Source: Centroscyllium fabricii (lineage: Eukaryota). Taken from it: 64,000 nucleotides of DNA. The stretch is from NCBI GenBank assembly GCA_051313645.2, contig JBNRSN020000020.1, forward strand, positions 52,452,001-52,516,000, in the 5' to 3' direction. Of the stretch, positions 1 through 64,000 are shown piece after piece (position 1 is the stretch's first letter; each line of letters opens with the position of its first letter). The notes beneath the pieces were generated by a model. The model worked only from the letters and a program-made list of their open reading frames with translations. It was not told where the DNA came from and ran no database searches. The position numbers and the translations under genes were made by a program.

Positions 1-1720
1 AGCAGGAGGCCATATCCACCCAGGGTGTTCAGGGAGCAGTCCTCCTACCTCAACCTCAGTGAGGAACAGTGCATGTGGTGTCTCTGTTTCATTAAGGAGG
101 TGCTCTCTATAGAGGGTTGACACAGATAACTTTGGGTAAGTCGGTTCGGCCCGACTACCTCGTTGAGCGGTTCGAATCGTCCGACCCCTAGGTTCTAGAC
201 ATAGGTGCAGGAACAGCGATGCAGAGAAAACTCGGTAGACACTTGGTTGACTGAAAAACAAATGAAAATTTTATTGCACAAAACGGGGAAGCAAAATGTT
301 GATGATATAGAGTGGAGGAAGACAAAACAATCAATGCTAACTTACACTACAGGCATACAAACTCTTTCAACTTACCATGAAATGGGGAAACACACGGAAC
401 ATCGAGGGACAACAACTGATGTTAATTATCCCCTTAATTCCCACCCCTAACTCTGACTAGATCATACTATGAGGGATCAGAAAACATGCTCACCAATCCA
501 AACTGCGAGTGGGTTGGAGTTCTTTGCTTAAAGGTCTCTCGGGCCTGCCGTCGTCACATGGTTTTCGGGTCCTGCGGTGTGGTGTTTGGACTCGCGTACC
601 CCAAGCTAATAGTGCTGCTTGGGTACCTCGCTTTTCAGGTGCGGTGAAGTGTCTCGCTACTCCTGATCTGCAGAATGATGGTGCTGCCTGATTTTTGTAC
701 TTCTTCTTCTTCTTCGACGGTGGCACAGGCAGGGACCAGGGGGTCAGAGCGGGACTGAAGAGCAAGAAAACGAGGTCGGCGGACTGGAGACAAAAACAGT
801 GGACTGAGTCCCACTTTGTTATTCTTAGTATCCAACGCTTCTGGTGTGTCCGCTCTGCTGGCCCTTAGTGCCTGGCTCGATTGATGGTGATTCGCTCCAT
901 GGCCACATTGTTATGGGCGAAGGTGACGCATGGCCCACGCTGCCCGATGCACGACATGGTACGACACGACTCACCGATGGTTACCCTTGGTCCACAGTTA
1001 TACTTTACTGGGGAGCCCTTATCTCCCGCCATATCAGGTTAGTTCTTTGTTTTGTTTTGGCGGGCCCATTAACCAGCGGGGTAGCGATCTGAGTTAATCA
1101 GTTTTGGGATGGCCGGTAATCGCTGTTCCCGGCCTATAACGACCTTACATTGTTCTAAATGGGTACCGATGGGCCTACTTGGTCTCGATGGCCCTTTTAA
1201 TCTGTTCCCCTTTGTCTGTGTAAACAGTACCGATAGCCTTTATTTACAGGCTCGAATGCCTTTGGACCTGTGTCCAATGCATATGTATGCATTCCTGTCT
1301 GGGTTTGCAAGTGCCAAAAGTTATTTTTCCCCGTGGCTGCAGACTGAATCCACAATCTGTCTGCTTGCTGCAGTAATCATTTTTAAAGTGTCCCAGGTTG
1401 CCAGTCACGAGGTTCGGCGGCCATTTTGTATGTGCCTTTTCTTTTAAAACAGTCCAAAACAGGGCTTCTTTTGCTAGAATAGTCCTTTAAGAACGGCAGA
1501 AAATTTGGCGAATTAAATCTGTCACCTGTTACAGGCAGACCTGAAGCCTCAGAGCAGGACGAGGACAGCATTGCCAGTGGCTGTGAAGATGAGCATGCCA
1601 ATGACTTTTTAAGTGTCAGGATCCTTCCAGGCTGGAGCATGTGACATTTGCAACATCTCACATTTCACCATTCACTGCTGCATAAGGGAGGTCACTGAGG
1701 CTCTGTATGCAAAGAGAGGT
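1..1720 (+). pseudogene. Decayed Harbinger (HARBI1-like) transposase fragment split by an LTR insertion at ~108-1514
   Basis: 1-107 reads RRRPYPPRVFREQSSYLNLSEEQC..KEVLS. It resumes at ~1516 with ICHLLQADLKPQ..ALPVAVK..GSFQ..DICNIS..HCCIREVTEALYA, matching the Harbinger transposases at 10513 and 54868. Confidence 0.75.
108..1514 (-). mobile_element. Solo LTR-like insertion (~1.4 kb) related to the LTRs of the 43370-51944 element
   Basis: Interrupts a Harbinger ORF. Shares TGAGCGGTTCGAA..CCCCTA.GGTTCT.GACA, minus-strand AATAAA (~271) and TATAA (~998), plus a GCCATTTTGT block, in the same order as the big LTR. Right terminus and TSD are unclear. Confidence 0.65.
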
Positions 1721-1904
1721 GAATATATCTATTATATATGTATATATATATATATAGTGTGGCAACTAGCTGAGCTTGCATGACTTCAATCTGAGCTTCC
1801 ACTGCAGCACTCAGATGTTGGGATGCTTCTAATTGTGCTGCCATGGAAGCTGAGACATCGACCATCAGATGCTGCATCATGGTTGGGTTCACAAGTGTGC
1901 TAAT

Positions 1905-3166
1905 AAGAACATAAGAACATAAGAAATTGGAGCAGGAGTAGACCATTCGGCCCTTCAAGCCTGCTCCACCATTCAATTAGATCATGGCTGATCTTCCGCC
2001 TCAACTCCATTCACCGGCCCTATCGCCATATCCCTTGATGCCTTTACTAGTCAGAAATCTATCGACATCTGTTTTGAATATACCCAATGACTGAGCCTCC
2101 ATAGCCCTCTGGGGTAGAGAATTCCAAAGATTCACCACCCTCTGTGTGAAGAAATTTCTTCTCATCTCAGTCATGAATGGCCTACCCTTTATCCTGAGGC
2201 TGTGGCCCCTGGTTCTGGACTCCCCAGCCAAGGGAAACATTCTCCCAGCATCCACCCTATCAAGCCCTATAATAATTTTGTATGCTTTAATGAGATCCCC
2301 TCTCATTCTTCTGAATTCAAGAGAATACAGGCCTAGTTTACTCAATCTCTTCTCATACGACAGTCCCGCCATCCCAGGAATCAATCTCGTGAACTTTTGT
2401 TGCACTTCCTCTATGGCACGTATATCCTTCCTTAGGTAAGGAGACCAAAACTGTACACAGTACTCCAGGTGTGGTCTCACCAAGGCCCTATATAATTGGA
2501 GTAAGACCTATTTACTCCTGTACTTAAATCCTCTTGTAATGAAGGCCAGCATATCATTTGCCTTCCTAATGGCTTGCTGCACCTGCACATTCACTTTCAG
2601 TGACTCATGTACAAGGACACCCAGGTCTCTTTGAGCATCTGCATTCCCCAATCTTTTACATCATTTCGGAAATACTCTGCCTTTCTGTATTTCCTACCAA
2701 AGTGGATAACTTCACATTTATCCACATTATATTCCATCTGCCATGTTCTCGCCTACTCACTGAGCCTGTCGAGATCCCCTTGAAGCCTCTTCACATCCCC
2801 TTCACAACTGATGCTGTCACCTAGCTTTGTATTATCAGCAAATTTGGAAATGTTACATTTAGTCCCCTCATCCAAATCATTGATAAAGATCGTGAGTAGC
2901 TGGGCCCAAGCACCGATCCTTGCGGTACCCCACTAGTAACAGCCTGCCATCCTGAAAAAAAAAATGTTTATACCTATTCGTTGTTTTCTGTCTGTTAACC
3001 AATTCTCAATCCATGCTAGTATATTACCTCCAATTCCATGTGCCCTAATGTTGTTTACCAACCTGTTGTGTGGGACCTTATCAAAGACCTTCTGAAAATC
3101 CATATACACCACATCTACCAGTACCCCTTTGTCTACTCCAATAGCTACATCCTCAAAGAACTTCAA
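1905..3166 (-). mobile_element. CR1 LINE 3' fragment (RT C-terminal region, 3'UTR, repeat tail)
   Basis: ORFs 2933-3166 (YMDFQKVFDKVPH) and 2001-2483 (VRPHLEYCVQFWSP..NFFTQRVVNLWNSLP); (ataagaac)n tail at ~1905-1925. Confidence 0.9.
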
Positions 3167-3169
3167 TAG

Positions 3170-5915
3170 GTGGAGTTGACCACCACTTTCATGCTGGAAA
3201 GGATGGGCTTTAAACTCTGCACAAAGCCCTGTGCAAGGTTAATGCTGGACTCCTCCACGTTCCTTGACACTGCCCTCAGGCTTTCTGACAGGCTTGCCAT
3301 GAACCAAGCATTTCAATGCGCAGACTCATCAGCCTTCTTCTGTAGGCCGCCGCATCAAAGTCTTCATCTGAGTCCTGTGCAGCAGAACTCATACGCAACC
3401 TCACCCTCCGGGGGAGCTGGCACATGCACCACCCTTTCGCCCTACCCTGGTTGCAGCCCACTTGTGCCCGGTGACTCACCACTTGCAGATCACGACTCTA
3501 ATGCAACCCTCTAAAGCACGTGCAGTGCCAGTATCTGAGCTGGTGGCTGCGAGTGTGAGATTGAGCGATGGTGTTTCTTCTTCATCAGTGTCTTCATCCT
3601 CTTCCATCACTGCCTGCCCTGGTTGGTGCTCTTGTGTGTCTGAAAGGAGAAAGGCACAAGGGCAGGGTGACTGGAGGGGGGAAAGCAAAAGGTGTGTGCT
3701 TACACTGTGTGCAGCTTGCAAATCAGAAGAGATTGTGGGATGAGGGGGATGTGAGAAGGAGGATTAGGTATGAGCATACAGTCATCTTCAATGGATGCAG
3801 CTCCACCGCTGTCCACGGCCTCAGACATGGCCACTCCATAATGGCAAGCACCGTCTCCTCCATCGGGTTAGGATATGCAGGCACATCTCTCCCCCTCCGG
3901 TTAGCTGCTGCTGGCTGCGGTTGTGAGCCACCTTATCCTGCAAGAGAGAGGGAGGTGTGCCACTGTGTGTGCTGCAAAGCGTTTGATTGATGGGGCTGTC
4001 ATGTTTGAATAGCTGTCAGTGTGTGAAAGCAGCGAGATGAGGGTGTGAGGCTTACAGCAATGCTAAGTGTGAGGTGCAATGTTCCCTCTAATTTTTCTTT
4101 TCCTGCACGTGCCCTTTTCATTAGCCGTGTGGCTACGCATGCACAGCATCTCGTCCAGTGGCAGCAGCTGGTGTGCGGCCTGTGTGGGACCTCGTGACTG
4201 GTACGTGGCTGCACTCCCCAGGGTACCATTTGTGAGGTGCAGCATATCAATGCAAGTTATGAGTCGTGATTGCTAGAGATTGTTGGTAGGCGAGTGATAG
4301 GGTGTGATGCATTGAGCAGTGTGTGAGGCTAATGGTGCAGTTGGTGGGATATGGCATTTGAAGATGAATTCACTGACATTGAGCACTCGTGTGAGGTCAC
4401 TGAACTTCCAGGTCCTCGAGCAACACTGCTGGCGTTGACCTCCATGGCTATCTGCTCCCACTACCTTCGGAGTTTCTGTCTGGACGGCCTCCTGTCGCCC
4501 TGGGTATACAGGACCTCTATCCTCCTGTTCACCTCCTGCACTGAGGCCTCCAGAGGCTTGGCGTCCACCCTCTGGCATGTTGTGCCATTCCTGATTCTTC
4601 CATAGGTCAAACTCACTTCTGGAATGACTTCCAGCATCTGCTCTCATCAAACTTCACCTTCCCTTTTAGAGGGTGCAGTGCTGCAAACGTTTCAATGATC
4701 GCAGTAGATCACAAAACTTTAGTACAAAGTCAATCTCAGCTTCACCCTGCTGTGCCTCTCATCACATCCCCAGCACTCTGCCTTCCCAACCCTACTCCTG
4801 CACATCCTTACTCACACCAACTTACTCTGCACCTCCACCCAACCCTCTCTACATACATTATCAATTCCTCATCTCACTAGCCACCCCTCACACTCACCCT
4901 CATCCTAGTGCAATCATACCAACTAACATCACACAAGGGTAGACACTTGGATGTTTTATCCAATGTTTATGTAAAGTTTCTGTTAATGTGGTATCAAACA
5001 TAAAAATCTTAATTTTCCACACTTTACACTCTTGGACAGATTTGTGTGCACCTTTGGAAGTGGCTTAGTGAGTTGCAGTGAATGGTGAGACATAAAAGTA
5101 CCCCCCGCAATGGTGATTAGTGTGAAAGGAATGACTTGGGCATTGTCGGGATGCTTTATGGTGCTGATGTGAGGTGGTGCCAACCTGGCGCATCATGTGG
5201 CAGCCATATGGGTGTACAGCGTAAAGTTAAGTAAATCTGGCCTCCTGGACAGCAATGTGGTCGGGTGCTGATGCCCTCTGTCCTGTGCAGCATCAGTTGA
5301 TTGCAGAGAAGGTTGGCGTTGTTGCTGGTGCTGCTGATGTTGGGGCTCATTGTGGTTGAATTCTGCGGACCAAGGTGAGACAGTACAAACGGCACCCATG
5401 TTGATGGAATAGATGGCAGGTGGAGTACAGATGGCAGAAGCATTCTGTCAATGGTGGGAGAGTTCTTCTAATGAGGTGACATTGGATGGAGACTTCGCTG
5501 GAAACACTTGCAGCCAGCAGAATCTGTGCTGGAAATGGACTGAGCAACAGCTTCTGCCTGAGGAAAGTGATCATCTGTTAGGTGGGAGCTTTTACTGTCA
5601 AGTCATCAGCTGGAGCAATGGCAATGGAACTCCCACCTCAGGTTGACAGACTTGATTCCCTAGCTGCGTAAATTCCATGGCCATGCAGGAGAAATTTAAA
5701 AAGCAAGTGGAAAAAGTACCTGTAAATTACCTGATAATCATCTCAATTGGGTCCTCCACTGCTGCAGGTCAGGTCAGTTCCACGCTGACGGACACGCCTG
5801 GGGGAAAGGCACCTGGAAACGAGATGACAGCGGGTTCCCCTCCCACTGTCAAAAGTAATAACTTTCCTACCCGACCCGCCATGGATCGTGCCCTCTACCA
5901 CCCCGATAAAATCCG
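3170..5915 (-). mobile_element. Degenerate Harbinger-derived element (Myb/SANT-like gene remnants and transposase remnants)
   Basis: 4273-4650 resembles the Myb-like exon at 33705 (..KFSDLTRV); 4930-5450 resembles transposase termini with CAG/GCA-rich tracts. Confidence 0.55.
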
Positions 5916-7257
5916 GACATTGTATACGAGCTCAAGTTGACAACTTTGAACATATCTGGATTACAATCATAAAATGTGGTGGGCCTTAAAGGTTTGCCAC
6001 CAATACTAAATAATAGCAGGACTATTGATTTCTATACATTTTATTCCCCTTCTAACATTGAAAACCATAGCATCTTCAGCTTAAATTGCTTTAGGCCAGT
6101 GGAGTCTGTTTTTAAGGGTAAGATTTCCTTGTCTTGAATTATAGAACAAAGACGTGATTTTGAATAATAGTTTCTGTAAAATACATTATACATTAACTGT
6201 TGCCCTTTTGATCTTGTAACTTGTTTTATCTCAAAATATACTGGATAAATGACAACCTAAATATTTAAAGGAAAAGACGGTCATAACTATATATTCTGCT
6301 TCCAATTCTCCCTCCTGTCAAATGGTTCTATTTTAGCATCTTAGTTTTTTGGTCCTGATCCTTGTGATCTTTGACTGAGGATTCTTGTTAAAATTCTGGT
6401 GCAATGTGCTTATGTGCAGCTGAAAGGAATATAAAAAAGGCAAGGCAAAGCCAGAGTGTGATGGACTGATTAAACGGAGGATGTGAAGCACACATGAATT
6501 TTTGAACATGTTGTCAAATTTTCAGGTCTCTGATTGTGAAGGAATAAGTAATAAGCCATATTCAGAAAAAGACACCATCCTATGAAAGAAAAAGCCTATT
6601 AAAACATGACATACTGGGCTTGGAATTCTGGAAGCCTTAACAATCAAAAGCTGTCAACAGCATACAAGCTATTGAGATAAGATAAGCTGTTGACACTGAG
6701 ACAATAGCCCTATTGAAGTAAAAGGTTGGAGTTTCCTAAAAGTCTGAAGCCTTGGAAAAAAACACAATAGCCATACTCAGTTTAAGTGTTATAAACCAAC
6801 ACTTCGGAAAGAATCACATAAATTAAAGAAACATATGCCTTTGTAAAAATGACATCTAATGAAACACAGAGGCACAAGTCTGTGGTACAACCAGCTGAGG
6901 TGATTAAGAATTGCATAGATCATCCTAAGTAAGATGTTCTAAATGCAAAAGATACAAATAGGAGACTTTGATAAGAATGACATCAAATAGATGCACCTGT
7001 TACAACCGTTTTTGATGATAAGCTTGAGACACCTACACAACAGACATAATTCTGCAAGCTACCAGCTGAGCTGCCTGTAAGAAACGCAGGGGTCAGCAGA
7101 AGAATGACCAGAGATAATTAGCTTACATCAGCAGAAAGCTTCAAATGATATCCCACTGAAAAAGGGTATGAAAATTCAAATGGAAGGATAGATACACTGA
7201 AAGGGGCAAAACAATTATCAGGCTGCAGAGGCAAGCACTGGAAACCTTCAACTCATT

Positions 7258-8030
7258 GGCCGAAAAATTGGTCACTGCACAAAAAGTGGCGCTGACCTGG
7301 GCGATGCACTATTTTTAACGCCAGCTCATCGCTGGCACTAAAAATGACGATATTGGCGGCATCGCCCATTCCGTTTGGGCGGGTGGGTGATGAATCGGGT
7401 GGGCCGCCTCGCTCTTAGTGCGAGGTGGCCAAATACCTGGGCGCGGGCGCCGTGCTGCGTGAGGGAGGCTGCAGTGGCGGCCTGCGGAATGGCAGGCTGG
7501 CCTCCCCCATTAAAGCGAGGGGCATAGCGCGGCTGCGGCCAGACCCCCCCGGGGCCGCCGAGGGACCGGGAGCCGCAGAAAGAGCCCGGCACTCAGGGGA
7601 AGTGCCGGGCTCAGCTGAGGGAGGCCTGACCCCGCTGGGGAGCAGCGGGGGAGGCCGGAGGAGGCCGAGGGGGAAGATGCTGGCGGTCGGCCAGCAATAA
7701 AAATGGCTGACCTCTGCACTTCCCTTTAAGCAGCGCTCGGGCGCTGCTGTTAGGACTGCAAAAAGCTGGCACGGGCAGAGCACCACGATAAAACAGCGGG
7801 CGCTGCCCAATTTCGGCCGCGCAGCGCCTCCCAGGCACTGCACTGCCTGATGATGTCATTCACGACATCCAGCTGGGCACTAAATTTGGTGGGGCGCTAC
7901 CAGTTAGCTCCCAACTTAGCGCCCAGCTGAATTTAGCGCGGGGCGCTATTTTTGCCGCTAATTCAGCGCCGGCCCATTAGCGCCATTTTGGGCGTCAATC
8001 TCCCGGCGCTGGAGTGCCAATTTTTCACCT
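7258..8030. mobile_element. GC-rich Harbinger-type MITE
   Basis: Imperfect TIRs ggccgaaaaattggtcact / agtgccaatttttcacc; absent from the second copy of the host LTR. Confidence 0.65.
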
Positions 8031-8464
8031 TTGTATCTCGGGGATCAAGGTAACTGTATTTGATTTTGGTGGATATCCTGGGATAAGACTAAGGAATGTA
8101 AAAATGTAAAAAGTTAAGATTTGAGAATAAGGATCTCTAATAATAAAAATTGTAAAAGCTTGTTGTATTTGGAACTGTTAATGTCGCGATTGAAACGCCT
8201 ACTATAATTACATGCCAGTGCTTTAATAAATCTATACTTTTTTAGAATTGTCTCACATAGTACTTCTGTATCAAACTCGTAAATTTAATCTTTGTACACT
8301 TTTTGGTGAGGAGTTGCAGAATTCTGGGGGAGTTTTCCAGACCCTCATAATATCTGGAAGGTTACAGTCTAGTTAAACTTATTAAAAGTGCTATCTGAAG
8401 AACGGTAACATTTTCAGGCTGTTCCTTTCCTTTAGGGAAAGATAGTCTGGTCCTTTAAACCCAA

Positions 8465-9628
8465 TCAATTCAATTCAATTCAATTCAATTCAATTCAATT
8501 CAAGTTTAATTGTCATTGCAGAGTACTAGTACAATACAATGAGACGAAGACTCGACTCTCCCGAGAGTAGTGTAAACAAAATAAATAAATTAAATAAATA
8601 AATTGCATACAGTAAAGTTCATTATCAGGCGTGCAGGTACCAGAGTTTCTTTTTAGAGTTCAGGAGGCTGACAGCCCTGGGGATGAAGCTGTTCTGAAAT
8701 CTAGTCGTGCGGGTGCAAATTGCTCTGTAGCGTCTCCCGGAGGGCAGAGGGGCGAACAGACTGTGGCTGGGGTGTGTGGGGTCTTTTATAATGTTCATAG
8801 ACCTCCGTAAGCAGCGTTTGAGGTAGATGCTTTCCACTGACGGTAGCTGTGTACCGGTAATTCGTTGGGCAGTTTTGACTACCCGCTGCAGGGTTTTCCG
8901 GTCCGAGATAGTGCAATTACCATACCAGACAGTGATGCAGCTTGTCAGTATGCTTTCTATTGTGCAGCGGTAGAAGTTGGAGAGGATGCCGGATGCCAGC
9001 CTGGCTTTCTTCAGCTTCCTAAGGAAGTACAGGCGCTGTTGGGCCTTCTTAACCAGAGAGGAGGTGTTTAGTGACCAGGAGAGATCTTCCGAGATGTGGA
9101 CCCCGAGGAACTTGAAGCTGGACACCCTTTCCACCTCAGCCCCTTGGATGAAGGTGGGGGTGTATCTTCTGCTTCCAGTCCTCTGTAAGTCCGCTATGAT
9201 CTCCTTCGTTTTCTTGGTGTTCAGTGCCAGGTTGTTGTCGGCACACCAACCCACAAGGCGCTGGATCTCATCCCTGTAGGCTGACTCGTCGTTGTTGGTG
9301 ATCTGGCCAACCACCGTGGTGTCATCCGCGAACTTGATGATCGTGTTGGAGCCATGGACAGCCGCACAGTCATGAGTGAAGAGGGAGTAGAGGAGGGGGC
9401 TGAGCACACAACATTGTGGGGCCCCCGTGTTCAGGGTAAGGGGGGGGGGAGGTGAGGTTGCCTAACTTCACAGACTGTGGTCTGTTGGTTAGGAAGTCCA
9501 GGGTCCAGTTGCAGAGGGAGGTGTTCAGGCCGAGGGTGAGGAGTTTGGTAGACAATTTGCTGGGGACGATGGTGTTGAATGCTGAGCTGTAGTCAATAAA
9601 CAGCATTCTGATATATGTATCTTTGCTA
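8465..9628 (-). mobile_element. Rex1/Babar-type LINE, 5'-truncated RT
   Basis: ORF 8625-9407 [36 protein letters not shown]; upstream [14 protein letters not shown]; (CAATT)n tail at 8465-8502. Confidence 0.85.
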
Positions 9629-10512
9629 TCGAGCATCTTTAGGATTCGGCTACCTCTAACTTTAGTTGAAAGTGAACGTCTGGGGAATATGCCTGATCCG
9701 GGGTAGCTCAAAAGGGACTAGGACTAGTAATAATCCCTTTCATGATCTCCTTTTTGATTACCCTAATGATATAATGGTATTCCGCCTCACTGTCACTGAC
9801 CAGTTCCTTGTAACTTCATGGGGTCAATTTTCCCTGCGCCATTAGGCGGGCTTTTAGGCAAATGGGGAGGCAAAATAGCAAAAACGGGGGGTCGCAACAC
9901 CTCTTGCCGGATTCCCCACACATCATGAATTTCCCCCTGGCGTGTCTGGTCAGCTCGATTCAGTCCTGCCCGCGATCGGCGGGAATGGTCTTTCGGCACC
10001 TTAATCATCGTTAATTGGCATCTTTAATGCCATTTTAAGGGCCCCTTGCTATTTTGAGCCTTTTCCCACGTAAAACACGCCTGGTGGGATCCACGCCAGT
10101 GAAACCTGACGGGAACACTATTGGCTTGCTGACTATCAGTTGCAGGTCAATCATAAAAGAAGAGATTTAATCAGCCATCATTTGCAGCCGGCAGGACTTT
10201 GTAGTTTCAGGCCTGGGGCAACTTGTTCCAGGCTTAACCAGACCTGTGGAAGGTTGGAGCCTCAGACACTTCTCCAGTGTGACCACCTGGGAAAGCCCTC
10301 TCGCCACCCTCAGTCAGCGCTTCCTCAGCGGAAGCATCTACCAGAAGCATGGGACGCCCTTTCTTCCCTTCTTGGCATTAGAGGATTTCTAGCAGCAGAC
10401 GCGGAAGCAGTAGAACCAGGAACAACAGCAGCACCAGCAACAGCAGCAGCAGCAGGAGCCACAGGCTCCTGCTCACCCACCGGAGGCAGCACAGGCCAGA
10501 GGGGGCCAGCGC

Positions 10513-11585
10513 ATGGAAGCCTGTCGGCGCAGGAGATACCCCGCCAACAGGGTCTACAGACACAGGGTCAACTACCTCAAAAAGACTGAGCAGCAGTTCC
10601 AAAGGCGGCTCCGACTTTCGCGACAGGTAGTGACTGACATCTGTGCAATGCTACAGCAAGTCCTGGAGCCCAGAGCAACAGGTGGGCACTCCTTACCAGT
10701 GGCCATCAAAGTCACCACTGCACTCAACTTTTTTTCCTCAAGCTCATTCCAGGGATTATCAGCAGACATCAGCGGCATTTCCCAGTCGGCCACACACACT
10801 TGCATCACACAGGTAACCGATGCTCTCATTGCCCTCGCGCACAATCACATCCATTTCACCAAGGATCGCGCAAGTGTGAGGACGCGAGCATTTGGATTAG
10901 CTAATCTGGCAGGCTTTCCAAGTGTGCAGGACGTCATTGACCGCACACATGTGGCTCTTAGGGCACCCCATTGCAGTCCAGGTGCTTTTGTCAACCGCAA
11001 GGGCTTCTACTCCCTTAATGTTCAGCTGGTGTGTGACCACAAGAAGGAGATTCTGCATGATTGTGCCAAGTACCCTGCCAGTTGCCATGACTCATTCATA
11101 CTGCGCCAGTCTACTGTGCCTCCGCTCTTCAGTCCGTCAAACGAACTTCAGGGATGGCTAGTTGGAGACAAGGGCTATCCCCTGAGGACTTGTCTAATGA
11201 CACCAGTGAGGGCGCCAGCAAACGAGGCTGAGGAGCACTACAACTCCAGCCACATTTCCACCAGATGCATTATCGAGCAAACCATTGGCTTTCTGAAAAT
11301 GTGATTCAGATGCCTAGATAGATCAGGTGCAGCACTCCAGTACTCCACAGCCAGGCTCTCCAAAATTTTTATGGTTTGCTTTGCACTTCATAACATGGCA
11401 CAGCGTCGTGGCTTGCAGATTCCTGAGGACCAAGTGGCTCCTCACATACCCTCCTCAGATGAGGAAGAGGAAGAGAAAGAAGAAGAGGAGGAGGAGGAAG
11501 AGGAAGAGGAAGAGGAAGAAGAAGAAGATTATTATTATTATTGCCCGGGATGCAAGCAATGCAATATCCTGACCAGATTTGCTTA
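10513..11585 (+). pseudogene. Harbinger DDE transposase (HARBI1-like), premature stop at 11302
   Basis: [64 protein letters not shown]; acidic C-tail. Confidence 0.85.
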
Positions 11586-13899
11586 GCCTTGTACATCAAA
11601 CACTTTAGCCACGCTGCTGCTTCCCTGAGCATCGATAATGGCTGAAACCTATGGATTCCTAGCTATTTGACCAGCAGCCTGACAACTGCAAGTAATCCTA
11701 AGCCCTCAATGTGAAAGCCCCATTGGCAAAATGAGATGTGCCACAACTGTAACAGTTGCCATCCGATTTTTTATGTACATGATTCATATGATGGCTTTCA
11801 CACATTAAACATCAAATTTCACCCAAGTGACTACCCTTGTGACTATTTGTGCAGTTTCTTTCTCTTATGTGTGCTCCAACATAGTGTTTCCATGTGGCTT
11901 CAGCAGATGTGGAGGCCCCTTGCTTACTTTCCTGTTGCTCCTGTCTCGACAACTTTGGCGGGCGTCCTCTGGGGCAGTGAGCCTGTGAGGGCTTGTCAGC
12001 AGTCTGCTGCTCCTGTGGCTGTGCAGGAGTTGAGACGTCTATTTCACTTGGGAATGGACTCCAGCGGGGCTCTGACCGATGGCTCTGCAGTGGCATGGAA
12101 GTGTGAGCACTTGGAGAGGAGCCCCCACTTCCTTGAGGACTGCCACCAACCTCCCTCACATGGGTCAGGTCCCCTGCAGCACCTGCAAGTGGCTGGAGAT
12201 CACCTTACTGCACATCAGAGGGGCCACAGGGACCTGTATCTGTATTGGCAGTCCTAGTCAGAAGGACTTCCATGAAGGTCTGGTTTCTCTGTTTAATAGA
12301 TGCCCATTGACGTAATAAAGACTTACTATGCTCTTGGTTGAATATAAAGCAAGGCTTTATTCGACTTATAACAAAATATAGAGAGAGCTTGTTAGCAGTC
12401 CCTAGCTTCCTGGTTTCAGATTGTCTCCGGCCAAGGTGGGCCCATGCCCAAGTATTTACACTCCTCGGATGCTGCCCTCAGCCAGTAACAATTCCTGAGT
12501 TATTTCTAGAGTCGTGATTTACGACATTCTTACTCCCTAGGTTTGGGTGGCCGGTTCTCCTTTAAAGGACCAAGCGGACCAAAAACAGCCGTAGTCATTT
12601 CACTCTCTGCTTGTGACTAGAAGGCACGTCTCCCCAGACCGTGTCCTGGTCCCTGGGTCGCTTGGCCCATACCGGTGGACCGGTAGAGTCTGTGTCATCT
12701 TGATCATCCTGTGGAGGACGGGCAATATCGTGACTCTGAATGTGAGCCCCCACAGGCGCTGAGCTGGCCTCATCCTGGGTCGCAGCTGGAGATTGACCAG
12801 CTTCCTGGTTTCGGGTGGCCATCCCACGGGGAGCGCTCGACTCCCTGAGTTGATTTGGTAGGGCAGCCGGCAGATCCCTCGATGTCCCAGGTTGGGCGTC
12901 ATCTTCATTAGGGTGTAGAGTGTTATCATCGCTGGATCCCCCTTCATTCGGACTCGTGTGACTGGTTGGGCAGGGAGCCAGATCCCTGAGTGACACTGTG
13001 GACTCCCGGTACCGCACCTGTGCATACGTGGGGTTTACCTCTGTTAGCTCCACCTCATCAACGAGGGGGTCATTCTTGGCCGATCGGACGAATCTCCGGA
13101 GTAACATGGGGCCTGGGGCCACCAACCATGATGGTAGAGATGTCCCATGTGTGGAGCGATGCTGAAAGTTAAAGAATCACTCGTGAGGCATGACATTAGT
13201 AGCTGTAGAAAGGAGCGACCGAGTGTAACATGTCAGGGAGCACGGTTTCCCACTGCTGGTCGGGTAAGTTGCATGACCTCAGTGCCAGGCGGACAGCGTT
13301 CCAGATGATGGCACTGTACCGCTCGACCTGCCCATTATCAATTGGGTGATATGGTGTCGTCTTACTCATGGCGATTCCTCATTGGGAGAGATAGCTTTTA
13401 AGCTTGCTCGACATAAAGGAGGAACCTCGATCACAATGGATGAATTTGGTCATACCACAAAGAGAAAAGACTTGATCGAGGCATTTGATAACCATAGAGG
13501 TAAGCATATTAGGACAGGGAAAGGCAAAGGAAAAGTACAAATACTCATCTACCATCATAAGTAGGTAGGTAGGTGTTCCGTGTAGAAGAGGGCAATGGAC
13601 CTTTAAAGTCTATACTGAGTCGCTGCATGGGCTGCATAGCATGTATGAGTAAGCCGTCTGACAGGTGGAAGAATTGCGGTTTCAATTCTGCACAAATCCT
13701 ACAGGAGGAGCAAGCTTTCTTTACATCCTCCGTTGAGAATGGTAGATTTATGGATTGCACGAAGTGCAGCATGCGAGTAATGCCCGGATGGCTTAAGTCC
13801 ATATGGAGATCCGCCAGAGTCGACGATGACATTGAAGAGCAGAATGCCCGTGTGACGGTATCTGGGGCACATTCTGTTTGCCGGGTCGGTAACAGATAG

Positions 13900-14185
13900 T
13901 GTAGTGTAACTACCCGAGGAACTCATCCGATCTCTCTCAGACCTAGAATCCACCTTACCCGAGCAGGCCCGCCCCCATTCCCCTATTGGTCAGTTAGGTC
14001 AAAGGTTACGGTCCCCCATTGGTCCGTAGGGCTGTCACTCAACTGCCCCCACAGTGCTTTGCGTTTTCACGCCGTTTTCTCTCAGTTCTGCGTTGTTGTG
14101 ATTGAATAAAGACTTATTGGATTTTGCTCCGCTGCTTTCCTCCATTTCTCGATTATTTAAGAGTGGGAAACTAAGGTTCCCCACA
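13900..14185 (+). mobile_element. Solo LTR nested in Gypsy pol
   Basis: TGTAG...CCACA termini, ATAG 4-bp TSD, two ATTGG (CCAAT) boxes, AATAAA at ~14105. Confidence 0.8.
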
Positions 14186-15954
14186 ATAGTATATCCAAAG
14201 GCGGCCAACTCCATCCTCCAGAGTTGAATTTTATTATTTTTGATTTTGGTGCGCTTCTGGTTATCCAACATTTAGGCCATGGAATGCTGGTCAGTTCTGA
14301 GTGTAAACTGATGACGAGCAAGAAAATTACTCCATTGGACCACAGCTTCGATGATGGCTGTGGCCGGGGGGTAATGGAGCTCGCTACCCTGCAAGGTTCA
14401 GGATAGGAATGCCACAGGTTGTCTACCTTAATTCAGGGTAGCCGAAATCGCTACCTCTGATGCATCACACTCGACCACAAAGGGAAGGTTCTCGTCAATA
14501 GAGCGAAGCGTGGCTTTCTCCAGCTGCCGTTTGAGGAGGTTGAAGGCTGAAATAGTCGTTGCGTCTAATGGAAAGGACTTCGCATGAAGCAGGGGTTTTA
14601 TTTTATCAGAGAAGTGAGATAAATACTTTGCGTAATAAGCAAACATGCCAAGTGCCTGACGAAGTGCGCCGAGATTTGTAGGAGGAGGGAGCTCCTGAAG
14701 TAGACGAAGTCGCTCTGGGTCTGGTTTAATGACACTATTGCCCACCCACTAGCCAAGAACCTTAACCGATGGCACCGATTACACCGATTTAGGTTCGTTT
14801 AACGTTAAGTGGCGACGGCGGAGAACGTTACAAAATTTCCGAAGGTTGGCGTCGTGCTCCTTCTGATCATGGCTGGCAATAGTGATATTGTCCAAATACG
14901 GAAAACTATCCGTCAAGTTCTCTTGCCTGACCAATCCATCCATAGCTCATTGAAAGACATTGGTGACCCCAAATGGAAGGCGATGAAAGTGATAAAGCCG
15001 ACCACTGGCCTCAAAGGCCGTATACTTCTTGTCTGAGTCTTTCAGTGGTACCTGATGGTATGCACTTTTCAAATCAAAGGTTGAGAATACCTTGTATTTG
15101 GCAAGGTTGTTGACCATATCATCTATGCGTGGAAGTGGGTAGGCTTCCAGATCAGTACATTGGTTGAGAGTCTGCGAGTAGTCGATACACAGGTGTTTTT
15201 TATGTTGTTTTAAAGGGTTCTTCAGAACGACGACTTGAGCCCGCCAGGGCGACGAACATGGCTCAATGATTCCGGCAGCTAAGAGGCGAGAGATTTCTGC
15301 CCCGATAAATGCTCGATCATCCTGGCTGAAACGCTGTGATCTGGTGACTATGGGTTTACAGCGGGGGAGAGGGGGGAGATTGGAAAATATGGAGGTCTCG
15401 CCGAGCAAGGCCGCCTAAAGTGCACAAAACGGTGCCTTAGAAATAGTAAGCTCCGGCCTCGACCCTCTAAACTCAAAAGTGAGTCTTTTGTGCTGCTTCT
15501 GGAAATCTTGTCCCAGAAGTACATCACTGCATAAATCTTCGAGTATTCCAAGCCGGGTGGAGGAATAGGTGCGGCCATTGAGGATGAAAGTGACAAGACA
15601 GAATCCAGATTAATTGGTAGTCAGAGTCGTCAAAGCCATTGCAATCTCTCTATCTGAGGGATAAATATGCAGTTTTAACCTGCAGACAGCCCGCTTACTG
15701 ATGAAGCTGTCAGAGCTGCAGGAGTCAATTAACACACTCAGAGTGACCGAAACCATCGTGACTGCATAGGACAGACTTTGTGGAAAAACAGCTGTGCTGG
15801 GGGAGGGGCAATTTTATCCTCAGCAGCTGTAGCCGTAGTGTTTCTTGGGGGAGGAGCAGTTCCATAGAGGGCAGCTGTGAAGCTGACAGGAGCTCTCGAC
15901 CGGTATACTCTGGGGGAGCGGCCTTTCTTGTTAGCAGAGGATTTCGACTGGCAT

Positions 15955-16835
15955 ACCTGTATTGCTTTACTTAGCCACGGATGGCTGTTTTTTCTTTCAC
16001 GCCCCTTTTTACTTAATGGAATATATTTTTCTTGAAAGTTCAGAAATATCTCCTTGAATGTACACCACTGCTCATTTACCGTCCGACATTTTAATCTATT
16101 TCCCCAGTCCACTTTAGTTAACTCTGCTCTCATACTATCATAGTCTCCTTTATTTAAGCTTGTAACGCTGGTTTGAGATCCAACTCTCTCAACCTCCAAC
16201 TGTATTTGGAATTCAACCATGTTATGGTCACTCATACCAAGGGGATCCTTTACTAGGAAATTATTTATTAATCCTTTCTCATTACACAGGATCAGATCTA
16301 AGATTTTCTGCCCCCTGGTCGGTTCAGTTACATACTGCTCAAGGAACCCATCCCTAATGCACTCTATGAACTCCTCCTCGAGGTTGCCCTGCCCAATTTG
16401 ATTTGTCCAGTCAATATGAAAGTTAAAATCCCCCATGATTATAGCCGTTCCCTTATTACAAGCTCCAATTATTTCCTGATTTATACTCTGATCAACAGAG
16501 TTGGAACTGTTAGGAAGTCTATAGACCACACCCACTAGTGACTTTTTCCCTTTCTTATTCCTTATCTCAACCCAAACTGTTTCACTATCTTGATCCTTTG
16601 ATCCAAAATAATTTCTCACTATTGCAGTGATTCCATCTTTTATTAACATAGCTACCCCACCTCCCTTTCCTTCCTGTCTGTCCTTCCTAATTGTCAAATA
16701 CCCCTGGATGTTTAGTTCCCAGTCATGGTCACCTTGCAGCCATGTTTCTGTAATGGCCACCAGATCATACCCATGTGTAGTTATCTGTACCCTCAACTCA
16801 TCTATTTTGTTACGAATATTGCGTGCATTCAGATA
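15955..16835 (-). mobile_element. CR1 endonuclease fragment inserted in Gypsy gag
   Basis: YLNARNIRNK, AITETWL, GGGVA, MGDFN, LDLIL, SDHNMV motifs inside chimeric ORF 15738-16895. Confidence 0.85.
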
Positions 16836-18943
16836 TATAATCATATATAATAATATATAATCATATACGTGAGGGGACACGTAGTTGATAAGCATTCATA
16901 ACTTAATAGAGGCATCTGCCCCACATTCTTCAAGAAAGTTGCCAAAAGTACAAAACCAATGCTTCCATTCTTTTGCTGCTGCAGGCGCATTCAGGTCCAG
17001 GTCGAGATGGGTGGGTCTCAAGAGTTTTTCCATGATGGATCAATTTCCTGGCCAGATTCCTTGTCTGAATCACCCAAAGTATGGAGGCGATACTTAGTCG
17101 AATACATTGGTGTAATAAAGACTTACTACGCTCTTGGTTGAATATAAAGCAAGGCTTTATTCAACTTACAACAAAACATAGAGAGAGCTAGTTAGCAGTC
17201 ACTAGCTTCCAGGTTTCAGATTGTCTCCGGCCAAGGTGGCCCCATGCCCGAGTATTTATATTCCTTGGATGGCGCCCTGAGCTGGCGGTCCAGTAACACT
17301 TCCTGAGTTATTTCTAGAGTCGTGATTTATGACACCCATCGCTCCTCAAGAGATGTAATTCTATTCTGAACACTCACCATGTGTTCCATACCCTGGTGAC
17401 CTATCTCCTCCATGGCCATAGCCATCCTCTCAATGACTGCAGCCATCCTTTCCATGGAGGTTGCCATCCTTTCCATGGTGATGGGTTCATGTGCCAATGA
17501 CTCCACAAAGGCTTTGCTCATGTTTGCTATGGACTCCTCCATTCGCTCCACACTCGCAGCGACCCTGGAAACAAAACCTGACAGAGACTCCTGTATCTGT
17601 GAATGGAGTTCCATCACCTCTGATCTTTCAGATGGACCAAGATGCAGAGCATCGACATGCAGCTGAGCCAAGATTGCAGAGTCCTGCACCCTCTGACTAG
17701 GACTCTCCACTGCTATCCCTGTCTCCACAATCTGCTGATGCTCACTTATGAGCTGTGATACACCAGGTGACAACACTACTCTATGTCCCAAAGGTCCCAC
17801 TGAGGTGTGCATGTCTGCGCTGATGCTGGGTGCGCTGAATTCTGCTGACGCTGCACCCTCAGAGGTTGGAGCTTCCTCTGAGGAGTCTGGCTGCTCAGCC
17901 TCTTCCTCCTCCACAGTGGGGGTGGGGGCTCTTTATGGTCCTGTGGGGGAGTAAAGGAAAGAGTTAGAGATGTGATGCCAAGGTCACATGCACATTGCAT
18001 TTTGCAGATGATCGTAAGTCCATACGATGTAGCTTCAGAATCATTATCTGCAAGTCATGCGATGTCACTGAGAGAGATGGAAAACGATTGTCACCAGCTT
18101 GCAAGGATGCACCTCTCTCTCCTTCCCCAACTTTCAGAGACGCATCATCATCGACAATTTCCATGACTCCTTCCACCCTGGGGGTGAGGTGGGCCAATTT
18201 GTCACTGTTGTCTGGTGCTTTGTTCAGGTGAATGATCTAAGCTTCTGTAAGCTCTGCTGCCCAAAAACTGCACCAGCCCTTGTCTGAGTTTGCATTGAGT
18301 CATGAATCCCAAACCTTGGCCAGCCTAAACACTCTGGTGATTCACCCATGTTTCATAGCACCAAATTCAGCTCTTAATGAATAGAATTCTTGATGCTTGG
18401 AAGTCACAGTTTCAGAAGTTCAGGAGCAATATTTCAAGATGCACAAAACAAGGTGTGGATGTCAATCTTTACAATTGGCCACCACAAGAGGGGGTTAATA
18501 TAAAACTGGTTACATACAGCAGTACAGTAGAACAAAAGTAGTTTGAATGCAATAGTGTGAATAGACTGCCTCACATTAACACAAACTATAGCTTCTGCTA
18601 CATTCTATTCCTAGAAGGTTCCCCCTTTAGTGCAGTAATACTCGTTAAATACTGTGACATCACCCCTCACCCCTCTTCCCCACACACAAACAAACACCCA
18701 CCTGCCTCAGCTCATTTGCTGCTGAAACTCTCGTCCAAGCGTTTGTTAACTCTAAACTCAACTATTACAATGGTCGCTTGGCTGGCCTCCCAACCTCCAC
18801 CCTCCATAAGCTTGAGCTCATCCAAAAGTGCGCTGCCCATAACCTAACTTGCATTAAGTCCCGTTCACCCATCACACCTGTGTTTGCTTACCTACACTGG
18901 CTCCCAGTCTGGCAGTGACTCAATTCTAATATTCTCTTCCTTA

Positions 18944-19505
18944 AGGAAAAAAATTGGGTTGCTTTGCACCTCCTGTTAGCGCCCCGAGGGGCTGCTAGTG
19001 GGGCACAAATCAACTAGTGCTTAAGCATGGCCCCACTAACGCCTCCCACGTAATTCAGCAGGAGGTTAGCGGTGGCAGTAGCGGCTCCTCCGGCGATGAC
19101 GTCATCGACGTGCACAGTGCCCCGCCCGCACCCCAGCTGCAAACTTCGCTAGCACCCCCTGATCTACCGCCAAGTGCCGTGTTTGCGGCCATGGCATCGC
19201 AAATTAAAAGGCAGGTGATGGGCAGCAATATTCTTTTGGGCCACCTGCCAGCACCACCTCCCTTTCGCATCCTCCTGCGTGGTACCAGCTGCGATCGGTC
19301 AGTCTGGCACTCCTCTTGAGTGTCGGTCTCTTTTGCCAGCACTCTGCAAGCCGGTGATCTGGCTGGGCCCCGGTGCACACTGCGCTAGGCCCCTTCCCTT
19401 TAATCAAGGAGGGAGGCCTGCAGTATCGTGGTGCTGTTGCACATAGCACCGCAATATTGAACGGTAGCATCCCAAGAGGGAGGGGGAGCGATCAAATTTA
19501 TCCCC
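18944..19505. mobile_element. Harbinger-type MITE
   Basis: Start ggaaaaaaattgggttgctttgcacctcctgttagcgcc is shared with 27512 and 54343; end atcaaatttatcccc. Confidence 0.6.
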
Positions 19506-19560
19506 CAAAGTTCATATCTCTGCATAGCCTTACCCCGCCTATCTCTGTAACCTCCTCCAA

Positions 19561-20330
19561 GAACATAAGCACATAAGAAATAGGAGCAGGAGTAGGCCAA
19601 TCGGCCCCTCGAGCCCACTCCACCATTCAATAAGATCATGGCTGATCCTACCCTAACATCCTTCCCACTATCACCCTTCATCCCACCCAAAAAACCATGT
19701 GATCTCCTGGGAGAGGCGAAAAACCGGATAAAAACCCAGGCCAATTTGGGAAACAAATCCTGGAAATTCCTCTCCGACCCCAATCTAGGCGATTGAAACT
19801 TTCCAGGAGATCACTCAGGTCTTACTATACTAACAATAGCTCAGGTCCACTTCCCTGCCTGCTCCCCGTAACCCCTAATTCCCTTGTCTGCTAAAAAACA
19901 GTCTATTTCCATTTTAAATTTATTTAACGTTCCCGCTTCCACAGCTCCCTGAGGCAGCGAATTCCATAGATTAACCACCCTCTGAGTGAAGAAGTTTCTC
20001 CTCATCTCAGTTTTAAAAGAGCCCCCCCTTATTCTAAGACTATGCCCCCTAGTTCTGGTCTCCCCGATCATTGGAAACATCTTTAGCGCATCCACCTGAT
20101 CAAGGCCCCTCACGATCTTATACGTTTCAATAAGATCGCCTCTCATTCTTCTGAACTCTAATGAGTAAAGTCCCAACCTACTTAACCTTTCCTCATATGT
20201 CAACCCCCTCATCCCTGGAATTAACCGTGTAAACCTTCTCTGCACTGCTTCCAGAGCAAGTACATCCTTTCTTAAATATGGACACCAAAACTGCACACAG
20301 TATTCCAAATGCGGTCTCACCAATACTCTA
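19561..20330 (-). mobile_element. CR1 LINE 3' end
   Basis: LVRPHLEYCVQFWCP..NFFTQRVVNLWNSLP; 3' tail as at 1905. Confidence 0.88.
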
Positions 20331-21044
20331 CGAGAGCTCTGCGCTCCTCCAATTCTGTCCTCTTGTGCATCCCAGATTTTCATCGCTCCCTCATTGTCAG
20401 CTGTGCCTTCAGCTGCCCAGGCCCTAAGTTCCGCAATTTCCTCCCTAAAGCTCCACACCTCTCTACCTCTCTCTCCTCCTTTAAGTCACTCCTTAAAACC
20501 TATCTCTTTGACCAAGCTTTTGGTCACCCATCCTAATATTTCGTTATGCCTCTAACGCCGTGATTTTGCATACAGAGGCAGGCTCAGTGCGGCTGAGGTG
20601 GTAGATTAAGACCCCGTCGACTCCATCCTGCTCTGTGAGAAGAATTTTCCATTGTTTGGGCTTGTTAAGCCCACCCTGCGAGATTCCCAACCAATTAAAA
20701 GGAAGTGGGCCTGATGACATCATTTGATGTTGTGTTAACATCCGGTTTCCTTAAAGGGACCATGGCCACATTGATTTTGACAATTGTATTGTCAGTGTTC
20801 TACAGCATTGAGGTGCTGGGAGTGATTTCAGAAGTTGGTAAATCTGTACAAGGTTTGCGAAGTTTATTTATTTATTTAGAGAGTTTAAGTTAAAAATAAA
20901 TTAAATTAATTAATTAAAAGTAGTGTGAAGAAAACCGGAAGTTGATTCTGGCTTTAAAAAGGGGCAGGACATAGTGTGACCAGTGCTGAGAGCTGGGAGT
21001 GATTTCAGAAGTTGATAAATCTGTACAAATTGTGAAGTTAGTAT

Positions 21045-21495
21045 GCAGGAAGGTGATCAGGAAGGCCAACGGAATGTTGGATTTTATTGTTAAGGGGATT
21101 GAGTATAAAAGCAGGGAGGTTTTGCTGCAGTTGTACAGGGTATTGGTGAGACCACAACTGCAGTACTGCGTGCAGTTCTGGTGTCCATATTTAAGAAAGG
21201 ACATACTTGCTCACAAGGCAGTGCAAAGAAGGCTCACTAGGTTAATTCCGGGGATGAGGGGGCTGACATATGACGAGAGGTTGAGTAGATTGGGCCTCTA
21301 CTCATTGGAGTTCAGAAGAATGAGAGGCGATCTTATTGAAACATATAAGATTGTGAAAGGGCTTGATTGGGTGGATGCGGTGAGGATGTTCCCAATGGTG
21401 GGTGAAATTAGGACTCGGGTGCTTAATCTTAAAATAAGTGGCTGCCATTTCAAAACTGAGAGGGGGAGAAACTTCTTCACTCAGAGGGTGGTGGG
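21045..21495 (+). mobile_element. CR1 LINE RT C-terminal fragment cut by a Gypsy LTR
   Basis: ORF 20999-21559 KANGML..LVRPQLQYCVQFW..NFFTQRVV. Confidence 0.85.
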
Positions 21496-24400
21496 TATTG
21501 TATTTAAGTCTTTCTACTTAATGAGATGCCTCAAATCAAAGACGGCAGCGAGTTCTTAAATAAGTGGCTTTTATCAACAAGGAACAGAACCGAGTCCCCG
21601 ATGAGCCTGCCTGGAATGAGAGATAAGTGGGTGGAGCATTCTCCTTTATCCTAGTACCCAGAGGCAGGGTCAGCCGGTACAGGTCCTTACAGAAAGGTAC
21701 AGATATTAACAGATATATAACAAACACATTAAACAAAACTATATACAATAACCATACAGTGTGAACACACCAAAAGGTTCATCACACTTAAACACGAAGA
21801 TAATTCAAACTACAGAGCTGTAAAAAGCTGTCTAGTTTAATCAACTGTTAAAAGAGAAAGTGAAAGTAAAACGTAAAAGAACCTCATGGCTGTGCAGTGC
21901 TGTAGCAGCGCCACCACAGGTGGGAGGATAACACATACATACACATCATACATAACATATTCCTCCCCCCTTAAATAAAATGTCCCCATTATTCCTTAAC
22001 AAGTAAATTTCATCCAATGCACTCAATTAACTAAGGGTAGAGGTAGACTGCCTCAAACCCTGACTTTATCCTGGGGTTTATTCTGCCCCATTCTTGTGGA
22101 TAAGTCACTAAGCATACATATCCAAGCATCTTTGAGGCCGCCGCTCTCTGATAGGATACCAGCGGGCATCGCTGGCGTCAACAGCAGTAGACATTGACAC
22201 AGGACTGGATGGAGAAGGTGCCTGTGTTAGTCAAATGTCAGGAGTTTGTACAGGTGGAACAGTCTCTTTGACTTCCTGTGTTGGAGAAGAGTACTGTGCA
22301 GAAGGATGCTGGTTTGTGGTGTCATCCGGAAAACGTTCAGGCCGATCAGCCTTTTTAGCCTCGGTGGCTGTCTCTGCTCCTAGCAACAGTTGATCAGTGT
22401 GGCTTCTCCAGATGACGTCCTCAGCAGTCTCAATCGTGTACGACACAGGGCTTGTCTGCGTGATCACCGTAGCAGGAACCCATTTCTGTCCAGTGTTGTA
22501 GTTTCGAGCTAAGACTTGCCCTTCAGGGTGAAACCGTCACTCCTTGGCTCTTATCTCCCTTCTTTCAACTTGAGCTTGTTGTTGACGTTGGACAACCTGC
22601 ACTATCCTTGGAGGTTTGAGTAAGTCAAAACTTGTCCGCAACTGCCTCTTCATCATGAGCGAAGCGGGGGAAGTTTTGGTTGTGGCATGCGGCTCGTTCC
22701 TGTAGGACAACAGGAATCTGTTGAGACGTTGGTGGATTGAACCCTGACCTTGCGAGCCTTCAAGTTGTGCTTCAAGTTTTGCATGAACCTTTCTGCCAGG
22801 CCATTAGTAGAGGGATGATAGGGCGCAGACCAAATGTGTTGGACACCATTCACTTGCAGGAAAGTTGCAAACTCCTGTGACACAAATTGTGGACTGTTGT
22901 CACTTATGAGTTGCTCTGCTGAGCAATAAAGGCTGAACATCTCACCGAGTTTCTCAATTGTTTTCTCTGCCGTGGTAGACCTCATCACAGCGACCTTCGG
23001 CCACTTGCTGCGAGCATCCACAACCACTATAAACATCTTCTCTTCGAAAGGACCGGCGAAGTCCACATGTACGCGCTGCCACACTTTTTCAGGCCAATCC
23101 CAGGGGTGTAAGGGTGCCAGCTGTGAAACATTCCTGACCCTTTGACAAGGGGAACATGCTTTGGCCTTCTCCTCAATGTTTCCATCGAGACCTGGCCAAC
23201 AGAAATAGCTTTTGGCCATATCCTTCATCCGAACCATTCCACTGTGGCCTGCATGAAATTGTTGCAGTACAGGTTTCCTCAGAGGTGGCGGAATGATGAC
23301 ACGGTGTCCCAAGAGAAGACAATCTGCCTGGACGGAGAGCACATTTCGTTTTGAAATGTAAGGTTTCAACTGAGGAGAATCTCCTATAGCTCTCCCTCGA
23401 ATGCCATTGTCCATTACCTCAGACAGAACTGGATCGTTGCGGGTGTACCTTCGCACCTGAACTGCAGTGACAGGTGCTCCCTCAACTTGTCTGAAGTAGA
23501 AGGTGTCTATCTGATGAGGCTCTGGGTGAGTAACAGGCAAGGGCAGCCTTGAGAGACCGTCTGTGTTGCCATGCAATTCTGATTTACGATATTTGATGTT
23601 GTATGTGTGTCCTGACAACATCAAAGCCCATCTTGCCACCCTGCTTGCAGCGAGAGATGGAAATCCGGTGTGGGGCCCAAAGATTGATGTCAAGGAATGA
23701 TGGTCCATCAGGAGTGTGAACCTTCTCCCAAACAAGTACTGGTGAAATTTTCAAATTCCAAAAACGATTCCCAATGCCTCACGCTCAATCTGTGCATAGT
23801 TACTCTCAGCCTTGTTCAAGGTGCGTGATGCGAAGGCGATAGGTTGCTCTTCACCAGAAGGCATGATGTGAGATATGACTGCTCCCACCCCATATGGTGA
23901 TGCATCACATGCTAGCTGCAAGGATAGCTTTGGGACGAAGTGTGTCAGGACCTCCGACTTCAGCAATGTATATTTGCTTGGGCGAAAGTTTCATTGCACA
24001 GCGCAGTCCATTTCCATGTTTTGCCTTGACATAGCAACTGGTGTAACAGCTTCAGCAATGTTGCTAAGTTTGGAATAAACTTTCCATAATAGTTAAGTAG
24101 CCCCAGGAATGAACGTAACTGGCTCACATTCTGGAGTGTTGGGGCCTCCACGATCTCCTTGACCTTTGATGACACCTTGTGCAGGCCAGTAGCGTCAATC
24201 ACATGCCCCAGGTACTCAACAGAAGACTGAAAGAATTCACATTTGTCCTACGAACTCTGAGTCCGTACTCTTTCAGTCGCTGTAGTGTCGCATTCAAATT
24301 CAGAAGATGATCCTCCTCATTTGCTCCAGTGACAAGGATGTCATCCATGTAGCACTGGATTCCTGGCAATCCACTCAAAATTTGCTCCATTGCCCTTTGG

Positions 24401-25620
24401 AATAGAGCAGGGGCCGACGTAATTCCAAATGGAAGGCGGTAGTACCTGTATAGCCCCTTGTGTGTCACAATTATCAGCAGCTCCTTTGATTTGTCATCTA
24501 CATGCATTTGTAGATAAGCCTGGCATAAGTCGATTTTGCTGAACATTTGCCCTCCAGCCAGGCCCGTAAAGAGATCACCAATGACGGGAAACATAGAAAC
24601 ATAGAAACATAGAAGATAGGAGCAGGAGTAGGCCATTCGGCCCTTCGAGCCTGCTCCGCCATGCAATGAGATCATGGCTGATCATCCAAACCCAGGAAGA
24701 GGGTAGTGTTCCACCAACAGCACCGGGTTAATAGTCACTTTAAAATCCCTGCAGATTCGAATAGATCCCTCCTTTTTTTAGGACAGGAACAATGGGTGTA
24801 GCCCATTTGATCACGCTCACAGGCTCCAGGACTCCCTTCTTGACTAAAGCCTCCACATTAGCCTCAACCTTTGGCCTAATTGCATAGGGTACAGTTCGGG
24901 CTTTGTGAAACTGCGGCTTGCTGTCAGGTTTAATGTTCAGTCTCACATTGATCTTTTTCATGCTTCCAAGTTCCCCATTGAAGAGTTCTGCATGTTTGTT
25001 TAAAACTGCAGTCAGACCTGACTCCCCTTTTGACATCATGCGGACTGCAGGCCAGTCCAGCGTGATTTTCTCTAGCCCCGTACGTCCCAGTAGAGATGCG
25101 TAATTTCCCTTAACCACATATAGTGTCAGTTTCGCAGTCTGTCCATTCAATTTAACTGTCACCTCCATGATGCCTCTCATGGCCACCGGTTCGCCGGTAT
25201 ACGTCTTTAGCACAATGTTTGTTGGCTGAAGGGTAATATGCTTTAACATTTTGTTGTAGACAGTGTCTGAAACAAGGGACACAGCCAGGCCTGTGTCCAT
25301 CTCCATCTGCACTGATTGTCCCTCCACCAGCGATGACATCCAGGAATCATTTGGGCCACCTGCAACCATCAATATGTGCACCTGCTCATCCTCAGAGGTG
25401 TCGCTCCCCTCTGCTCTGCTTATTCCGTCACGCTGCACTGAATGAACACTCTCTTTCTTCTTTTGTCCAAATGTAGACATTTTGTTTTTGTGCTTCCCAG
25501 CTCTGTCTGTTCCTTTTTTACCTCTACAGACACGTTCGATGTGACCATTTTTGCCACAGTTTCGGCATTCCAGCTCCATACCCCAGCAGTCATTAGCGTA
25601 ATGGCCCGTTTTCCCACAAC
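21496..25620 (-). mobile_element. 5'-truncated decayed Ty3/Gypsy element
   Basis: 3' LTR ~21496-21957 next to PPT (cctcccccc). Integrase 22653-23735 (HAGHSGMVRMK, HVDFAGP, SDN, PSTNGLAERF); RNase H (CDASPYG); RT (YMDDILV); protease (MDTG); Gag knuckle CRNCGKNGHIERVC. Confidence 0.9.
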
Positions 25621-25883
25621 ATTTTTTTTAATTTTTTTTTTATTGCTTTGGTTACTTTTTGTTTTTCATACAGCATGTGCAACATTTGACCTCTTGTGAC
25701 CCCACCTCATTGTTCTTTGATGGAATGTTTTGCTGACTGACCTGTTTGGACACCATTTACACCTTTGATTGCGGTGATTATCTTTCTGCCGAGGTGTGAT
25801 AAAGAGCAGTTGGAAAGATTACCTGTAATCATCTGGCAATGTTCTTTGACTATATATGCTGTGCCTATATGCATTTCTTCACT

Positions 25884-25970
25884 TCACCTGATGAAGGAGC
25901 AGTGCTCCGAAAGCTTGTGGTTTCAAATAAAATTGTTGGACTATAACCTGATGTTGTGTGACTTCTTACA
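25884..25970 (+). ncRNA. Minimal hammerhead ribozyme motif in a Penelope-type terminal repeat fragment
   Basis: CAC-CTGATGA-A-GGAGC agt GCTCC-GAAA-GCTT-GTG: both core boxes, 5-bp helix II, palindromic AAGCTT helix III, CAC/GTG helix I. Confidence 0.65.
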
Positions 25971-27511
25971 ACTATTCAAAGGAATGGAGTGTCATTGACA
26001 GCCCAACCTACTTACCTAACGTGATCCTCGAGAACCGTGAAACTCATCAAAAAGCTGGAAAAATGTTAAGTGCATGGCCAAATGATGTGTAAGTACCTTT
26101 TAACAAGCTCTTAAGTGTCTGAAATTGGCTCACCCGCCGCTTGGTGTCAGGTCTGTAAAGCGCAGAGAGACCCGACGCTTGGGAAACTGGCATGGAGGCG
26201 GGTTGACAGCAGGAAAACGACCCGCTGTCAAGCTTTTTGATGTTGACAGCGGACCCGTCTCTGAAACTGCCCTCTAAGCATCGGCAAAAGTCCGGCCTTA
26301 GTGTCAAATTTAGTCTGATAAACACTCCTATAAAGTGCATTGGGGTGTTTTACTATGTTAAAGGTGCTATATACATGAAAGTTGTTGTTGTTGAATGGGG
26401 AGAATGTTGGAGGAATAACCCTCCCATTTTCTATTAATAGAGGGTGAAAAAGGACAAAGAGACGCACATGAAAGTCAATCAATCCAGTTAGATCTTGGAA
26501 GAGAGCTCAGCCTAGTGAAGTAAAGCTCACTTATCTTGAGGGCTGATCAGAATCAGAAGGTTGAGCAGGAAAATGTTGCGTTGTCCCTCTAAGATAAGAG
26601 AGTGTAGTATGCTTTTCTATATTATTCAAGAGGAAGATTTTGAAAGTAAATTAAGTGAGTTTTAATTATAATAGCAACCCTGTGCATTCACTGTAAAATT
26701 AAGTGGCTTAATGAATTGTAGCTGGCCTTGTCTCACTAAAATGGTTTTGTCTGCCTACTGAAAGATTGAAGACGCATGTGCTAGCCTCTGTGAAAGACAT
26801 GATATCCAGTTCAGATCACATTATGCTATTGTATGATTAGTTATCGGCTCTCTCCTAAACATAAAGTGCATGCACTAGTTACAGAAGTTACCAGCACCAT
26901 TGCACCCAAGAGAATATCTAAGACAGACCCAAAATTTATAGTTTTAGGCTGTGGAGCACAATTTAGCTGATTCTTCCCTCACCTGCCATCCATACGAACA
27001 GGAATAGCATGATCCACCATTCAATTCGATCTTGGCTGACCTGTATCTTATCTCTATCTGCCTGCCTTGGCTCCGTAACCCTTAATACACTTGCCCAACA
27101 AAAATCTATCAATCTCAGTTTTCAAATTTTCAATTGACCTAATCTCAGCAGCTTTTGGGGCAAGCAAGTTCCAGATATACCCTTTCCTGACAAGATTTCT
27201 TTATAGAAGTCAAGGGTGGGAATTCTAGTTAATTTATTCCATCCCATTCTGTAGCCCAGGGAAACTTAGGCCAATTGTCGTATTGACACTGCTGCCACAG
27301 TTGAGATCAAATGATTCCTGATATCCCCAACCCCATCACATCATGTTTTTACTCACAGAATTCTCTCCATTCCCATGGACCTTTCAGTGATTTATTATTC
27401 AAGATTTTTAATGAATAAATTACATAATATCAAATTACCAGAAGTAAAACAGCATAGAATAAACAGTATGATAGCAAGTGACAGAGAATTTCAATTCATT
27501 GCATAATAGTA

Positions 27512-28197
27512 GGGGTAAAATTGAGTGCCTTTGCGCCTCCTGTTAGTGCTGCCAGGCGCGGCGCTGACATCGACTCCCGTCATATTCGGCGGGAGTTTTG
27601 CGGCGGCGCTGTGCCCCGATCTCCTTCACCCGGAGATCGTGACGTCATCGCCGTGCGCATCGCGCCGGTAGCATCCCGGACCCAAAATTGACATCCGCCC
27701 ACTGCAGCAGCGCCGGTAGAAAAACACCGACAGCTGCAGGAGGCGTACATCGGGTGGCCAGCTGCCGGCCGGATGATTAAAGGCGAGTTGGCCGAGGTAA
27801 GTGAAAAAAATGTTTACCTTTCCTGTTCTAGTTTTTTGCAGGGGTTCCTGCCCACGATCGATCCGCCCGGCACTCTGCTTGAGCACCGGGGCTGATCGCA
27901 CGGGATCATGGCTGCCTTGGTGGTCCAGGTAGGTACTTTTTTAAATTGCAGAGCCTGCAGCGATGGCCCTTCCCTTTTAGGAAGGGAAGGAGCCTTTGAA
28001 CGTGGCAGCGCGCTGCTGAAGTCTCCGCACTGCTCTCTGACATTACTAAGAAGGAAGTGGAGTGCCTGATTTAGCGCTCCACTTCCCTCTTGGGGTGCTA
28101 AAACTCAATTTTGCGGTCTCTGGCGGTAATTAGCGCTAAAGTTAACGCCCAGGCGATGTTAGCACCCCAAAATGGTCGATAACGAATTTTACCCCCA
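27512..28197. mobile_element. Harbinger-type MITE
   Basis: TIR GGGGTAAAATT / AATTTTACCCC; CpG-rich interior. Confidence 0.7.
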
Positions 28198-29208
28198 ATT
28201 TGTCCTATCTCAGAAATCTGATATCGATCTGTGGTAAGTCCTTCATCAATTAACAATCATAGAATTGAAAATATTTTGGTACAGAAGACCAGCTGGCCCA
28301 TCATGGCTGTTCCAGTGCTAACTGCTCTACTGCAGCTATCAAGTCTAAATTTACATGTGTGCGCTGCTAGCAGGTGAGGGACCCAGCCACTAGTACAGGT
28401 GTTTAAAATCAGCCCCATCTCCTCAAATCCTATTTCCTATCAAATTTCCCTTATCCCATCCTACCTTTTTTCTTCAAATATTTATCTAATTTCCCTTAAA
28501 TGTTGTGATTGAATCGACTAGTGATAATGCATTCCAATAAACAAATAAACTTTGATGTGAAAAACATGTTGTTTAACCCCCCCCCCAATTAATGTTTGTA
28601 GCATATATTCTGAGTTGGGATCCCTTATTACTTGTTCACTGGACGCTAGAAATAATCAGGTCAAACATCCATGGCCCTCGGGGGCACTGCCACCATAAGT
28701 TTGGCTTGGCACACCAACCTGGTTGTCTGCCCTAAATTATTCAGTGGTGTGGAAGAAATTATGGATAAGGGAGGGGTCTCCCAGGTCAAGAGTCTCCTTA
28801 CCCCTGGCCTAGCGAGACATTGGTGGATCAGTATGCAAAAGATAAGTGTAGGGCCAGCTTGGGGGGTCCTGGCTTGGGTTGCAGTCTAACTGCCGAGATT
28901 TTTATCTTTTAAAGGAGACTGATGAATATCAGTGAAGCATCTTTCAGGGGAGAGGGGTGCAGCCTGACATTCCCCTCAGACTTGCCAATCTGGGCCGCAA
29001 TCTCAGTCCTCTCTTGGCAAGCAAACACCGGAGATGTCACCCTAGTGGTTGGGATGGTTGCCACCCTTATTTAAATTAGATGACCTCCCCTTGACCCCAT
29101 AAAACTTTGGCAGCTCCAGTTCAGGTGGCCACCACACCAGCAGGCAGATCCCAACAATTGCATTGCGATTTAAGAGCTGTGGTTGTTGGATCCAATCTTT
29201 TGGATAAT

Positions 29209-30397
29209 GGGCCATGTTTTCCTGTGCTCCAGAGGAGCTTCACACCCACGAAGGGGGTTCAGAAATGCTTCGTGGGTGTGAAGCACGGGTGATTCCCACA
29301 AACGTCAATTTCCTGTGCTGATGGGGAAGGAGCTTCAGCTTCCAACGCAGGAAGACTTTGAACTGCCGATTTCCTGTAGCAGCTGCTCAAAATGCGTGTG
29401 TTATCACGTGGACATTTCTGTGCTGAGCTGCACATTTACAAATCAGTCGTTAATGGGGCTGAGAAGTGGAGAAACAGGTTGAAAAGCTTTAAAAGGTAAT
29501 TTTTTTTAAATTCCTTTGGTGATGTGTGTGTGTGGTCTTTCAGCTTTTAAATGGAAGTGTTTTTTTTTCTTTTTGTTTAATTTTTTAAAAAACGGGTTTT
29601 TAAACGGGTTTTCAGCAGTTCTGGTGGCTTTTCTTAAAAGCACATTCAGAAGACAGCAGCTGGTTAATTTTTAACAGTTTTGCAGCATTTTCTTTTTTAA
29701 ACACTGGTTCCTCATTCCTAAGGTAAACATTAACCAGCTGCTGTCTTCTAAAGTGCTTTTACATAGCTGCTGTTTTTGGTGGGGTTTTTCACCTGCTGAA
29801 AGCCTTTGCTTTCTGCAGGATTCTGTGCTTTGTGCGGGGGAAAAAGCCGACCTGTTTTTACAGTAACGGAGCTGGTAACCCGTCAGCAAAATATGTTCAC
29901 AAACTAAAAGGTTCAAAATATTTCCAGATTAGTTGCTCAGCGCCTGGGGATGTTTTCTGCGTTATTGAATGCAAGTTGTTGTTATTGATCATGAACTTAG
30001 TACAATTAGAGTTAAAATCCTAATGTTCTATCAAGTAACTTAAAAAAAACAAGGTGCTTCCTCCCCGATATTCTTTGCCCCGTTGATATATCTTCCCTCC
30101 CTGAGGCCACCGACCCCGTCACCCTCATCGTATTCCGAGCTCCCCTTGATACTTGCAACAGCTGACAGGATTCTGTGCTTTGTGCGGGGGAAAAAGCCGA
30201 CCTCAGTGGGCGTGGCCTGCTCAGAACCCACGCACAAAGCACCTCGCAGCAACAAGAGCCAGACACCCACGCAGCAAAAAAACCCAGCATTTTCAGCAGG
30301 AAATCGGCGTCAAAAAATAAATAAATTACATGCGCGTGCGCCGCGGGTGCTCGGGAGCGTGCACCCGTGGCAAACGGGCCACAGGAAAACATGGCCC
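29209..30397. mobile_element. MITE with perfect 18-bp TIRs
   Basis: GGGCCATGTTTTCCTGTG ... CACAGGAAAACATGGCCC, AAT 3-bp TSD on both sides. Confidence 0.85.
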
Positions 30398-30806
30398 AAT
30401 GCCTTTTAGCCGAGGTGATTGAGGGTGCTTCTGTGACAAACAGAAACATTAAAATTTTTATTTAATTCTTTTTAAATGTAGTTAAAGCCAAAATATCGAC
30501 CAATCAGTTTTAAAATGGAAGGCAGAAGCTGGCCAATCTGCAATAATTGCCTTGTTCGGGAATGAATTAAAGTATAGGGTACTTTGACGGATAATGAATG
30601 CAGACAAAAAAGTAATTTCTAATTATTGTCAAATGTCAAAATAAGCATGCTATCATGCCCCCAGGAAGCCTGCAATTCAAGCTATAACCACTTTATTTAC
30701 TGAAGTATAATGACAGTTAACACTTTTGCTTTTCTACTGAATAAAACTTCCAATGGATGAGGATCCTAATTTTTGCTGCGAGTTTTTAGTTGCAGCAAAG
30801 ATATAA

Positions 30807-33165
30807 GGGTCAATTTTCTTCGGGCCGGGAGGCAGGTTGTTTGGTGGGGCGGGGCGCAAAATAGCAAAACCAGGGTTTCCTGAACCCCCCCCCCCCCCCG
30901 CTGGATCACCGCTGCTTTGTGATTTACCGCCGCCGTGTCTGCCCGCCCCAACTCTTTCCCGCCGGCGACTGGCGGGAATGGTCGTTAGGCTCCTTACGGA
31001 TCCTTAATTGGCATGCATAATGCCATTTTAAGGCACCCTTGTGATTTTCCGGTGTTCCCCACCCATAACCCGCCAGCTTGAAACCCCACCAGTGAAACCT
31101 GGTGGGGACACAACGGCTTGCTGACAAACAACTGCAAGTCAAAGGATGACATGCAAACAGCTGTAGCAGAAGTCCTCCCTGGGTAGCAGCCTGCAGGAGG
31201 GCTAACTGTATCCCCAGGGTGTACAATATCAGTGAGAAAAAAGCTTTCAGAAACTCACCTTGCAGCTGATTTTTAATGTTTGACAGATAGCTCTCCACTA
31301 GCTGTCAATGATACGGGTCTGCTGCTGCAGGTATCCATTGAGAAACTCACCACAGCTGTCAGTCAAGGGCTGTGCTTTTACCAGGCATTGTGATGTCATA
31401 AAGCAGTCAGTCAAGGACTGTGTTTTTACTAGGCATTATGATGTCATAAAGCAGTCAGTCAATGGCTGTGGTTTCTGCAACCAATTGAAACTGACCACAG
31501 CTGTCAGTCAAGGGCTGTGGTTTCACTAGGCTAATGGGACTCTGGTCTTTAACCAGCCGGCACCCCGCCGGCTTTCAGACTGAAAACAGTCAAGTGGTAA
31601 GGGTCCCCACATGTGGGGAATGAATTGGCTAATTGAGCCTCACAGACATCTCCAGTGTGAACTCCAGGGAAACCCCTCTTGGCACCTTCACTCAGCACTT
31701 CCTCAGCGGAGGCATATGCCAGAAGCAGGGAAGCCATTGAGGTTATGCCTTTCTGGGCATTAGAAGAGCTCCCACACCAGCCGCGGCACAACCAGTACCA
31801 GGAACAACAGCAGCAGCAGGAGCGCCAGGCTGCTGCTCACCCACCCACTCCTGCATCTGTTTCTGGAGTTCCAGAATGGCCAATCTTATGGATGGACCCA
31901 AAGGCAGAGGGTCGACATGCAGCTGAGCCCATCTGGCAGAGTCCTGCACCCTCCAACTAGGACTCTGCACTGCTGTCCCTGTCTGGATACTTAGAAGGAG
32001 CCAAAGATGGAGTGAGGTGGCAAGACCAAGTGCACTCCATATGTGTTGTCAGTTGTGTTCAAAGCATCAGAGTGATAGGGAGTGTGAGGGCTGCATGGTG
32101 GAATAGTTGTGTGAATGTGAGCATAGAGACAGAGGGAATTGGTAAGGGTGCATGGGTGTCAAGTGGGATGTGGAGGAAGAGATTGCAGAAGCTGAGTGCT
32201 GGTGAAGAAAGGCATTGGGGATCAGATTGAGAGTGATGGGCGGCACGGTGGCACAGTGGTTAGCACTGTTGTCTCACAGCACTGGAGACCCGGGTTCAAA
32301 TCCAGCCTCGGGTACTATCTGTGTGGAGTTTGCACATACTCCCCGTGTCTGCATGGGTTTCCTCCGGGTGCTCCGGTTTCCTCCCACAGTCCAAAGATGT
32401 GCGGTTTAGGTTGATTGGCCATGATAAATTGACCCTTAGTGTTAGGGGGATTGAATATGTGGGGTTACGGGGATAGGGTGGGATATGTGTCAGTGCAGGC
32501 TCGATAGGGATTGAGGGATATGGGGAGAGGGCAGGGGCAGGGTGCTGGTTTTGGATGATCAGCCATGATCTCATTGAATGGCAGAGCAGGCTCGAAGGGC
32601 TGAATGGCCTACTCCTGCTCCTAGTTTCTATGTTTCTATGTTTCTATCCTCACTTTTCCAGTGTGCAGAAGGTCATAAAATCTCTTCCTGCAATGATTGC
32701 AGGTTTTGCGGGGTGCTGATAATGAGTTGCTCTCCCCTGCCACCTGAATACACACAGCCTGCTGTGGAGGCTTCTTCTTCCCTGAAGAAGGGAAGAGCAC
32801 CTCTTTATGAGCTCCTGCTCCCTCAATTGAAGCTTGCAGGGCCACATCATCAAAGCTGGAAGCAGACCTAGGTCTCTCAATGGTCATTCTGCCGCCAGAT
32901 CCCTCTGGCATGAAAGGGCACAAGGTTGCCAGTCCACAGCAGAAGCAAGGCTTGCTGTGGGCCTGAAATGTACCAGCAATGATGACATCATATTTTGCGA
33001 CGTTCTGACTGGAAATAGTCACTTGCCAAGGGTTCCCACATGCTGGAAATCAATTGGCCAATTGAGCCAACATTGCATGGGACTCCCAGGCCCTTAAAGA
33101 TTCGTGTTAGAAACCTGATCCACCGGAAACCCGCCAATTCCCCACACCTCAGGGAAAATTTACCC
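30807..33165. mobile_element. Internally deleted Harbinger derivative containing a SINE
   Basis: TIR-like GGGTCAATTTTC / GAAAATTTACCCC; left part similar to 9820-10450; Myb-gene remnants. Confidence 0.65.
32238..32646 (+). mobile_element. tRNA-derived V-SINE (HE1-like) with CR1-derived tail
   Basis: A box TGGCACAGTGG, B box GGTTCAAATCC, V-domain TGTGTGGAGTTTGCA..GGGTTTCCTCCGGGTGCTCCGGTTTCCTCCCAC, CR1-like 3' end. Confidence 0.88.
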
Positions 33166-33704
33166 CGTAATATCTCATTCAGGAAACATGAGCAAGAAAA
33201 GAGAACAATTCTGTTTCAGGCACAGGTGCTATTACTTGCTAGAGACTGTCAGACATAGCTTTCTGAAAAGGGTACATTAAACTCATTAAGTATTGTACTG
33301 AATTGAATCTTCCTGCCTTTTTGTATACGTTTATTTGTAAATAAATCTTAACTTCAGTTTTAGCCTATATGCTGTGACTAACCAGTGGGTCCTGTTCCAT
33401 TTAAATGATGGGAGGATATGGCGGGCATCTCATATATTCTCCCTTTAGTTGATTACCACGATTCAGAGTTGAATCCTAGACCTTGTCTATGCTAACCCAT
33501 AGCCAGCAAAGAATAAAGATGCAGGTTTTAGTTTGTAAGTGACACTATCTGCTTATAGAAACTGGACAAGCCCATGAACATGAGAACGCTTTTGCCAACA
33601 TGCACAAACTATAACAATCATAATTACACAAAGCAAGTTATGGGCATTTATGCTAAGTGAGAAAGTAAAAGGAAGGGAAAACTACTGCTGGTGGCTGTGG
33701 TGAG

Positions 33705-35615
33705 ATGGCCAACTCCAGAGCCAAGGCCTCCCCGAGGTTCTCAGATGATTCTCTGAGTATTTTGGTTGAGGGGGTGAGAGCTAGCAAGGAGTTGCTCTTC
33801 CCCTCATCTGGGAGGAAGAAGCCTCCCACACAAACCAATGCTGGCTGGGTGCAGCTGGCACAAGATGCAACCTCCAGATCGGTGTGCAGCAGAACATGGC
33901 TGCAGTGCCACAAAAGGTTCAATGACCTTGTAAGATCAGCCAAAGTGAGTATACCATCAGCTTGACCCTCATTCTGCTCCTCTTCTGCTCTCATCACCAG
34001 CACTCTGCATTGTCAACCTCCTCCGACACATCCCACTTTACACTTACAACCCTTCCCCCTTAACCATCCCTCTCAGTCTATGAACACAATCACTTCACTA
34101 TTCAGCTATGCTGCCCTCACCCTCCCTAGCAATGACAACGACTAACAGCACACAGGGAGGGCCCTTAGAAATGGAACCTCACTCCATCTTTGTCTCCTTC
34201 TAAGCATCTATGCTCTAGATTCTCTACACTCATTCCATCATTCTCACTCAAACTCCACTTGTCTCCCACATTGCAGGAAAAGATAGCCGACAATAAAAGG
34301 GAAATGGCAAAGACTAGAGGAGGGCCACCTTCCCTCATCCATTTGACCAATGCTGAAGAGGCGGCCCTGGAGATCGCTGGCGCTGAGGTGGAGGTGAAAC
34401 TGTGGGATGGACAGATGGGTGCAGCAGAGCAAGCTGGTGACAGAATAGTTTTGCTTCTCTCTCTTTTACATTGCAGGAGTCACTAGAATGGCTGTGAATG
34501 TACATTTATAGAATGGCAATTGATCATCTGCGCTATTGCATGTGCAGCCCACTCTACCGTAACATCTCTAACTCATTCCTTTACTTCCCCACAGGACCAT
34601 CGACAGCCACCCTCTCCACTGTCCAGGATGAAGAGTCTGAGGTGGAAGACTCCTCAGAGGAACCTGCAACCTCTGAGGATGCAGTGTCAGCAGAAGTAAG
34701 TGCACCCAGCACCAGCTCAGATACGTACACCTCAGTGGCACCTTCGGGACATAGAGTAGTGTTATCACCTGGTGTATCACAGCTCACAAGTGAGCATCAG
34801 CAGGTGGTGGAGACAAGGACTGCAGTGGGGAGTCCTTGTTGGAGGTCACAGGGCGCTCCCAGCTCTGCTCAGCTGCATGTGGACCCTGTGCCTCCGGGTC
34901 CATCCAGAAAGAGAATGGTGCTGGAACTCCAGGAACAGGTGCAGAAGTCTCTGGCAGGTTTTGTCTCCAGGGACACTGCATGTGTGGAGAGGATCGAGGA
35001 GTCCAACCTGAGTATGAGTCGAGCCTTTGTGGAGTCATTGGCGCATGAGCGCATCGCCTCGGAAAGGTTGGCTACCTCCGTGGAAGCGATGTCTATCCGT
35101 GGTATCAATGACTGCCTCTCTGCAGACGATGGCCAGTGCCATGGAGGAGATAAGTCACCAGAGTGTTGAAAACATGATCAGTGTTCAGAATAGACTGACA
35201 GAGAGACCAGAGCTTCATGGAAGTCCTCAGCAGTAGGACTGCCAGTGCAGAAACGGGTCCTCCTAGCCCCACTGATGTGCAGCAAGGTGCTCTCAAGCCA
35301 TTTGCTAGAATTGAGGTGGACTGACCCATGAGAGGGATGTTGGTAGCTCCTCTTCAAGTGCTCACACTTCCAAGCTGCTGCATTGCCCTCAGTCAGAGCT
35401 CCACCAGAGTCCTCACCCAACTGAGATGGGCGTCTCAGCCCCTGCACAGCTACAGGAGGAGCAGACTGTTGCCGAGCCCTCATAGGCTCGCAAACCCAGA
35501 GGACACCCACCAAAGGTGTCGAAGCAGAAGCTATATGAAAGTGAGCAAGGGGCCTCCACTTCTGCTGAAGCCACAGGGGAAGCACAATGTAGGAGCACGC
35601 ATAAGAGGAAAATAA
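33705..35615 (+). pseudogene. Harbinger Myb/SANT-like DNA-binding protein gene (spliced, degenerate)
   Basis: Exon 1 PRFSDDSLSILVEGV..W..RTWLQCHKRFNDL then GTGAGT donor (~33945); further exons from ~34277 and ~34594. Confidence 0.75.
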
Positions 35616-35899
35616 AACACAATTATTCACACGGGCAGTCACTTGGGTGTTGTTTTGTGTTTAATGATTAAATACCACTCCTTTGTCAATGTATTAAACT
35701 CTGGTGATGGCAAATTGTTGACATTATGGCATCTGTGATTTCAGTTATAGAAGTTCCACATTGTGGCCACAAAGTAAGACTTGCTTGGTCAGGTTGGTGG
35801 GCAGAGTGAGAGGAAGCCAGAGAGTCATGTCCATTGTCTCTCTTGTGCTAAGAAGGAGCCAAGCACATATGCTAGAATGGGCAACCTAAGCAAATCTGG

Positions 35900-37100
35900 C
35901 CAAGATGAGTGCATCCCCTACATTTCGGCCAGCAATGTGCTTGCGTGCTGCTGCTGTTGGTTGAAGTGCCTCTGCTCGGTCATCATTCTCCTCCTCTTCC
36001 TATGCCTCCTCTTCATCCGAGGAGGCTATGAACTGAGCCACTTGTTCCCCAGGAAGCTGCAAGCCATGAAGCTGTGCGATGTTCTGCAGCGCACAGCAGA
36101 CCACAACCATTCTGGAGAGCCTTGCTGCTGAGTGTTGCAGGGCTCCACCTGATCGGTCAAGGCATTTGAATCGCATTTTCAGCAAGTTGATGGTTTGTTC
36201 AATGATGGACCTGGTCGAAATGTGGCTGGCGTGTAGCGCTCCTTAGCTTAGTTTGCTGGCCTCCTGATTGGCGTCATTGGCCACATCTTCAGGGGGTAGT
36301 CCTTGTCTCCAAGTAGACATCCGTTAATTTGGTTTAGCGGATTGAAGAGCGTAGGACACTAGTATGCCGCAGGATGAACGAGTCATGGCAACTGCCACAG
36401 TACTTGGCGCAAATGTGCAAAATCTCCTTCTTGTGGTTACACACCATTTGTAAAGTGATGGAGTGAAGGCCCTTGCGGTTGACAACTTTCGATGGATTGT
36501 GATGGGGTGCTATAAGGGCCATATGTGTGCAGTCTATGATGCCCTGCACCATGGGCAAGCCTGCCATGTTTGCGAATCCAGCTGCATGCGTGGTTATACT
36601 TGCTTGGTCAGTTGAAAGGTTGATGTAATTGTGCGCCTTTGCGAAGAGGGCATCAGTAAACTGCACAATGCAACTGTGGGCGGCCGACTGGGAGATGCCG
36701 CTGATGTCTGCTGATGATTCCTGGAAGGAGCCTGAAGCAAAGTAGTTGAGTGCGGTGGTGACTTTGACAGCCACTGGTAAATGGTGTCCACCTGCTCCTC
36801 TGGGCTCCAGGTGTTGGCGCAGCATTGCGCAGATGTCAGCGACTACCTCTCATGAAAGACTCAGCCTCCTTTGGCAATGCTGCTCACTCATGCTGAGAAA
36901 GCTTCTCCTTGTCCTGTAAACCATGAGATGAGGATATCTCCTGCGGCAACGTGCTGCCATGTGCTGGCGCCTTCTGTCCTGTGCAGCATCAGGTGGGTGA
37001 GCAGGAGATTGGCATAACTGCTGCTGTTGCTGCTGAGCTGCCTGGTTCTACTGCTGCTGTAGCTGCTCCTCGTCTGAATCTGAGGTCCATGATGAAAGGA
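35900..37100 (-). pseudogene. Harbinger transposase (frameshifted), convergent with the Myb gene; element end GAAAATCACCCC at ~37609
   Basis: LPVAVKVTTALNYF, IIDCTH, NRKGLHSI, HDSFIL, LKMRFKCLDRSGG. Confidence 0.85.
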
Positions 37101-38387
37101 AATAAATGTTTCCCATGCTGCTGGTAGATACCTCCATTGGGGAAGCACTCAGTCCAAGTGGAGAGAGGGTTTTCCCAGGTCACAAAGTAGTTTGATCTCA
37201 GCTGCACCACCTCCGACTTCAGTAGGCCTGGAAAATGTGCTCAAAGACCTATGCAACACATGTTCTGCTATCTCCAACTCATCCCTGTTGAAAGCTCCAT
37301 TTTTATGGTGGAGCTACAGTTGTGAGGAGGCCAGCCACTTGTCAACCCGCCAGGATTAGCTGGCGTGGTTTAGGAGTGGCATGCAACATGCTGTCAATGT
37401 GGAAAAATAACAAAGGCCTGGCAAAATATTATTACAGAGTCCCTTAAGCACTTGGTAAGGGTCTTAACTGCATATCCCGCCTCCGAATCGTACTCTTGAA
37501 GCCCGGCAAAGCTGCGTGGAGGCGGGTTGGAGGTGGGTTCCAAACCTGCACTTACTTTTTGCAATTTTACCAACTGTCCCGCCTCCCCAGGGCTGGGAAA
37601 ATCACCCCCTTACAGATTCCCAAAAAGCAATTAAATGTAGCAAAGTTGCTATTATTTCAGCATATATCATTTATTCATGTGTTACATCGGATAGACTTTA
37701 ATAATTGGATTCCAATTTGTGTTTCTGCAAATGTCACAATTCAGCCAAATGTATTCATTAGGAATACGAGTTGAATTTTAAATGCACAATCTATATTGAA
37801 GTGATTCTGTGTACAATTTGTTACTCACATAAGCAAAGAAAAACTAGCCAGGATAGTGGCAGCCAGATAATGAGTTGAGGTCTAGCTGTGGCAACGTCTT
37901 TCAAGCCAAATATCAACAGCTTGTAGCTGTATAAAACAGTATTCGATTACGATCTGTAGAATTCTATCAGCTAGATTTGCTAGGGTCAGTTGCAGAATAA
38001 ATAGGTAGTTGGATGTTAAGAGTGTGATTGCAATCTTAAAGCTTTCAGTTGCTTACAAGTGTCAACTTGACTTACTATTTGTCCATACAGCTCAAGGCCC
38101 TGAAAGTCCACAGCTGTTCCAAAGTTCTCCTACTGTAACTCCAGTGGGAGCCTGCCAGAAACTAGGACAGAGCTTGATACGCTGGATCTCAGCCTTGCAC
38201 TCCAGTATGAAAGGGGGTAGAGGAGAAGGTATTGAGTGCATCTGAGGCCTTAGTGGGATCAAATGTATAATGGTGGATATATGCCTGCTCAGACCAGGTT
38301 GTGGGGTCCAGATGGAGATCCAAACCAGCTTCAAGGCATGGACCTCCAATGATAAAAACATTTTTCTTAAAATCAAAGAGCTAGAAA

Positions 38388-39882
38388 TTCATTATAGCCC
38401 AGATTTGGGCGGTATCATTAGAAAAATTTGAGAATTAGCACCAGGCGCGAATACTTTAGATTGCACGCACAATTCATTCTCACTGTTCAATGAAATGATT
38501 GGAGCGCTAATTCAAGTCTGTAAGGCCTAGCTTATTGGTGTTGCACTTAAAGGGTGGACCAATTTCAGGTGCAGTCTAATCGCAACTCATCATTGCCACA
38601 GTCTCTTCCCAGTACTTAAAGGGGAGGTTCATTGATGCTGCAGCACCTCATTCTCAGCATTGCTGGCTGTGCAGCTGCCTCAGCAAGGAGAAGCACAACA
38701 AGGAGAAGGAGCTGGAGGACTGAAGCAGGTGTGTTCATGGCAGATCCACCTCAGTCAGGTGGTCAGGGTGATTGAATGCTTCAACAAATGCTACATACCA
38801 CCATCTGTATCACAAGCTTCACACACTGCCCAAAGCACCACACCCCCAGCACTCACCCGCCAACAATCTCTACCTACCAACACTCACACCTGTATCTCAC
38901 ATCTTGCACACAATGGCAGCTATTCAACTATGGCAGGCACAAGGGTCATTAGTTATTGGAATGAATGTGATATGTGTGATATGCTTAAGCATAAATTTAT
39001 TAATGGAGTTTGCAATATTTTGTGGTCTCTCTCATTTCACCTTTGTGCCTAGGAGGATGCTGTGATATGGCTTGACAGAGGGATGGTATGATGGGGATAT
39101 GGTGAGCAAAAGGGATCTGAGGTTTAAGTCATTCTTCTGTGAGGCTGGAGGTCTATGTGGAGGAGACGGCAGAGTTCTGTGACCACCACCTTGGTGATGC
39201 AAAGCCATCTAATATACTGCTCGTCACTTAATTGAAGGTAGGAGAAGTGGTGTAGGAATATCCTCGGAGGGTAAGGCCTCCTGGTGAGAGCTCTGATGTC
39301 CCTCCTCATTCCTCTGCACACATGTTCCCGTATTTCTCACTGCCTATGCTCGCTCCACTGTAGATCCTGGGGGGCGAGGTGGCGCAAGTACAGCCCCCCA
39401 TTAAAGTTGCCAAGTGTAGCAGTTTGAATCTTTGAACAATAAATGTAGCTACTTTGTAGTAACCAGAAGATTACTGATACAATGGGAGCTTGAAAGTACT
39501 CATAAGAACTGTCCTACTCGGTGAAACTGACAACAAATCATTGAAACTAACCTGCCCTGACAGCTGGGAGTGATTAATGCTGATGTTTTTAAATAACATA
39601 GCTGGAGCCAGCTTCCTGGAGCTGTACTCCAGCTCTCCATGTTGCTGTCTGATCAAGGCAACAATGAATTTTCCAGATCAGGCAGCCAGTGAGCGTTGCA
39701 CGCTCACTGATGTCACATTCTGCCTGGCGTTGAAGTCCCCGGTGGTACCTCGTACCGGCGGCACAATGGTGGGGGGAAGCCAGATTTGCCATGCGTCGCT
39801 AGATTCTCCTCGCCCCGGTGCTATTGCATCACCACCCCATTACCACTATCTGCTGGTGCTAAGGTATGGAATTATTCCACCC
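38388..39882. mobile_element. Highly degenerate Harbinger derivative
   Basis: 39124-39321 RRPYPPRIF..LSDEQ..VVTELC; Myb-exon remnant near 38750. Confidence 0.5.
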
Positions 39883-39980
39883 AAATCTTTTTAACTTGTA
39901 CTGCAGCCCATTTGAAAAGGGGGCCCTGGAGGCAACTACATCTATTTACCAAGGTGCCCTGTCATCCTCTCTACATGGGC

Positions 39981-41100
39981 TGAAGGGATAATTACTAGTC
40001 CTAGCCCCTTTAGGGGTACCCTGGATCAGGTGTATTCCTCAGACATTCACTTTCAAATCAAGTTTGAGGTAGCTGAATCCTAAAGATGCTTAATTGGGTC
40101 TAAAGGTCCAGACTATCTCCCCCTAAAGTAAAGGAATAACCTGAAGATGTTACCATCCTCCAGGTAGCACTTTTAATAAGTTTAGCTAGACTGTAACATT
40201 CTGGATATTATGAGGGTTTGGAAAACTCCCTCAAAATTCTGCAACTCCTCACCAAAGAGTGTACAGTGATTGAATTTGCGAGATTGATACAGGAGTATTA
40301 TGTGAGACAGTTCTAAAATATATAGACTTATTAAAAAACTGACATGTAATTACAGTAGGTGTTTCAATTGCAACATTAACAGTTCCAAAAAGAGTAAGCT
40401 TACTATTTTTATTATCAGATCTTAACTTCACTACAGTTTTACAGTTCTTAATCTTATTCCAGGATATCCACCAAAATCAAATACCTTTGTTACCTTTAAT
40501 CTCCGAGGTACAAAGAGTTGTATATTTACAGAGCCGCCTCTGAAGCCTGAGACTCGTGTTGCCCCTTTACAGCGAGACTATCATCCCATTTGAAAGTTCA
40601 ATATATATATCCTTTTTTCAGTGGTATTTCCTTTGAGGTTTTCTGCTGATGGAAGCTAATTATCTCTAGTGATTTTTTCTGTTGACTTCTGCTGTTCTTA
40701 CAGTCAGTTTAGCTGGTAGGATTAAGAATTGTGTCTCTACCCTAGGTGTTTGGAGCTTATCATAGAAATCAGTGTAACAGCAGGTGCATTTCACATGATG
40801 TCATCTTTACAAAGGCATATGTTTCTGCTTCTTTTATGTGCCTGTTTACAAAGTGTACTTTAGAACACCTTAACCAGGATGTACCAGTGTCTGCCCCCAA
40901 AGGTTCGGACCGTCAGGAGCCTCCAACCTCCTGTTTCAATAAGGTTATTGATTCAGTGTCTATTACCAGAATGCTGTAACAGTTTTAGATTGTTGAGGCT
41001 TCCAGATTTCCAGACCGAGTTTGTCATGTTTTAATAAGACCAGAATTCTTTAATAGAATGGTGTATTTTTCTGAATCGGTATATGGCTTATTGCTTCACA
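39981..41100 (-). mobile_element. Solo LTR, same family as 6535-9742
   Basis: TGAAGGG...CTTCACA on the + strand, GGGC 4-bp TSD, long inverted homology to 6535-9742. Confidence 0.8.
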
Positions 41101-42155
41101 GGGCCACCTTCCCCAACATTTCAGCTTTCTTTCTATGGTGGGTGCTCCAGATGTGCCCCCAGTGTCATTCAAAACATGGGACATCCCCTTGTCCCACAAA
41201 CATTTGTGAGAGCAGTGTCGAATATCTCAACAAGCGTATCTTGGTGGTGCTTGAGCCCATCCCCCCAACCTGCGTATTCTTGGGCCCCAAGTGTATGGCA
41301 TATCTGATGGTGATTGGACTGTCACTGCTATATAGTGAGGGGCTGAATGCCTACTCCTGTTCCTATGGTGTAAACTATGAGACACAAAACTACTTAGAAC
41401 TTGTTAGTATTTGCAACGAGAATATGTGGTTGCTGTTACTTCCACGATTGTTTTTTTAAACCAAGGTGAAGGGCCAAGACCCACAATGCAAGATTGAAAA
41501 GAACAAAATATTGTTACACATGACAAACAAATTGGCATCAAGGTAAAAAAAAAAGTCTTAATTGAAAGGAAAGTAAGAAATTGTATAGGTGTGATCAGAC
41601 TTGGAGACATCTGTGCAACACTGGTAATCAAACTTCAAACCAAACAGCTGTGCCTTGAGGAGTGTTAATAAGAGCAACACAAATTATTTCAAGTTTAAAA
41701 GGAATGAGGTATGGACAAAATTTAAGCTCTGCCATCTAAAGAGAAAGTTAAGAGGGACCTAACTGCCTTATGTAAAATATTAAATATAATGGATAAGGTG
41801 AGCACAGAGTATTATTTTCAAATATGTCAATCCAGTTAAAAAGGCCATAAAAAAGCAAACACAGCACTGGGGCTCATTTCTAGAAGGATAGAACTGAAAA
41901 GCAAAGAGGTTATGTTAAACTTGTATTGAACCTTGGTTAGACCACACCAGTCTGGTCTGCTTATTATAAAAAGGATATAGAGGCATTAGTGAAGGTGCAA
42001 AATAGATTTACAAGATGATACCAGAACTGAGAGGATGTACTTACCAGGAAAGGCTGAACAGGCTGTCTCTTTTCTCTAGAAAAGAGGAGGCTGAGAGGTG
42101 ACCTGATGAGGTCTTTAAGATAATGAAATGGTTTGATAGAGTAGACATAAAAAAA

Positions 42156-43262
42156 GGCCCATATTTTCCGATCGCTACGGGTGTGTCTGCGCTGACAGAT
42201 CTTGACAGATTGGACACCTGCCCTGGAGAAGGGCCTCTGCAGGTGGAGAGTTCCACTTTCTGCAGAACCTCTGCCCACTGGAAACACTTAAAAATCTTAT
42301 GCCCGGTAAAAGTGTAAGGCCTGCTTTTACCAGCATAAGAGTTTAAAAAAGTTAAAAGAAGTAATATTTTTTCACTCATTTATAATTTTAACATACTTTT
42401 AAAAAAGATAAGTTTATTTTTAGCTCTGTAAAAAACTTTAATTATATACTTTTTTAAATACATTTTTGTTTAAAATATTTAATTTAATGTAATTTTAACT
42501 CATTTTAAAAACATGATTTAAAAAAATTATTGAATGGGCGGCACAGTGGCACAAGGGTGGCACGGTGGCACAGTGGTTAGCACTGTTGTCTCAAAGGAAT
42601 GGAGACCCGGGTTCAAAACCAGCCTCGGGTGACTACCTGTGTGGAGTTTGCACATTCTCCCCGTGTCTGCGTGGGTTTCCTCCAGGTGCTCCGGTTTCCT
42701 CCCACAGTCCAAAGATGTGTGGGTTAGGTTGATTGGCCATGATAAATTGACCCTTAGTGTTAGGGGGATTGAATATGTGGGGTTGCGGGGATGGGGTGGG
42801 ATGTGTGTCGGTGCAGGCTCGATAGGGATCGAGGGATATGGGGAGAGGGTAGGGGCGGGGTACTGGGTTTGGATGATCAGCCATGATCTCATTGAATGAC
42901 GGAGCAGGCTCGAAGGGCCGAATGGCCTACTCCTGCTCCTAGTTTCTATGTCTATGTCTATGTCTATGTCTATGTTTTATTGTCTTTTTTCAGTGATCCC
43001 CATTCACACATTTGACGGGTCAATCTGTCAAAAGTATGAAGGGACATTCCCTCCTCCCATTGGCTCGTCTGGCCCATGTGATCCCAGGGACCCTTGTGAA
43101 CTGCCTGTTCTCCTGGGATACGTGGGCCCTGCGCATTTCGACTGTGGAGAGGCCCAGGATCGGAAATGGCTGGACCTCAGGAGCCCTCAGGTAAGGATGT
43201 AGATTTTTTTCCCAATAGAGGGCATCCCCATGCAGGAAGCCTCCTATTGGAAATTACGGTCC
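42156..43262. mobile_element. MITE containing a SINE
   Basis: Imperfect TIRs ggcccatattttccgat / attggaaattacggtcc; interrupts CR1. Confidence 0.55.
42536..42975 (+). mobile_element. V-SINE (HE1-like)
   Basis: Closely similar to 32238-32646; (CTATGT)n tail. Confidence 0.88.
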
Positions 43263-43369
43263 AAAATGTTTCCACTTGTGGGGGAATCCAACACGAGAGG
43301 TCATTAATATAATATGGTCACTAATAAATCTAATAGGGATTTCAGGATCAACTTCTTTACCTAAGAGCG

Positions 43370-44787
43370 TGTAAGGGGTTTGGCAGCCGGCCTTCTCCAG
43401 GCTCGACCTAGAGTCCCTGCGCCTTGCCTTGGTCCCGCGACCAGGCCTCGCACACCGGGTCCCTGTGAGCGGTTCGAAACGCTCCCCCCTACGGTTCTCG
43501 ACACTGGGCTTATGTACAGGAGTTGTGATAGTGTAGGTAATTCCTGCCAGAACAGAGTTCCAAGAGACCAGAGATGTGATGTTTAAAACACAGTTCTTTA
43601 TTACACATTCAATAGTTTACAAAAGTAGAACCAAACGTTAATCATTGTTAAAACAGGATGGAGAGGGTACGACACAACGTAACATTGGGCAAACATTAAA
43701 CAGCTACACCCCAATATGCTTCCACGACACCCACCCTCCACTTCCTACACTATCCTATGTCCAGACGTGCAGAAGCGGAACACCATACTCACCATGGGCT
43801 ATGTTTACTGGGGGTTCGGGGTTCGTTGGTTGCACCTCCTTCGTCCTTCGATTAGGTAGCTGTGGAAGGGGCTCTCTCTCTCTCTCGCTCTTCCGCCTTC
43901 CTGGCTTCCTGGCACCGACTTCTGATGCAGGCAAGCACTTTTCTAGCTGATCTCTAACCGAGTGCACCTTTCTTTCTGGTTCAGACCTCCACTGCTTCTC
44001 TCCAGCTCTTACTTTTAAATCGATACAGTTACTGTTTCTGGCTATTAACTGCCATCAGCTCTTTGCTTGAGCTCTCGTTCTTCAGTTCGTCAGTCTGTTA
44101 GCTTCCTAGCTCATCAGTTCCCCTCTGTCCGACTCCCTCTGTCCGTTGTTTTTCTTAGTTCAAAACCCTGGGCCGTTATACCCCCGCACCTCGCGCTTAT
44201 CTGCGCGCCAGATCTAGAGTGCCCTTTTGTCTTTAAGTGAGGTTAGATCTGTTCTTTTCTGTTCTGATCGTCGCCTAACAGCCCGGTAATCTCCTGACCA
44301 CCTGTAAACGTCTTTCTCGTTAAGCGATCTCTGTGCAAAGCTTTTTCCCATCACCGGCCCTCGGGTTTCTATGGGCCTTTTGTTTTAGTTGACGAGGTTA
44401 CCTCGGTGCCCCTTGTCCAAATGCTGGACACCGGCGCCTCCCAGTCTGGGGACTCGATCTCGTTATGTGGGCTATTCATGACCAATATCCCAAGTCTGTC
44501 TGGTCATGATTTTGCAGAAAAATGTGTGTGTGGGGCTGTTTTAGCTTCACTCTGCCAGGCTGATCACGTGGTCAGCGAAGCCATTTTGTGGCCCCTGCTT
44601 GTGTCTGGGGTTTTCTTTTAAAATGTCTCTGGCTATGGTCCTTTTCCCCTGGTACAGAGCCACATCTCCGTACCTAGGGTGCCCCCCACATTATCGGTTT
44701 TAGCAAAAGCATGTTGCTTGCATTTCTGTGTTATGAAAAGTGTTGATAGTAGTTCTGGATCCGGGAAACATCAGCTCAAATCTTACA
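43370..44787 (-). repeat. 3' LTR
   Basis: TGTAAG...CTTACA inverted termini; minus-strand TATAA at 44176-80 and AATAAA at 43597-602. Confidence 0.95.
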
Positions 44788-44800
44788 GTCCCTCCTGTTT
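44788..44800 (-). other. Polypurine tract
   Basis: Minus strand AAACAGGAGGGAC immediately precedes TGTAAG of the 3' LTR. Confidence 0.7.
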
Positions 44801-45209
44801 GATTACACACACCCCAATATGTCGTAATCAAATTAAATTACGGTTGAGCTATGTTTTCCCGGTTGTCCACGTCCAGACCCCCACTATTTTACCTAAACTA
44901 GTGCCCAAGTACTTAACGTACAGTCCCCATCTTTCAGGCCGACCTATACATTACTGCCTTCCCGGGTCACTATATACACATAAACATTCCCCAGATTTGT
45001 GCCCGTCTTTCAAAACTTACACCCTTTTCCTCGGCTGATGCCGTCCGCCAACCGTCCTCCTGTCGGTGATCGTTTTATTGGGGCACAAAGATCAATACAT
45101 ACACCACAAAAAGAAAATACCTTCAAAACTTAAACTTAAATATATATACAGTGTTTTCAATGAGACTCTCTCACAGAGAGGTAAAATTGGAGGTGACTTC
45201 TTCCCCATG

Positions 45210-47456
45210 TCAGCAGCTTGTCTCTGCCTCCGGTTCGTCCGCCCTGACGTACCGGTCCCTCCATTCCCCTCTGCCTATCCGGCTGCGAAGCCGCTGTCTC
45301 CCTCTGCACTGTCCACATATTAAATAGAACACTATAAAAGCTTGCACCACCACTAACACGTGTGATGCAATTCTAACCCAAGATGGGACTTCTATATTAT
45401 TGAACAGGTCCCACCACGGGGGAACCACTATCTCCAATATGTCTGCCCCAATCTTATCTGTCTTCTGTTCCAGGGTGTAAAAATGCTTTTGCGATACGGC
45501 AACTGCTTTTAAAAGTGTTGTGAGGTGTTCGGGGAGAGGGGGTATGGCATACCCAAAATGCGCCACAAAGTGCTGCAGGTTGGTGAAATTCTCCCTTACA
45601 GTGATGTGAACCGTGGAGGGTTCAGGTATGGGGACGATTCGCAGCTGTGCCACTTGAACCTCTGCCTGTGGTTTAAAACAGAAGCTGCTGTCACTCACCG
45701 GACATAGGCCATGCTGCCCGTGTCGGTAGTGTTGCGCTGCAGTGGTAATACAGTAAGTACCACCCCCTATGTATGCCACCTGTGGAGGGACATGGTCCTG
45801 TGCCATCGCCTCCATAGTGCAATTCATAGGCTTCGCGCCAACAGCCCTGAACCCACACTGCTGTACCCGCAAGACATTCAAGTGCTGGGGACACAATATT
45901 ATATGTGCTCCCCTGCTCCGGCACCCCGAGAGGTCTGTACCTGTCATCGACTGCTCCCAGCGGACAACATACGGTGGGACCTCTGCGTAGCGAACGTGTA
46001 CTCCCCCCTGAATTACTCCGATGTTCTCCACCCTGTATACCGGTGCGGGCCTTGCCGTCTTGCCCAACACCGGCATCCGTACCACCACTCCCATGACCGT
46101 GTAATTAGAACGCCCACAGTCAATGGGAACAGGGTACGCCTCTGACGCCAACCTGAGCTGACACGGTGTAAGCGCGTTCTGAAAAGGCTGCAGTGCTTGG
46201 AGGTGTTTGTTACTGATCCAGGACGGGACCAACCCTTGCTTCAGGTCCTCAAGGTTGCTGCGGCCCTCGCCCAGCAACCACGCCCCGTACAGAACGCACA
46301 CCTCGTTCTGCGCAGCCTGGTCAGAAGCGTTCCGATCTTCCTTGATCAGAGCGTTCACCGTGCTCGCGTGTCTTTCTAATTCCGCGATTATCTCGCGCAG
46401 GTGCAGTGTCATCGCCTGGTCCTCATGGAGCTCCGACCCGACGACCTTGTTCTCCTCCGTGAGGATGTCCTTCAACTGCGACTTTAAACCGTTTATCTGG
46501 GTCTGCAGCTCCATGGTGTCGAGAGCGTTGACCACAGAGGCTCCGGTGTTAAAGCCCGTGAACGCATCATTCACTACACCCCTCTTTTGTCTCCCCGTTT
46601 GGCCCCATGTCTCTGGCCCTTGGCGGTACAGGCTTGCCTTGTCTACACTGGCCAGGTCAAATTCGTAAAACTGCCTGTACATATTTGCCAGCAGCACCTG
46701 ATATAACCTTTCGGTCTCCTTGGGGCACCACTCCGGCAACCTTACCTCGGTGAGGTTTAAAATCACCGAGGCCACCGTGTAGTGCACCCCCTGGTATAAT
46801 ACCTGATCTGTTGGTATCAATACCAGGCCATTCTCGGGCCCCCGTGTAGTCTTGGGGCACCCACCCTCCTGTGCTGCTGCCCGCCTCGGTGTGGGAGGTG
46901 TTGTGCGTGGTCGGGTGACGAGTTCAGTGGCGTTAACTGGGCTCGGGGAAAATGGGACCCCACAGGCTTGTGAGCTAACATCCCACCTCATCCCCTTACC
47001 ACCATCTTGCCACTGCTGGTGGAAAAATATGCTGTTCCCTGTGGGGCACAAATACCTGGAACCCCACATACACACATAAATTCCCTCATCAGGCTCCCAC
47101 CACTTGTCCCAACAGACACTCAAACTTTCATTAGTCCCAAAGACTGTCCTGTGAGTGTTGTTGTCCAGCTTTTCCCAATTCACGGTTGAGTTGACCATGG
47201 TCCGGCTGGTTTTCCGTAGCCACCACCTCAACCGGGTGTCGACCTTTCCGGTGCACCTCAGGCAAATCCTCTTGCCGGCCGTGACGCTGATCTTCTGGGC
47301 GACGATCTTCACTTTTGGGCACAATAACTCAGTGTCCCTGAAGAAAAAATCCTGGGGTGCCGAGATACTCAGAAGCGTTCGATCCCAGCCACCCTGGCCA
47401 TCGCCCCTGGTGGAAGAAAACGGCAGCTCCTTCGGTTGTCCGTTGTCCCATCCCAT
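45210..47456 (-). CDS. env: Env: Ig V-like domain + Pro/Thr linker + class I F-type fusion glycoprotein
   Basis: C68-W78-DEGIYVC129 Ig pattern; furin RQKR (46581-92) then GVVNDAFTGFNTGASVVNAL; heptad helix; Cys cluster DLSGC..ILCP..QC..NCT; second heptad; TM IASHVLVVVQAFIVFYLICG; basic tail; several NxS/T sites. Confidence 0.85.
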   Translation of the reverse strand: MGWDNGQPKELPFSSTRGDGQGGWDRTLLSISAPQDFFFRDTELLCPKVKIVAQKISVTAGKRICLRCTGKVDTRLRWWLRKTSRTMVNSTVNWEKLDNNTHRTVFGTNESLSVCWDKWWEPDEGIYVCMWGSRYLCPTGNSIFFHQQWQDGGKGMRWDVSSQACGVPFSPSPVNATELVTRPRTTPPTPRRAAAQEGGCPKTTRGPENGLVLIPTDQVLYQGVHYTVASVILNLTEVRLPEWCPKETERLYQVLLANMYRQFYEFDLASVDKASLYRQGPETWGQTGRQKRGVVNDAFTGFNTGASVVNALDTMELQTQINGLKSQLKDILTEENKVVGSELHEDQAMTLHLREIIAELERHASTVNALIKEDRNASDQAAQNEVCVLYGAWLLGEGRSNLEDLKQGLVPSWISNKHLQALQPFQNALTPCQLRLASEAYPVPIDCGRSNYTVMGVVVRMPVLGKTARPAPVYRVENIGVIQGGVHVRYAEVPPYVVRWEQSMTGTDLSGCRSRGAHIILCPQHLNVLRVQQCGFRAVGAKPMNCTMEAMAQDHVPPQVAYIGGGTYCITTAAQHYRHGQHGLCPVSDSSFCFKPQAEVQVAQLRIVPIPEPSTVHITVRENFTNLQHFVAHFGYAIPPLPEHLTTLLKAVAVSQKHFYTLEQKTDKIGADILEIVVPPWWDLFNNIEVPSWVRIASHVLVVVQAFIVFYLICGQCRGRQRLRSRIGRGEWRDRYVRADEPEAETSC

Positions 47457-47801
47457 CGGTCGCGGTAGGCGCGGTGCTTCCCGAACATCCGTATACCACG
47501 ATGTCCTGGGTGCGGCCCCGATAGGCCCACCCGCATCCGATCGGCAGGAAGATGATTCCCCATCTTAGTGCCTCGTTCGGTTCCTGAAACAGATAACGTT
47601 GGTATAGCCAGCCTCTCCAAGAGCGCTTGGCTGTGTTAAAGACCCATGCTTGGGTCTGATGACCCCAGCCAGTACCCCGCATCTGCACCCTGGACACATT
47701 GCCCCTTTTACCTAACCCAGTAAAATATAACTTAACTTACCACTAAACTTCTTAAAACTACCTCGCCTATAATACAGCGCCGCCCTTCCAAGGCGGCCAG
47801 G

Positions 47802-48755
47802 CTAATCCTGATCCAGGCTGCAGCGCGCCGCTGTCTGTGGCTTGGCCGTGCTGCCTGCATCCTTTGAAGTGCCGCAGCCTGTGGCTGCCTGCCAGTGACC
47901 ATCTTCCTTTCTCCAACCCGACAAACTGCCTGTCGCTGGGGCCCCGTACCATTCCGGCCAAAGCTTCCTCAGTTGAGGTATCCTGCTGGACCTACGGAGA
48001 GTCACCTCAGGCACGGCCCCCTGGGCAGCCCGGTTGAGGACAGGTTCCCGCCGTGCCGCAGCTCGGGTGACCCCCGCAGCTGCCGACCCCGGCCTTTCCT
48101 CATCCAGCACTACCCCCTTGGGGCTGGGTATATCCGCGGCTTCCGACCTCACCCTGTCTGTGACAGGTGGTGAGTCTCCGCCCGCTACCCCCGCCTCCCT
48201 GGTGCTTGAGTCGAGGATGCTCTCGTCATCCCCCTCCGACTCCCACTCCTCCGTCATGAGATTCAGCCCCAGACCGAGCTGATCAGGCTCGTCTTCGTCT
48301 GAGTCCCATCCAAACCGGGACGCCCTCCATTGCTGGGAAACGTCTTCCTCCTTTCCCCTCACGCAGGCAGCTTTACCCACCTGCGTGACCTTCCTCATTT
48401 TTGGCTGTGATTCTCTATCCACAGGGCTTGCCCCTGTGACTGACCCCTGTTTTACCTGCTGCAGCTGACCTGTTGCAGCCTTTGAGGTTTTAAACTCCCT
48501 TTTCACTTCAGCTGCCTGGGTTTTTGCCTCCAGGCTAAACAGCTTGCACCTGCTGTGAAGCATTTTAAAAACCTTGAGTTCTTCCTCTAAACTGCTAGCT
48601 TTTGCCGCTAGCCTGTCATTCTCTTTCCTTAAAGCCCGTTCCACGACCTGAGCTCCTGCAACCTGGCACCCCAGGAAGTCCTCCAAATTACCGGAGGTCT
48701 CTTCCTCTGCATGTCTTTCCGAGGGAACCGGGTTGACAGGCTGCGCGGGCTCCAG
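47802..48755 (-). CDS. ORF2: 317-codon open frame, in frame behind the gag stop (coiled coil + acidic/low-complexity; function unknown)
   Basis: No stop between gag TGA (48756-58) and the annotated 47802-48686 ORF, which starts at TTG rather than ATG. Confidence 0.6.
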   Translation of the reverse strand: MEPAQPVNPVPSERHAEEETSGNLEDFLGCQVAGAQVVERALRKENDRLAAKASSLEEELKVFKMLHSRCKLFSLEAKTQAAEVKREFKTSKAATGQLQQVKQGSVTGASPVDRESQPKMRKVTQVGKAACVRGKEEDVSQQWRASRFGWDSDEDEPDQLGLGLNLMTEEWESEGDDESILDSSTREAGVAGGDSPPVTDRVRSEAADIPSPKGVVLDEERPGSAAAGVTRAAARREPVLNRAAQGAVPEVTLRRSSRIPQLRKLWPEWYGAPATGSLSGWRKEDGHWQAATGCGTSKDAGSTAKPQTAARCSLDQD

Positions 48756-50522
48756 TCACTGGGGAATGTCCGGTGTCCCCCCCGCACCCGGGGAGCCGGT
48801 GGCGACTGCAACCTTCCCTTGTGCTTCCATGAGAGACAGCATCACCTCGATCATTGACTCCAACGTTTCGGGCTTAACGGCTATCTCGGCGCGCGGAGCG
48901 GGGTTGGCCCTAACCTCCTTGGGGAAAGCCCTGCAGTCTTTCCTCCAGTGCCCCACCTTACCGCACCTAAAACACTTGGACTGTGCGGCAGGGTTGCCCT
49001 CCTGACGCCATTCCTTCAGGGCCGATGTAACGGCCTCCGCTACGTGCACCTTCCCCTTGACCGACTTGGTGGCGGTGCTCCGGGTGTTCCGATACCCCAC
49101 GGTGAGGCAGTCCAAAACCGCGTCCTCCGTGGTGTTCGTTGGGTCGAACCAGGCTTTCGCCTGCTCCCGGACAGCTGCTAGGCTGTTCGTTACCAAGCAC
49201 CGAAGCCACTGCGCCCTAACATTTCCGACCAGGGCATCCCGGTTCAGGACCTGCGGGCAGCTACGTTGGTAGACCGGCCACAGTCTCGCCGCAAAAACCC
49301 TCGGAGGTTCTCCCTCCATCTGGAGAGTTTTCCCCAAGCGGGCAAATGGACCCTCATCGTCCGTGCCTAAAACCTCCAGAACCTCTTCCCTTAACTGTTC
49401 GTAGGTTCTGGTACCCCGTTTGCTCTCATCACTGAGGCACTGAAGGAATGAGTAGTCCAGGGAGAACAATAGCATCCTCGCCTGCTCCCCCTCGTCGCAA
49501 CCATTGATTGCGGCGGTCTGCTCAACCTCCTGAAAATGCAGTGAAGGGTCCCCCGATTCGGACAGCTTCCTGACTTGCCCGACCATGGACCTCAACTGCT
49601 GGGCGCTGTGGGGCACTATAATCTGACTTTGGACAGGCCCGGGATCCCCGTTCGCTGCGTCGGGTCCCCGCCTGGTCTCCAGCAATGGACACATCGGTGC
49701 CTGCGCCGGTTCCCTGGCCGGTCCCCCCCCCTGCTCACTCTCCCCAGCGCCCCCCTTCTCCCAGGAAGCCTCATAGCTGGGGGGATCGTGATACGTGGGG
49801 GCCGAAGCCACCACGGGCATGCACGGACCCCTTGCTGGAACCCTTGCCGCTGCCAGTGATGATCCCACTGCGGGGTTCATAAGGCAGACCAACCCACTAG
49901 CCCTATCTAAGGCGCTGCGCAGGCTTTCGATCTCCTCCCTACAAGCCCCGTGATCAGCCCCTTCGGACCGATCCTCCAAAGCCATTTTATAGGCTGCTTT
50001 AACCCCCCGGAGAGTCTCCCCTGTGGCCCCCAACTGTTGGTCTAGGCCGGCACACCGCTGCCTAATTGCGCCCTCACTGAGCTTAGCGTCAGTGATCTGG
50101 CACTCCAACAGTTCAACCTTGGCCTCATAGCGGTTGACCAAAACCCGGCGCTCCTTGTTCAAGGAGTCCAGGGCCTCGATCAACTGGAGCCCTCCCTCAG
50201 CCTTTTCACTCACCTCCTCACGGAGGTTCCCTATCTGGGCTGCCTGCGCTGCCACTACACGGTCCAGGAGCTGGACCTGCTTCTTGTAGCACGACAGCCA
50301 GACGGCCTTTTCTACCAATTTCTTGTGTGCCTTGCTGGACGTCCACCGGATCGCTGCATCCAGTGGGCGCTTGTCTTCCAGCAACTCACACATCCATGAC
50401 TTGGTCAGATTGACCTTGCTGAACACATAGTCGGCCATGCGTTCATCCATCATATCCTTAGTTCTTACAACCGTTTCTGGCACACTATCATCCTGTTGCC
50501 AGTGTCCCTTCGTGATCGCCAT
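48756..50522 (-). CDS. gag: Gag polyprotein
   Basis: N-terminal coiled coil, PPSY late motif, capsid-like region with MHR-like LQMEGEPPRVFAARL, knuckle CFRCGKVGHWRKDC. The first ATG overlaps the PBS, so the true start may be MMDERM near 50453. Confidence 0.88.
   Translation of the reverse strand: MAITKGHWQQDDSVPETVVRTKDMMDERMADYVFSKVNLTKSWMCELLEDKRPLDAAIRWTSSKAHKKLVEKAVWLSCYKKQVQLLDRVVAAQAAQIGNLREEVSEKAEGGLQLIEALDSLNKERRVLVNRYEAKVELLECQITDAKLSEGAIRQRCAGLDQQLGATGETLRGVKAAYKMALEDRSEGADHGACREEIESLRSALDRASGLVCLMNPAVGSSLAAARVPARGPCMPVVASAPTYHDPPSYEASWEKGGAGESEQGGGPAREPAQAPMCPLLETRRGPDAANGDPGPVQSQIIVPHSAQQLRSMVGQVRKLSESGDPSLHFQEVEQTAAINGCDEGEQARMLLFSLDYSFLQCLSDESKRGTRTYEQLREEVLEVLGTDDEGPFARLGKTLQMEGEPPRVFAARLWPVYQRSCPQVLNRDALVGNVRAQWLRCLVTNSLAAVREQAKAWFDPTNTTEDAVLDCLTVGYRNTRSTATKSVKGKVHVAEAVTSALKEWRQEGNPAAQSKCFRCGKVGHWRKDCRAFPKEVRANPAPRAEIAVKPETLESMIEVMLSLMEAQGKVAVATGSPGAGGTPDIPQ
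50504..50521 (-). other. Primer binding site, tRNA-Arg(UCG)
   Basis: TGGCGATCACGAAGGGAC lies 5 nt after the LTR; 17/18 complementary to the vertebrate tRNA-Arg-TCG 3' end GTCCCTTCGTGGTCG-CCA (tRNA sequence recalled, not looked up). Confidence 0.8.
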
Positions 50523-50526
50523 AATC

Positions 50527-51944
50527 TGTAAGGGGTTTGGCAGCCGGCCTTCTCCAGGCTCGACCTAGAGTCCCTGCGCCTTGCCTTGGTCCCGCGACCA
50601 GGCCTCGCACACCGGGTCCCTGTGAGCGGTTCGAAACGCTCCCCCCTACGGTTCTCGACACTGGGCTTATGTACAGGAGTTGTGATAGTGTAGGTAATTC
50701 CTGCCAGAACAGAGTTCCAAGAGACCAGAGATGTGATGTTTAAAACACAGTTCTTTATTACACATTCAATAGTTTACAAAAGTAGAACCAAACGTTAATC
50801 ATTGTTAAAACAGGATGGAGAGGGTACGACACAACGTAACATTGGGCAAACATTAAACAGCTACACCCCAATATGCTTCCACGACACCCACCCTCCACTT
50901 CCTACACTATCCTATGTCCAGACGTGCAGAAGCGGAACACCATACTCACCATGGGCTATGTTTACTGGGGGTTCGGGGTTCGTTGGTTGCACCTCCTTCG
51001 TCCTTCGATTAGGTAGCTGTGGAAGGGGCTCTCTCTCTCTCTCGCTCTTCCGCCTTCCTGGCTTCCTGGCACCGACTTCTGATGCAGGCAAGCACTTTTC
51101 TAGCTGATCTCTAACCGAGTGCACCTTTCTTTCTGGTTCAGACCTCCACTGCTTCTCTCCAGCTCTTACTTTTAAATCGATACTGTTACTGTTTCTGGCT
51201 ATTAACTGCCATCAGCTCTTTGCTTGAGCTCTCGTTCTTCAGTTCGTCAGTCTGTTAGCTTCCTAGCTCATCAGTTCCCCTCTGTCCGACTCCCTCTGTC
51301 CGTTGTTTTTCTTAGTTCAAAACCCTGGGCCGTTATACCCCCGCACCTCGTGCTTATCTGCGCGCCAGATCTAGAGTGCCCTTTTGTCTTTAAGTGAGGT
51401 TAGATCTGTTCTTTTCTGTTCTGATCGTCGCCTAACAGCCCGGTAATCTCCTGACCACCTGTAAACGTCTTTCTCGTTAAGCGATCTCTGTGCAAAGCTT
51501 TTTCCCATCACCGGCCCTCGGGTTTCTATGGGCCTTTTGTTTTAGTTGACGAGGTTACCTCGGTGCCCCTTGTCCAAATGCTGGACACCGGCGCCTCCCA
51601 GTCTGGGGACTCGATCTCGTTATGTGGGCTATTCATGACCAATATCCCAAGTCTGTCTGGTCATGATTTTGCAGAAAAATGTGTGTGTGGGGCTGTTTTA
51701 GCTTCACTCTGCCAGGCTGATCACGTGGTCGGCGAAGCCATTTTGTGGCCCCTGCTTGTGTCTGGGGTTTTCTTTTAAAATGTCTCTGGCTATGGTCCTT
51801 TTCCCCTGGTACAGAGCCACATCTCCGTACCCAGGGTGCCCCCCACATTATCGGTTTTAGCAAAAGCATGTTGCTTGCAGTTCTGTGTTATGAAAAGTGT
51901 TGATAGTAGTTCTGGATCCGGGAAACATCAGCTCAAATCTTAAA
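50527..51944 (-). repeat. 5' LTR
   Basis: Copy of 43370-44787; outer terminal C>A change at 51943. Confidence 0.95.
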
Positions 51945-53112
51945 AGCGGTAAGAATGTGGAACGTGCTACCACAATGAGTAGTTGAGGCAAATAGCATCG
52001 AGGCACATAAGGGAAAGCTAGATAAGCACATGTGGGAGAAAGGTATAGAAGGATATCCAGACAGGGTTAAATGAAGTGGGGTGGAAGGAGGCTCGTGTGG
52101 AGCACAAACGGCGGCATAGACAAGTTGGGCCGAATGGCCTGTTTCTGTGCTGTACACTCAATGTTACGCGATGTAGATCCTGTCAAACACCACACTTTTG
52201 CCACCGATGGAATGGGCAGCTCAGTGGCCTCTTCCATATCTCTTTGGCTGTTCCATGATGTTCAGCCATTTTCCACCATTATTCTCTACTGGAACAGCTA
52301 GATTTTCATCCTTCTAAAATTCATATGGGGAAGTGGTTTATTTGCTGGCTCAGACATGTGTAAAATTCATAAATTCAGGTGCATCATGATTGACGGCCAC
52401 TTTTGTGTTGCTGTTTAGGAATTAACACTTTTCATAGTTAGTGATCCACTAAATATTCAAGAAACAAACTTTATGGCAGTTTTTGCAAACTGATTAAGGT
52501 TAGGCCCCTTATTTTTTAGTTTGTGATCTGATATTTGAACTTTGTCATAGTGAATAATTAATCTGTAGAGATCTTTAAAATCATTTCTTTTGTTATTAAT
52601 TTCCAGTAAAAAATAAATCGCAGATTGGTGGATCAGTAAAATACTGATGTCTGTCTGATTATGGCATGCAATGAGACAAATTCTCCCTGAATTTAGTCGA
52701 TTCCAAGATAATGTCACTATCGCAATGCGCATCCTTCTCAAGTACTGGCTTTCCACCCCAATTCTGGAAGGTAGGTAACTTGAGGTACATTTTTATGCAT
52801 TAAAAAGTGTTTGAAGTGTTTGAAAAGGAATTTAACTCTTATCTCATGACTACCATACCTGATCTGTCATGACAAAAGGAGAATGAAAGTTGTATTTAAC
52901 GAGGCATTGTTACAAAGTTCTGATCGCTGGCCATTGAGGCACCTGACTGAAAGACACCACTAATCCACATCCAAGATACTCAGTTAAGCAAAGGAACAGC
53001 ATTCATACAAAAGCAAAATACTGTGGATGCTGGAAATCTGAAATAAAAACAGAAAACGCTAGAAATACTCAGCAGGTCAGGCAGCATCTGTGGCGAGAGA
53101 AACACAATTAAC

Positions 53113-54211
53113 GGGCGCGATCTTGCCAGCCCTGGGGAGGCGGGTATGAAGGTAGGACTGCTGGAAAAATGGCAGAATTTGGGGGCCGGTGCCCAACCCG
53201 CCTCCGTGCCATCTTGCCAGGACCCACACCGGATCCCATCTCCTTGGAGGTGGGAAGGCGATTACAGCCACTTAACAGCCGGTTAAAAGGTAGTTAACAG
53301 ACAGATAAGAGGATTATCCCCATTTCACCCACTAAAGTGCGGGCTTCCCAAATGCTCTAAAACCCGCCAGGGTCATCGAGGCGAGTAGTGGGTCTGCGGG
53401 GGTCGGAGGGATCCAAAAGTGTGCTGTGAAGGTAAGTGATGGGTGTAAGTGTAGAGAGATGAGTATGTGAGTTAAGTGGATGATGCACGATCAATTATAC
53501 TCAAAGACTAGTTGAGGTACAACAAAGGCTTTTATTAGCAGAGAACTGAGCCCAGCTCCTTCCACAGTCGAGTCCTGGAGAAAATGGAGAAGGCCAGCAA
53601 GCAGCTGCCTTTATACTCGTTATGTGAGTGGAGCCAGAGCTGACCGAGTCCTCCGAGGTGGCAAACGGTATTACAAGTAACTATGTACAACATTAACTAA
53701 CATGGTAGTAAACAGGTAACTATATACAACAGTAGACAACACGGTGGTAAACAGTATTGTGGTTTACCACAGTGGTAAGAGTTAGAAAAAGTGAACTTAC
53801 CTTTGTTTCTTCCTGCAGGCTTCAGTCAGTGGGTATGCGGAGATACTCGCACACCTGTGGCAGAGTCTCCAATGCAACAACCATCTAATTTCTGCAAAAG
53901 AAAGAGGTTTGATGAGGTCTTGAATTCAAGAACTCATCAAACTACAGAGAATGTCAGTGTTTGACAGCTTCACAGAGCTGTCAAACGATGACAATTCAGC
54001 TGTTAAAAACTTTTGACAAATGAAACGTCATATGCTGACGTTCTCTGTAACCGGCTGTCCCTCAATTGGCCTGCTAAACCCACTGGGCGGGCTTAACAAG
54101 GTCAATCAAGGGAAAATAGCATGGGTTGGCCACAAATCGATGGAAGCGGGACATCGACCCACCAAGCAGCAGTCACGCCTCCAGCATGCCTCCATTGGCA
54201 AAATCACGCTC
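53113..54211. mobile_element. Harbinger-type MITE containing a solo LTR
   Basis: TIR gggcgcgatcttgcc / ggcaaaatcacgctc; AAC TSD. Confidence 0.65.
53481..53771 (-). mobile_element. Solo LTR
   Basis: TG...CA termini, GTGGA/GTGGT flanks, minus-strand AATAAA and TATAA. Confidence 0.6.
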
Positions 54212-56034
54212 AACACTTCAGGTCGATGACCCTTCGTCAGAACTGGGAGCATTGCGGGAGCAGAGCATTCATAGTTTATAATGGAGATGCAACAAGAAAG
54301 AAGTGAAACTGTACATCAGGATGCACATCCATTAAAAGCTTTAGGGGAAAAAATTCAGTTGGTTTGCACCTCCTGTTAGCGCCTTAAGAGGCCGCGTATG
54401 GGGCACAAAGCAACTAGTGCCCGGGCGAGGCGATATCTGCGCCTCTCGCGAAATTGACTGGAAATTTTGCGGTGGCGCTAAACAATACTGCCCCAATCTC
54501 CTGCGCACAGAGATCTTGACGTCATTCGAACATGCAATGCCATTGTGGCGCCCCAGAATGAAATTGAGTGGCGCCCCCCTCCTTTCCGCCTGGCGCAACC
54601 AACGACAGGTAGACTGGAACCCTTCCCAGTCGCTGTTGGGCTGGGGGTTTGTTATTTAAAAGGGGCCTCTTCCTGGCTTTTTGTGTGGTAGATATTTTTG
54701 CAACTCTCATTCTGAGAGAGGGAGAGATTTTGAGAGAGACAAAGATAGACTTCTGCGTTGAGTCAATGCTGTGTGAAGTAGTTTTGGCTTCTGACCATAA
54801 CTTTGCAGGTACTTTGGTTTTGACCTTCATCACTTTGATTGCCAAGAGACTTGGGGGGCTGCACTAATTGGGGGCATCATCCTGTGCCAGCAGAATCAGA
54901 GGCCACAGTGACGCAGAGAGAGAGTGGCAATCATGGCCAGACGGAGGAAGGCCAACAGGCCTCTGTACAGGAGATATTGCCCTCCCAGGGTATTTCACCC
55001 AACAATTCTCATACATCAATATGTTTGAGGAGCAGTGTTTGCAAAGGCTGCGCTTCAACAAGGAGGTGGTCACTGAGCTCTGCCACATGCTGCAGCCAGA
55101 TCTGCAGTCTCAACTGTCAGTGGCAGTGAAGATAACAGTGGCTCTCAACTTTTATGCCACTGGCTCATTTCAATCAGCTACTGGGGACATCACCAATACC
55201 TCCCAGTTTGCGGTGCATTGCTGCATCCGTCAGGTCACAAATGCCCTATGTAAAGGAGACGAGAGCACATCTCTTTCCCCATGACCCCGGCCAAGCAGCA
55301 TGAACGCGATATGAGCTTTGCGAGGATAGCGGACATCTCAAATGGTGCAGGGCGCCATTGACTGCACACATGTGGCTTTGCGTGCTCCGCATGAGAATGC
55401 CGAGGATTTCCACAACCGAAAGGGGTTCCATTCCTTGAACGTATAGTTGGTCAGTGACCACAGACAGCTGATACTCGCTGTCAATGCCTGCTATCCTGGC
55501 AGCAGCCACGATGCCTTCATCCTGTGCTAGACTGGTGTGGCAGAGTTTTTCCAGGCACTACATCACCCAGGTGGTTGGCTTCTCAGGGACAAGGGATATC
55601 TACTGTGCTCCTGGCTGATGATACCGTTCCGTACACCCAACGCCCCTGCTGAGCTGCGGTACAACGAGAGCCTACAAGCTACCAGAAACATTGTTGAGAA
55701 CACAATCGGCATGCTCAAGCAAGGGATCCGCTGTCTGGACCATTCTGGAGGAGCCCTAGTGTACTTGCCTGGGTGAGTCTCCCACTTCGTTGTTGTGTGC
55801 TGCATGCTGCATAAACTGGCAATCCTCAGGACCCAGCCAATGCCACCAGGCCTTGGAGCACCACCAGAGGAGGAGGAGGAGGAAGAGGAGGATGAGGAAG
55901 AGGAGGAGGATGATCATCAGCAGCACCAAGGCGGGAGGGAGGCCCACAATGTAGAATCTGGAAGTGCCATCCATCAACGGCTGATAGCAAGCCGCTTTGA
56001 GGGACCTGCTGAGGAAATGGTTTCTGCCATTGAG

Positions 56035-56405
56035 AACACAGAAACACACAGAAACACAGAAGATATGAGCAGGAGTAGGCCATTCAGCCCTTCGAGCCTG
56101 CTCTGCCATTTTGATAAGATCATGGCTGATCATCCCCTCTCCCCATATCCCCTGACACCCCCAACTACAAGAACTATATCTCACGCACACATACTCATGG
56201 GCAATTTTTTTTTAGTATCTCCAATTCACCTAACCTGCATGCCTTTGGGTGGTGGGAGGAAACCGGAGTACCCGGAGGAAACCCACCCGAACACGGGGAA
56301 AACATGCAAACTCCATGCAGAGAGGTCCCAGGCCCAGCAGGATTCGAACCCAGGAGCTCCTTGTTGCGAGGCAGCAGTGCTAACCACTGCGCCACTGTGT
56401 CGTCC
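56035..56405 (-). mobile_element. V-SINE
   Basis: Minus-strand A box TGGCGCAGTGG, B box GGTTCGAATCC, V-domain, CR1-like tail. Confidence 0.85.
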
Positions 56406-57984
56406 TGAACAACCTGAATGAAACCATCCCGCAACCCCTAAGCCGGCCAAGGCAGAAATAATTGCAAAGACCAAACATGTACATTTTGAATACAAAATCA
56501 TATTTATTTTACAAACTGTGTGTGTGTCATTTCCTCATGAGAAACTAATAGAAAGAAACACAAAAAAAGTCATGGTCATAATTGATACTCACAACCTGGA
56601 GATAATGTCCAAACCACTAAACAAAAGGCTGACCACGTACCTCGGCGTTTAATAAAAAATGAACAACATTTTGTCACACCTCCTACTTTTTGCTCTTCGA
56701 GGGTGATCTCCTTCTCTTGCGCACTTCCCCCCTTCCCACCCTACTGCTCCTCCGTAATGGGATCCCAGTGGCTGCAGCAAGGCTGCTGGAAGGCTGCTGA
56801 TTGTCAGAACCTGAGACTGCAGATGTCCTTGAAGGATGACTTTGACCAGCTCTGGGCCTGGAAGGCCTGGCTGCAGACTGCATCAACTCTGCATGGGCAG
56901 CAGCAGTCTGTCCCACATGCGGTGGCAAGTGCAGTGGAGAAGTGACAGTGGTGGCAGCAGGAATGCTGTCATCTTGCGAGAGGACAGCAACTCTCTGCTC
57001 AACCAACACACTGGCACACCCAAGGGGCAGCACTTCAGCATCTGGAGCAATCTGCTGGAGCACAGATTTCTGGCCTGCTGCGGCGCGGTGAGAGCCCCGG
57101 GGAAATGTGTCCGAACCAGCGAGGATGGCAGCAGTCAGTTTGCGTGGCCTCAATCTGAGTCTGCATGAGAGCAGTCAGAGATAGGGTCATGGCAGCCAGT
57201 AACTGAATTGCAGCACCATACATTTGTGTGGCATACGCCTGTGCTACAGCGAAGAGCTCCACACTCCTTGCCAGTGATTCAATGCAGTCGGGCACCCTTC
57301 CCACTGCACCCATGAGCTCAGTGTGCATGTCCACCACCTGGGTGTTCATTTCAGTGATCAGCCGCTCCTCCTCTGCGTCCAGTGCAGCAGGACTCACTGG
57401 CACACTCTCCCTCCGGGGAGAAGGCCCCCCGAGCTTCCCTACCCCCATCGCGTTGCTGCAGCCCGCTGGGTCCGGGAACTTCACCCTCATCAGAACTTTC
57501 CCCGCTGCTCCCCTCCCGGGAAGGCGTGTTCCCAGTGTGGGCATGGGCTAACTCGGGAGAGGGTGGCGCTGATGCTACGTCTTCATCTTCCTCGTCGCCT
57601 TCAGCTTCACTCCCACTGGCAGCTTGAGGGCCCGTCTCCTCAGCTGGTGAATCACCATCTGAAAGCAGAGAGGTACAAGAGTGGCTTTAGTGTGAGGACA
57701 GGGTGGCAGTAAGGGAGGAATGAGTACAGCGATTTAGTAAGTTGGATTGAAAGTGTCAAAGGCTGGTATTCTGAGGGACAAGTGGAAAGAGAGAGAAGAA
57801 AAAGCTGATGACCTTGCCATTGCTGTCCAGAACGGGGTCGGTCTCTCCATTGGTGACGGAATGATCACCCGGCTTGCCACGATCCTGTGGATGCGCACCT
57901 CAAGATCGCTGAGGGGTTGCAGCTGAGGCTGCCCTCCACCCGTCCGTTGCTGCTGTCTCCTATTATCAGATAGCTTGGCCTGCA

Positions 57985-58357
57985 AGAAACACAGAAACAC
58001 AGAAGTTAGGAGCAGGCCATTCGGCCCTTCAAGCCTGCTCCGCCATTTTGATGAGATCATGGCTGATCATCCAAACCCAGCACCCCCCTCCTACCCTCTC
58101 CCCATATCCCCTGACACCCCCAACTCTAAGAACTATATCTCACACACATACTCATGGGCAATTTTTAGTATCTCCAATTCACCTAACCTGCATGTCTTTG
58201 GGTGGTGGGAGGAAACCGGAGTACCCGGAGGAAACCCACACGAACACGGGGAGAACATGCAAACTCCATTCAGAGAGGTCCCGGGACAAGCAGGATTCGA
58301 ACCCAGGAGCTCCTTATTGCGAGGCAGCAGTGCTAACCACTACGCCACCATGTCGTC
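57985..58357 (-). mobile_element. V-SINE, same subfamily as 56035-56405
   Basis: Highly similar to 56035-56405. Confidence 0.85.
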
Positions 58358-59764
58358 CTTAAAAGGATGACGTCTGAGTAAATATACAGCTATGGTCTTG
58401 CCTGATATGGCTCTCATAGGCGAATAGCCCTTATTGTATGCAAAGTGTGGAATGTGCATGTATGTTTCATGAGAGGGCCATAGGTCTTGGATGAGTGTTG
58501 GGCATTGGGGTTTTAAGACCCTCTGGCCATAGAGTGAGGTTGGGATGGAGGGATGGAGAGGAGATGGAGAGATGCCCTTGAAGGACGGCCTCGACCAGCT
58601 CTGGGCCTGGAGGGCCCGGCTGCAGACTGCACCAACACTGTATGGGCGGCAGCAGTCTGTGCTACAGGCAGTGGCAAGTGCAGTGAAGAAGTGACAGTGG
58701 AAGCAGCAGGAATGCTGTCATCTTGAGACAGAATAGCAACTCCCGGCTTGACTGACACACTGGCACTCCCAAAGGGCAGCACTTCAGCATTCGGAGCAAT
58801 CTGCTGGAGCACAGATTGCTGGTCTGCTGCAACACGGTGAGAAACCCGGGGAAACGTGTCCGAACCAGCGAGAATAGCAGCAGTCAGTGCTCGTGTGGCC
58901 TCAATCTGAGTCTGCATGAGAACAGTCAGAGATGCGGTCAGAGCAGCCAATGACTAAATTGCAGCACTAAGCATTTGCGTGGCATCCGCCTGTGCTACAG
59001 TGAAGTGCTCCACACACTTTGTCAGTGATTCAATGCATTCGGGTACCCTTCCCACTGCACCCATGAGCTCAGTGTGCATGTCCACCGCCTGGGTGTTTAT
59101 TTCAGCGATGAGCCGCTCCTCCTCTGCGTTCAGTGCAGTAGGACTCGCTGGCATACTCTCCCTCCGGGGCGTAGGCTCCCGAACTTTCCTACGCCCATCG
59201 CATTGCTGCAGCCCGCTGGGTCCTGGAGCTTCACCCTCATCAGACCATTCCCCCCTGCTCCCCTCCAGGGAAGGTGTTGTCCCAGTGTGAGCAAGGGCTT
59301 CCTCAGGAGAGGCTGGTGCTGATGCTCCAGCTTCCTCTTCCTCCGCACCTGCAGCTTCACTTCCACTGGCAGCTTGAGGGCCCGGCTCCTCAGCTGGTGA
59401 ATCTCCATCTGAAAGCAGGGAGTTACAAAAGTGGCTTTAGCATGAGGGCAGGGTGGCAGCAAGGGAGGAATGAGTGCAGCGATTTAGTAAGTTAGATTGA
59501 AAGTGTCAAAGGCTGGTGTTGTGAGGAACAAGTGGAAGGAGACAGGATAAAAAGGTGATGACCTTACCATTGCTGTCCAGAACGGGGTCGGCGTCTCCAG
59601 TGGCGATGGGACCAATCACCCGGCTTGCCACAATCCTGTGGGTGCGCGCCTCAAGATTGCTGAGAGGTTGCAGCTGAGGCCGCCCTCCACCTGTCCATTA
59701 CTGCTGTCTCCTATTATGAGATAGCTTGGCCTGCAAGAAAAAGGACGGCTTCTGAGTAAATTTA

Positions 59765-59918
59765 CAGCCATGGTCTTGCCTGATGTGCCTCCCATAGTTG
59801 AATAGCCCTTACTGTATGCAGCCATGGTCATGCCTATTGTGCTTCCCATAGTTGAATAGCCCTTACTGTATGCAGCCATGGTTTTCCCTGATGTGCACTC
59901 ATAGTTGAATAGCCCTTA
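59765..59918. repeat. Tandem repeat, ~54 bp x ~3
   Basis: cagccatggtc..atagttgaatagcccttactgtatg; third copy is cut after TTA. Confidence 0.85.
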
Positions 59919-60217
59919 TGCCCCGCTTTCACTGGCGCCAGGAATATCCAGAATGGTCGCGATTGCGAAAATTACCCGGTTTCTTGCAGTTCTTAAATGA
60001 ATCTTAGTTGATTCCTAAATATTCGTACATTTCGCGTGAGTTCCTCTAACCTGCAGGAAAGTTTTTGCTTGTCAAAAACTTTCCACCGAAGTTCCAACCT
60101 CGGGAACCATTCCAATCCTTCGTAGCTGCATCGCACTCGCTTCTTCTACATTCGAGCGTTTCCGCGGCAAATTGACCAGGTCAGAGGTCACTGAGGGACG
60201 CATTTCACTTTAGAAAA

Positions 60218-61711
60218 ATGAACAGGAGGAGAGCAGGACAATCTGGCAAGGCCAAGGGACGCGGCAAAGCCACCAAGCTCGCCCCAGAGCTGATTGAGGA
60301 CAGCCCGAGGGAAGCAGCTGTACCTCCACACATCACTCCACCACATGTGGCCGAACCAGATCTCCCCTCGACAGAGGAGGAGCGCCCGCTGGAGTTTGAA
60401 GACCAGCCGGGCGTGGTCGAGAACGAGGCCGACCATGCTGCCGAGGTGGAAGCTCCTCCATCCCCTGTGTCCCTGGGGTCAAAGCCAAAGAAGGCGAGGC
60501 TCCAGTCTAACCTGAGTCCAGAAGAACAGGAGGAGGTAACTGATATATTTATAACTGATAATCCTTTTTTAATAATCACTATCGTCAATTTGATTTTGTT
60601 TACAACTATATTAATTTTATTCTAGGTGGCCCTCTTTCTGGAAGCCCATGACTTCATTTTTAACAAGAGGCGTGAGGACCACTGCTTCGCTGGCCGTAAA
60701 AACAAGGCGTGGGAGGACCTGGCCAACAGGATGGGCAAGCAGGTCAAGGCACTGACCACTTTCTTTGAGAGCATGCGGACGCAGGTGGGGAAGATGAGGA
60801 TTACAAAGAGTGGCCAGGGAACGATGGAGCTGACAGAAAGGCAGGAGTGGATCTGGAAACGCTTCCAGTTCCTGGTACCACACATCAGCAAGGTCATCAG
60901 GCGGAATGTGCAGGGCCTCAAGCCTCCTACCACACAGCCGGCTCGTGGAGATCCAGAGAACAGGGATCATGAGGTGGACCTGCAGGAGGCTAATGTCACC
61001 ACGCCACCGTTCCCCATCACCCCAACCTCCTGCATCACCACCGCCAGCTGCTGCAGCTGCAGAGGAGGAAAGGGGAGAGTGGCAGCAATGGAGGAAGAGG
61101 AGGACATTGCAGGGGATATTCGCAAGTCAAGGGAGAGGCAGATGGAGCTGCTGGATATCCTTAAATCACACCCTCTTCATGCTGTTCCCTTTCCGGAGCG
61201 CCTCAAGTACGCCGAATATATGGGGCATGCCTTTCAGCGATTGTCCACCGCTAGGTACATTGAGGTGAGGGACAAAATTTGGCAGATCATCTCGAGCACA
61301 GATAAGGAGATGGATGAAATGCAGCATTCCCACCAGGCAGCATCGCTAGGAGCACCTGCACCAGAACCAGCTGGCTATCGACAGAGACCATTCAGCTCAT
61401 CCACCCTGCCCATGTATCCTCCTCCTCCTCCTCCTCCTCCTCCATGGAATCAACCCTACCAGCAGCAAGGCCAGTGGCCGTTGCAGCAGTCGCAGTGGCA
61501 GCCAAGGCCTGTGGTTCATTCTGCTTGGCAGCCAGTGGAAACGCCGTGGATGTATCAGCAGCCAGGAACCTCCAGGCACAGTGAAGCCGCCACGGTCAGG
61601 AACGTCAGTCCAGCAGCAGAAAGCCAACAGCCAGACACGGGTGCACTAGTGGAGGATGTAGTTGTCAGCCTCTCTGATTTTAGCAGTGATGTGACCGAGT
61701 TTGAGGTCTGA
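60218..61711 (+). CDS. MADF/Myb-SANT-like DNA-binding protein, 2 exons (60218-60535, 60626-61711), 467 aa
   Basis: GAG|GTAAC donor and TTCTAG|GTG acceptor, 90-bp AT-rich phase-0 intron; joined LSPEEQEEVALFLEAHDFIFNKRREDH..KNKAWEDLANRMG..FESMRTQVGK is MADF-like. Confidence 0.82.
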
Positions 61712-61779
61712 ATTAAAATTTGTTAAATGTTAGTTCCAAAAAGTTTATGTTCTGAGTTTTAAAAATTTGGTGTTTTAAT

Positions 61780-61930
61780 AATAGTTCTTAAAATTTGTTG
61801 TTACATGTGAGTTTTATAAAATTGTTGTTTTAATAATCGTTCTTAAAATTTGTTGTTACATGTGAGTTTTATAAAATTGTTGTTTTAATATTAGTTCCAA
61901 AAATATGTTGTTACATGTGAGTTTTAAATT
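61780..61930. repeat. AT-rich tandem repeat (~55 bp x ~3) in the 3'UTR
   Basis: aaaatttgttgttacatgtgagttttataaaattgttgttttaata repeated. Confidence 0.8.
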
Positions 61931-62306
61931 TTTTTAACAAAAATAATTCTTGTTTGCTGTTTAAATGTTGCTTTATTCCTGGTTTCCTTTTTTTGCTTAA
62001 GACTTCATTTATCGCAATAAACATAACTTTCAAATTAATACTGTCTCAATTTATCAAAAAAGTCACACACCACCAGTTTCAAAGTCCAACGGTTTTATTT
62101 TAAATTACAAGCTTTCGGAGCTTTTGCCCCTTTTAGTCAGGTAACACAGAGAGAACGGCAAAGATCACACATGGGGGAGGGGAGAAATCTGAACTTATAC
62201 ATGTTTGAGAACACTAATGCAAATTAGCATACATATCCATATTTATCCATTTAACCACAATTTAAGCATAATCACAGGCAATGTCCAATCACTGTCATTG
62301 TGTAAT

Positions 62307-63617
62307 TCACACTTGCTTGTTCAGTCCTGCCAACCTCTCCTGCCACGGAACAGATCCTGCAGGACTGTTGAAGTAAGCCGTGAGGTACTCCCTCTGGCTC
62401 TTGGCCACCTGATGGTCTCTGTTGCGTGCATAGGGGTAGGGAACCGCGGGCATCTGCATGCCGTCCCTCCAGGCTCCAGGGATGATGTTGTGGTTGTCAT
62501 CCTCGTGGTCCACCTCAGCGTTTCCAATGGCGGGGAACCTGATCCTCATGAGGTTGTGAAGGAGGACAGCTGTTTCCACCATGGTGCGCACCGTATCTGG
62601 ATGTTGTTCCAGGGTTCCATGGAAACATCTCCATCTGCTGGCCATGATGCCAAAGCCATTCTCCACCACGCGTCTGCCCCTTGAGATTCGGTAGTTGGCC
62701 ACCATCATCTCATCACTGAGACCCCTCCTGGAGTAGGGTTTCATGAGGAAAGTTCTGAGGCCAAAAGCATCGTCTCCCAGGATAAAGTAGGGCGTGTCTC
62801 TGTCATCATTAGGCAGAGGGTCGTCGTCAGGGAAGTGGATGGTGTGGTCATCGATGCATTCCCTCAGTTCTGAGGCCCCAAATATCTGTCCATCAGATTG
62901 ATGACCTTCTCCACCAGTGTCAATCCAGATAAACTTATAATCAGCATCCACCATGGCCAGCAGAACCACGGAGAAGAAGCCCTTGTAATTGTAGTACAGA
63001 CTGCCGGACTTGGGTGGTTTCTTGAGGGCTATGTGTTTGCCATCCAAGGCCCCCAGGGCATGAGGGACATTCCACCGGTCGTGGAACTGCTGGGCAATGG
63101 CTTTCCAGTCCTCCTGGGTCTGGGGCAGTGGCATGACCTCGTCCTTTAGCGTTTGAATGATGGCATGGCATACCTCCTTGACGATCACTCCCACGTTGCT
63201 CCTGCCACATCTGAAGTCGTAGTGGAGGGTCAGGTACCCGTCTCCTGTAGCCAGGTGTCTGAGGGTGAGGGCCAGCTTCAGTCCAGCTTCTAGGGGTGGT
63301 CTCAGGCGGGTGTGCTGCCTCTGGATGACAGGGGTGATCCTTTGGAGGAGCTCATCAAACATCTGGGGTGGCATTCTTACATAGTTGGTGAAGGAGTTCT
63401 CATCCTCCAGCCTCAGCTCCTGCAGCAGTCTGTTGTAGTGCCCATGTTCTAGCCTTCTAGCAGGTGTCATCCATGGTCGAACCCACCAGCGCTTGCATCT
63501 TCTCTGTCTTCCTGTGGGATCCCTTCTTCTGCTGTTCAGAGCTACCAGCAGTTGGTCTAGATGTTGGTACTCTATTTCCATGGCAAGAGCAAGACATCCT
63601 ATCAGTTCAAAATCCAT
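62307..63617 (-). CDS. Intact Harbinger DDE transposase, 436 aa
   Basis: LKLALTLRHLATG, GALDGKH, YNYKGFFSVVLLAMVDADYKF, SDGQIF, LGDDAF, RRVVENGFG, LHN. Confidence 0.93.
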   Translation of the reverse strand: MDFELIGCLALAMEIEYQHLDQLLVALNSRRRDPTGRQRRCKRWWVRPWMTPARRLEHGHYNRLLQELRLEDENSFTNYVRMPPQMFDELLQRITPVIQRQHTRLRPPLEAGLKLALTLRHLATGDGYLTLHYDFRCGRSNVGVIVKEVCHAIIQTLKDEVMPLPQTQEDWKAIAQQFHDRWNVPHALGALDGKHIALKKPPKSGSLYYNYKGFFSVVLLAMVDADYKFIWIDTGGEGHQSDGQIFGASELRECIDDHTIHFPDDDPLPNDDRDTPYFILGDDAFGLRTFLMKPYSRRGLSDEMMVANYRISRGRRVVENGFGIMASRWRCFHGTLEQHPDTVRTMVETAVLLHNLMRIRFPAIGNAEVDHEDDNHNIIPGAWRDGMQMPAVPYPYARNRDHQVAKSQREYLTAYFNSPAGSVPWQERLAGLNKQV

Positions 63618-64000
63618 TGTGCAAATGACCTTCTCAACCTGGGGTCAGGGTTTTTTTATACCTTTCGGCCACCATGAATATGCCCGAATGTCAAGAACGA
63701 TGCCGAATATCGTAAACTATTCGTAGCTAATTCGTAGTAGTCGTAACTTCATCGTCGAGGTCGTAGTGGATTCGAACAATCATTCGGCACATTCGTAAGT
63801 GGGTCACACCTTATTCGTGCACTTCTTACCTGATTCTTTGACTTCGTACTTGTTTCTTAATCCATTCCTGACATTCGGCATATCTTTCAAGCCGAATCTC
63901 CAAGAATCTTTCATTACACCTTCGTACCATCTCCCGAAAAGCCAAGAAATGAACACGAAATTTGACTTTTTTTCCCGAAACGCAAGAAATTTCGATTCGG

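Follow-up and report, generated by a model that had tools for sequence, protein, structure and literature searches.

We found that a mobile element in a 64,000-nucleotide stretch of the Centroscyllium fabricii genome (the window) is very probably a helper-dependent form of a young, complete snakehead retrovirus (SnRV)-like endogenous retrovirus (ERV) in the same genome, and a parasite of it. We call the two forms the passenger (A) and the helper (C). The passenger equals the helper except that the protease–reverse transcriptase (RT)–RNase H–integrase segment is swapped for a 288-bp in-frame piece, and a helper of virtually the same genome most likely lends the enzymes for the spread of the passenger. 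The original prediction, a satellite or structural-gene partner with borrowed Pol, was right that a pol-bearing helper exists. Its idea that the element supplies particles and entry was not supported: the helper carries gag and env genes of its own and does not need the passenger, which is thus a parasite and not a required partner.

The window element lies on the minus strand, with an interior of 5739 bp between its two LTRs (Table 1). The LTRs have 6 ungapped differences, one of them inside the terminal dinucleotide at 51943, and all predicted cis elements (1418-bp LTRs with about six differences, 4-bp target-site duplication (TSD), primer-binding site (PBS) and purine-rich tract (PPT)) agree with the coordinates and the sequence. 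The PPT is nearly identical to that of an env-less relative, family B. The PBS of other passenger copies matches either tRNA-Arg(TCG), exactly, or tRNA-Arg(CCG), as found among the tRNA genes of the same genome with ARAGORN. As predicted, no protease, RT, RNase H or integrase motif is present in any long frame of the interior, and a zinc knuckle is the sole Pfam match on the window element. Chance motif matches in the interior are YGDD (plus strand) and GPF (twice).

Table 1. Features of the passenger element, numbered from the first letter of the window
Feature	Position	Strand	Remarks
Target-site duplication AGCG, 4 bp	43366..43369 (left), 51945-51948 (right)	.	
3' LTR, 1418 bp	43370..44787	-	
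PPT adjoining 3' LTR	44788..44805	-	
env	45210..47682	-	Family product 823 aa, start 47682; frameshifted in window copy at 47344-47349
Env transmembrane segment	near 45390-45300	-	
RQKR cleavage motif in env	46592-46581	-	
Possible immunoglobulin-like domain, Env surface part	47022..47324	-	Weak: best E 0.09; Pfam Ig_3 E 0.19
Pol C-terminal tail (ORF2 residues 103-317 + stop)	47802..48449	-	96% identical to helper tail behind integrase
288-bp in-frame insert in place of PR-RT-RNase H-IN	48451..48738	-	Heptad-like by eye; only in passenger family
Boundary block	48750..48827	-	Holds 31/37 near-fixed passenger/helper differences
gag	48756..50522	-	Likely start Met24 at 50453; N-terminal part coiled-coil-like
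gag UGA	48756..48758	-	CAG-UGA-CUG context, in frame with ORF2
Zinc knuckle in gag	48977-48930	-	Pfam
PPSY in gag	49784-49773	-	Gag residue 247
PBS	50504..50521	-	One letter off 3' end of host tRNA-Arg(TCG)
5' LTR, 1418 bp	50527..51944	-	

The ATG of the predicted 588-aa Gag frame overlaps the PBS and is missing in 16 of the 22 copies on one contig (C1) in which the PBS was read. Therefore, Met24 is the likely true start; the gag frame and its PPSY motif stand, but the 588-aa start probably does not. PPSY, one of the PPxY motifs that recruit budding machinery, is kept in 58/61 passenger and 10/10 helper copies, but a skate Gag of 74% identity has SPSY in its place, which weakens the late-domain reading. 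The C-terminal end of the passenger Gag is closer to the skate Gag than to the helper Gag.

ORF2, originally taken for a separate gene of 253 aa, is a 317-codon frame immediately after the gag UGA, and UGA-CUG is kept in all 61 passenger copies. The insert sits in frame between this UGA and the Pol tail, and 40 of 41 copies have it as an open frame. Since ORF2 residues 103–317 correspond to the helper Pol tail, a remnant of pol is present in the passenger. A search for a donor of the insert gave no match outside the tail among 1.84 billion representatives, and none in the fetched loci or elsewhere in the 64-kb window. The genome contains 228 matches to the insert at up to two mismatches, compared with 217 matches to the passenger junction, indicating that it holds no close donor family. 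A CvfB_WH match of the insert (E 0.005, below the cut-off) was taken as chance.

The intact 748-aa Env of the original prediction proved to be a frameshifted copy, with the first ~36 residues of that ORF in the wrong frame; at the homopolymer run in question, all 38 other covering copies differ from the window copy. A frameshift in such a run could be a sequencing error. Env carries heptads besides its cleavage site and transmembrane segment. An Atlas search with the Env homologue P0002 (features 0.92 to PF00523 clusters) suggests that Env does look F-like. In the immunoglobulin (Ig)-like region, 25 of the 28 PDB matches listed are Ig-superfamily chains by name. Whole-Env Pfam and PDB searches gave no match, and two AlphaFold models of Env (mean pLDDT 34.6 and 29.8) were too low to use.

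The helper is a gag-pol-env family with 189 exact junction matches in the genome (controls 0). All ten fetched copies are organized as gag-UGA-pol(1442 aa)-env, with the env frame open in seven, and Pfam finds RT, tether, RNase H and integrase in the helper Pol. This is the pol-bearing relative sharing LTR and PBS that the original prediction sought, and it has the same gag and env as well. The two forms are 95–96% identical in Gag, 96% in the Pol tail, 98.5–99% in Env and 97–99% in the LTR, the helper LTR being ~168 bp longer. Net A–C divergence reaches 10% in the boundary region but is ≤0.7% elsewhere, with ~0 in env; 37 differences are near-fixed, most of them in the boundary block (Table 1).

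By its motifs, the helper RT is SnRV-like, not lokiretroviral. On reading, it shares LDISNGFWS and LPQGFHxSP.IFHQ with SnRV. In the portion of the PMC7947760 supplement available to us, 24/24 lokiretrovirus (Loki) RT rows have PFG at the LPQGF position of the helper, and LDISNGFWS occurs three times, each in an SnRV row. On this motif reading, we rejected the lokiretrovirus label on RT, although Env, judged through its homologue, does look F-like. The tether and second RNase H of the helper Pol are common to all retroviruses and so are not diagnostic for Loki. The nearest database Pols are those of coelacanth and frog (RT identity 51–54%, in a tree without SnRV itself); SnRV-like ERVs are given as the main class in coelacanth in the available part of PMC4977317. 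In a FastTree phylogeny of 59 homologues, the helper integrase stands apart from three NYNRIN proteins at the nodes listed, with weak support and a midpoint root. SnRV reportedly uses a tRNA-Arg primer, and the PBS variants of the passenger match tRNA-Arg(TCG) and tRNA-Arg(CCG). The SnRV Gag has a coiled-coil.

We then investigated the passenger copies. The pol-less junction has 217 exact matches in the genome (controls 0), from which we put the family at ~220 young copies. Among 40 further copies chosen by gag similarity, none carries pol and all run from gag to ORF2. The original prediction was right that the element is more than a simple decayed provirus: it multiplied in its pol-less form. 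LTR pairs within copies differ by 0–12 letters. Of 30 copies with two full LTRs, 24 have a 4-bp TSD, all different, and 6 have no clean TSD; a unique deletion, the alternative named in the original prediction, fails on these TSDs and the 217 junctions. The copies fall into several LTR and PBS subtypes, which agree with their tree. Some passenger copies are arranged in tandem. Among 25 copies on contig C1, gag is open in 19, ORF2 in 23 and env in 12. In a second organism, contigs from independent public runs cross both the A and the C junctions at ~94–95% identity, and a helper-type loose end is found at the same place. The indels and skips listed there for the insert sum to 3 and 84 letters, both divisible by three; among the changes listed for the tail, two are likewise divisible by three, and a one-letter gap is listed near the ORF end.

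In the Pol tail (61 A and 50 C copies), 14 sites have two alleles in both forms, one with three alleles, and A and C share alleles in all four combinations; gag and env, with 10 C copies only, have one four-allele site. Some of the shared alleles lie at CpG sites, where recurrent mutation could account for them, and gene conversion among integrated copies is another possible source of sharing. As read from these copies, the allele sharing shows recombination between A and C. Three marks of a non-autonomous ERV with an autonomous partner are found together: amplification with new target duplications despite missing enzyme genes, a coexisting competent form with the same LTR, PBS and flanks, and inter-form recombination with differences fixed at the boundary (14 tail sites; 31/37).

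Purifying selection is weakly indicated on gag and unproven on env. With CpG changes handled apart, variants shared among A copies have omega-like values of 0.56–0.61 in gag (p 0.08–0.12) and 0.64–0.96 in env (not significant), and private changes are neutral (~0.9). A pooled gag and env count under a narrower CpG rule gives 88:64 (p 8e-4), so that the result depends on the CpG definition; selection on env, significant when pooled with gag, was dropped because it is lost once CpG changes are handled apart. The original prediction took neutral evolution of gag and env among pol-less copies as counting against it, and these omega-like values do not dispel this cleanly. Disabling changes common to more than one copy number 0/10 in gag, 0/4 in ORF2 and 3/37 in env (each in two copies), in a sample that favours intact gag because 41 of the 61 copies were picked by gag similarity. 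The Pol tail has a nonsynonymous excess (28:2, p 0.012, post hoc test), present in both forms (11:0 vs 21:2, Fisher p 1.0). Passenger-specific positive selection on ORF2 was therefore rejected, as the helper tail has the same excess.

The new TSDs and the PBS variants matching two different host tRNA-Arg genes show that A multiplied through reverse transcription followed by integration. We infer that A RNA would be co-packaged with C RNA in mosaic particles with Gag-Pol from C, and that A's own Gag may help to recruit A RNA in cis. When the gag UGA is read through, a Gag-insert-tail fusion would arise where Gag-Pol would otherwise be. Template switching would hold the A flanks (gag body, tail and env) nearly identical to C, and the junction block would be older than the present burst. 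The env of A would be a passenger to some extent at least, renewed through recombination.

It is quite conceivable, though short of probable, that A needs cis signals only, its gag, ORF2 and env being open through youth and overwriting by C recombination and its proteins having no role, the single point on which this departs from our main reading. The neutral private changes agree with this, no stratified gag or env shared-change test reaches p 0.05, env is broken in 13/25 copies and its net A–C divergence is ~0. However, C offers no template for repair of the insert, which nonetheless is almost always an open frame, all 61 copies have UGA-CUG, and the indels and skips listed for the insert in the second organism total multiples of three, although a one-letter gap is also listed near the ORF end. 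Credible but unlikely is that A represents a satellite lineage that is both old and stable. Its readthrough product (Gag, 96-residue insert and Pol tail) would work as a Gag-Pol stand-in, enter mosaic particles and compete with or recruit helper Gag-Pol, with the tail under diversifying selection in conflict with the helper or host. If true, such a satellite retrovirus, equipped with capsid, envelope and a decoy Pol of its own, would represent a new life style, intermediate between defective interfering genomes and true satellite viruses.

A division of labour with family B, in which A gives Env (and particles) and B gives Pol, as the structural-gene partner of the original prediction would require, seems improbable to us. 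Family B was our first candidate for the main helper and was dropped once C was found. It is young and without env (downstream of pol, 10/10 fetched copies have only ~830–880 bp, including a decayed remnant of env), it has the PPT, LTR ends and Arg-type PBS in common with A, and it resembles C at 89% identity in RT and 92% in integrase. On the other hand, Pol enters particles as Gag-Pol and the B Gag is only 57% identical to the A Gag, which counts against B as the Pol source. The A and B LTRs share only ~120 bp at 72–81%, and C is a far closer helper that makes Env itself and with which every sign of exchange is found. Family B is a possible second Pol source for A. Still less probable is that A persists since its Gag or Env helps the host, through receptor blocking, a dominant-negative Gag-tail fusion or a developmental role like that of zebrafish Bik-1 Gag. 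The gag-only Bik-1/2 offer a precedent in the available part of bioRxiv 10.1101/2024.03.25.586437, and relatives of Gag and Env in skate carry gene annotations, but the insertions of A are new and dispersed, decay neutrally afterwards and include the broken env of the window copy. An assembly error or a segmental duplication of one deleted provirus has a negligible chance: tandem copies, the 6/30 without a clean TSD and the homopolymer frameshift would fit, but the 24 different TSDs refute it, the LTR/PBS subtypes follow the copy tree and junction contigs come from independent public runs.

With A read as a helper-dependent form of C, ~220 passengers, ~190 helpers and a young env-less cousin in one assembly make Gag cis-preference, Env need and inter-form recombination measurable from natural copies. 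That the readthrough frame is retained and the tail has a nonsynonymous excess suggests that a usually ignored part of Pol has a function. These copies also record that an SnRV-like virus with an apparently F-like envelope was active very recently in a cartilaginous fish. Our literature search, with subscription journals and Repbase/Dfam outside it, gave no account of this family, of a pol-less gag and env form of an SnRV-like ERV or of any non-autonomous member of the SnRV-like clade.

Chicken EAV-HP is a pol-deleted ERV family keeping gag and env sequence; to our knowledge, its gag and env are fused and chicken has no intact helper. According to the available part of PMC10924933, competent and defective forms of cattle ERVK[2-1-LTR] (C-type and D-type) coexist and spread by trans-complementation, and koala KoRV-A/recKoRV and mouse MusD/ETn are cited alongside as pairs. 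As in cattle, a central segment is swapped for foreign sequence, the flanks recombine and near-fixed variants lie at the boundary. Unlike the D-type, described there as having portions of gag and env and no intact ORF, A keeps full-length gag and env and an in-frame readthrough ORF; and unlike the cattle pair, a betaretrovirus, A and C swap 288 bp only, occur at ~1:1 and are SnRV-like. The family resembles the SnRV-like clade Huo, including elephant-shark CmiERV lineage I, in RT motifs, dual RNase H and cartilaginous-fish hosts, as far as the available parts of PMC6001957 and PMC4422223 go, but differs from SnRV-like ERVs in having no visible accessory ORFs and a seemingly F-like Env with a possible Ig head. 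With lokiretroviruses, as described in the available part of PMC7947760, it shares a seemingly F-like Env layout with RXKR site, heptads and transmembrane segment, a tether and second RNase H and a coiled-coil Gag N-terminus, but none of the 24 Loki rows has the RT motif of the helper; that part reports no lokiretrovirus in the three chondrichthyan genomes screened. Bik-1 and Bik-2, Loki gag-only derivatives, are without env in what is available of bioRxiv 10.1101/2024.03.25.586437, whereas the passenger keeps env. Helper-dependent ERV forms are known, but those compared here, to the extent that their sources were available, keep no intact genes or gag alone.

The LTR element of the window has two LTRs of 1418 bp with six differences between them and a 4-bp target duplication (AGCG), as originally predicted. 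There is indeed no enzyme motif in any long frame of its 5739-bp interior, and a Pfam search of the element matched only the zinc knuckle of Gag. The 588-aa Gag frame exists, but its ATG overlaps the primer-binding site (PBS) and is missing in 16 of the 22 copies with a read PBS on one contig (C1). Met24 is the likelier Gag start. ORF2 is also open, but is laid out differently from the prediction, as 317 codons in frame behind the gag UGA (CAG-UGA-CUG). The predicted 748-aa Env could not be confirmed as such: env of the window copy is frameshifted at a run (47344–47349) where all 38 other copies covering it differ, and the family Env has 823 aa, starting at 47682. Database relatives are found in skate (Gag 74%, Env 81%) and sawshark (Env 66%), which suggests a cartilaginous-fish host.

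This pol-less family (family A) is a real, amplified form and no one-off accident. We obtained 27 matches in a DNA search of the genome, 23 of them full-length interiors at ≥99%, and 74 matches at 96–100% in a Gag search. In all 40 fetched Gag matches, taken from 48 outside the first DNA-search list, pol is absent and gag runs straight into ORF2. An exact 24-mer over the 3′ junction occurs 217 times in the genome (control, 0). Thirty copies, including the window copy, have two full LTRs, which differ from each other by 0–12 letters; distinct 4-bp duplications, none repeated, flank 24 of these. The common layout, the repeated junction and the distinct duplications support the view that this is not a simple decayed provirus. 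Genomic tRNA-Arg(TCG) and tRNA-Arg(CCG) genes have 3′ ends that match variants of the PBS. Reverse transcription copies the PBS anew from the primer, so the two types point to genuine reverse transcription with two primers. Across all copies, the PBS types (Arg-TCG, Arg-CCG and variants) and the 2–5-letter spacer ahead of them (window 50504–50526) track clades. The CCG type is mostly paired with an LTR subtype diverged by ~6%, while interiors differ by ~1%. The A copies L001 and L034 hold insertions near the ORF2/env region.

A pol-bearing element with near-identical gag, tail and env was found in the same genome, in line with the helper envisaged. A search from a database protein (P0008), an integrase C-terminal domain followed by an ORF2-like tail, gave 144 scored matches and led to this helper, family C. 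All ten C copies fetched, which were picked for an open 1442-aa frame, have the layout LTR-gag-UGA-pol-env and are 95–96% (Gag), 96% (tail) and 98.5–99% (Env) identical to the window element. Five of them have an open gag and seven an open env. Helper Pol comprises RT, tether, RNase H and integrase, and the C junction occurs 189 times in the genome. Because C carries gag and env of its own, A is a parasite of a near-twin rather than the needed structural-gene partner that had been proposed. In A, the PR-RT-RNase H-IN region of C is swapped, in frame, for 288 bp (window 48738–48451). This piece is limited to A (228 genome matches at ≤2 mismatches), and no homologue was found among database representatives, the fetched loci and the window or by profile search.

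Net A–C divergence is ≤0.7%, except in one interval at the gag end (10%). Of the near-fixed differences, 31 of 37 fall in 48827–48750, and in this boundary block the Gag end of A is like skate Gag and unlike that of C. Fourteen tail sites, one of them three-allelic, are two-allelic in both forms (61 A and 50 C copies); some shared alleles are CpG sites and others are not. With ten C copies and a stricter rule, the whole interior had given one shared-allele site. In a second organism (four of 19 listed runs examined), contigs span both junctions of A (3′, 13 other letters and three gaps in 225; 5′, nine in 187), and a helper-type loose end lies at the same place in a run from another study. These contigs indicate that the junction is older than ~5% divergence, while the flanks of A match the local helper. 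Such an old junction between helper-like flanks suggests that A and C RNA are co-packaged, with template switching between the forms.

We then investigated gene use in A. The open-frame count over 25 of the 27 C1 copies is 19 for gag, 23 for ORF2, 12 for env and 10 for all three together. In 61 A copies, 41 of which were picked by gag similarity and so bias these counts, none of ten gag-disabling and none of four ORF2-disabling changes is common to more than one copy, and three of 37 env-disabling changes are common to two. With the expected spectrum taken from private changes, which are neutral in A, the suggested dN/dS comparison placed shared gag variants weakly below 1 (omega-like 0.56–0.61, p 0.08–0.12) and gave no significance for env (0.64–0.96). 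Pooled gag and env are significant under a narrower CpG rule; because of this dependence, the purifying-selection signal is fragile. ORF2 showed the opposite: its shared non-CpG variants number 28 nonsynonymous against 2 synonymous (post hoc p 0.012). Such variants are nearly all nonsynonymous in the tails of both forms (21:2 in window 47802–48449; 11:0 in the helper tail, L100–L139), and changes recur at ORF2 codons 120, 140 and 282. UGA-CUG is retained in all 61 copies. Judging from these sequence patterns, the Gag of A is probably used in cis, use of its Env is uncertain, and the readthrough product may have a role. That this product (Gag, insert and Pol tail) would be a working Gag-Pol stand-in in an old satellite lineage seems rather unlikely.

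An env-less cousin, family B, was first met nested inside an A copy; there (L016 4278–9001/L041), ORF2 and env are separated by B together with another insertion of 1.4 kb. B is very young (gag stop context CAA-UGA-CUA; L041 4390–9999, L042–L059). Its Gag is 57% identical to that of A, and its Pol has 1546 aa in many of 55 scored matches. At least 55 Pol matches are near-identical; among them is an amplified subform of 1235 aa, which has lost the integrase core by an in-frame deletion. Env is absent from all ten fetched B copies, where a decayed scrap remains. B thus bears Pol without env and has the PPT, LTR ends and Arg-type PBS in common with A, as if A supplied Env and particles to B in return for Pol; however, C, with an Env of its own, is much closer to A as a helper, making such an exchange very improbable. 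SINE-like repeats occur across the window.

Features of the window
Feature	Position	Strand	Remark
LTR element (family A)	43370–51944	minus	
Decayed gypsy-type gag-pol fragments	22653–25627	minus	
LINE fragment	8625–9461		
LINE fragment	15738–16895		
Diverged tandem duplication	56209–59874		period ~1750 bp, 87–94% identity
Open frame	62307–63644	minus	these three presumably resemble Harbinger-type transposases and a partner DNA-binding gene
Open frame	60626–61711	plus	
Open frame	10414–11304	plus	

The primer of snakehead retrovirus (SnRV) is an Arg tRNA. Chicken EAV-HP is another pol-deleted ERV family that retains gag and env sequence; there the two are fused, and no intact helper is known in chicken. 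Coelacanth and frog proteins are the closest database Pols to the helper. An RQKR site and a transmembrane segment are present in Env, which may be F-like: a homologue scores 0.92 by features against paramyxovirus-F clusters, but Env gave no Pfam match and folding gave no usable result. A weak Ig-like signature is seen in its surface part (window 47022–47324). The lokiretrovirus label fails on RT: when alignment rows in the supplement of PMC7947760 are compared by eye, PFG takes the place of the helper's LPQGF in all 24 Loki rows, and snakehead retrovirus rows are the only ones there with the helper motif LDISNGFWS. A is most likely a helper-dependent form of a young SnRV-like ERV. Such ERVs are described in elephant shark (PMC4422223) and as clade Huo (PMC6001957). 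No description of A was found in the open-access literature searched. PMC10924933 describes the same pattern for the cattle ERVK C/D pair and names recKoRV and ETn as parallels. The cattle D-type elements are described there as lacking intact ORFs, whereas A keeps full gag, env and ORF2. Unusually, A has kept gag and env in full, together with a readthrough ORF that is in frame, across species.

Follow-up and report, generated by a model that had tools for sequence, protein, structure and literature searches.

The best explanation of the env-bearing reading frame described here, to which we assign a rough probability of 0.55, is that it lies in a defective copy of a cartilaginous-fish endogenous retrovirus (ERV) whose sibling copies encode an F-type envelope protein (Env) capped by an immunoglobulin (Ig)-like domain, with a role for that domain in attachment. 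The copy was found in a stretch of 64,000 nucleotides of the Centroscyllium fabricii genome, hereafter the window.

Structure of the provirus and its family

The env-bearing open reading frame (ORF) forms part of an LTR retrovirus that occupies positions 43370-51944 on the minus strand of the window. Over 1416 aligned bases the two LTRs show 5 mismatches (99.65% identity), and the provirus is flanked by a 4-bp target-site duplication; exact 4-bp duplications were also present at three of four apparent solo LTRs with both flanks readable. The 18-mer pattern of the primer-binding site had 1,485 exact matches genome-wide, as compared to none for a reversed control. The features outside env are as follows:

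43366..43369, no strand: 4-bp target-site duplication (second copy at 51945-51948)
43370..44787, minus: 3' LTR, ending in TG...CA
44788..44800, minus: purine-rich tract preceding the 3' LTR
47802..48450, minus: C-terminal tail of pol, equivalent to aa 1228-1442 of sibling Pol (96% identity)
48451..48777, minus: 327-bp segment replacing PR-RT-RH-IN, in frame after the gag TGA
48756..50522, minus: gag ORF, 588 aa from ATG, with a CCHC zinc knuckle (PF00098, E 1e-5, over cut-off)
50504..50521, minus: primer-binding site for tRNA-Arg(TCG), one mismatch to a tRNA gene of the same genome
50527..51944, minus: 5' LTR, ~1418 bp, terminal TG altered in the window copy

The first ATG of gag (50520-50522) overlaps the primer-binding site, so the Gag start is uncertain and that ATG is a putative one. 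The flanking parts of the window are repeat-rich and contain other long open frames of 361-445 codons (15738-16895, 22653-23750, 60626-61711, and 62307-63644).

At least 150 copies of the family, 98-100% identical across the Ig region, were counted in the 7.2 Gb genome; the number is a lower bound, from 150 scored of 6,892 candidates. The LTR flanks differ from copy to copy, and the copies are therefore separate integrations. The family is young, high in copy number, and massively amplified in this genome. Some copies were observed ~11 kb or 7 kb apart (G000:C1044:224693236-224726975; G000:C1:587232073-587241372), a spacing that suggests tandem proviral arrays.

The window copy is defective, being both pol-less and frameshifted in env. 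PR, RT, RH, and IN are absent between its gag and env, and the 327-bp segment found in their place was present in 18 of 30 env loci (the best 30 of 60 listed), the window copy included. The segment gave no match to sibling Pol; an older family copy (L037) has a 75% match on the upstream side of env. In this subfamily gag and env were kept and pol was lost, the 327-bp segment being fused to the pol tail. The integrase C-terminus lies just upstream of env in 11 of the 30 best loci, and one further locus is a deletion form.

The env frame is broken at a homopolymer run, near which (at 47344) the contigs of all four runs compared differ from the window. A signal-like segment, a stretch of ~67 aa, and the Ig motif share one frame in 26 of the 30 best env loci; the window copy is among the other four. 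Unbroken env frames of 841-919 codons were found in 25 of the 30, a share biased upward by the choice of these loci by score (best 30 of 60 listed). The env architecture is real at the level of the family and broken in the window copy, which, unable to make the annotated Env, would depend on pol-bearing siblings for its mobility. Contigs of three runs were also observed to join 45524 to 46833, with the F core removed and the N-terminal module kept; a related species may carry an amplified deletion form with this join.

The Env reading frame and its fusion core

From its ATG the env ORF extends for 748 codons (47456-45210, minus strand). The earlier note had read it as an Ig V-like domain fused ahead of an F-type fusogen, and the motifs it relied on are present: the Ig-type KISVTAGKRICLRC at aa 55-68 (47294-47253), a C-strand Trp in LRWWLRK at aa 76-82, DEGIYVC at aa 123-129 (47090-47070), a Pro/Thr-rich stretch at approximately aa 171-199, a furin-type RQKR at aa 289-292, and one TM peak at approximately aa 696-714. 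The CX6CC motif that marks gamma-type Env has, as the note held, no match in the ORF. The start of the ORF was not confirmed: aa 1-33 lie upstream of the break near 47344 and are off-frame because the env of the window is frameshifted there. A signal peptide is missing from the 748-aa product (its highest Kyte-Doolittle 13-mer is 0.96, as compared to 1.83 in sibling L003), whereas a sister-family env (L146) begins with a plain signal peptide at the corresponding place; the TM segment is present in the window copy, which lacks the in-frame signal seen in 26 of 30 loci. The fusion peptide proposed after RQKR is no more than mildly hydrophobic, with no 19-mer there exceeding 1.5, and is the weak point of the F-type assignment. 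The features of env are as follows:

47524..47682, minus: probable env leader with signal-like hydrophobic segment, in another frame than the rest of env here
47351..47523, minus: conserved pre-Ig segment on the upstream side of the break (~67 aa in siblings; pLDDT 27-39)
47344..47350, minus: frame-break site, a homopolymer run in the window env
47016..47321, minus: probable Ig-fold domain, ORF aa 46-147, with Cys68, Trp78, Cys129, and extra Cys65 and Cys115
46860..46946, minus: Pro/Thr-rich linker, aa 171-199
46593..46859, minus: F2-like segment, aa 200-288, beginning CPxxxxGPxxGLV (aa 200-212)
46581..46592, minus: furin-type site RQKR, aa 289-292
45372..46580, minus: F1-like ectodomain with weak fusion peptide, HRA (aa 295-406), Cys-rich beta domains, and HRB (aa 643-675)
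45315..45371, minus: TM segment, ~aa 696-714, with a 34-aa tail after it that ends at 45210

Few parts of the ectodomain are as poorly conserved as the linker, which is 41-59% identical between families.

The claim of an F-type fusogen was borne out by structure prediction. An AF2 model of aa 197-700 (32 sequences; mean pLDDT 69) has an F-like three-domain fold with HRA and HRB, and Foldseek returned 255 PDB matches at E ≤ 0.001, the best of them a paramyxovirus F (hPIV3, E 7e-13); RSV, NDV, and henipavirus F were matched as well. By VIA the highest Z was 11.7, for NDV F, and foamy Env scored 8.6. Predicted viral structures that match the core include baculovirus F, lispi/arlivirus glycoproteins, and the Envs of walleye epsilonretrovirus and foamy viruses. 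Against PDB sequences the family profile matched foamy gp130 at E 1.7e-4, foamy Env being the sole match at E < 0.002. The whole ORF returned no Pfam family at E ≤ 1 and one chance match among PDB sequences, and Pfam returned no fusion family for the F core; among 17 relatives, P0034 alone touched Baculo_F (E 0.0011). On its predicted fold, the env core is almost certainly an F-type (class Ib) fusogen. It has in common with paramyxovirus and pneumovirus F the core fold, furin site, HRA/HRB, and TM; it differs from them in sequence (~8-16% identity) and in its N-terminal module, which they lack, attachment there being the task of a separate protein.

Fold and origin of the N-terminal domain

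The N-terminal domain carries the B-strand Cys, C-strand Trp, and DxGxYxC of an Ig domain, with 61 residues between the cysteines and 10 from Cys68 to Trp78. Across all six reading frames of the window, a loose C..W..DxGxYxC pattern (written after the motif had been seen) has a single match; when the ORF was shuffled 20,000 times, the pattern turned up in 15 of the shuffled versions. Searched alone against PDB sequences, the domain gave 18 matches at E ≤ 10, 16 of them to the Ig superfamily (E 0.13-1.7); the best match of a 26-sequence family profile was the CRTAM V domain (E 0.019), aligned across the whole domain. Pfam Ig_3 was detected in 9 of the 26 members at E ≤ 0.1 (best 0.0027) and V-set in none at that threshold; no Pfam Ig family passed its cut-off (for Ig_3 the window domain scored 12.2 bits against 30). 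Atlas scores of 0.88-0.90, a lead level, fell mostly in Ig clusters. A model of the module from a natural sibling had a mean pLDDT of 42 (49-68 over the Ig part). With this low-confidence model, Foldseek returned Ig targets throughout, but at E values of at least 1.6e-3, with nothing at E ≤ 0.001, and although Ig folds dominate the VIA matches, Z was at most 8.0, a level that the tool calls common, and transglutaminase N-terminal sandwiches top the list. Profile-profile comparison with host V and I profiles was marginal, with a probability of 4-7% and a score of 18.9, as compared to a maximum of 17.3 among 30 shuffles and to 17.8 for a reversed control.

None of these scores is strong. That none passes a cut-off, that pLDDT is low, and that transglutaminase sandwiches head the VIA list would also suit a convergent resemblance, in which a different Cys/Trp-rich beta domain carries a DxGxYxC-like motif by chance. 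We consider convergence improbable: five methods, partly dependent on one another, lean to Ig and to nothing else, Ig strand order and motif register agree over ~95 residues, and the extra cysteines suit the Ig register. Cys65 and Cys115, both at least 90% conserved in the family, fall in the alignment at positions 20 and 74 of an antibody light chain, which lie opposite each other on strands B and E; provided that the Ig register holds, the two cysteines would therefore form a second disulfide. The N-terminal domain thus has, with good confidence, an Ig fold. It may belong to the V-set, as first proposed, or to the I-set: beyond the Pfam result, the profile-profile alignment was longer against the I-type than the V-type profile, and the C' and C'' strands are not resolved in the low-confidence model.

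Capture from a host Ig domain is plausible, but a donor gene was not found among 59 host V/I domains (best E 0.007); these were 59 of 60 taken from the same genome, the best 30 + 30 of 150 + 150 listed. The domain could instead be of long viral standing, a module handed from one retroviral env to another and not acquired from this host lineage, a possible but doubtful origin drawn in part by analogy with the IgV-like receptor-binding domain (RBD) of gammaretroviruses. Such an origin would account for the lack of a close host domain among the 59 tested or among 48 matched proteins, for the lineage-specific extra Cys and Trp residues of the domain, and for the sharing of the module by shark and ray families at identities down to ~40%; transfer of RBDs between Env groups is described in the accessible part of a preprint (bioRxiv 10.1101/2024.03.17.585361). 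The domain showed no detectable similarity to other viral modules, however, and the CEACAM/SLAM-like V domain of one relative (P0037) suggests host capture within the group.

Sharks, rays, and frogs are the sources of the Env relatives that could be named, a ray and a sawshark giving the closest; this agrees with a cartilaginous-fish host. Two word-indexed searches for homologues yielded 4 and 10 matches, and every named match was to a cartilaginous fish. Names were looked up for 20 of the 48 matched proteins, and no teleost loki Env could be recognised in the set. Two bacterial-looking repeat proteins in the set (P0030, P0047), which had matched the Ig stretch via summed repeats, were excluded from alignments.

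The F core seems able to accept caps added at its N-terminus. In relative P0045 the module is absent and the core motif comes right after the signal. Of eight lokiretrovirus Envs viewed, seven show the N-terminus; none of the seven has a module, and each begins, straight after the signal, with a motif that by eye resembles CPxxxxGPxxGLV. Other relatives carry four other N-terminal modules, which the family profile does not detect: a CEACAM/SLAM-like V-set module in P0037 (Pfam V-set E 0.0015, Atlas 0.93), a weakly Ig-like one in P0012 from Chiloscyllium (labelled Ig-like in UniRef), one Ig-like by eye only in P0019 and P0038, and a Cys-rich one in P0011 and P0022. In a quick tree of the F core, relatives with different modules fall on separate branches, and the sister pair P0037/P0045 differs by the presence of the module. 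A common origin with the Chiloscyllium-type module was considered on the basis of a suggestive W-x-x-(F/W)-W-x-x-x-x-G motif but found no support (hhalign probability 0.3%).

Between families of this genome, dN/dS was 0.22-0.29 for the module and 0.04-0.11 for F1 where computable, dS being saturated in many segments; the module is under purifying selection yet changes faster than F1. A second family (L066, L146) was observed with env frames of 789-790 aa; identity was 77% across the Ig part and 86% across the F core. Separately, a distant lineage is represented by an intact 851-aa env frame among broken relatives (L046; G000:C933, ~116220600-116223200, minus strand), with 45% identity to Chiloscyllium P0012, flanking Gypsy-like elements, and an integrase remnant alone upstream; it is a candidate for a co-opted env.

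Retroviral affinities and proposed role of the module

Sibling copies encode Pol in frame after the gag TGA, with RT, tether, RNase H, integrase, and an SH3-like end; a DTG protease motif is visible in the translation. The dual RNase H (tether plus RH) and the database matches, which are named NYNRIN-like, recall the lokiretroviruses, a known vertebrate group with F-like Env and an integrase related to CGIN1. The accessible part of PMC7947760 describes for that group a dual RNase H Pol and an Env composed, as here, of signal, F-like core, RXKR, coiled coil, and TM. Membership in it is nonetheless very unlikely. Dual RNase H is also found in all canonical retroviruses; sibling RT is 34-35% identical to four loki-type rows (assigned by motif match to the available part of the PMC7947760 supplement) as compared to 43-54% to frog, coelacanth, and ostrich rows; and its motifs are LPQGFHNSP and QYVDD instead of the loki CPFGYxNSP. 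A tree that forced the RT with the four loki-type rows was rejected (p-AU 0.007). The lokiretrovirus Envs viewed also lack the N-terminal module, and the portion of the PMC7947760 supplement (Wang and Han) available to us lists none of three cartilaginous fish genomes as positive.

Two quick RT trees, the second from 30 of 79 rows, place the sibling RT within canonical retroviruses (SH-aLRT 98-99), outside the group with gamma/epsilon-like rows; snakehead retrovirus (SnRV) is absent from the rows. The primer of SnRV is tRNA-Arg, and the family studied here has a tRNA-Arg primer-binding site, as expected of the SnRV-related clade. By eye, the sibling RT motifs match the SnRV sequence in the available part of the PMC7947760 supplement; the accessible parts of PMC6001957 and PMC8922424 assign SnRV to clade Huo. 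Judged from its sequence, the element likely belongs to this SnRV-related clade (Huo), and the range of F-type Env may accordingly extend beyond foamy viruses and lokiretroviruses to one more retroviral clade.

How the Env of a frame-intact sibling might work can be outlined from the biology of related proteins. It would be a type I glycoprotein with a signal peptide, a module of ~190 aa, a Pro/Thr stalk, and an F-type (class Ib) core. The core of the module would be a divergent Ig fold with a B-F disulfide and, probably, a second B-E disulfide, gained long ago from a host Ig-superfamily gene either directly or via another virus. By analogy with F, furin would cleave at RQKR, the module would stay on the F2-like N-terminal subunit, and HRA and HRB would refold into a six-helix bundle. 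The module may bind a cell-surface molecule and so provide attachment, as does the N-terminal part of the coronavirus spike or the foamy RBD. Such a role fits because of the position of the module, its stalk, its turnover, and its constraint; we favour it, by somewhat more than even odds, on position, linker, purifying selection, and analogy.

The module might, with the same Ig fold, serve as a cap or shield that steadies the prefusion trimer or hides it from antibodies, leaving attachment to the F core. The module-less P0045 and lokiretrovirus Envs imply that such a core can be encoded alone, the module has three N-glycosylation sequons, and the accessible part of the preprint cited above (bioRxiv 10.1101/2024.03.17.585361) argues that newly gained modules serve first as accessories. 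We nevertheless think a cap or shield unlikely, for the module stands on a flexible Pro/Thr stalk, as gamma-type RBDs do, and is replaced in related lineages by unrelated modules, as would be expected of a part that sets receptor specificity.

An attachment module of this kind would have several published counterparts, and the earlier note overstated the surprise: F folds with built-in RBDs and Envs bearing IgV have already been described. According to the available text of PMC11468914, F serves as a minimal scaffold to which receptor-binding modules are added N-terminally (coronavirus spike) or by insertion (foamy Env). Foamy Env (PMC11468914; PDB 8rm0, 8rm1) thereby resembles the Env described here in joining an F scaffold to a built-in receptor-binding module, whereas the foamy RBD has a large, novel fold and is inserted ahead of the furin site, and the module here is N-terminal, small, and Ig-like. 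The accessible part of Hotzel (bioRxiv 10.1101/2024.03.17.585361) describes the MLV RBD as IgV-like and reports SIRP-derived IgV on gamma-type Env. These SIRP-like IgV RBD/RBD-C Envs have in common with ours an N-terminal Ig fold, an extra disulfide, and proposed receptor binding; they are gamma-type with a donor clear by BLAST, unlike the F-type Env here, for which no donor was found. F-type Env is also widespread in the errantiviruses (bioRxiv 10.1101/2023.10.26.564294, accessible part), likewise LTR elements but with an invertebrate Ty3/gypsy Pol and no N-terminal Ig module described there. We found no published description of an Ig module on an F-type Env in a literature of which our coverage was incomplete, and the accessible parts of PMC9040795, PMC13709493, PMC12583693, and PMC12440569 contain nothing on Ig modules. 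F-type retroviral Env and captured IgV are thus each published, and their combination was not found within that incomplete coverage.

The family may have spread recently in cartilaginous fish because it is very young and abundant in this genome. The main value of the finding is a comparative series of capped and uncapped F cores: the same core occurs with no module, with Ig-like modules, and with a Cys-rich module, which makes the idea that F scaffolds gain modules testable by comparison. Tentatively, a widespread SnRV-related lineage of sharks, rays, and frogs may hold a minimal F platform that has more than once gained different domains of the host Ig superfamily as N-terminal attachment modules. 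If true, this natural series, which begins with bare F and leads to several capped forms, would show how spike-like, self-attaching fusogens arise.
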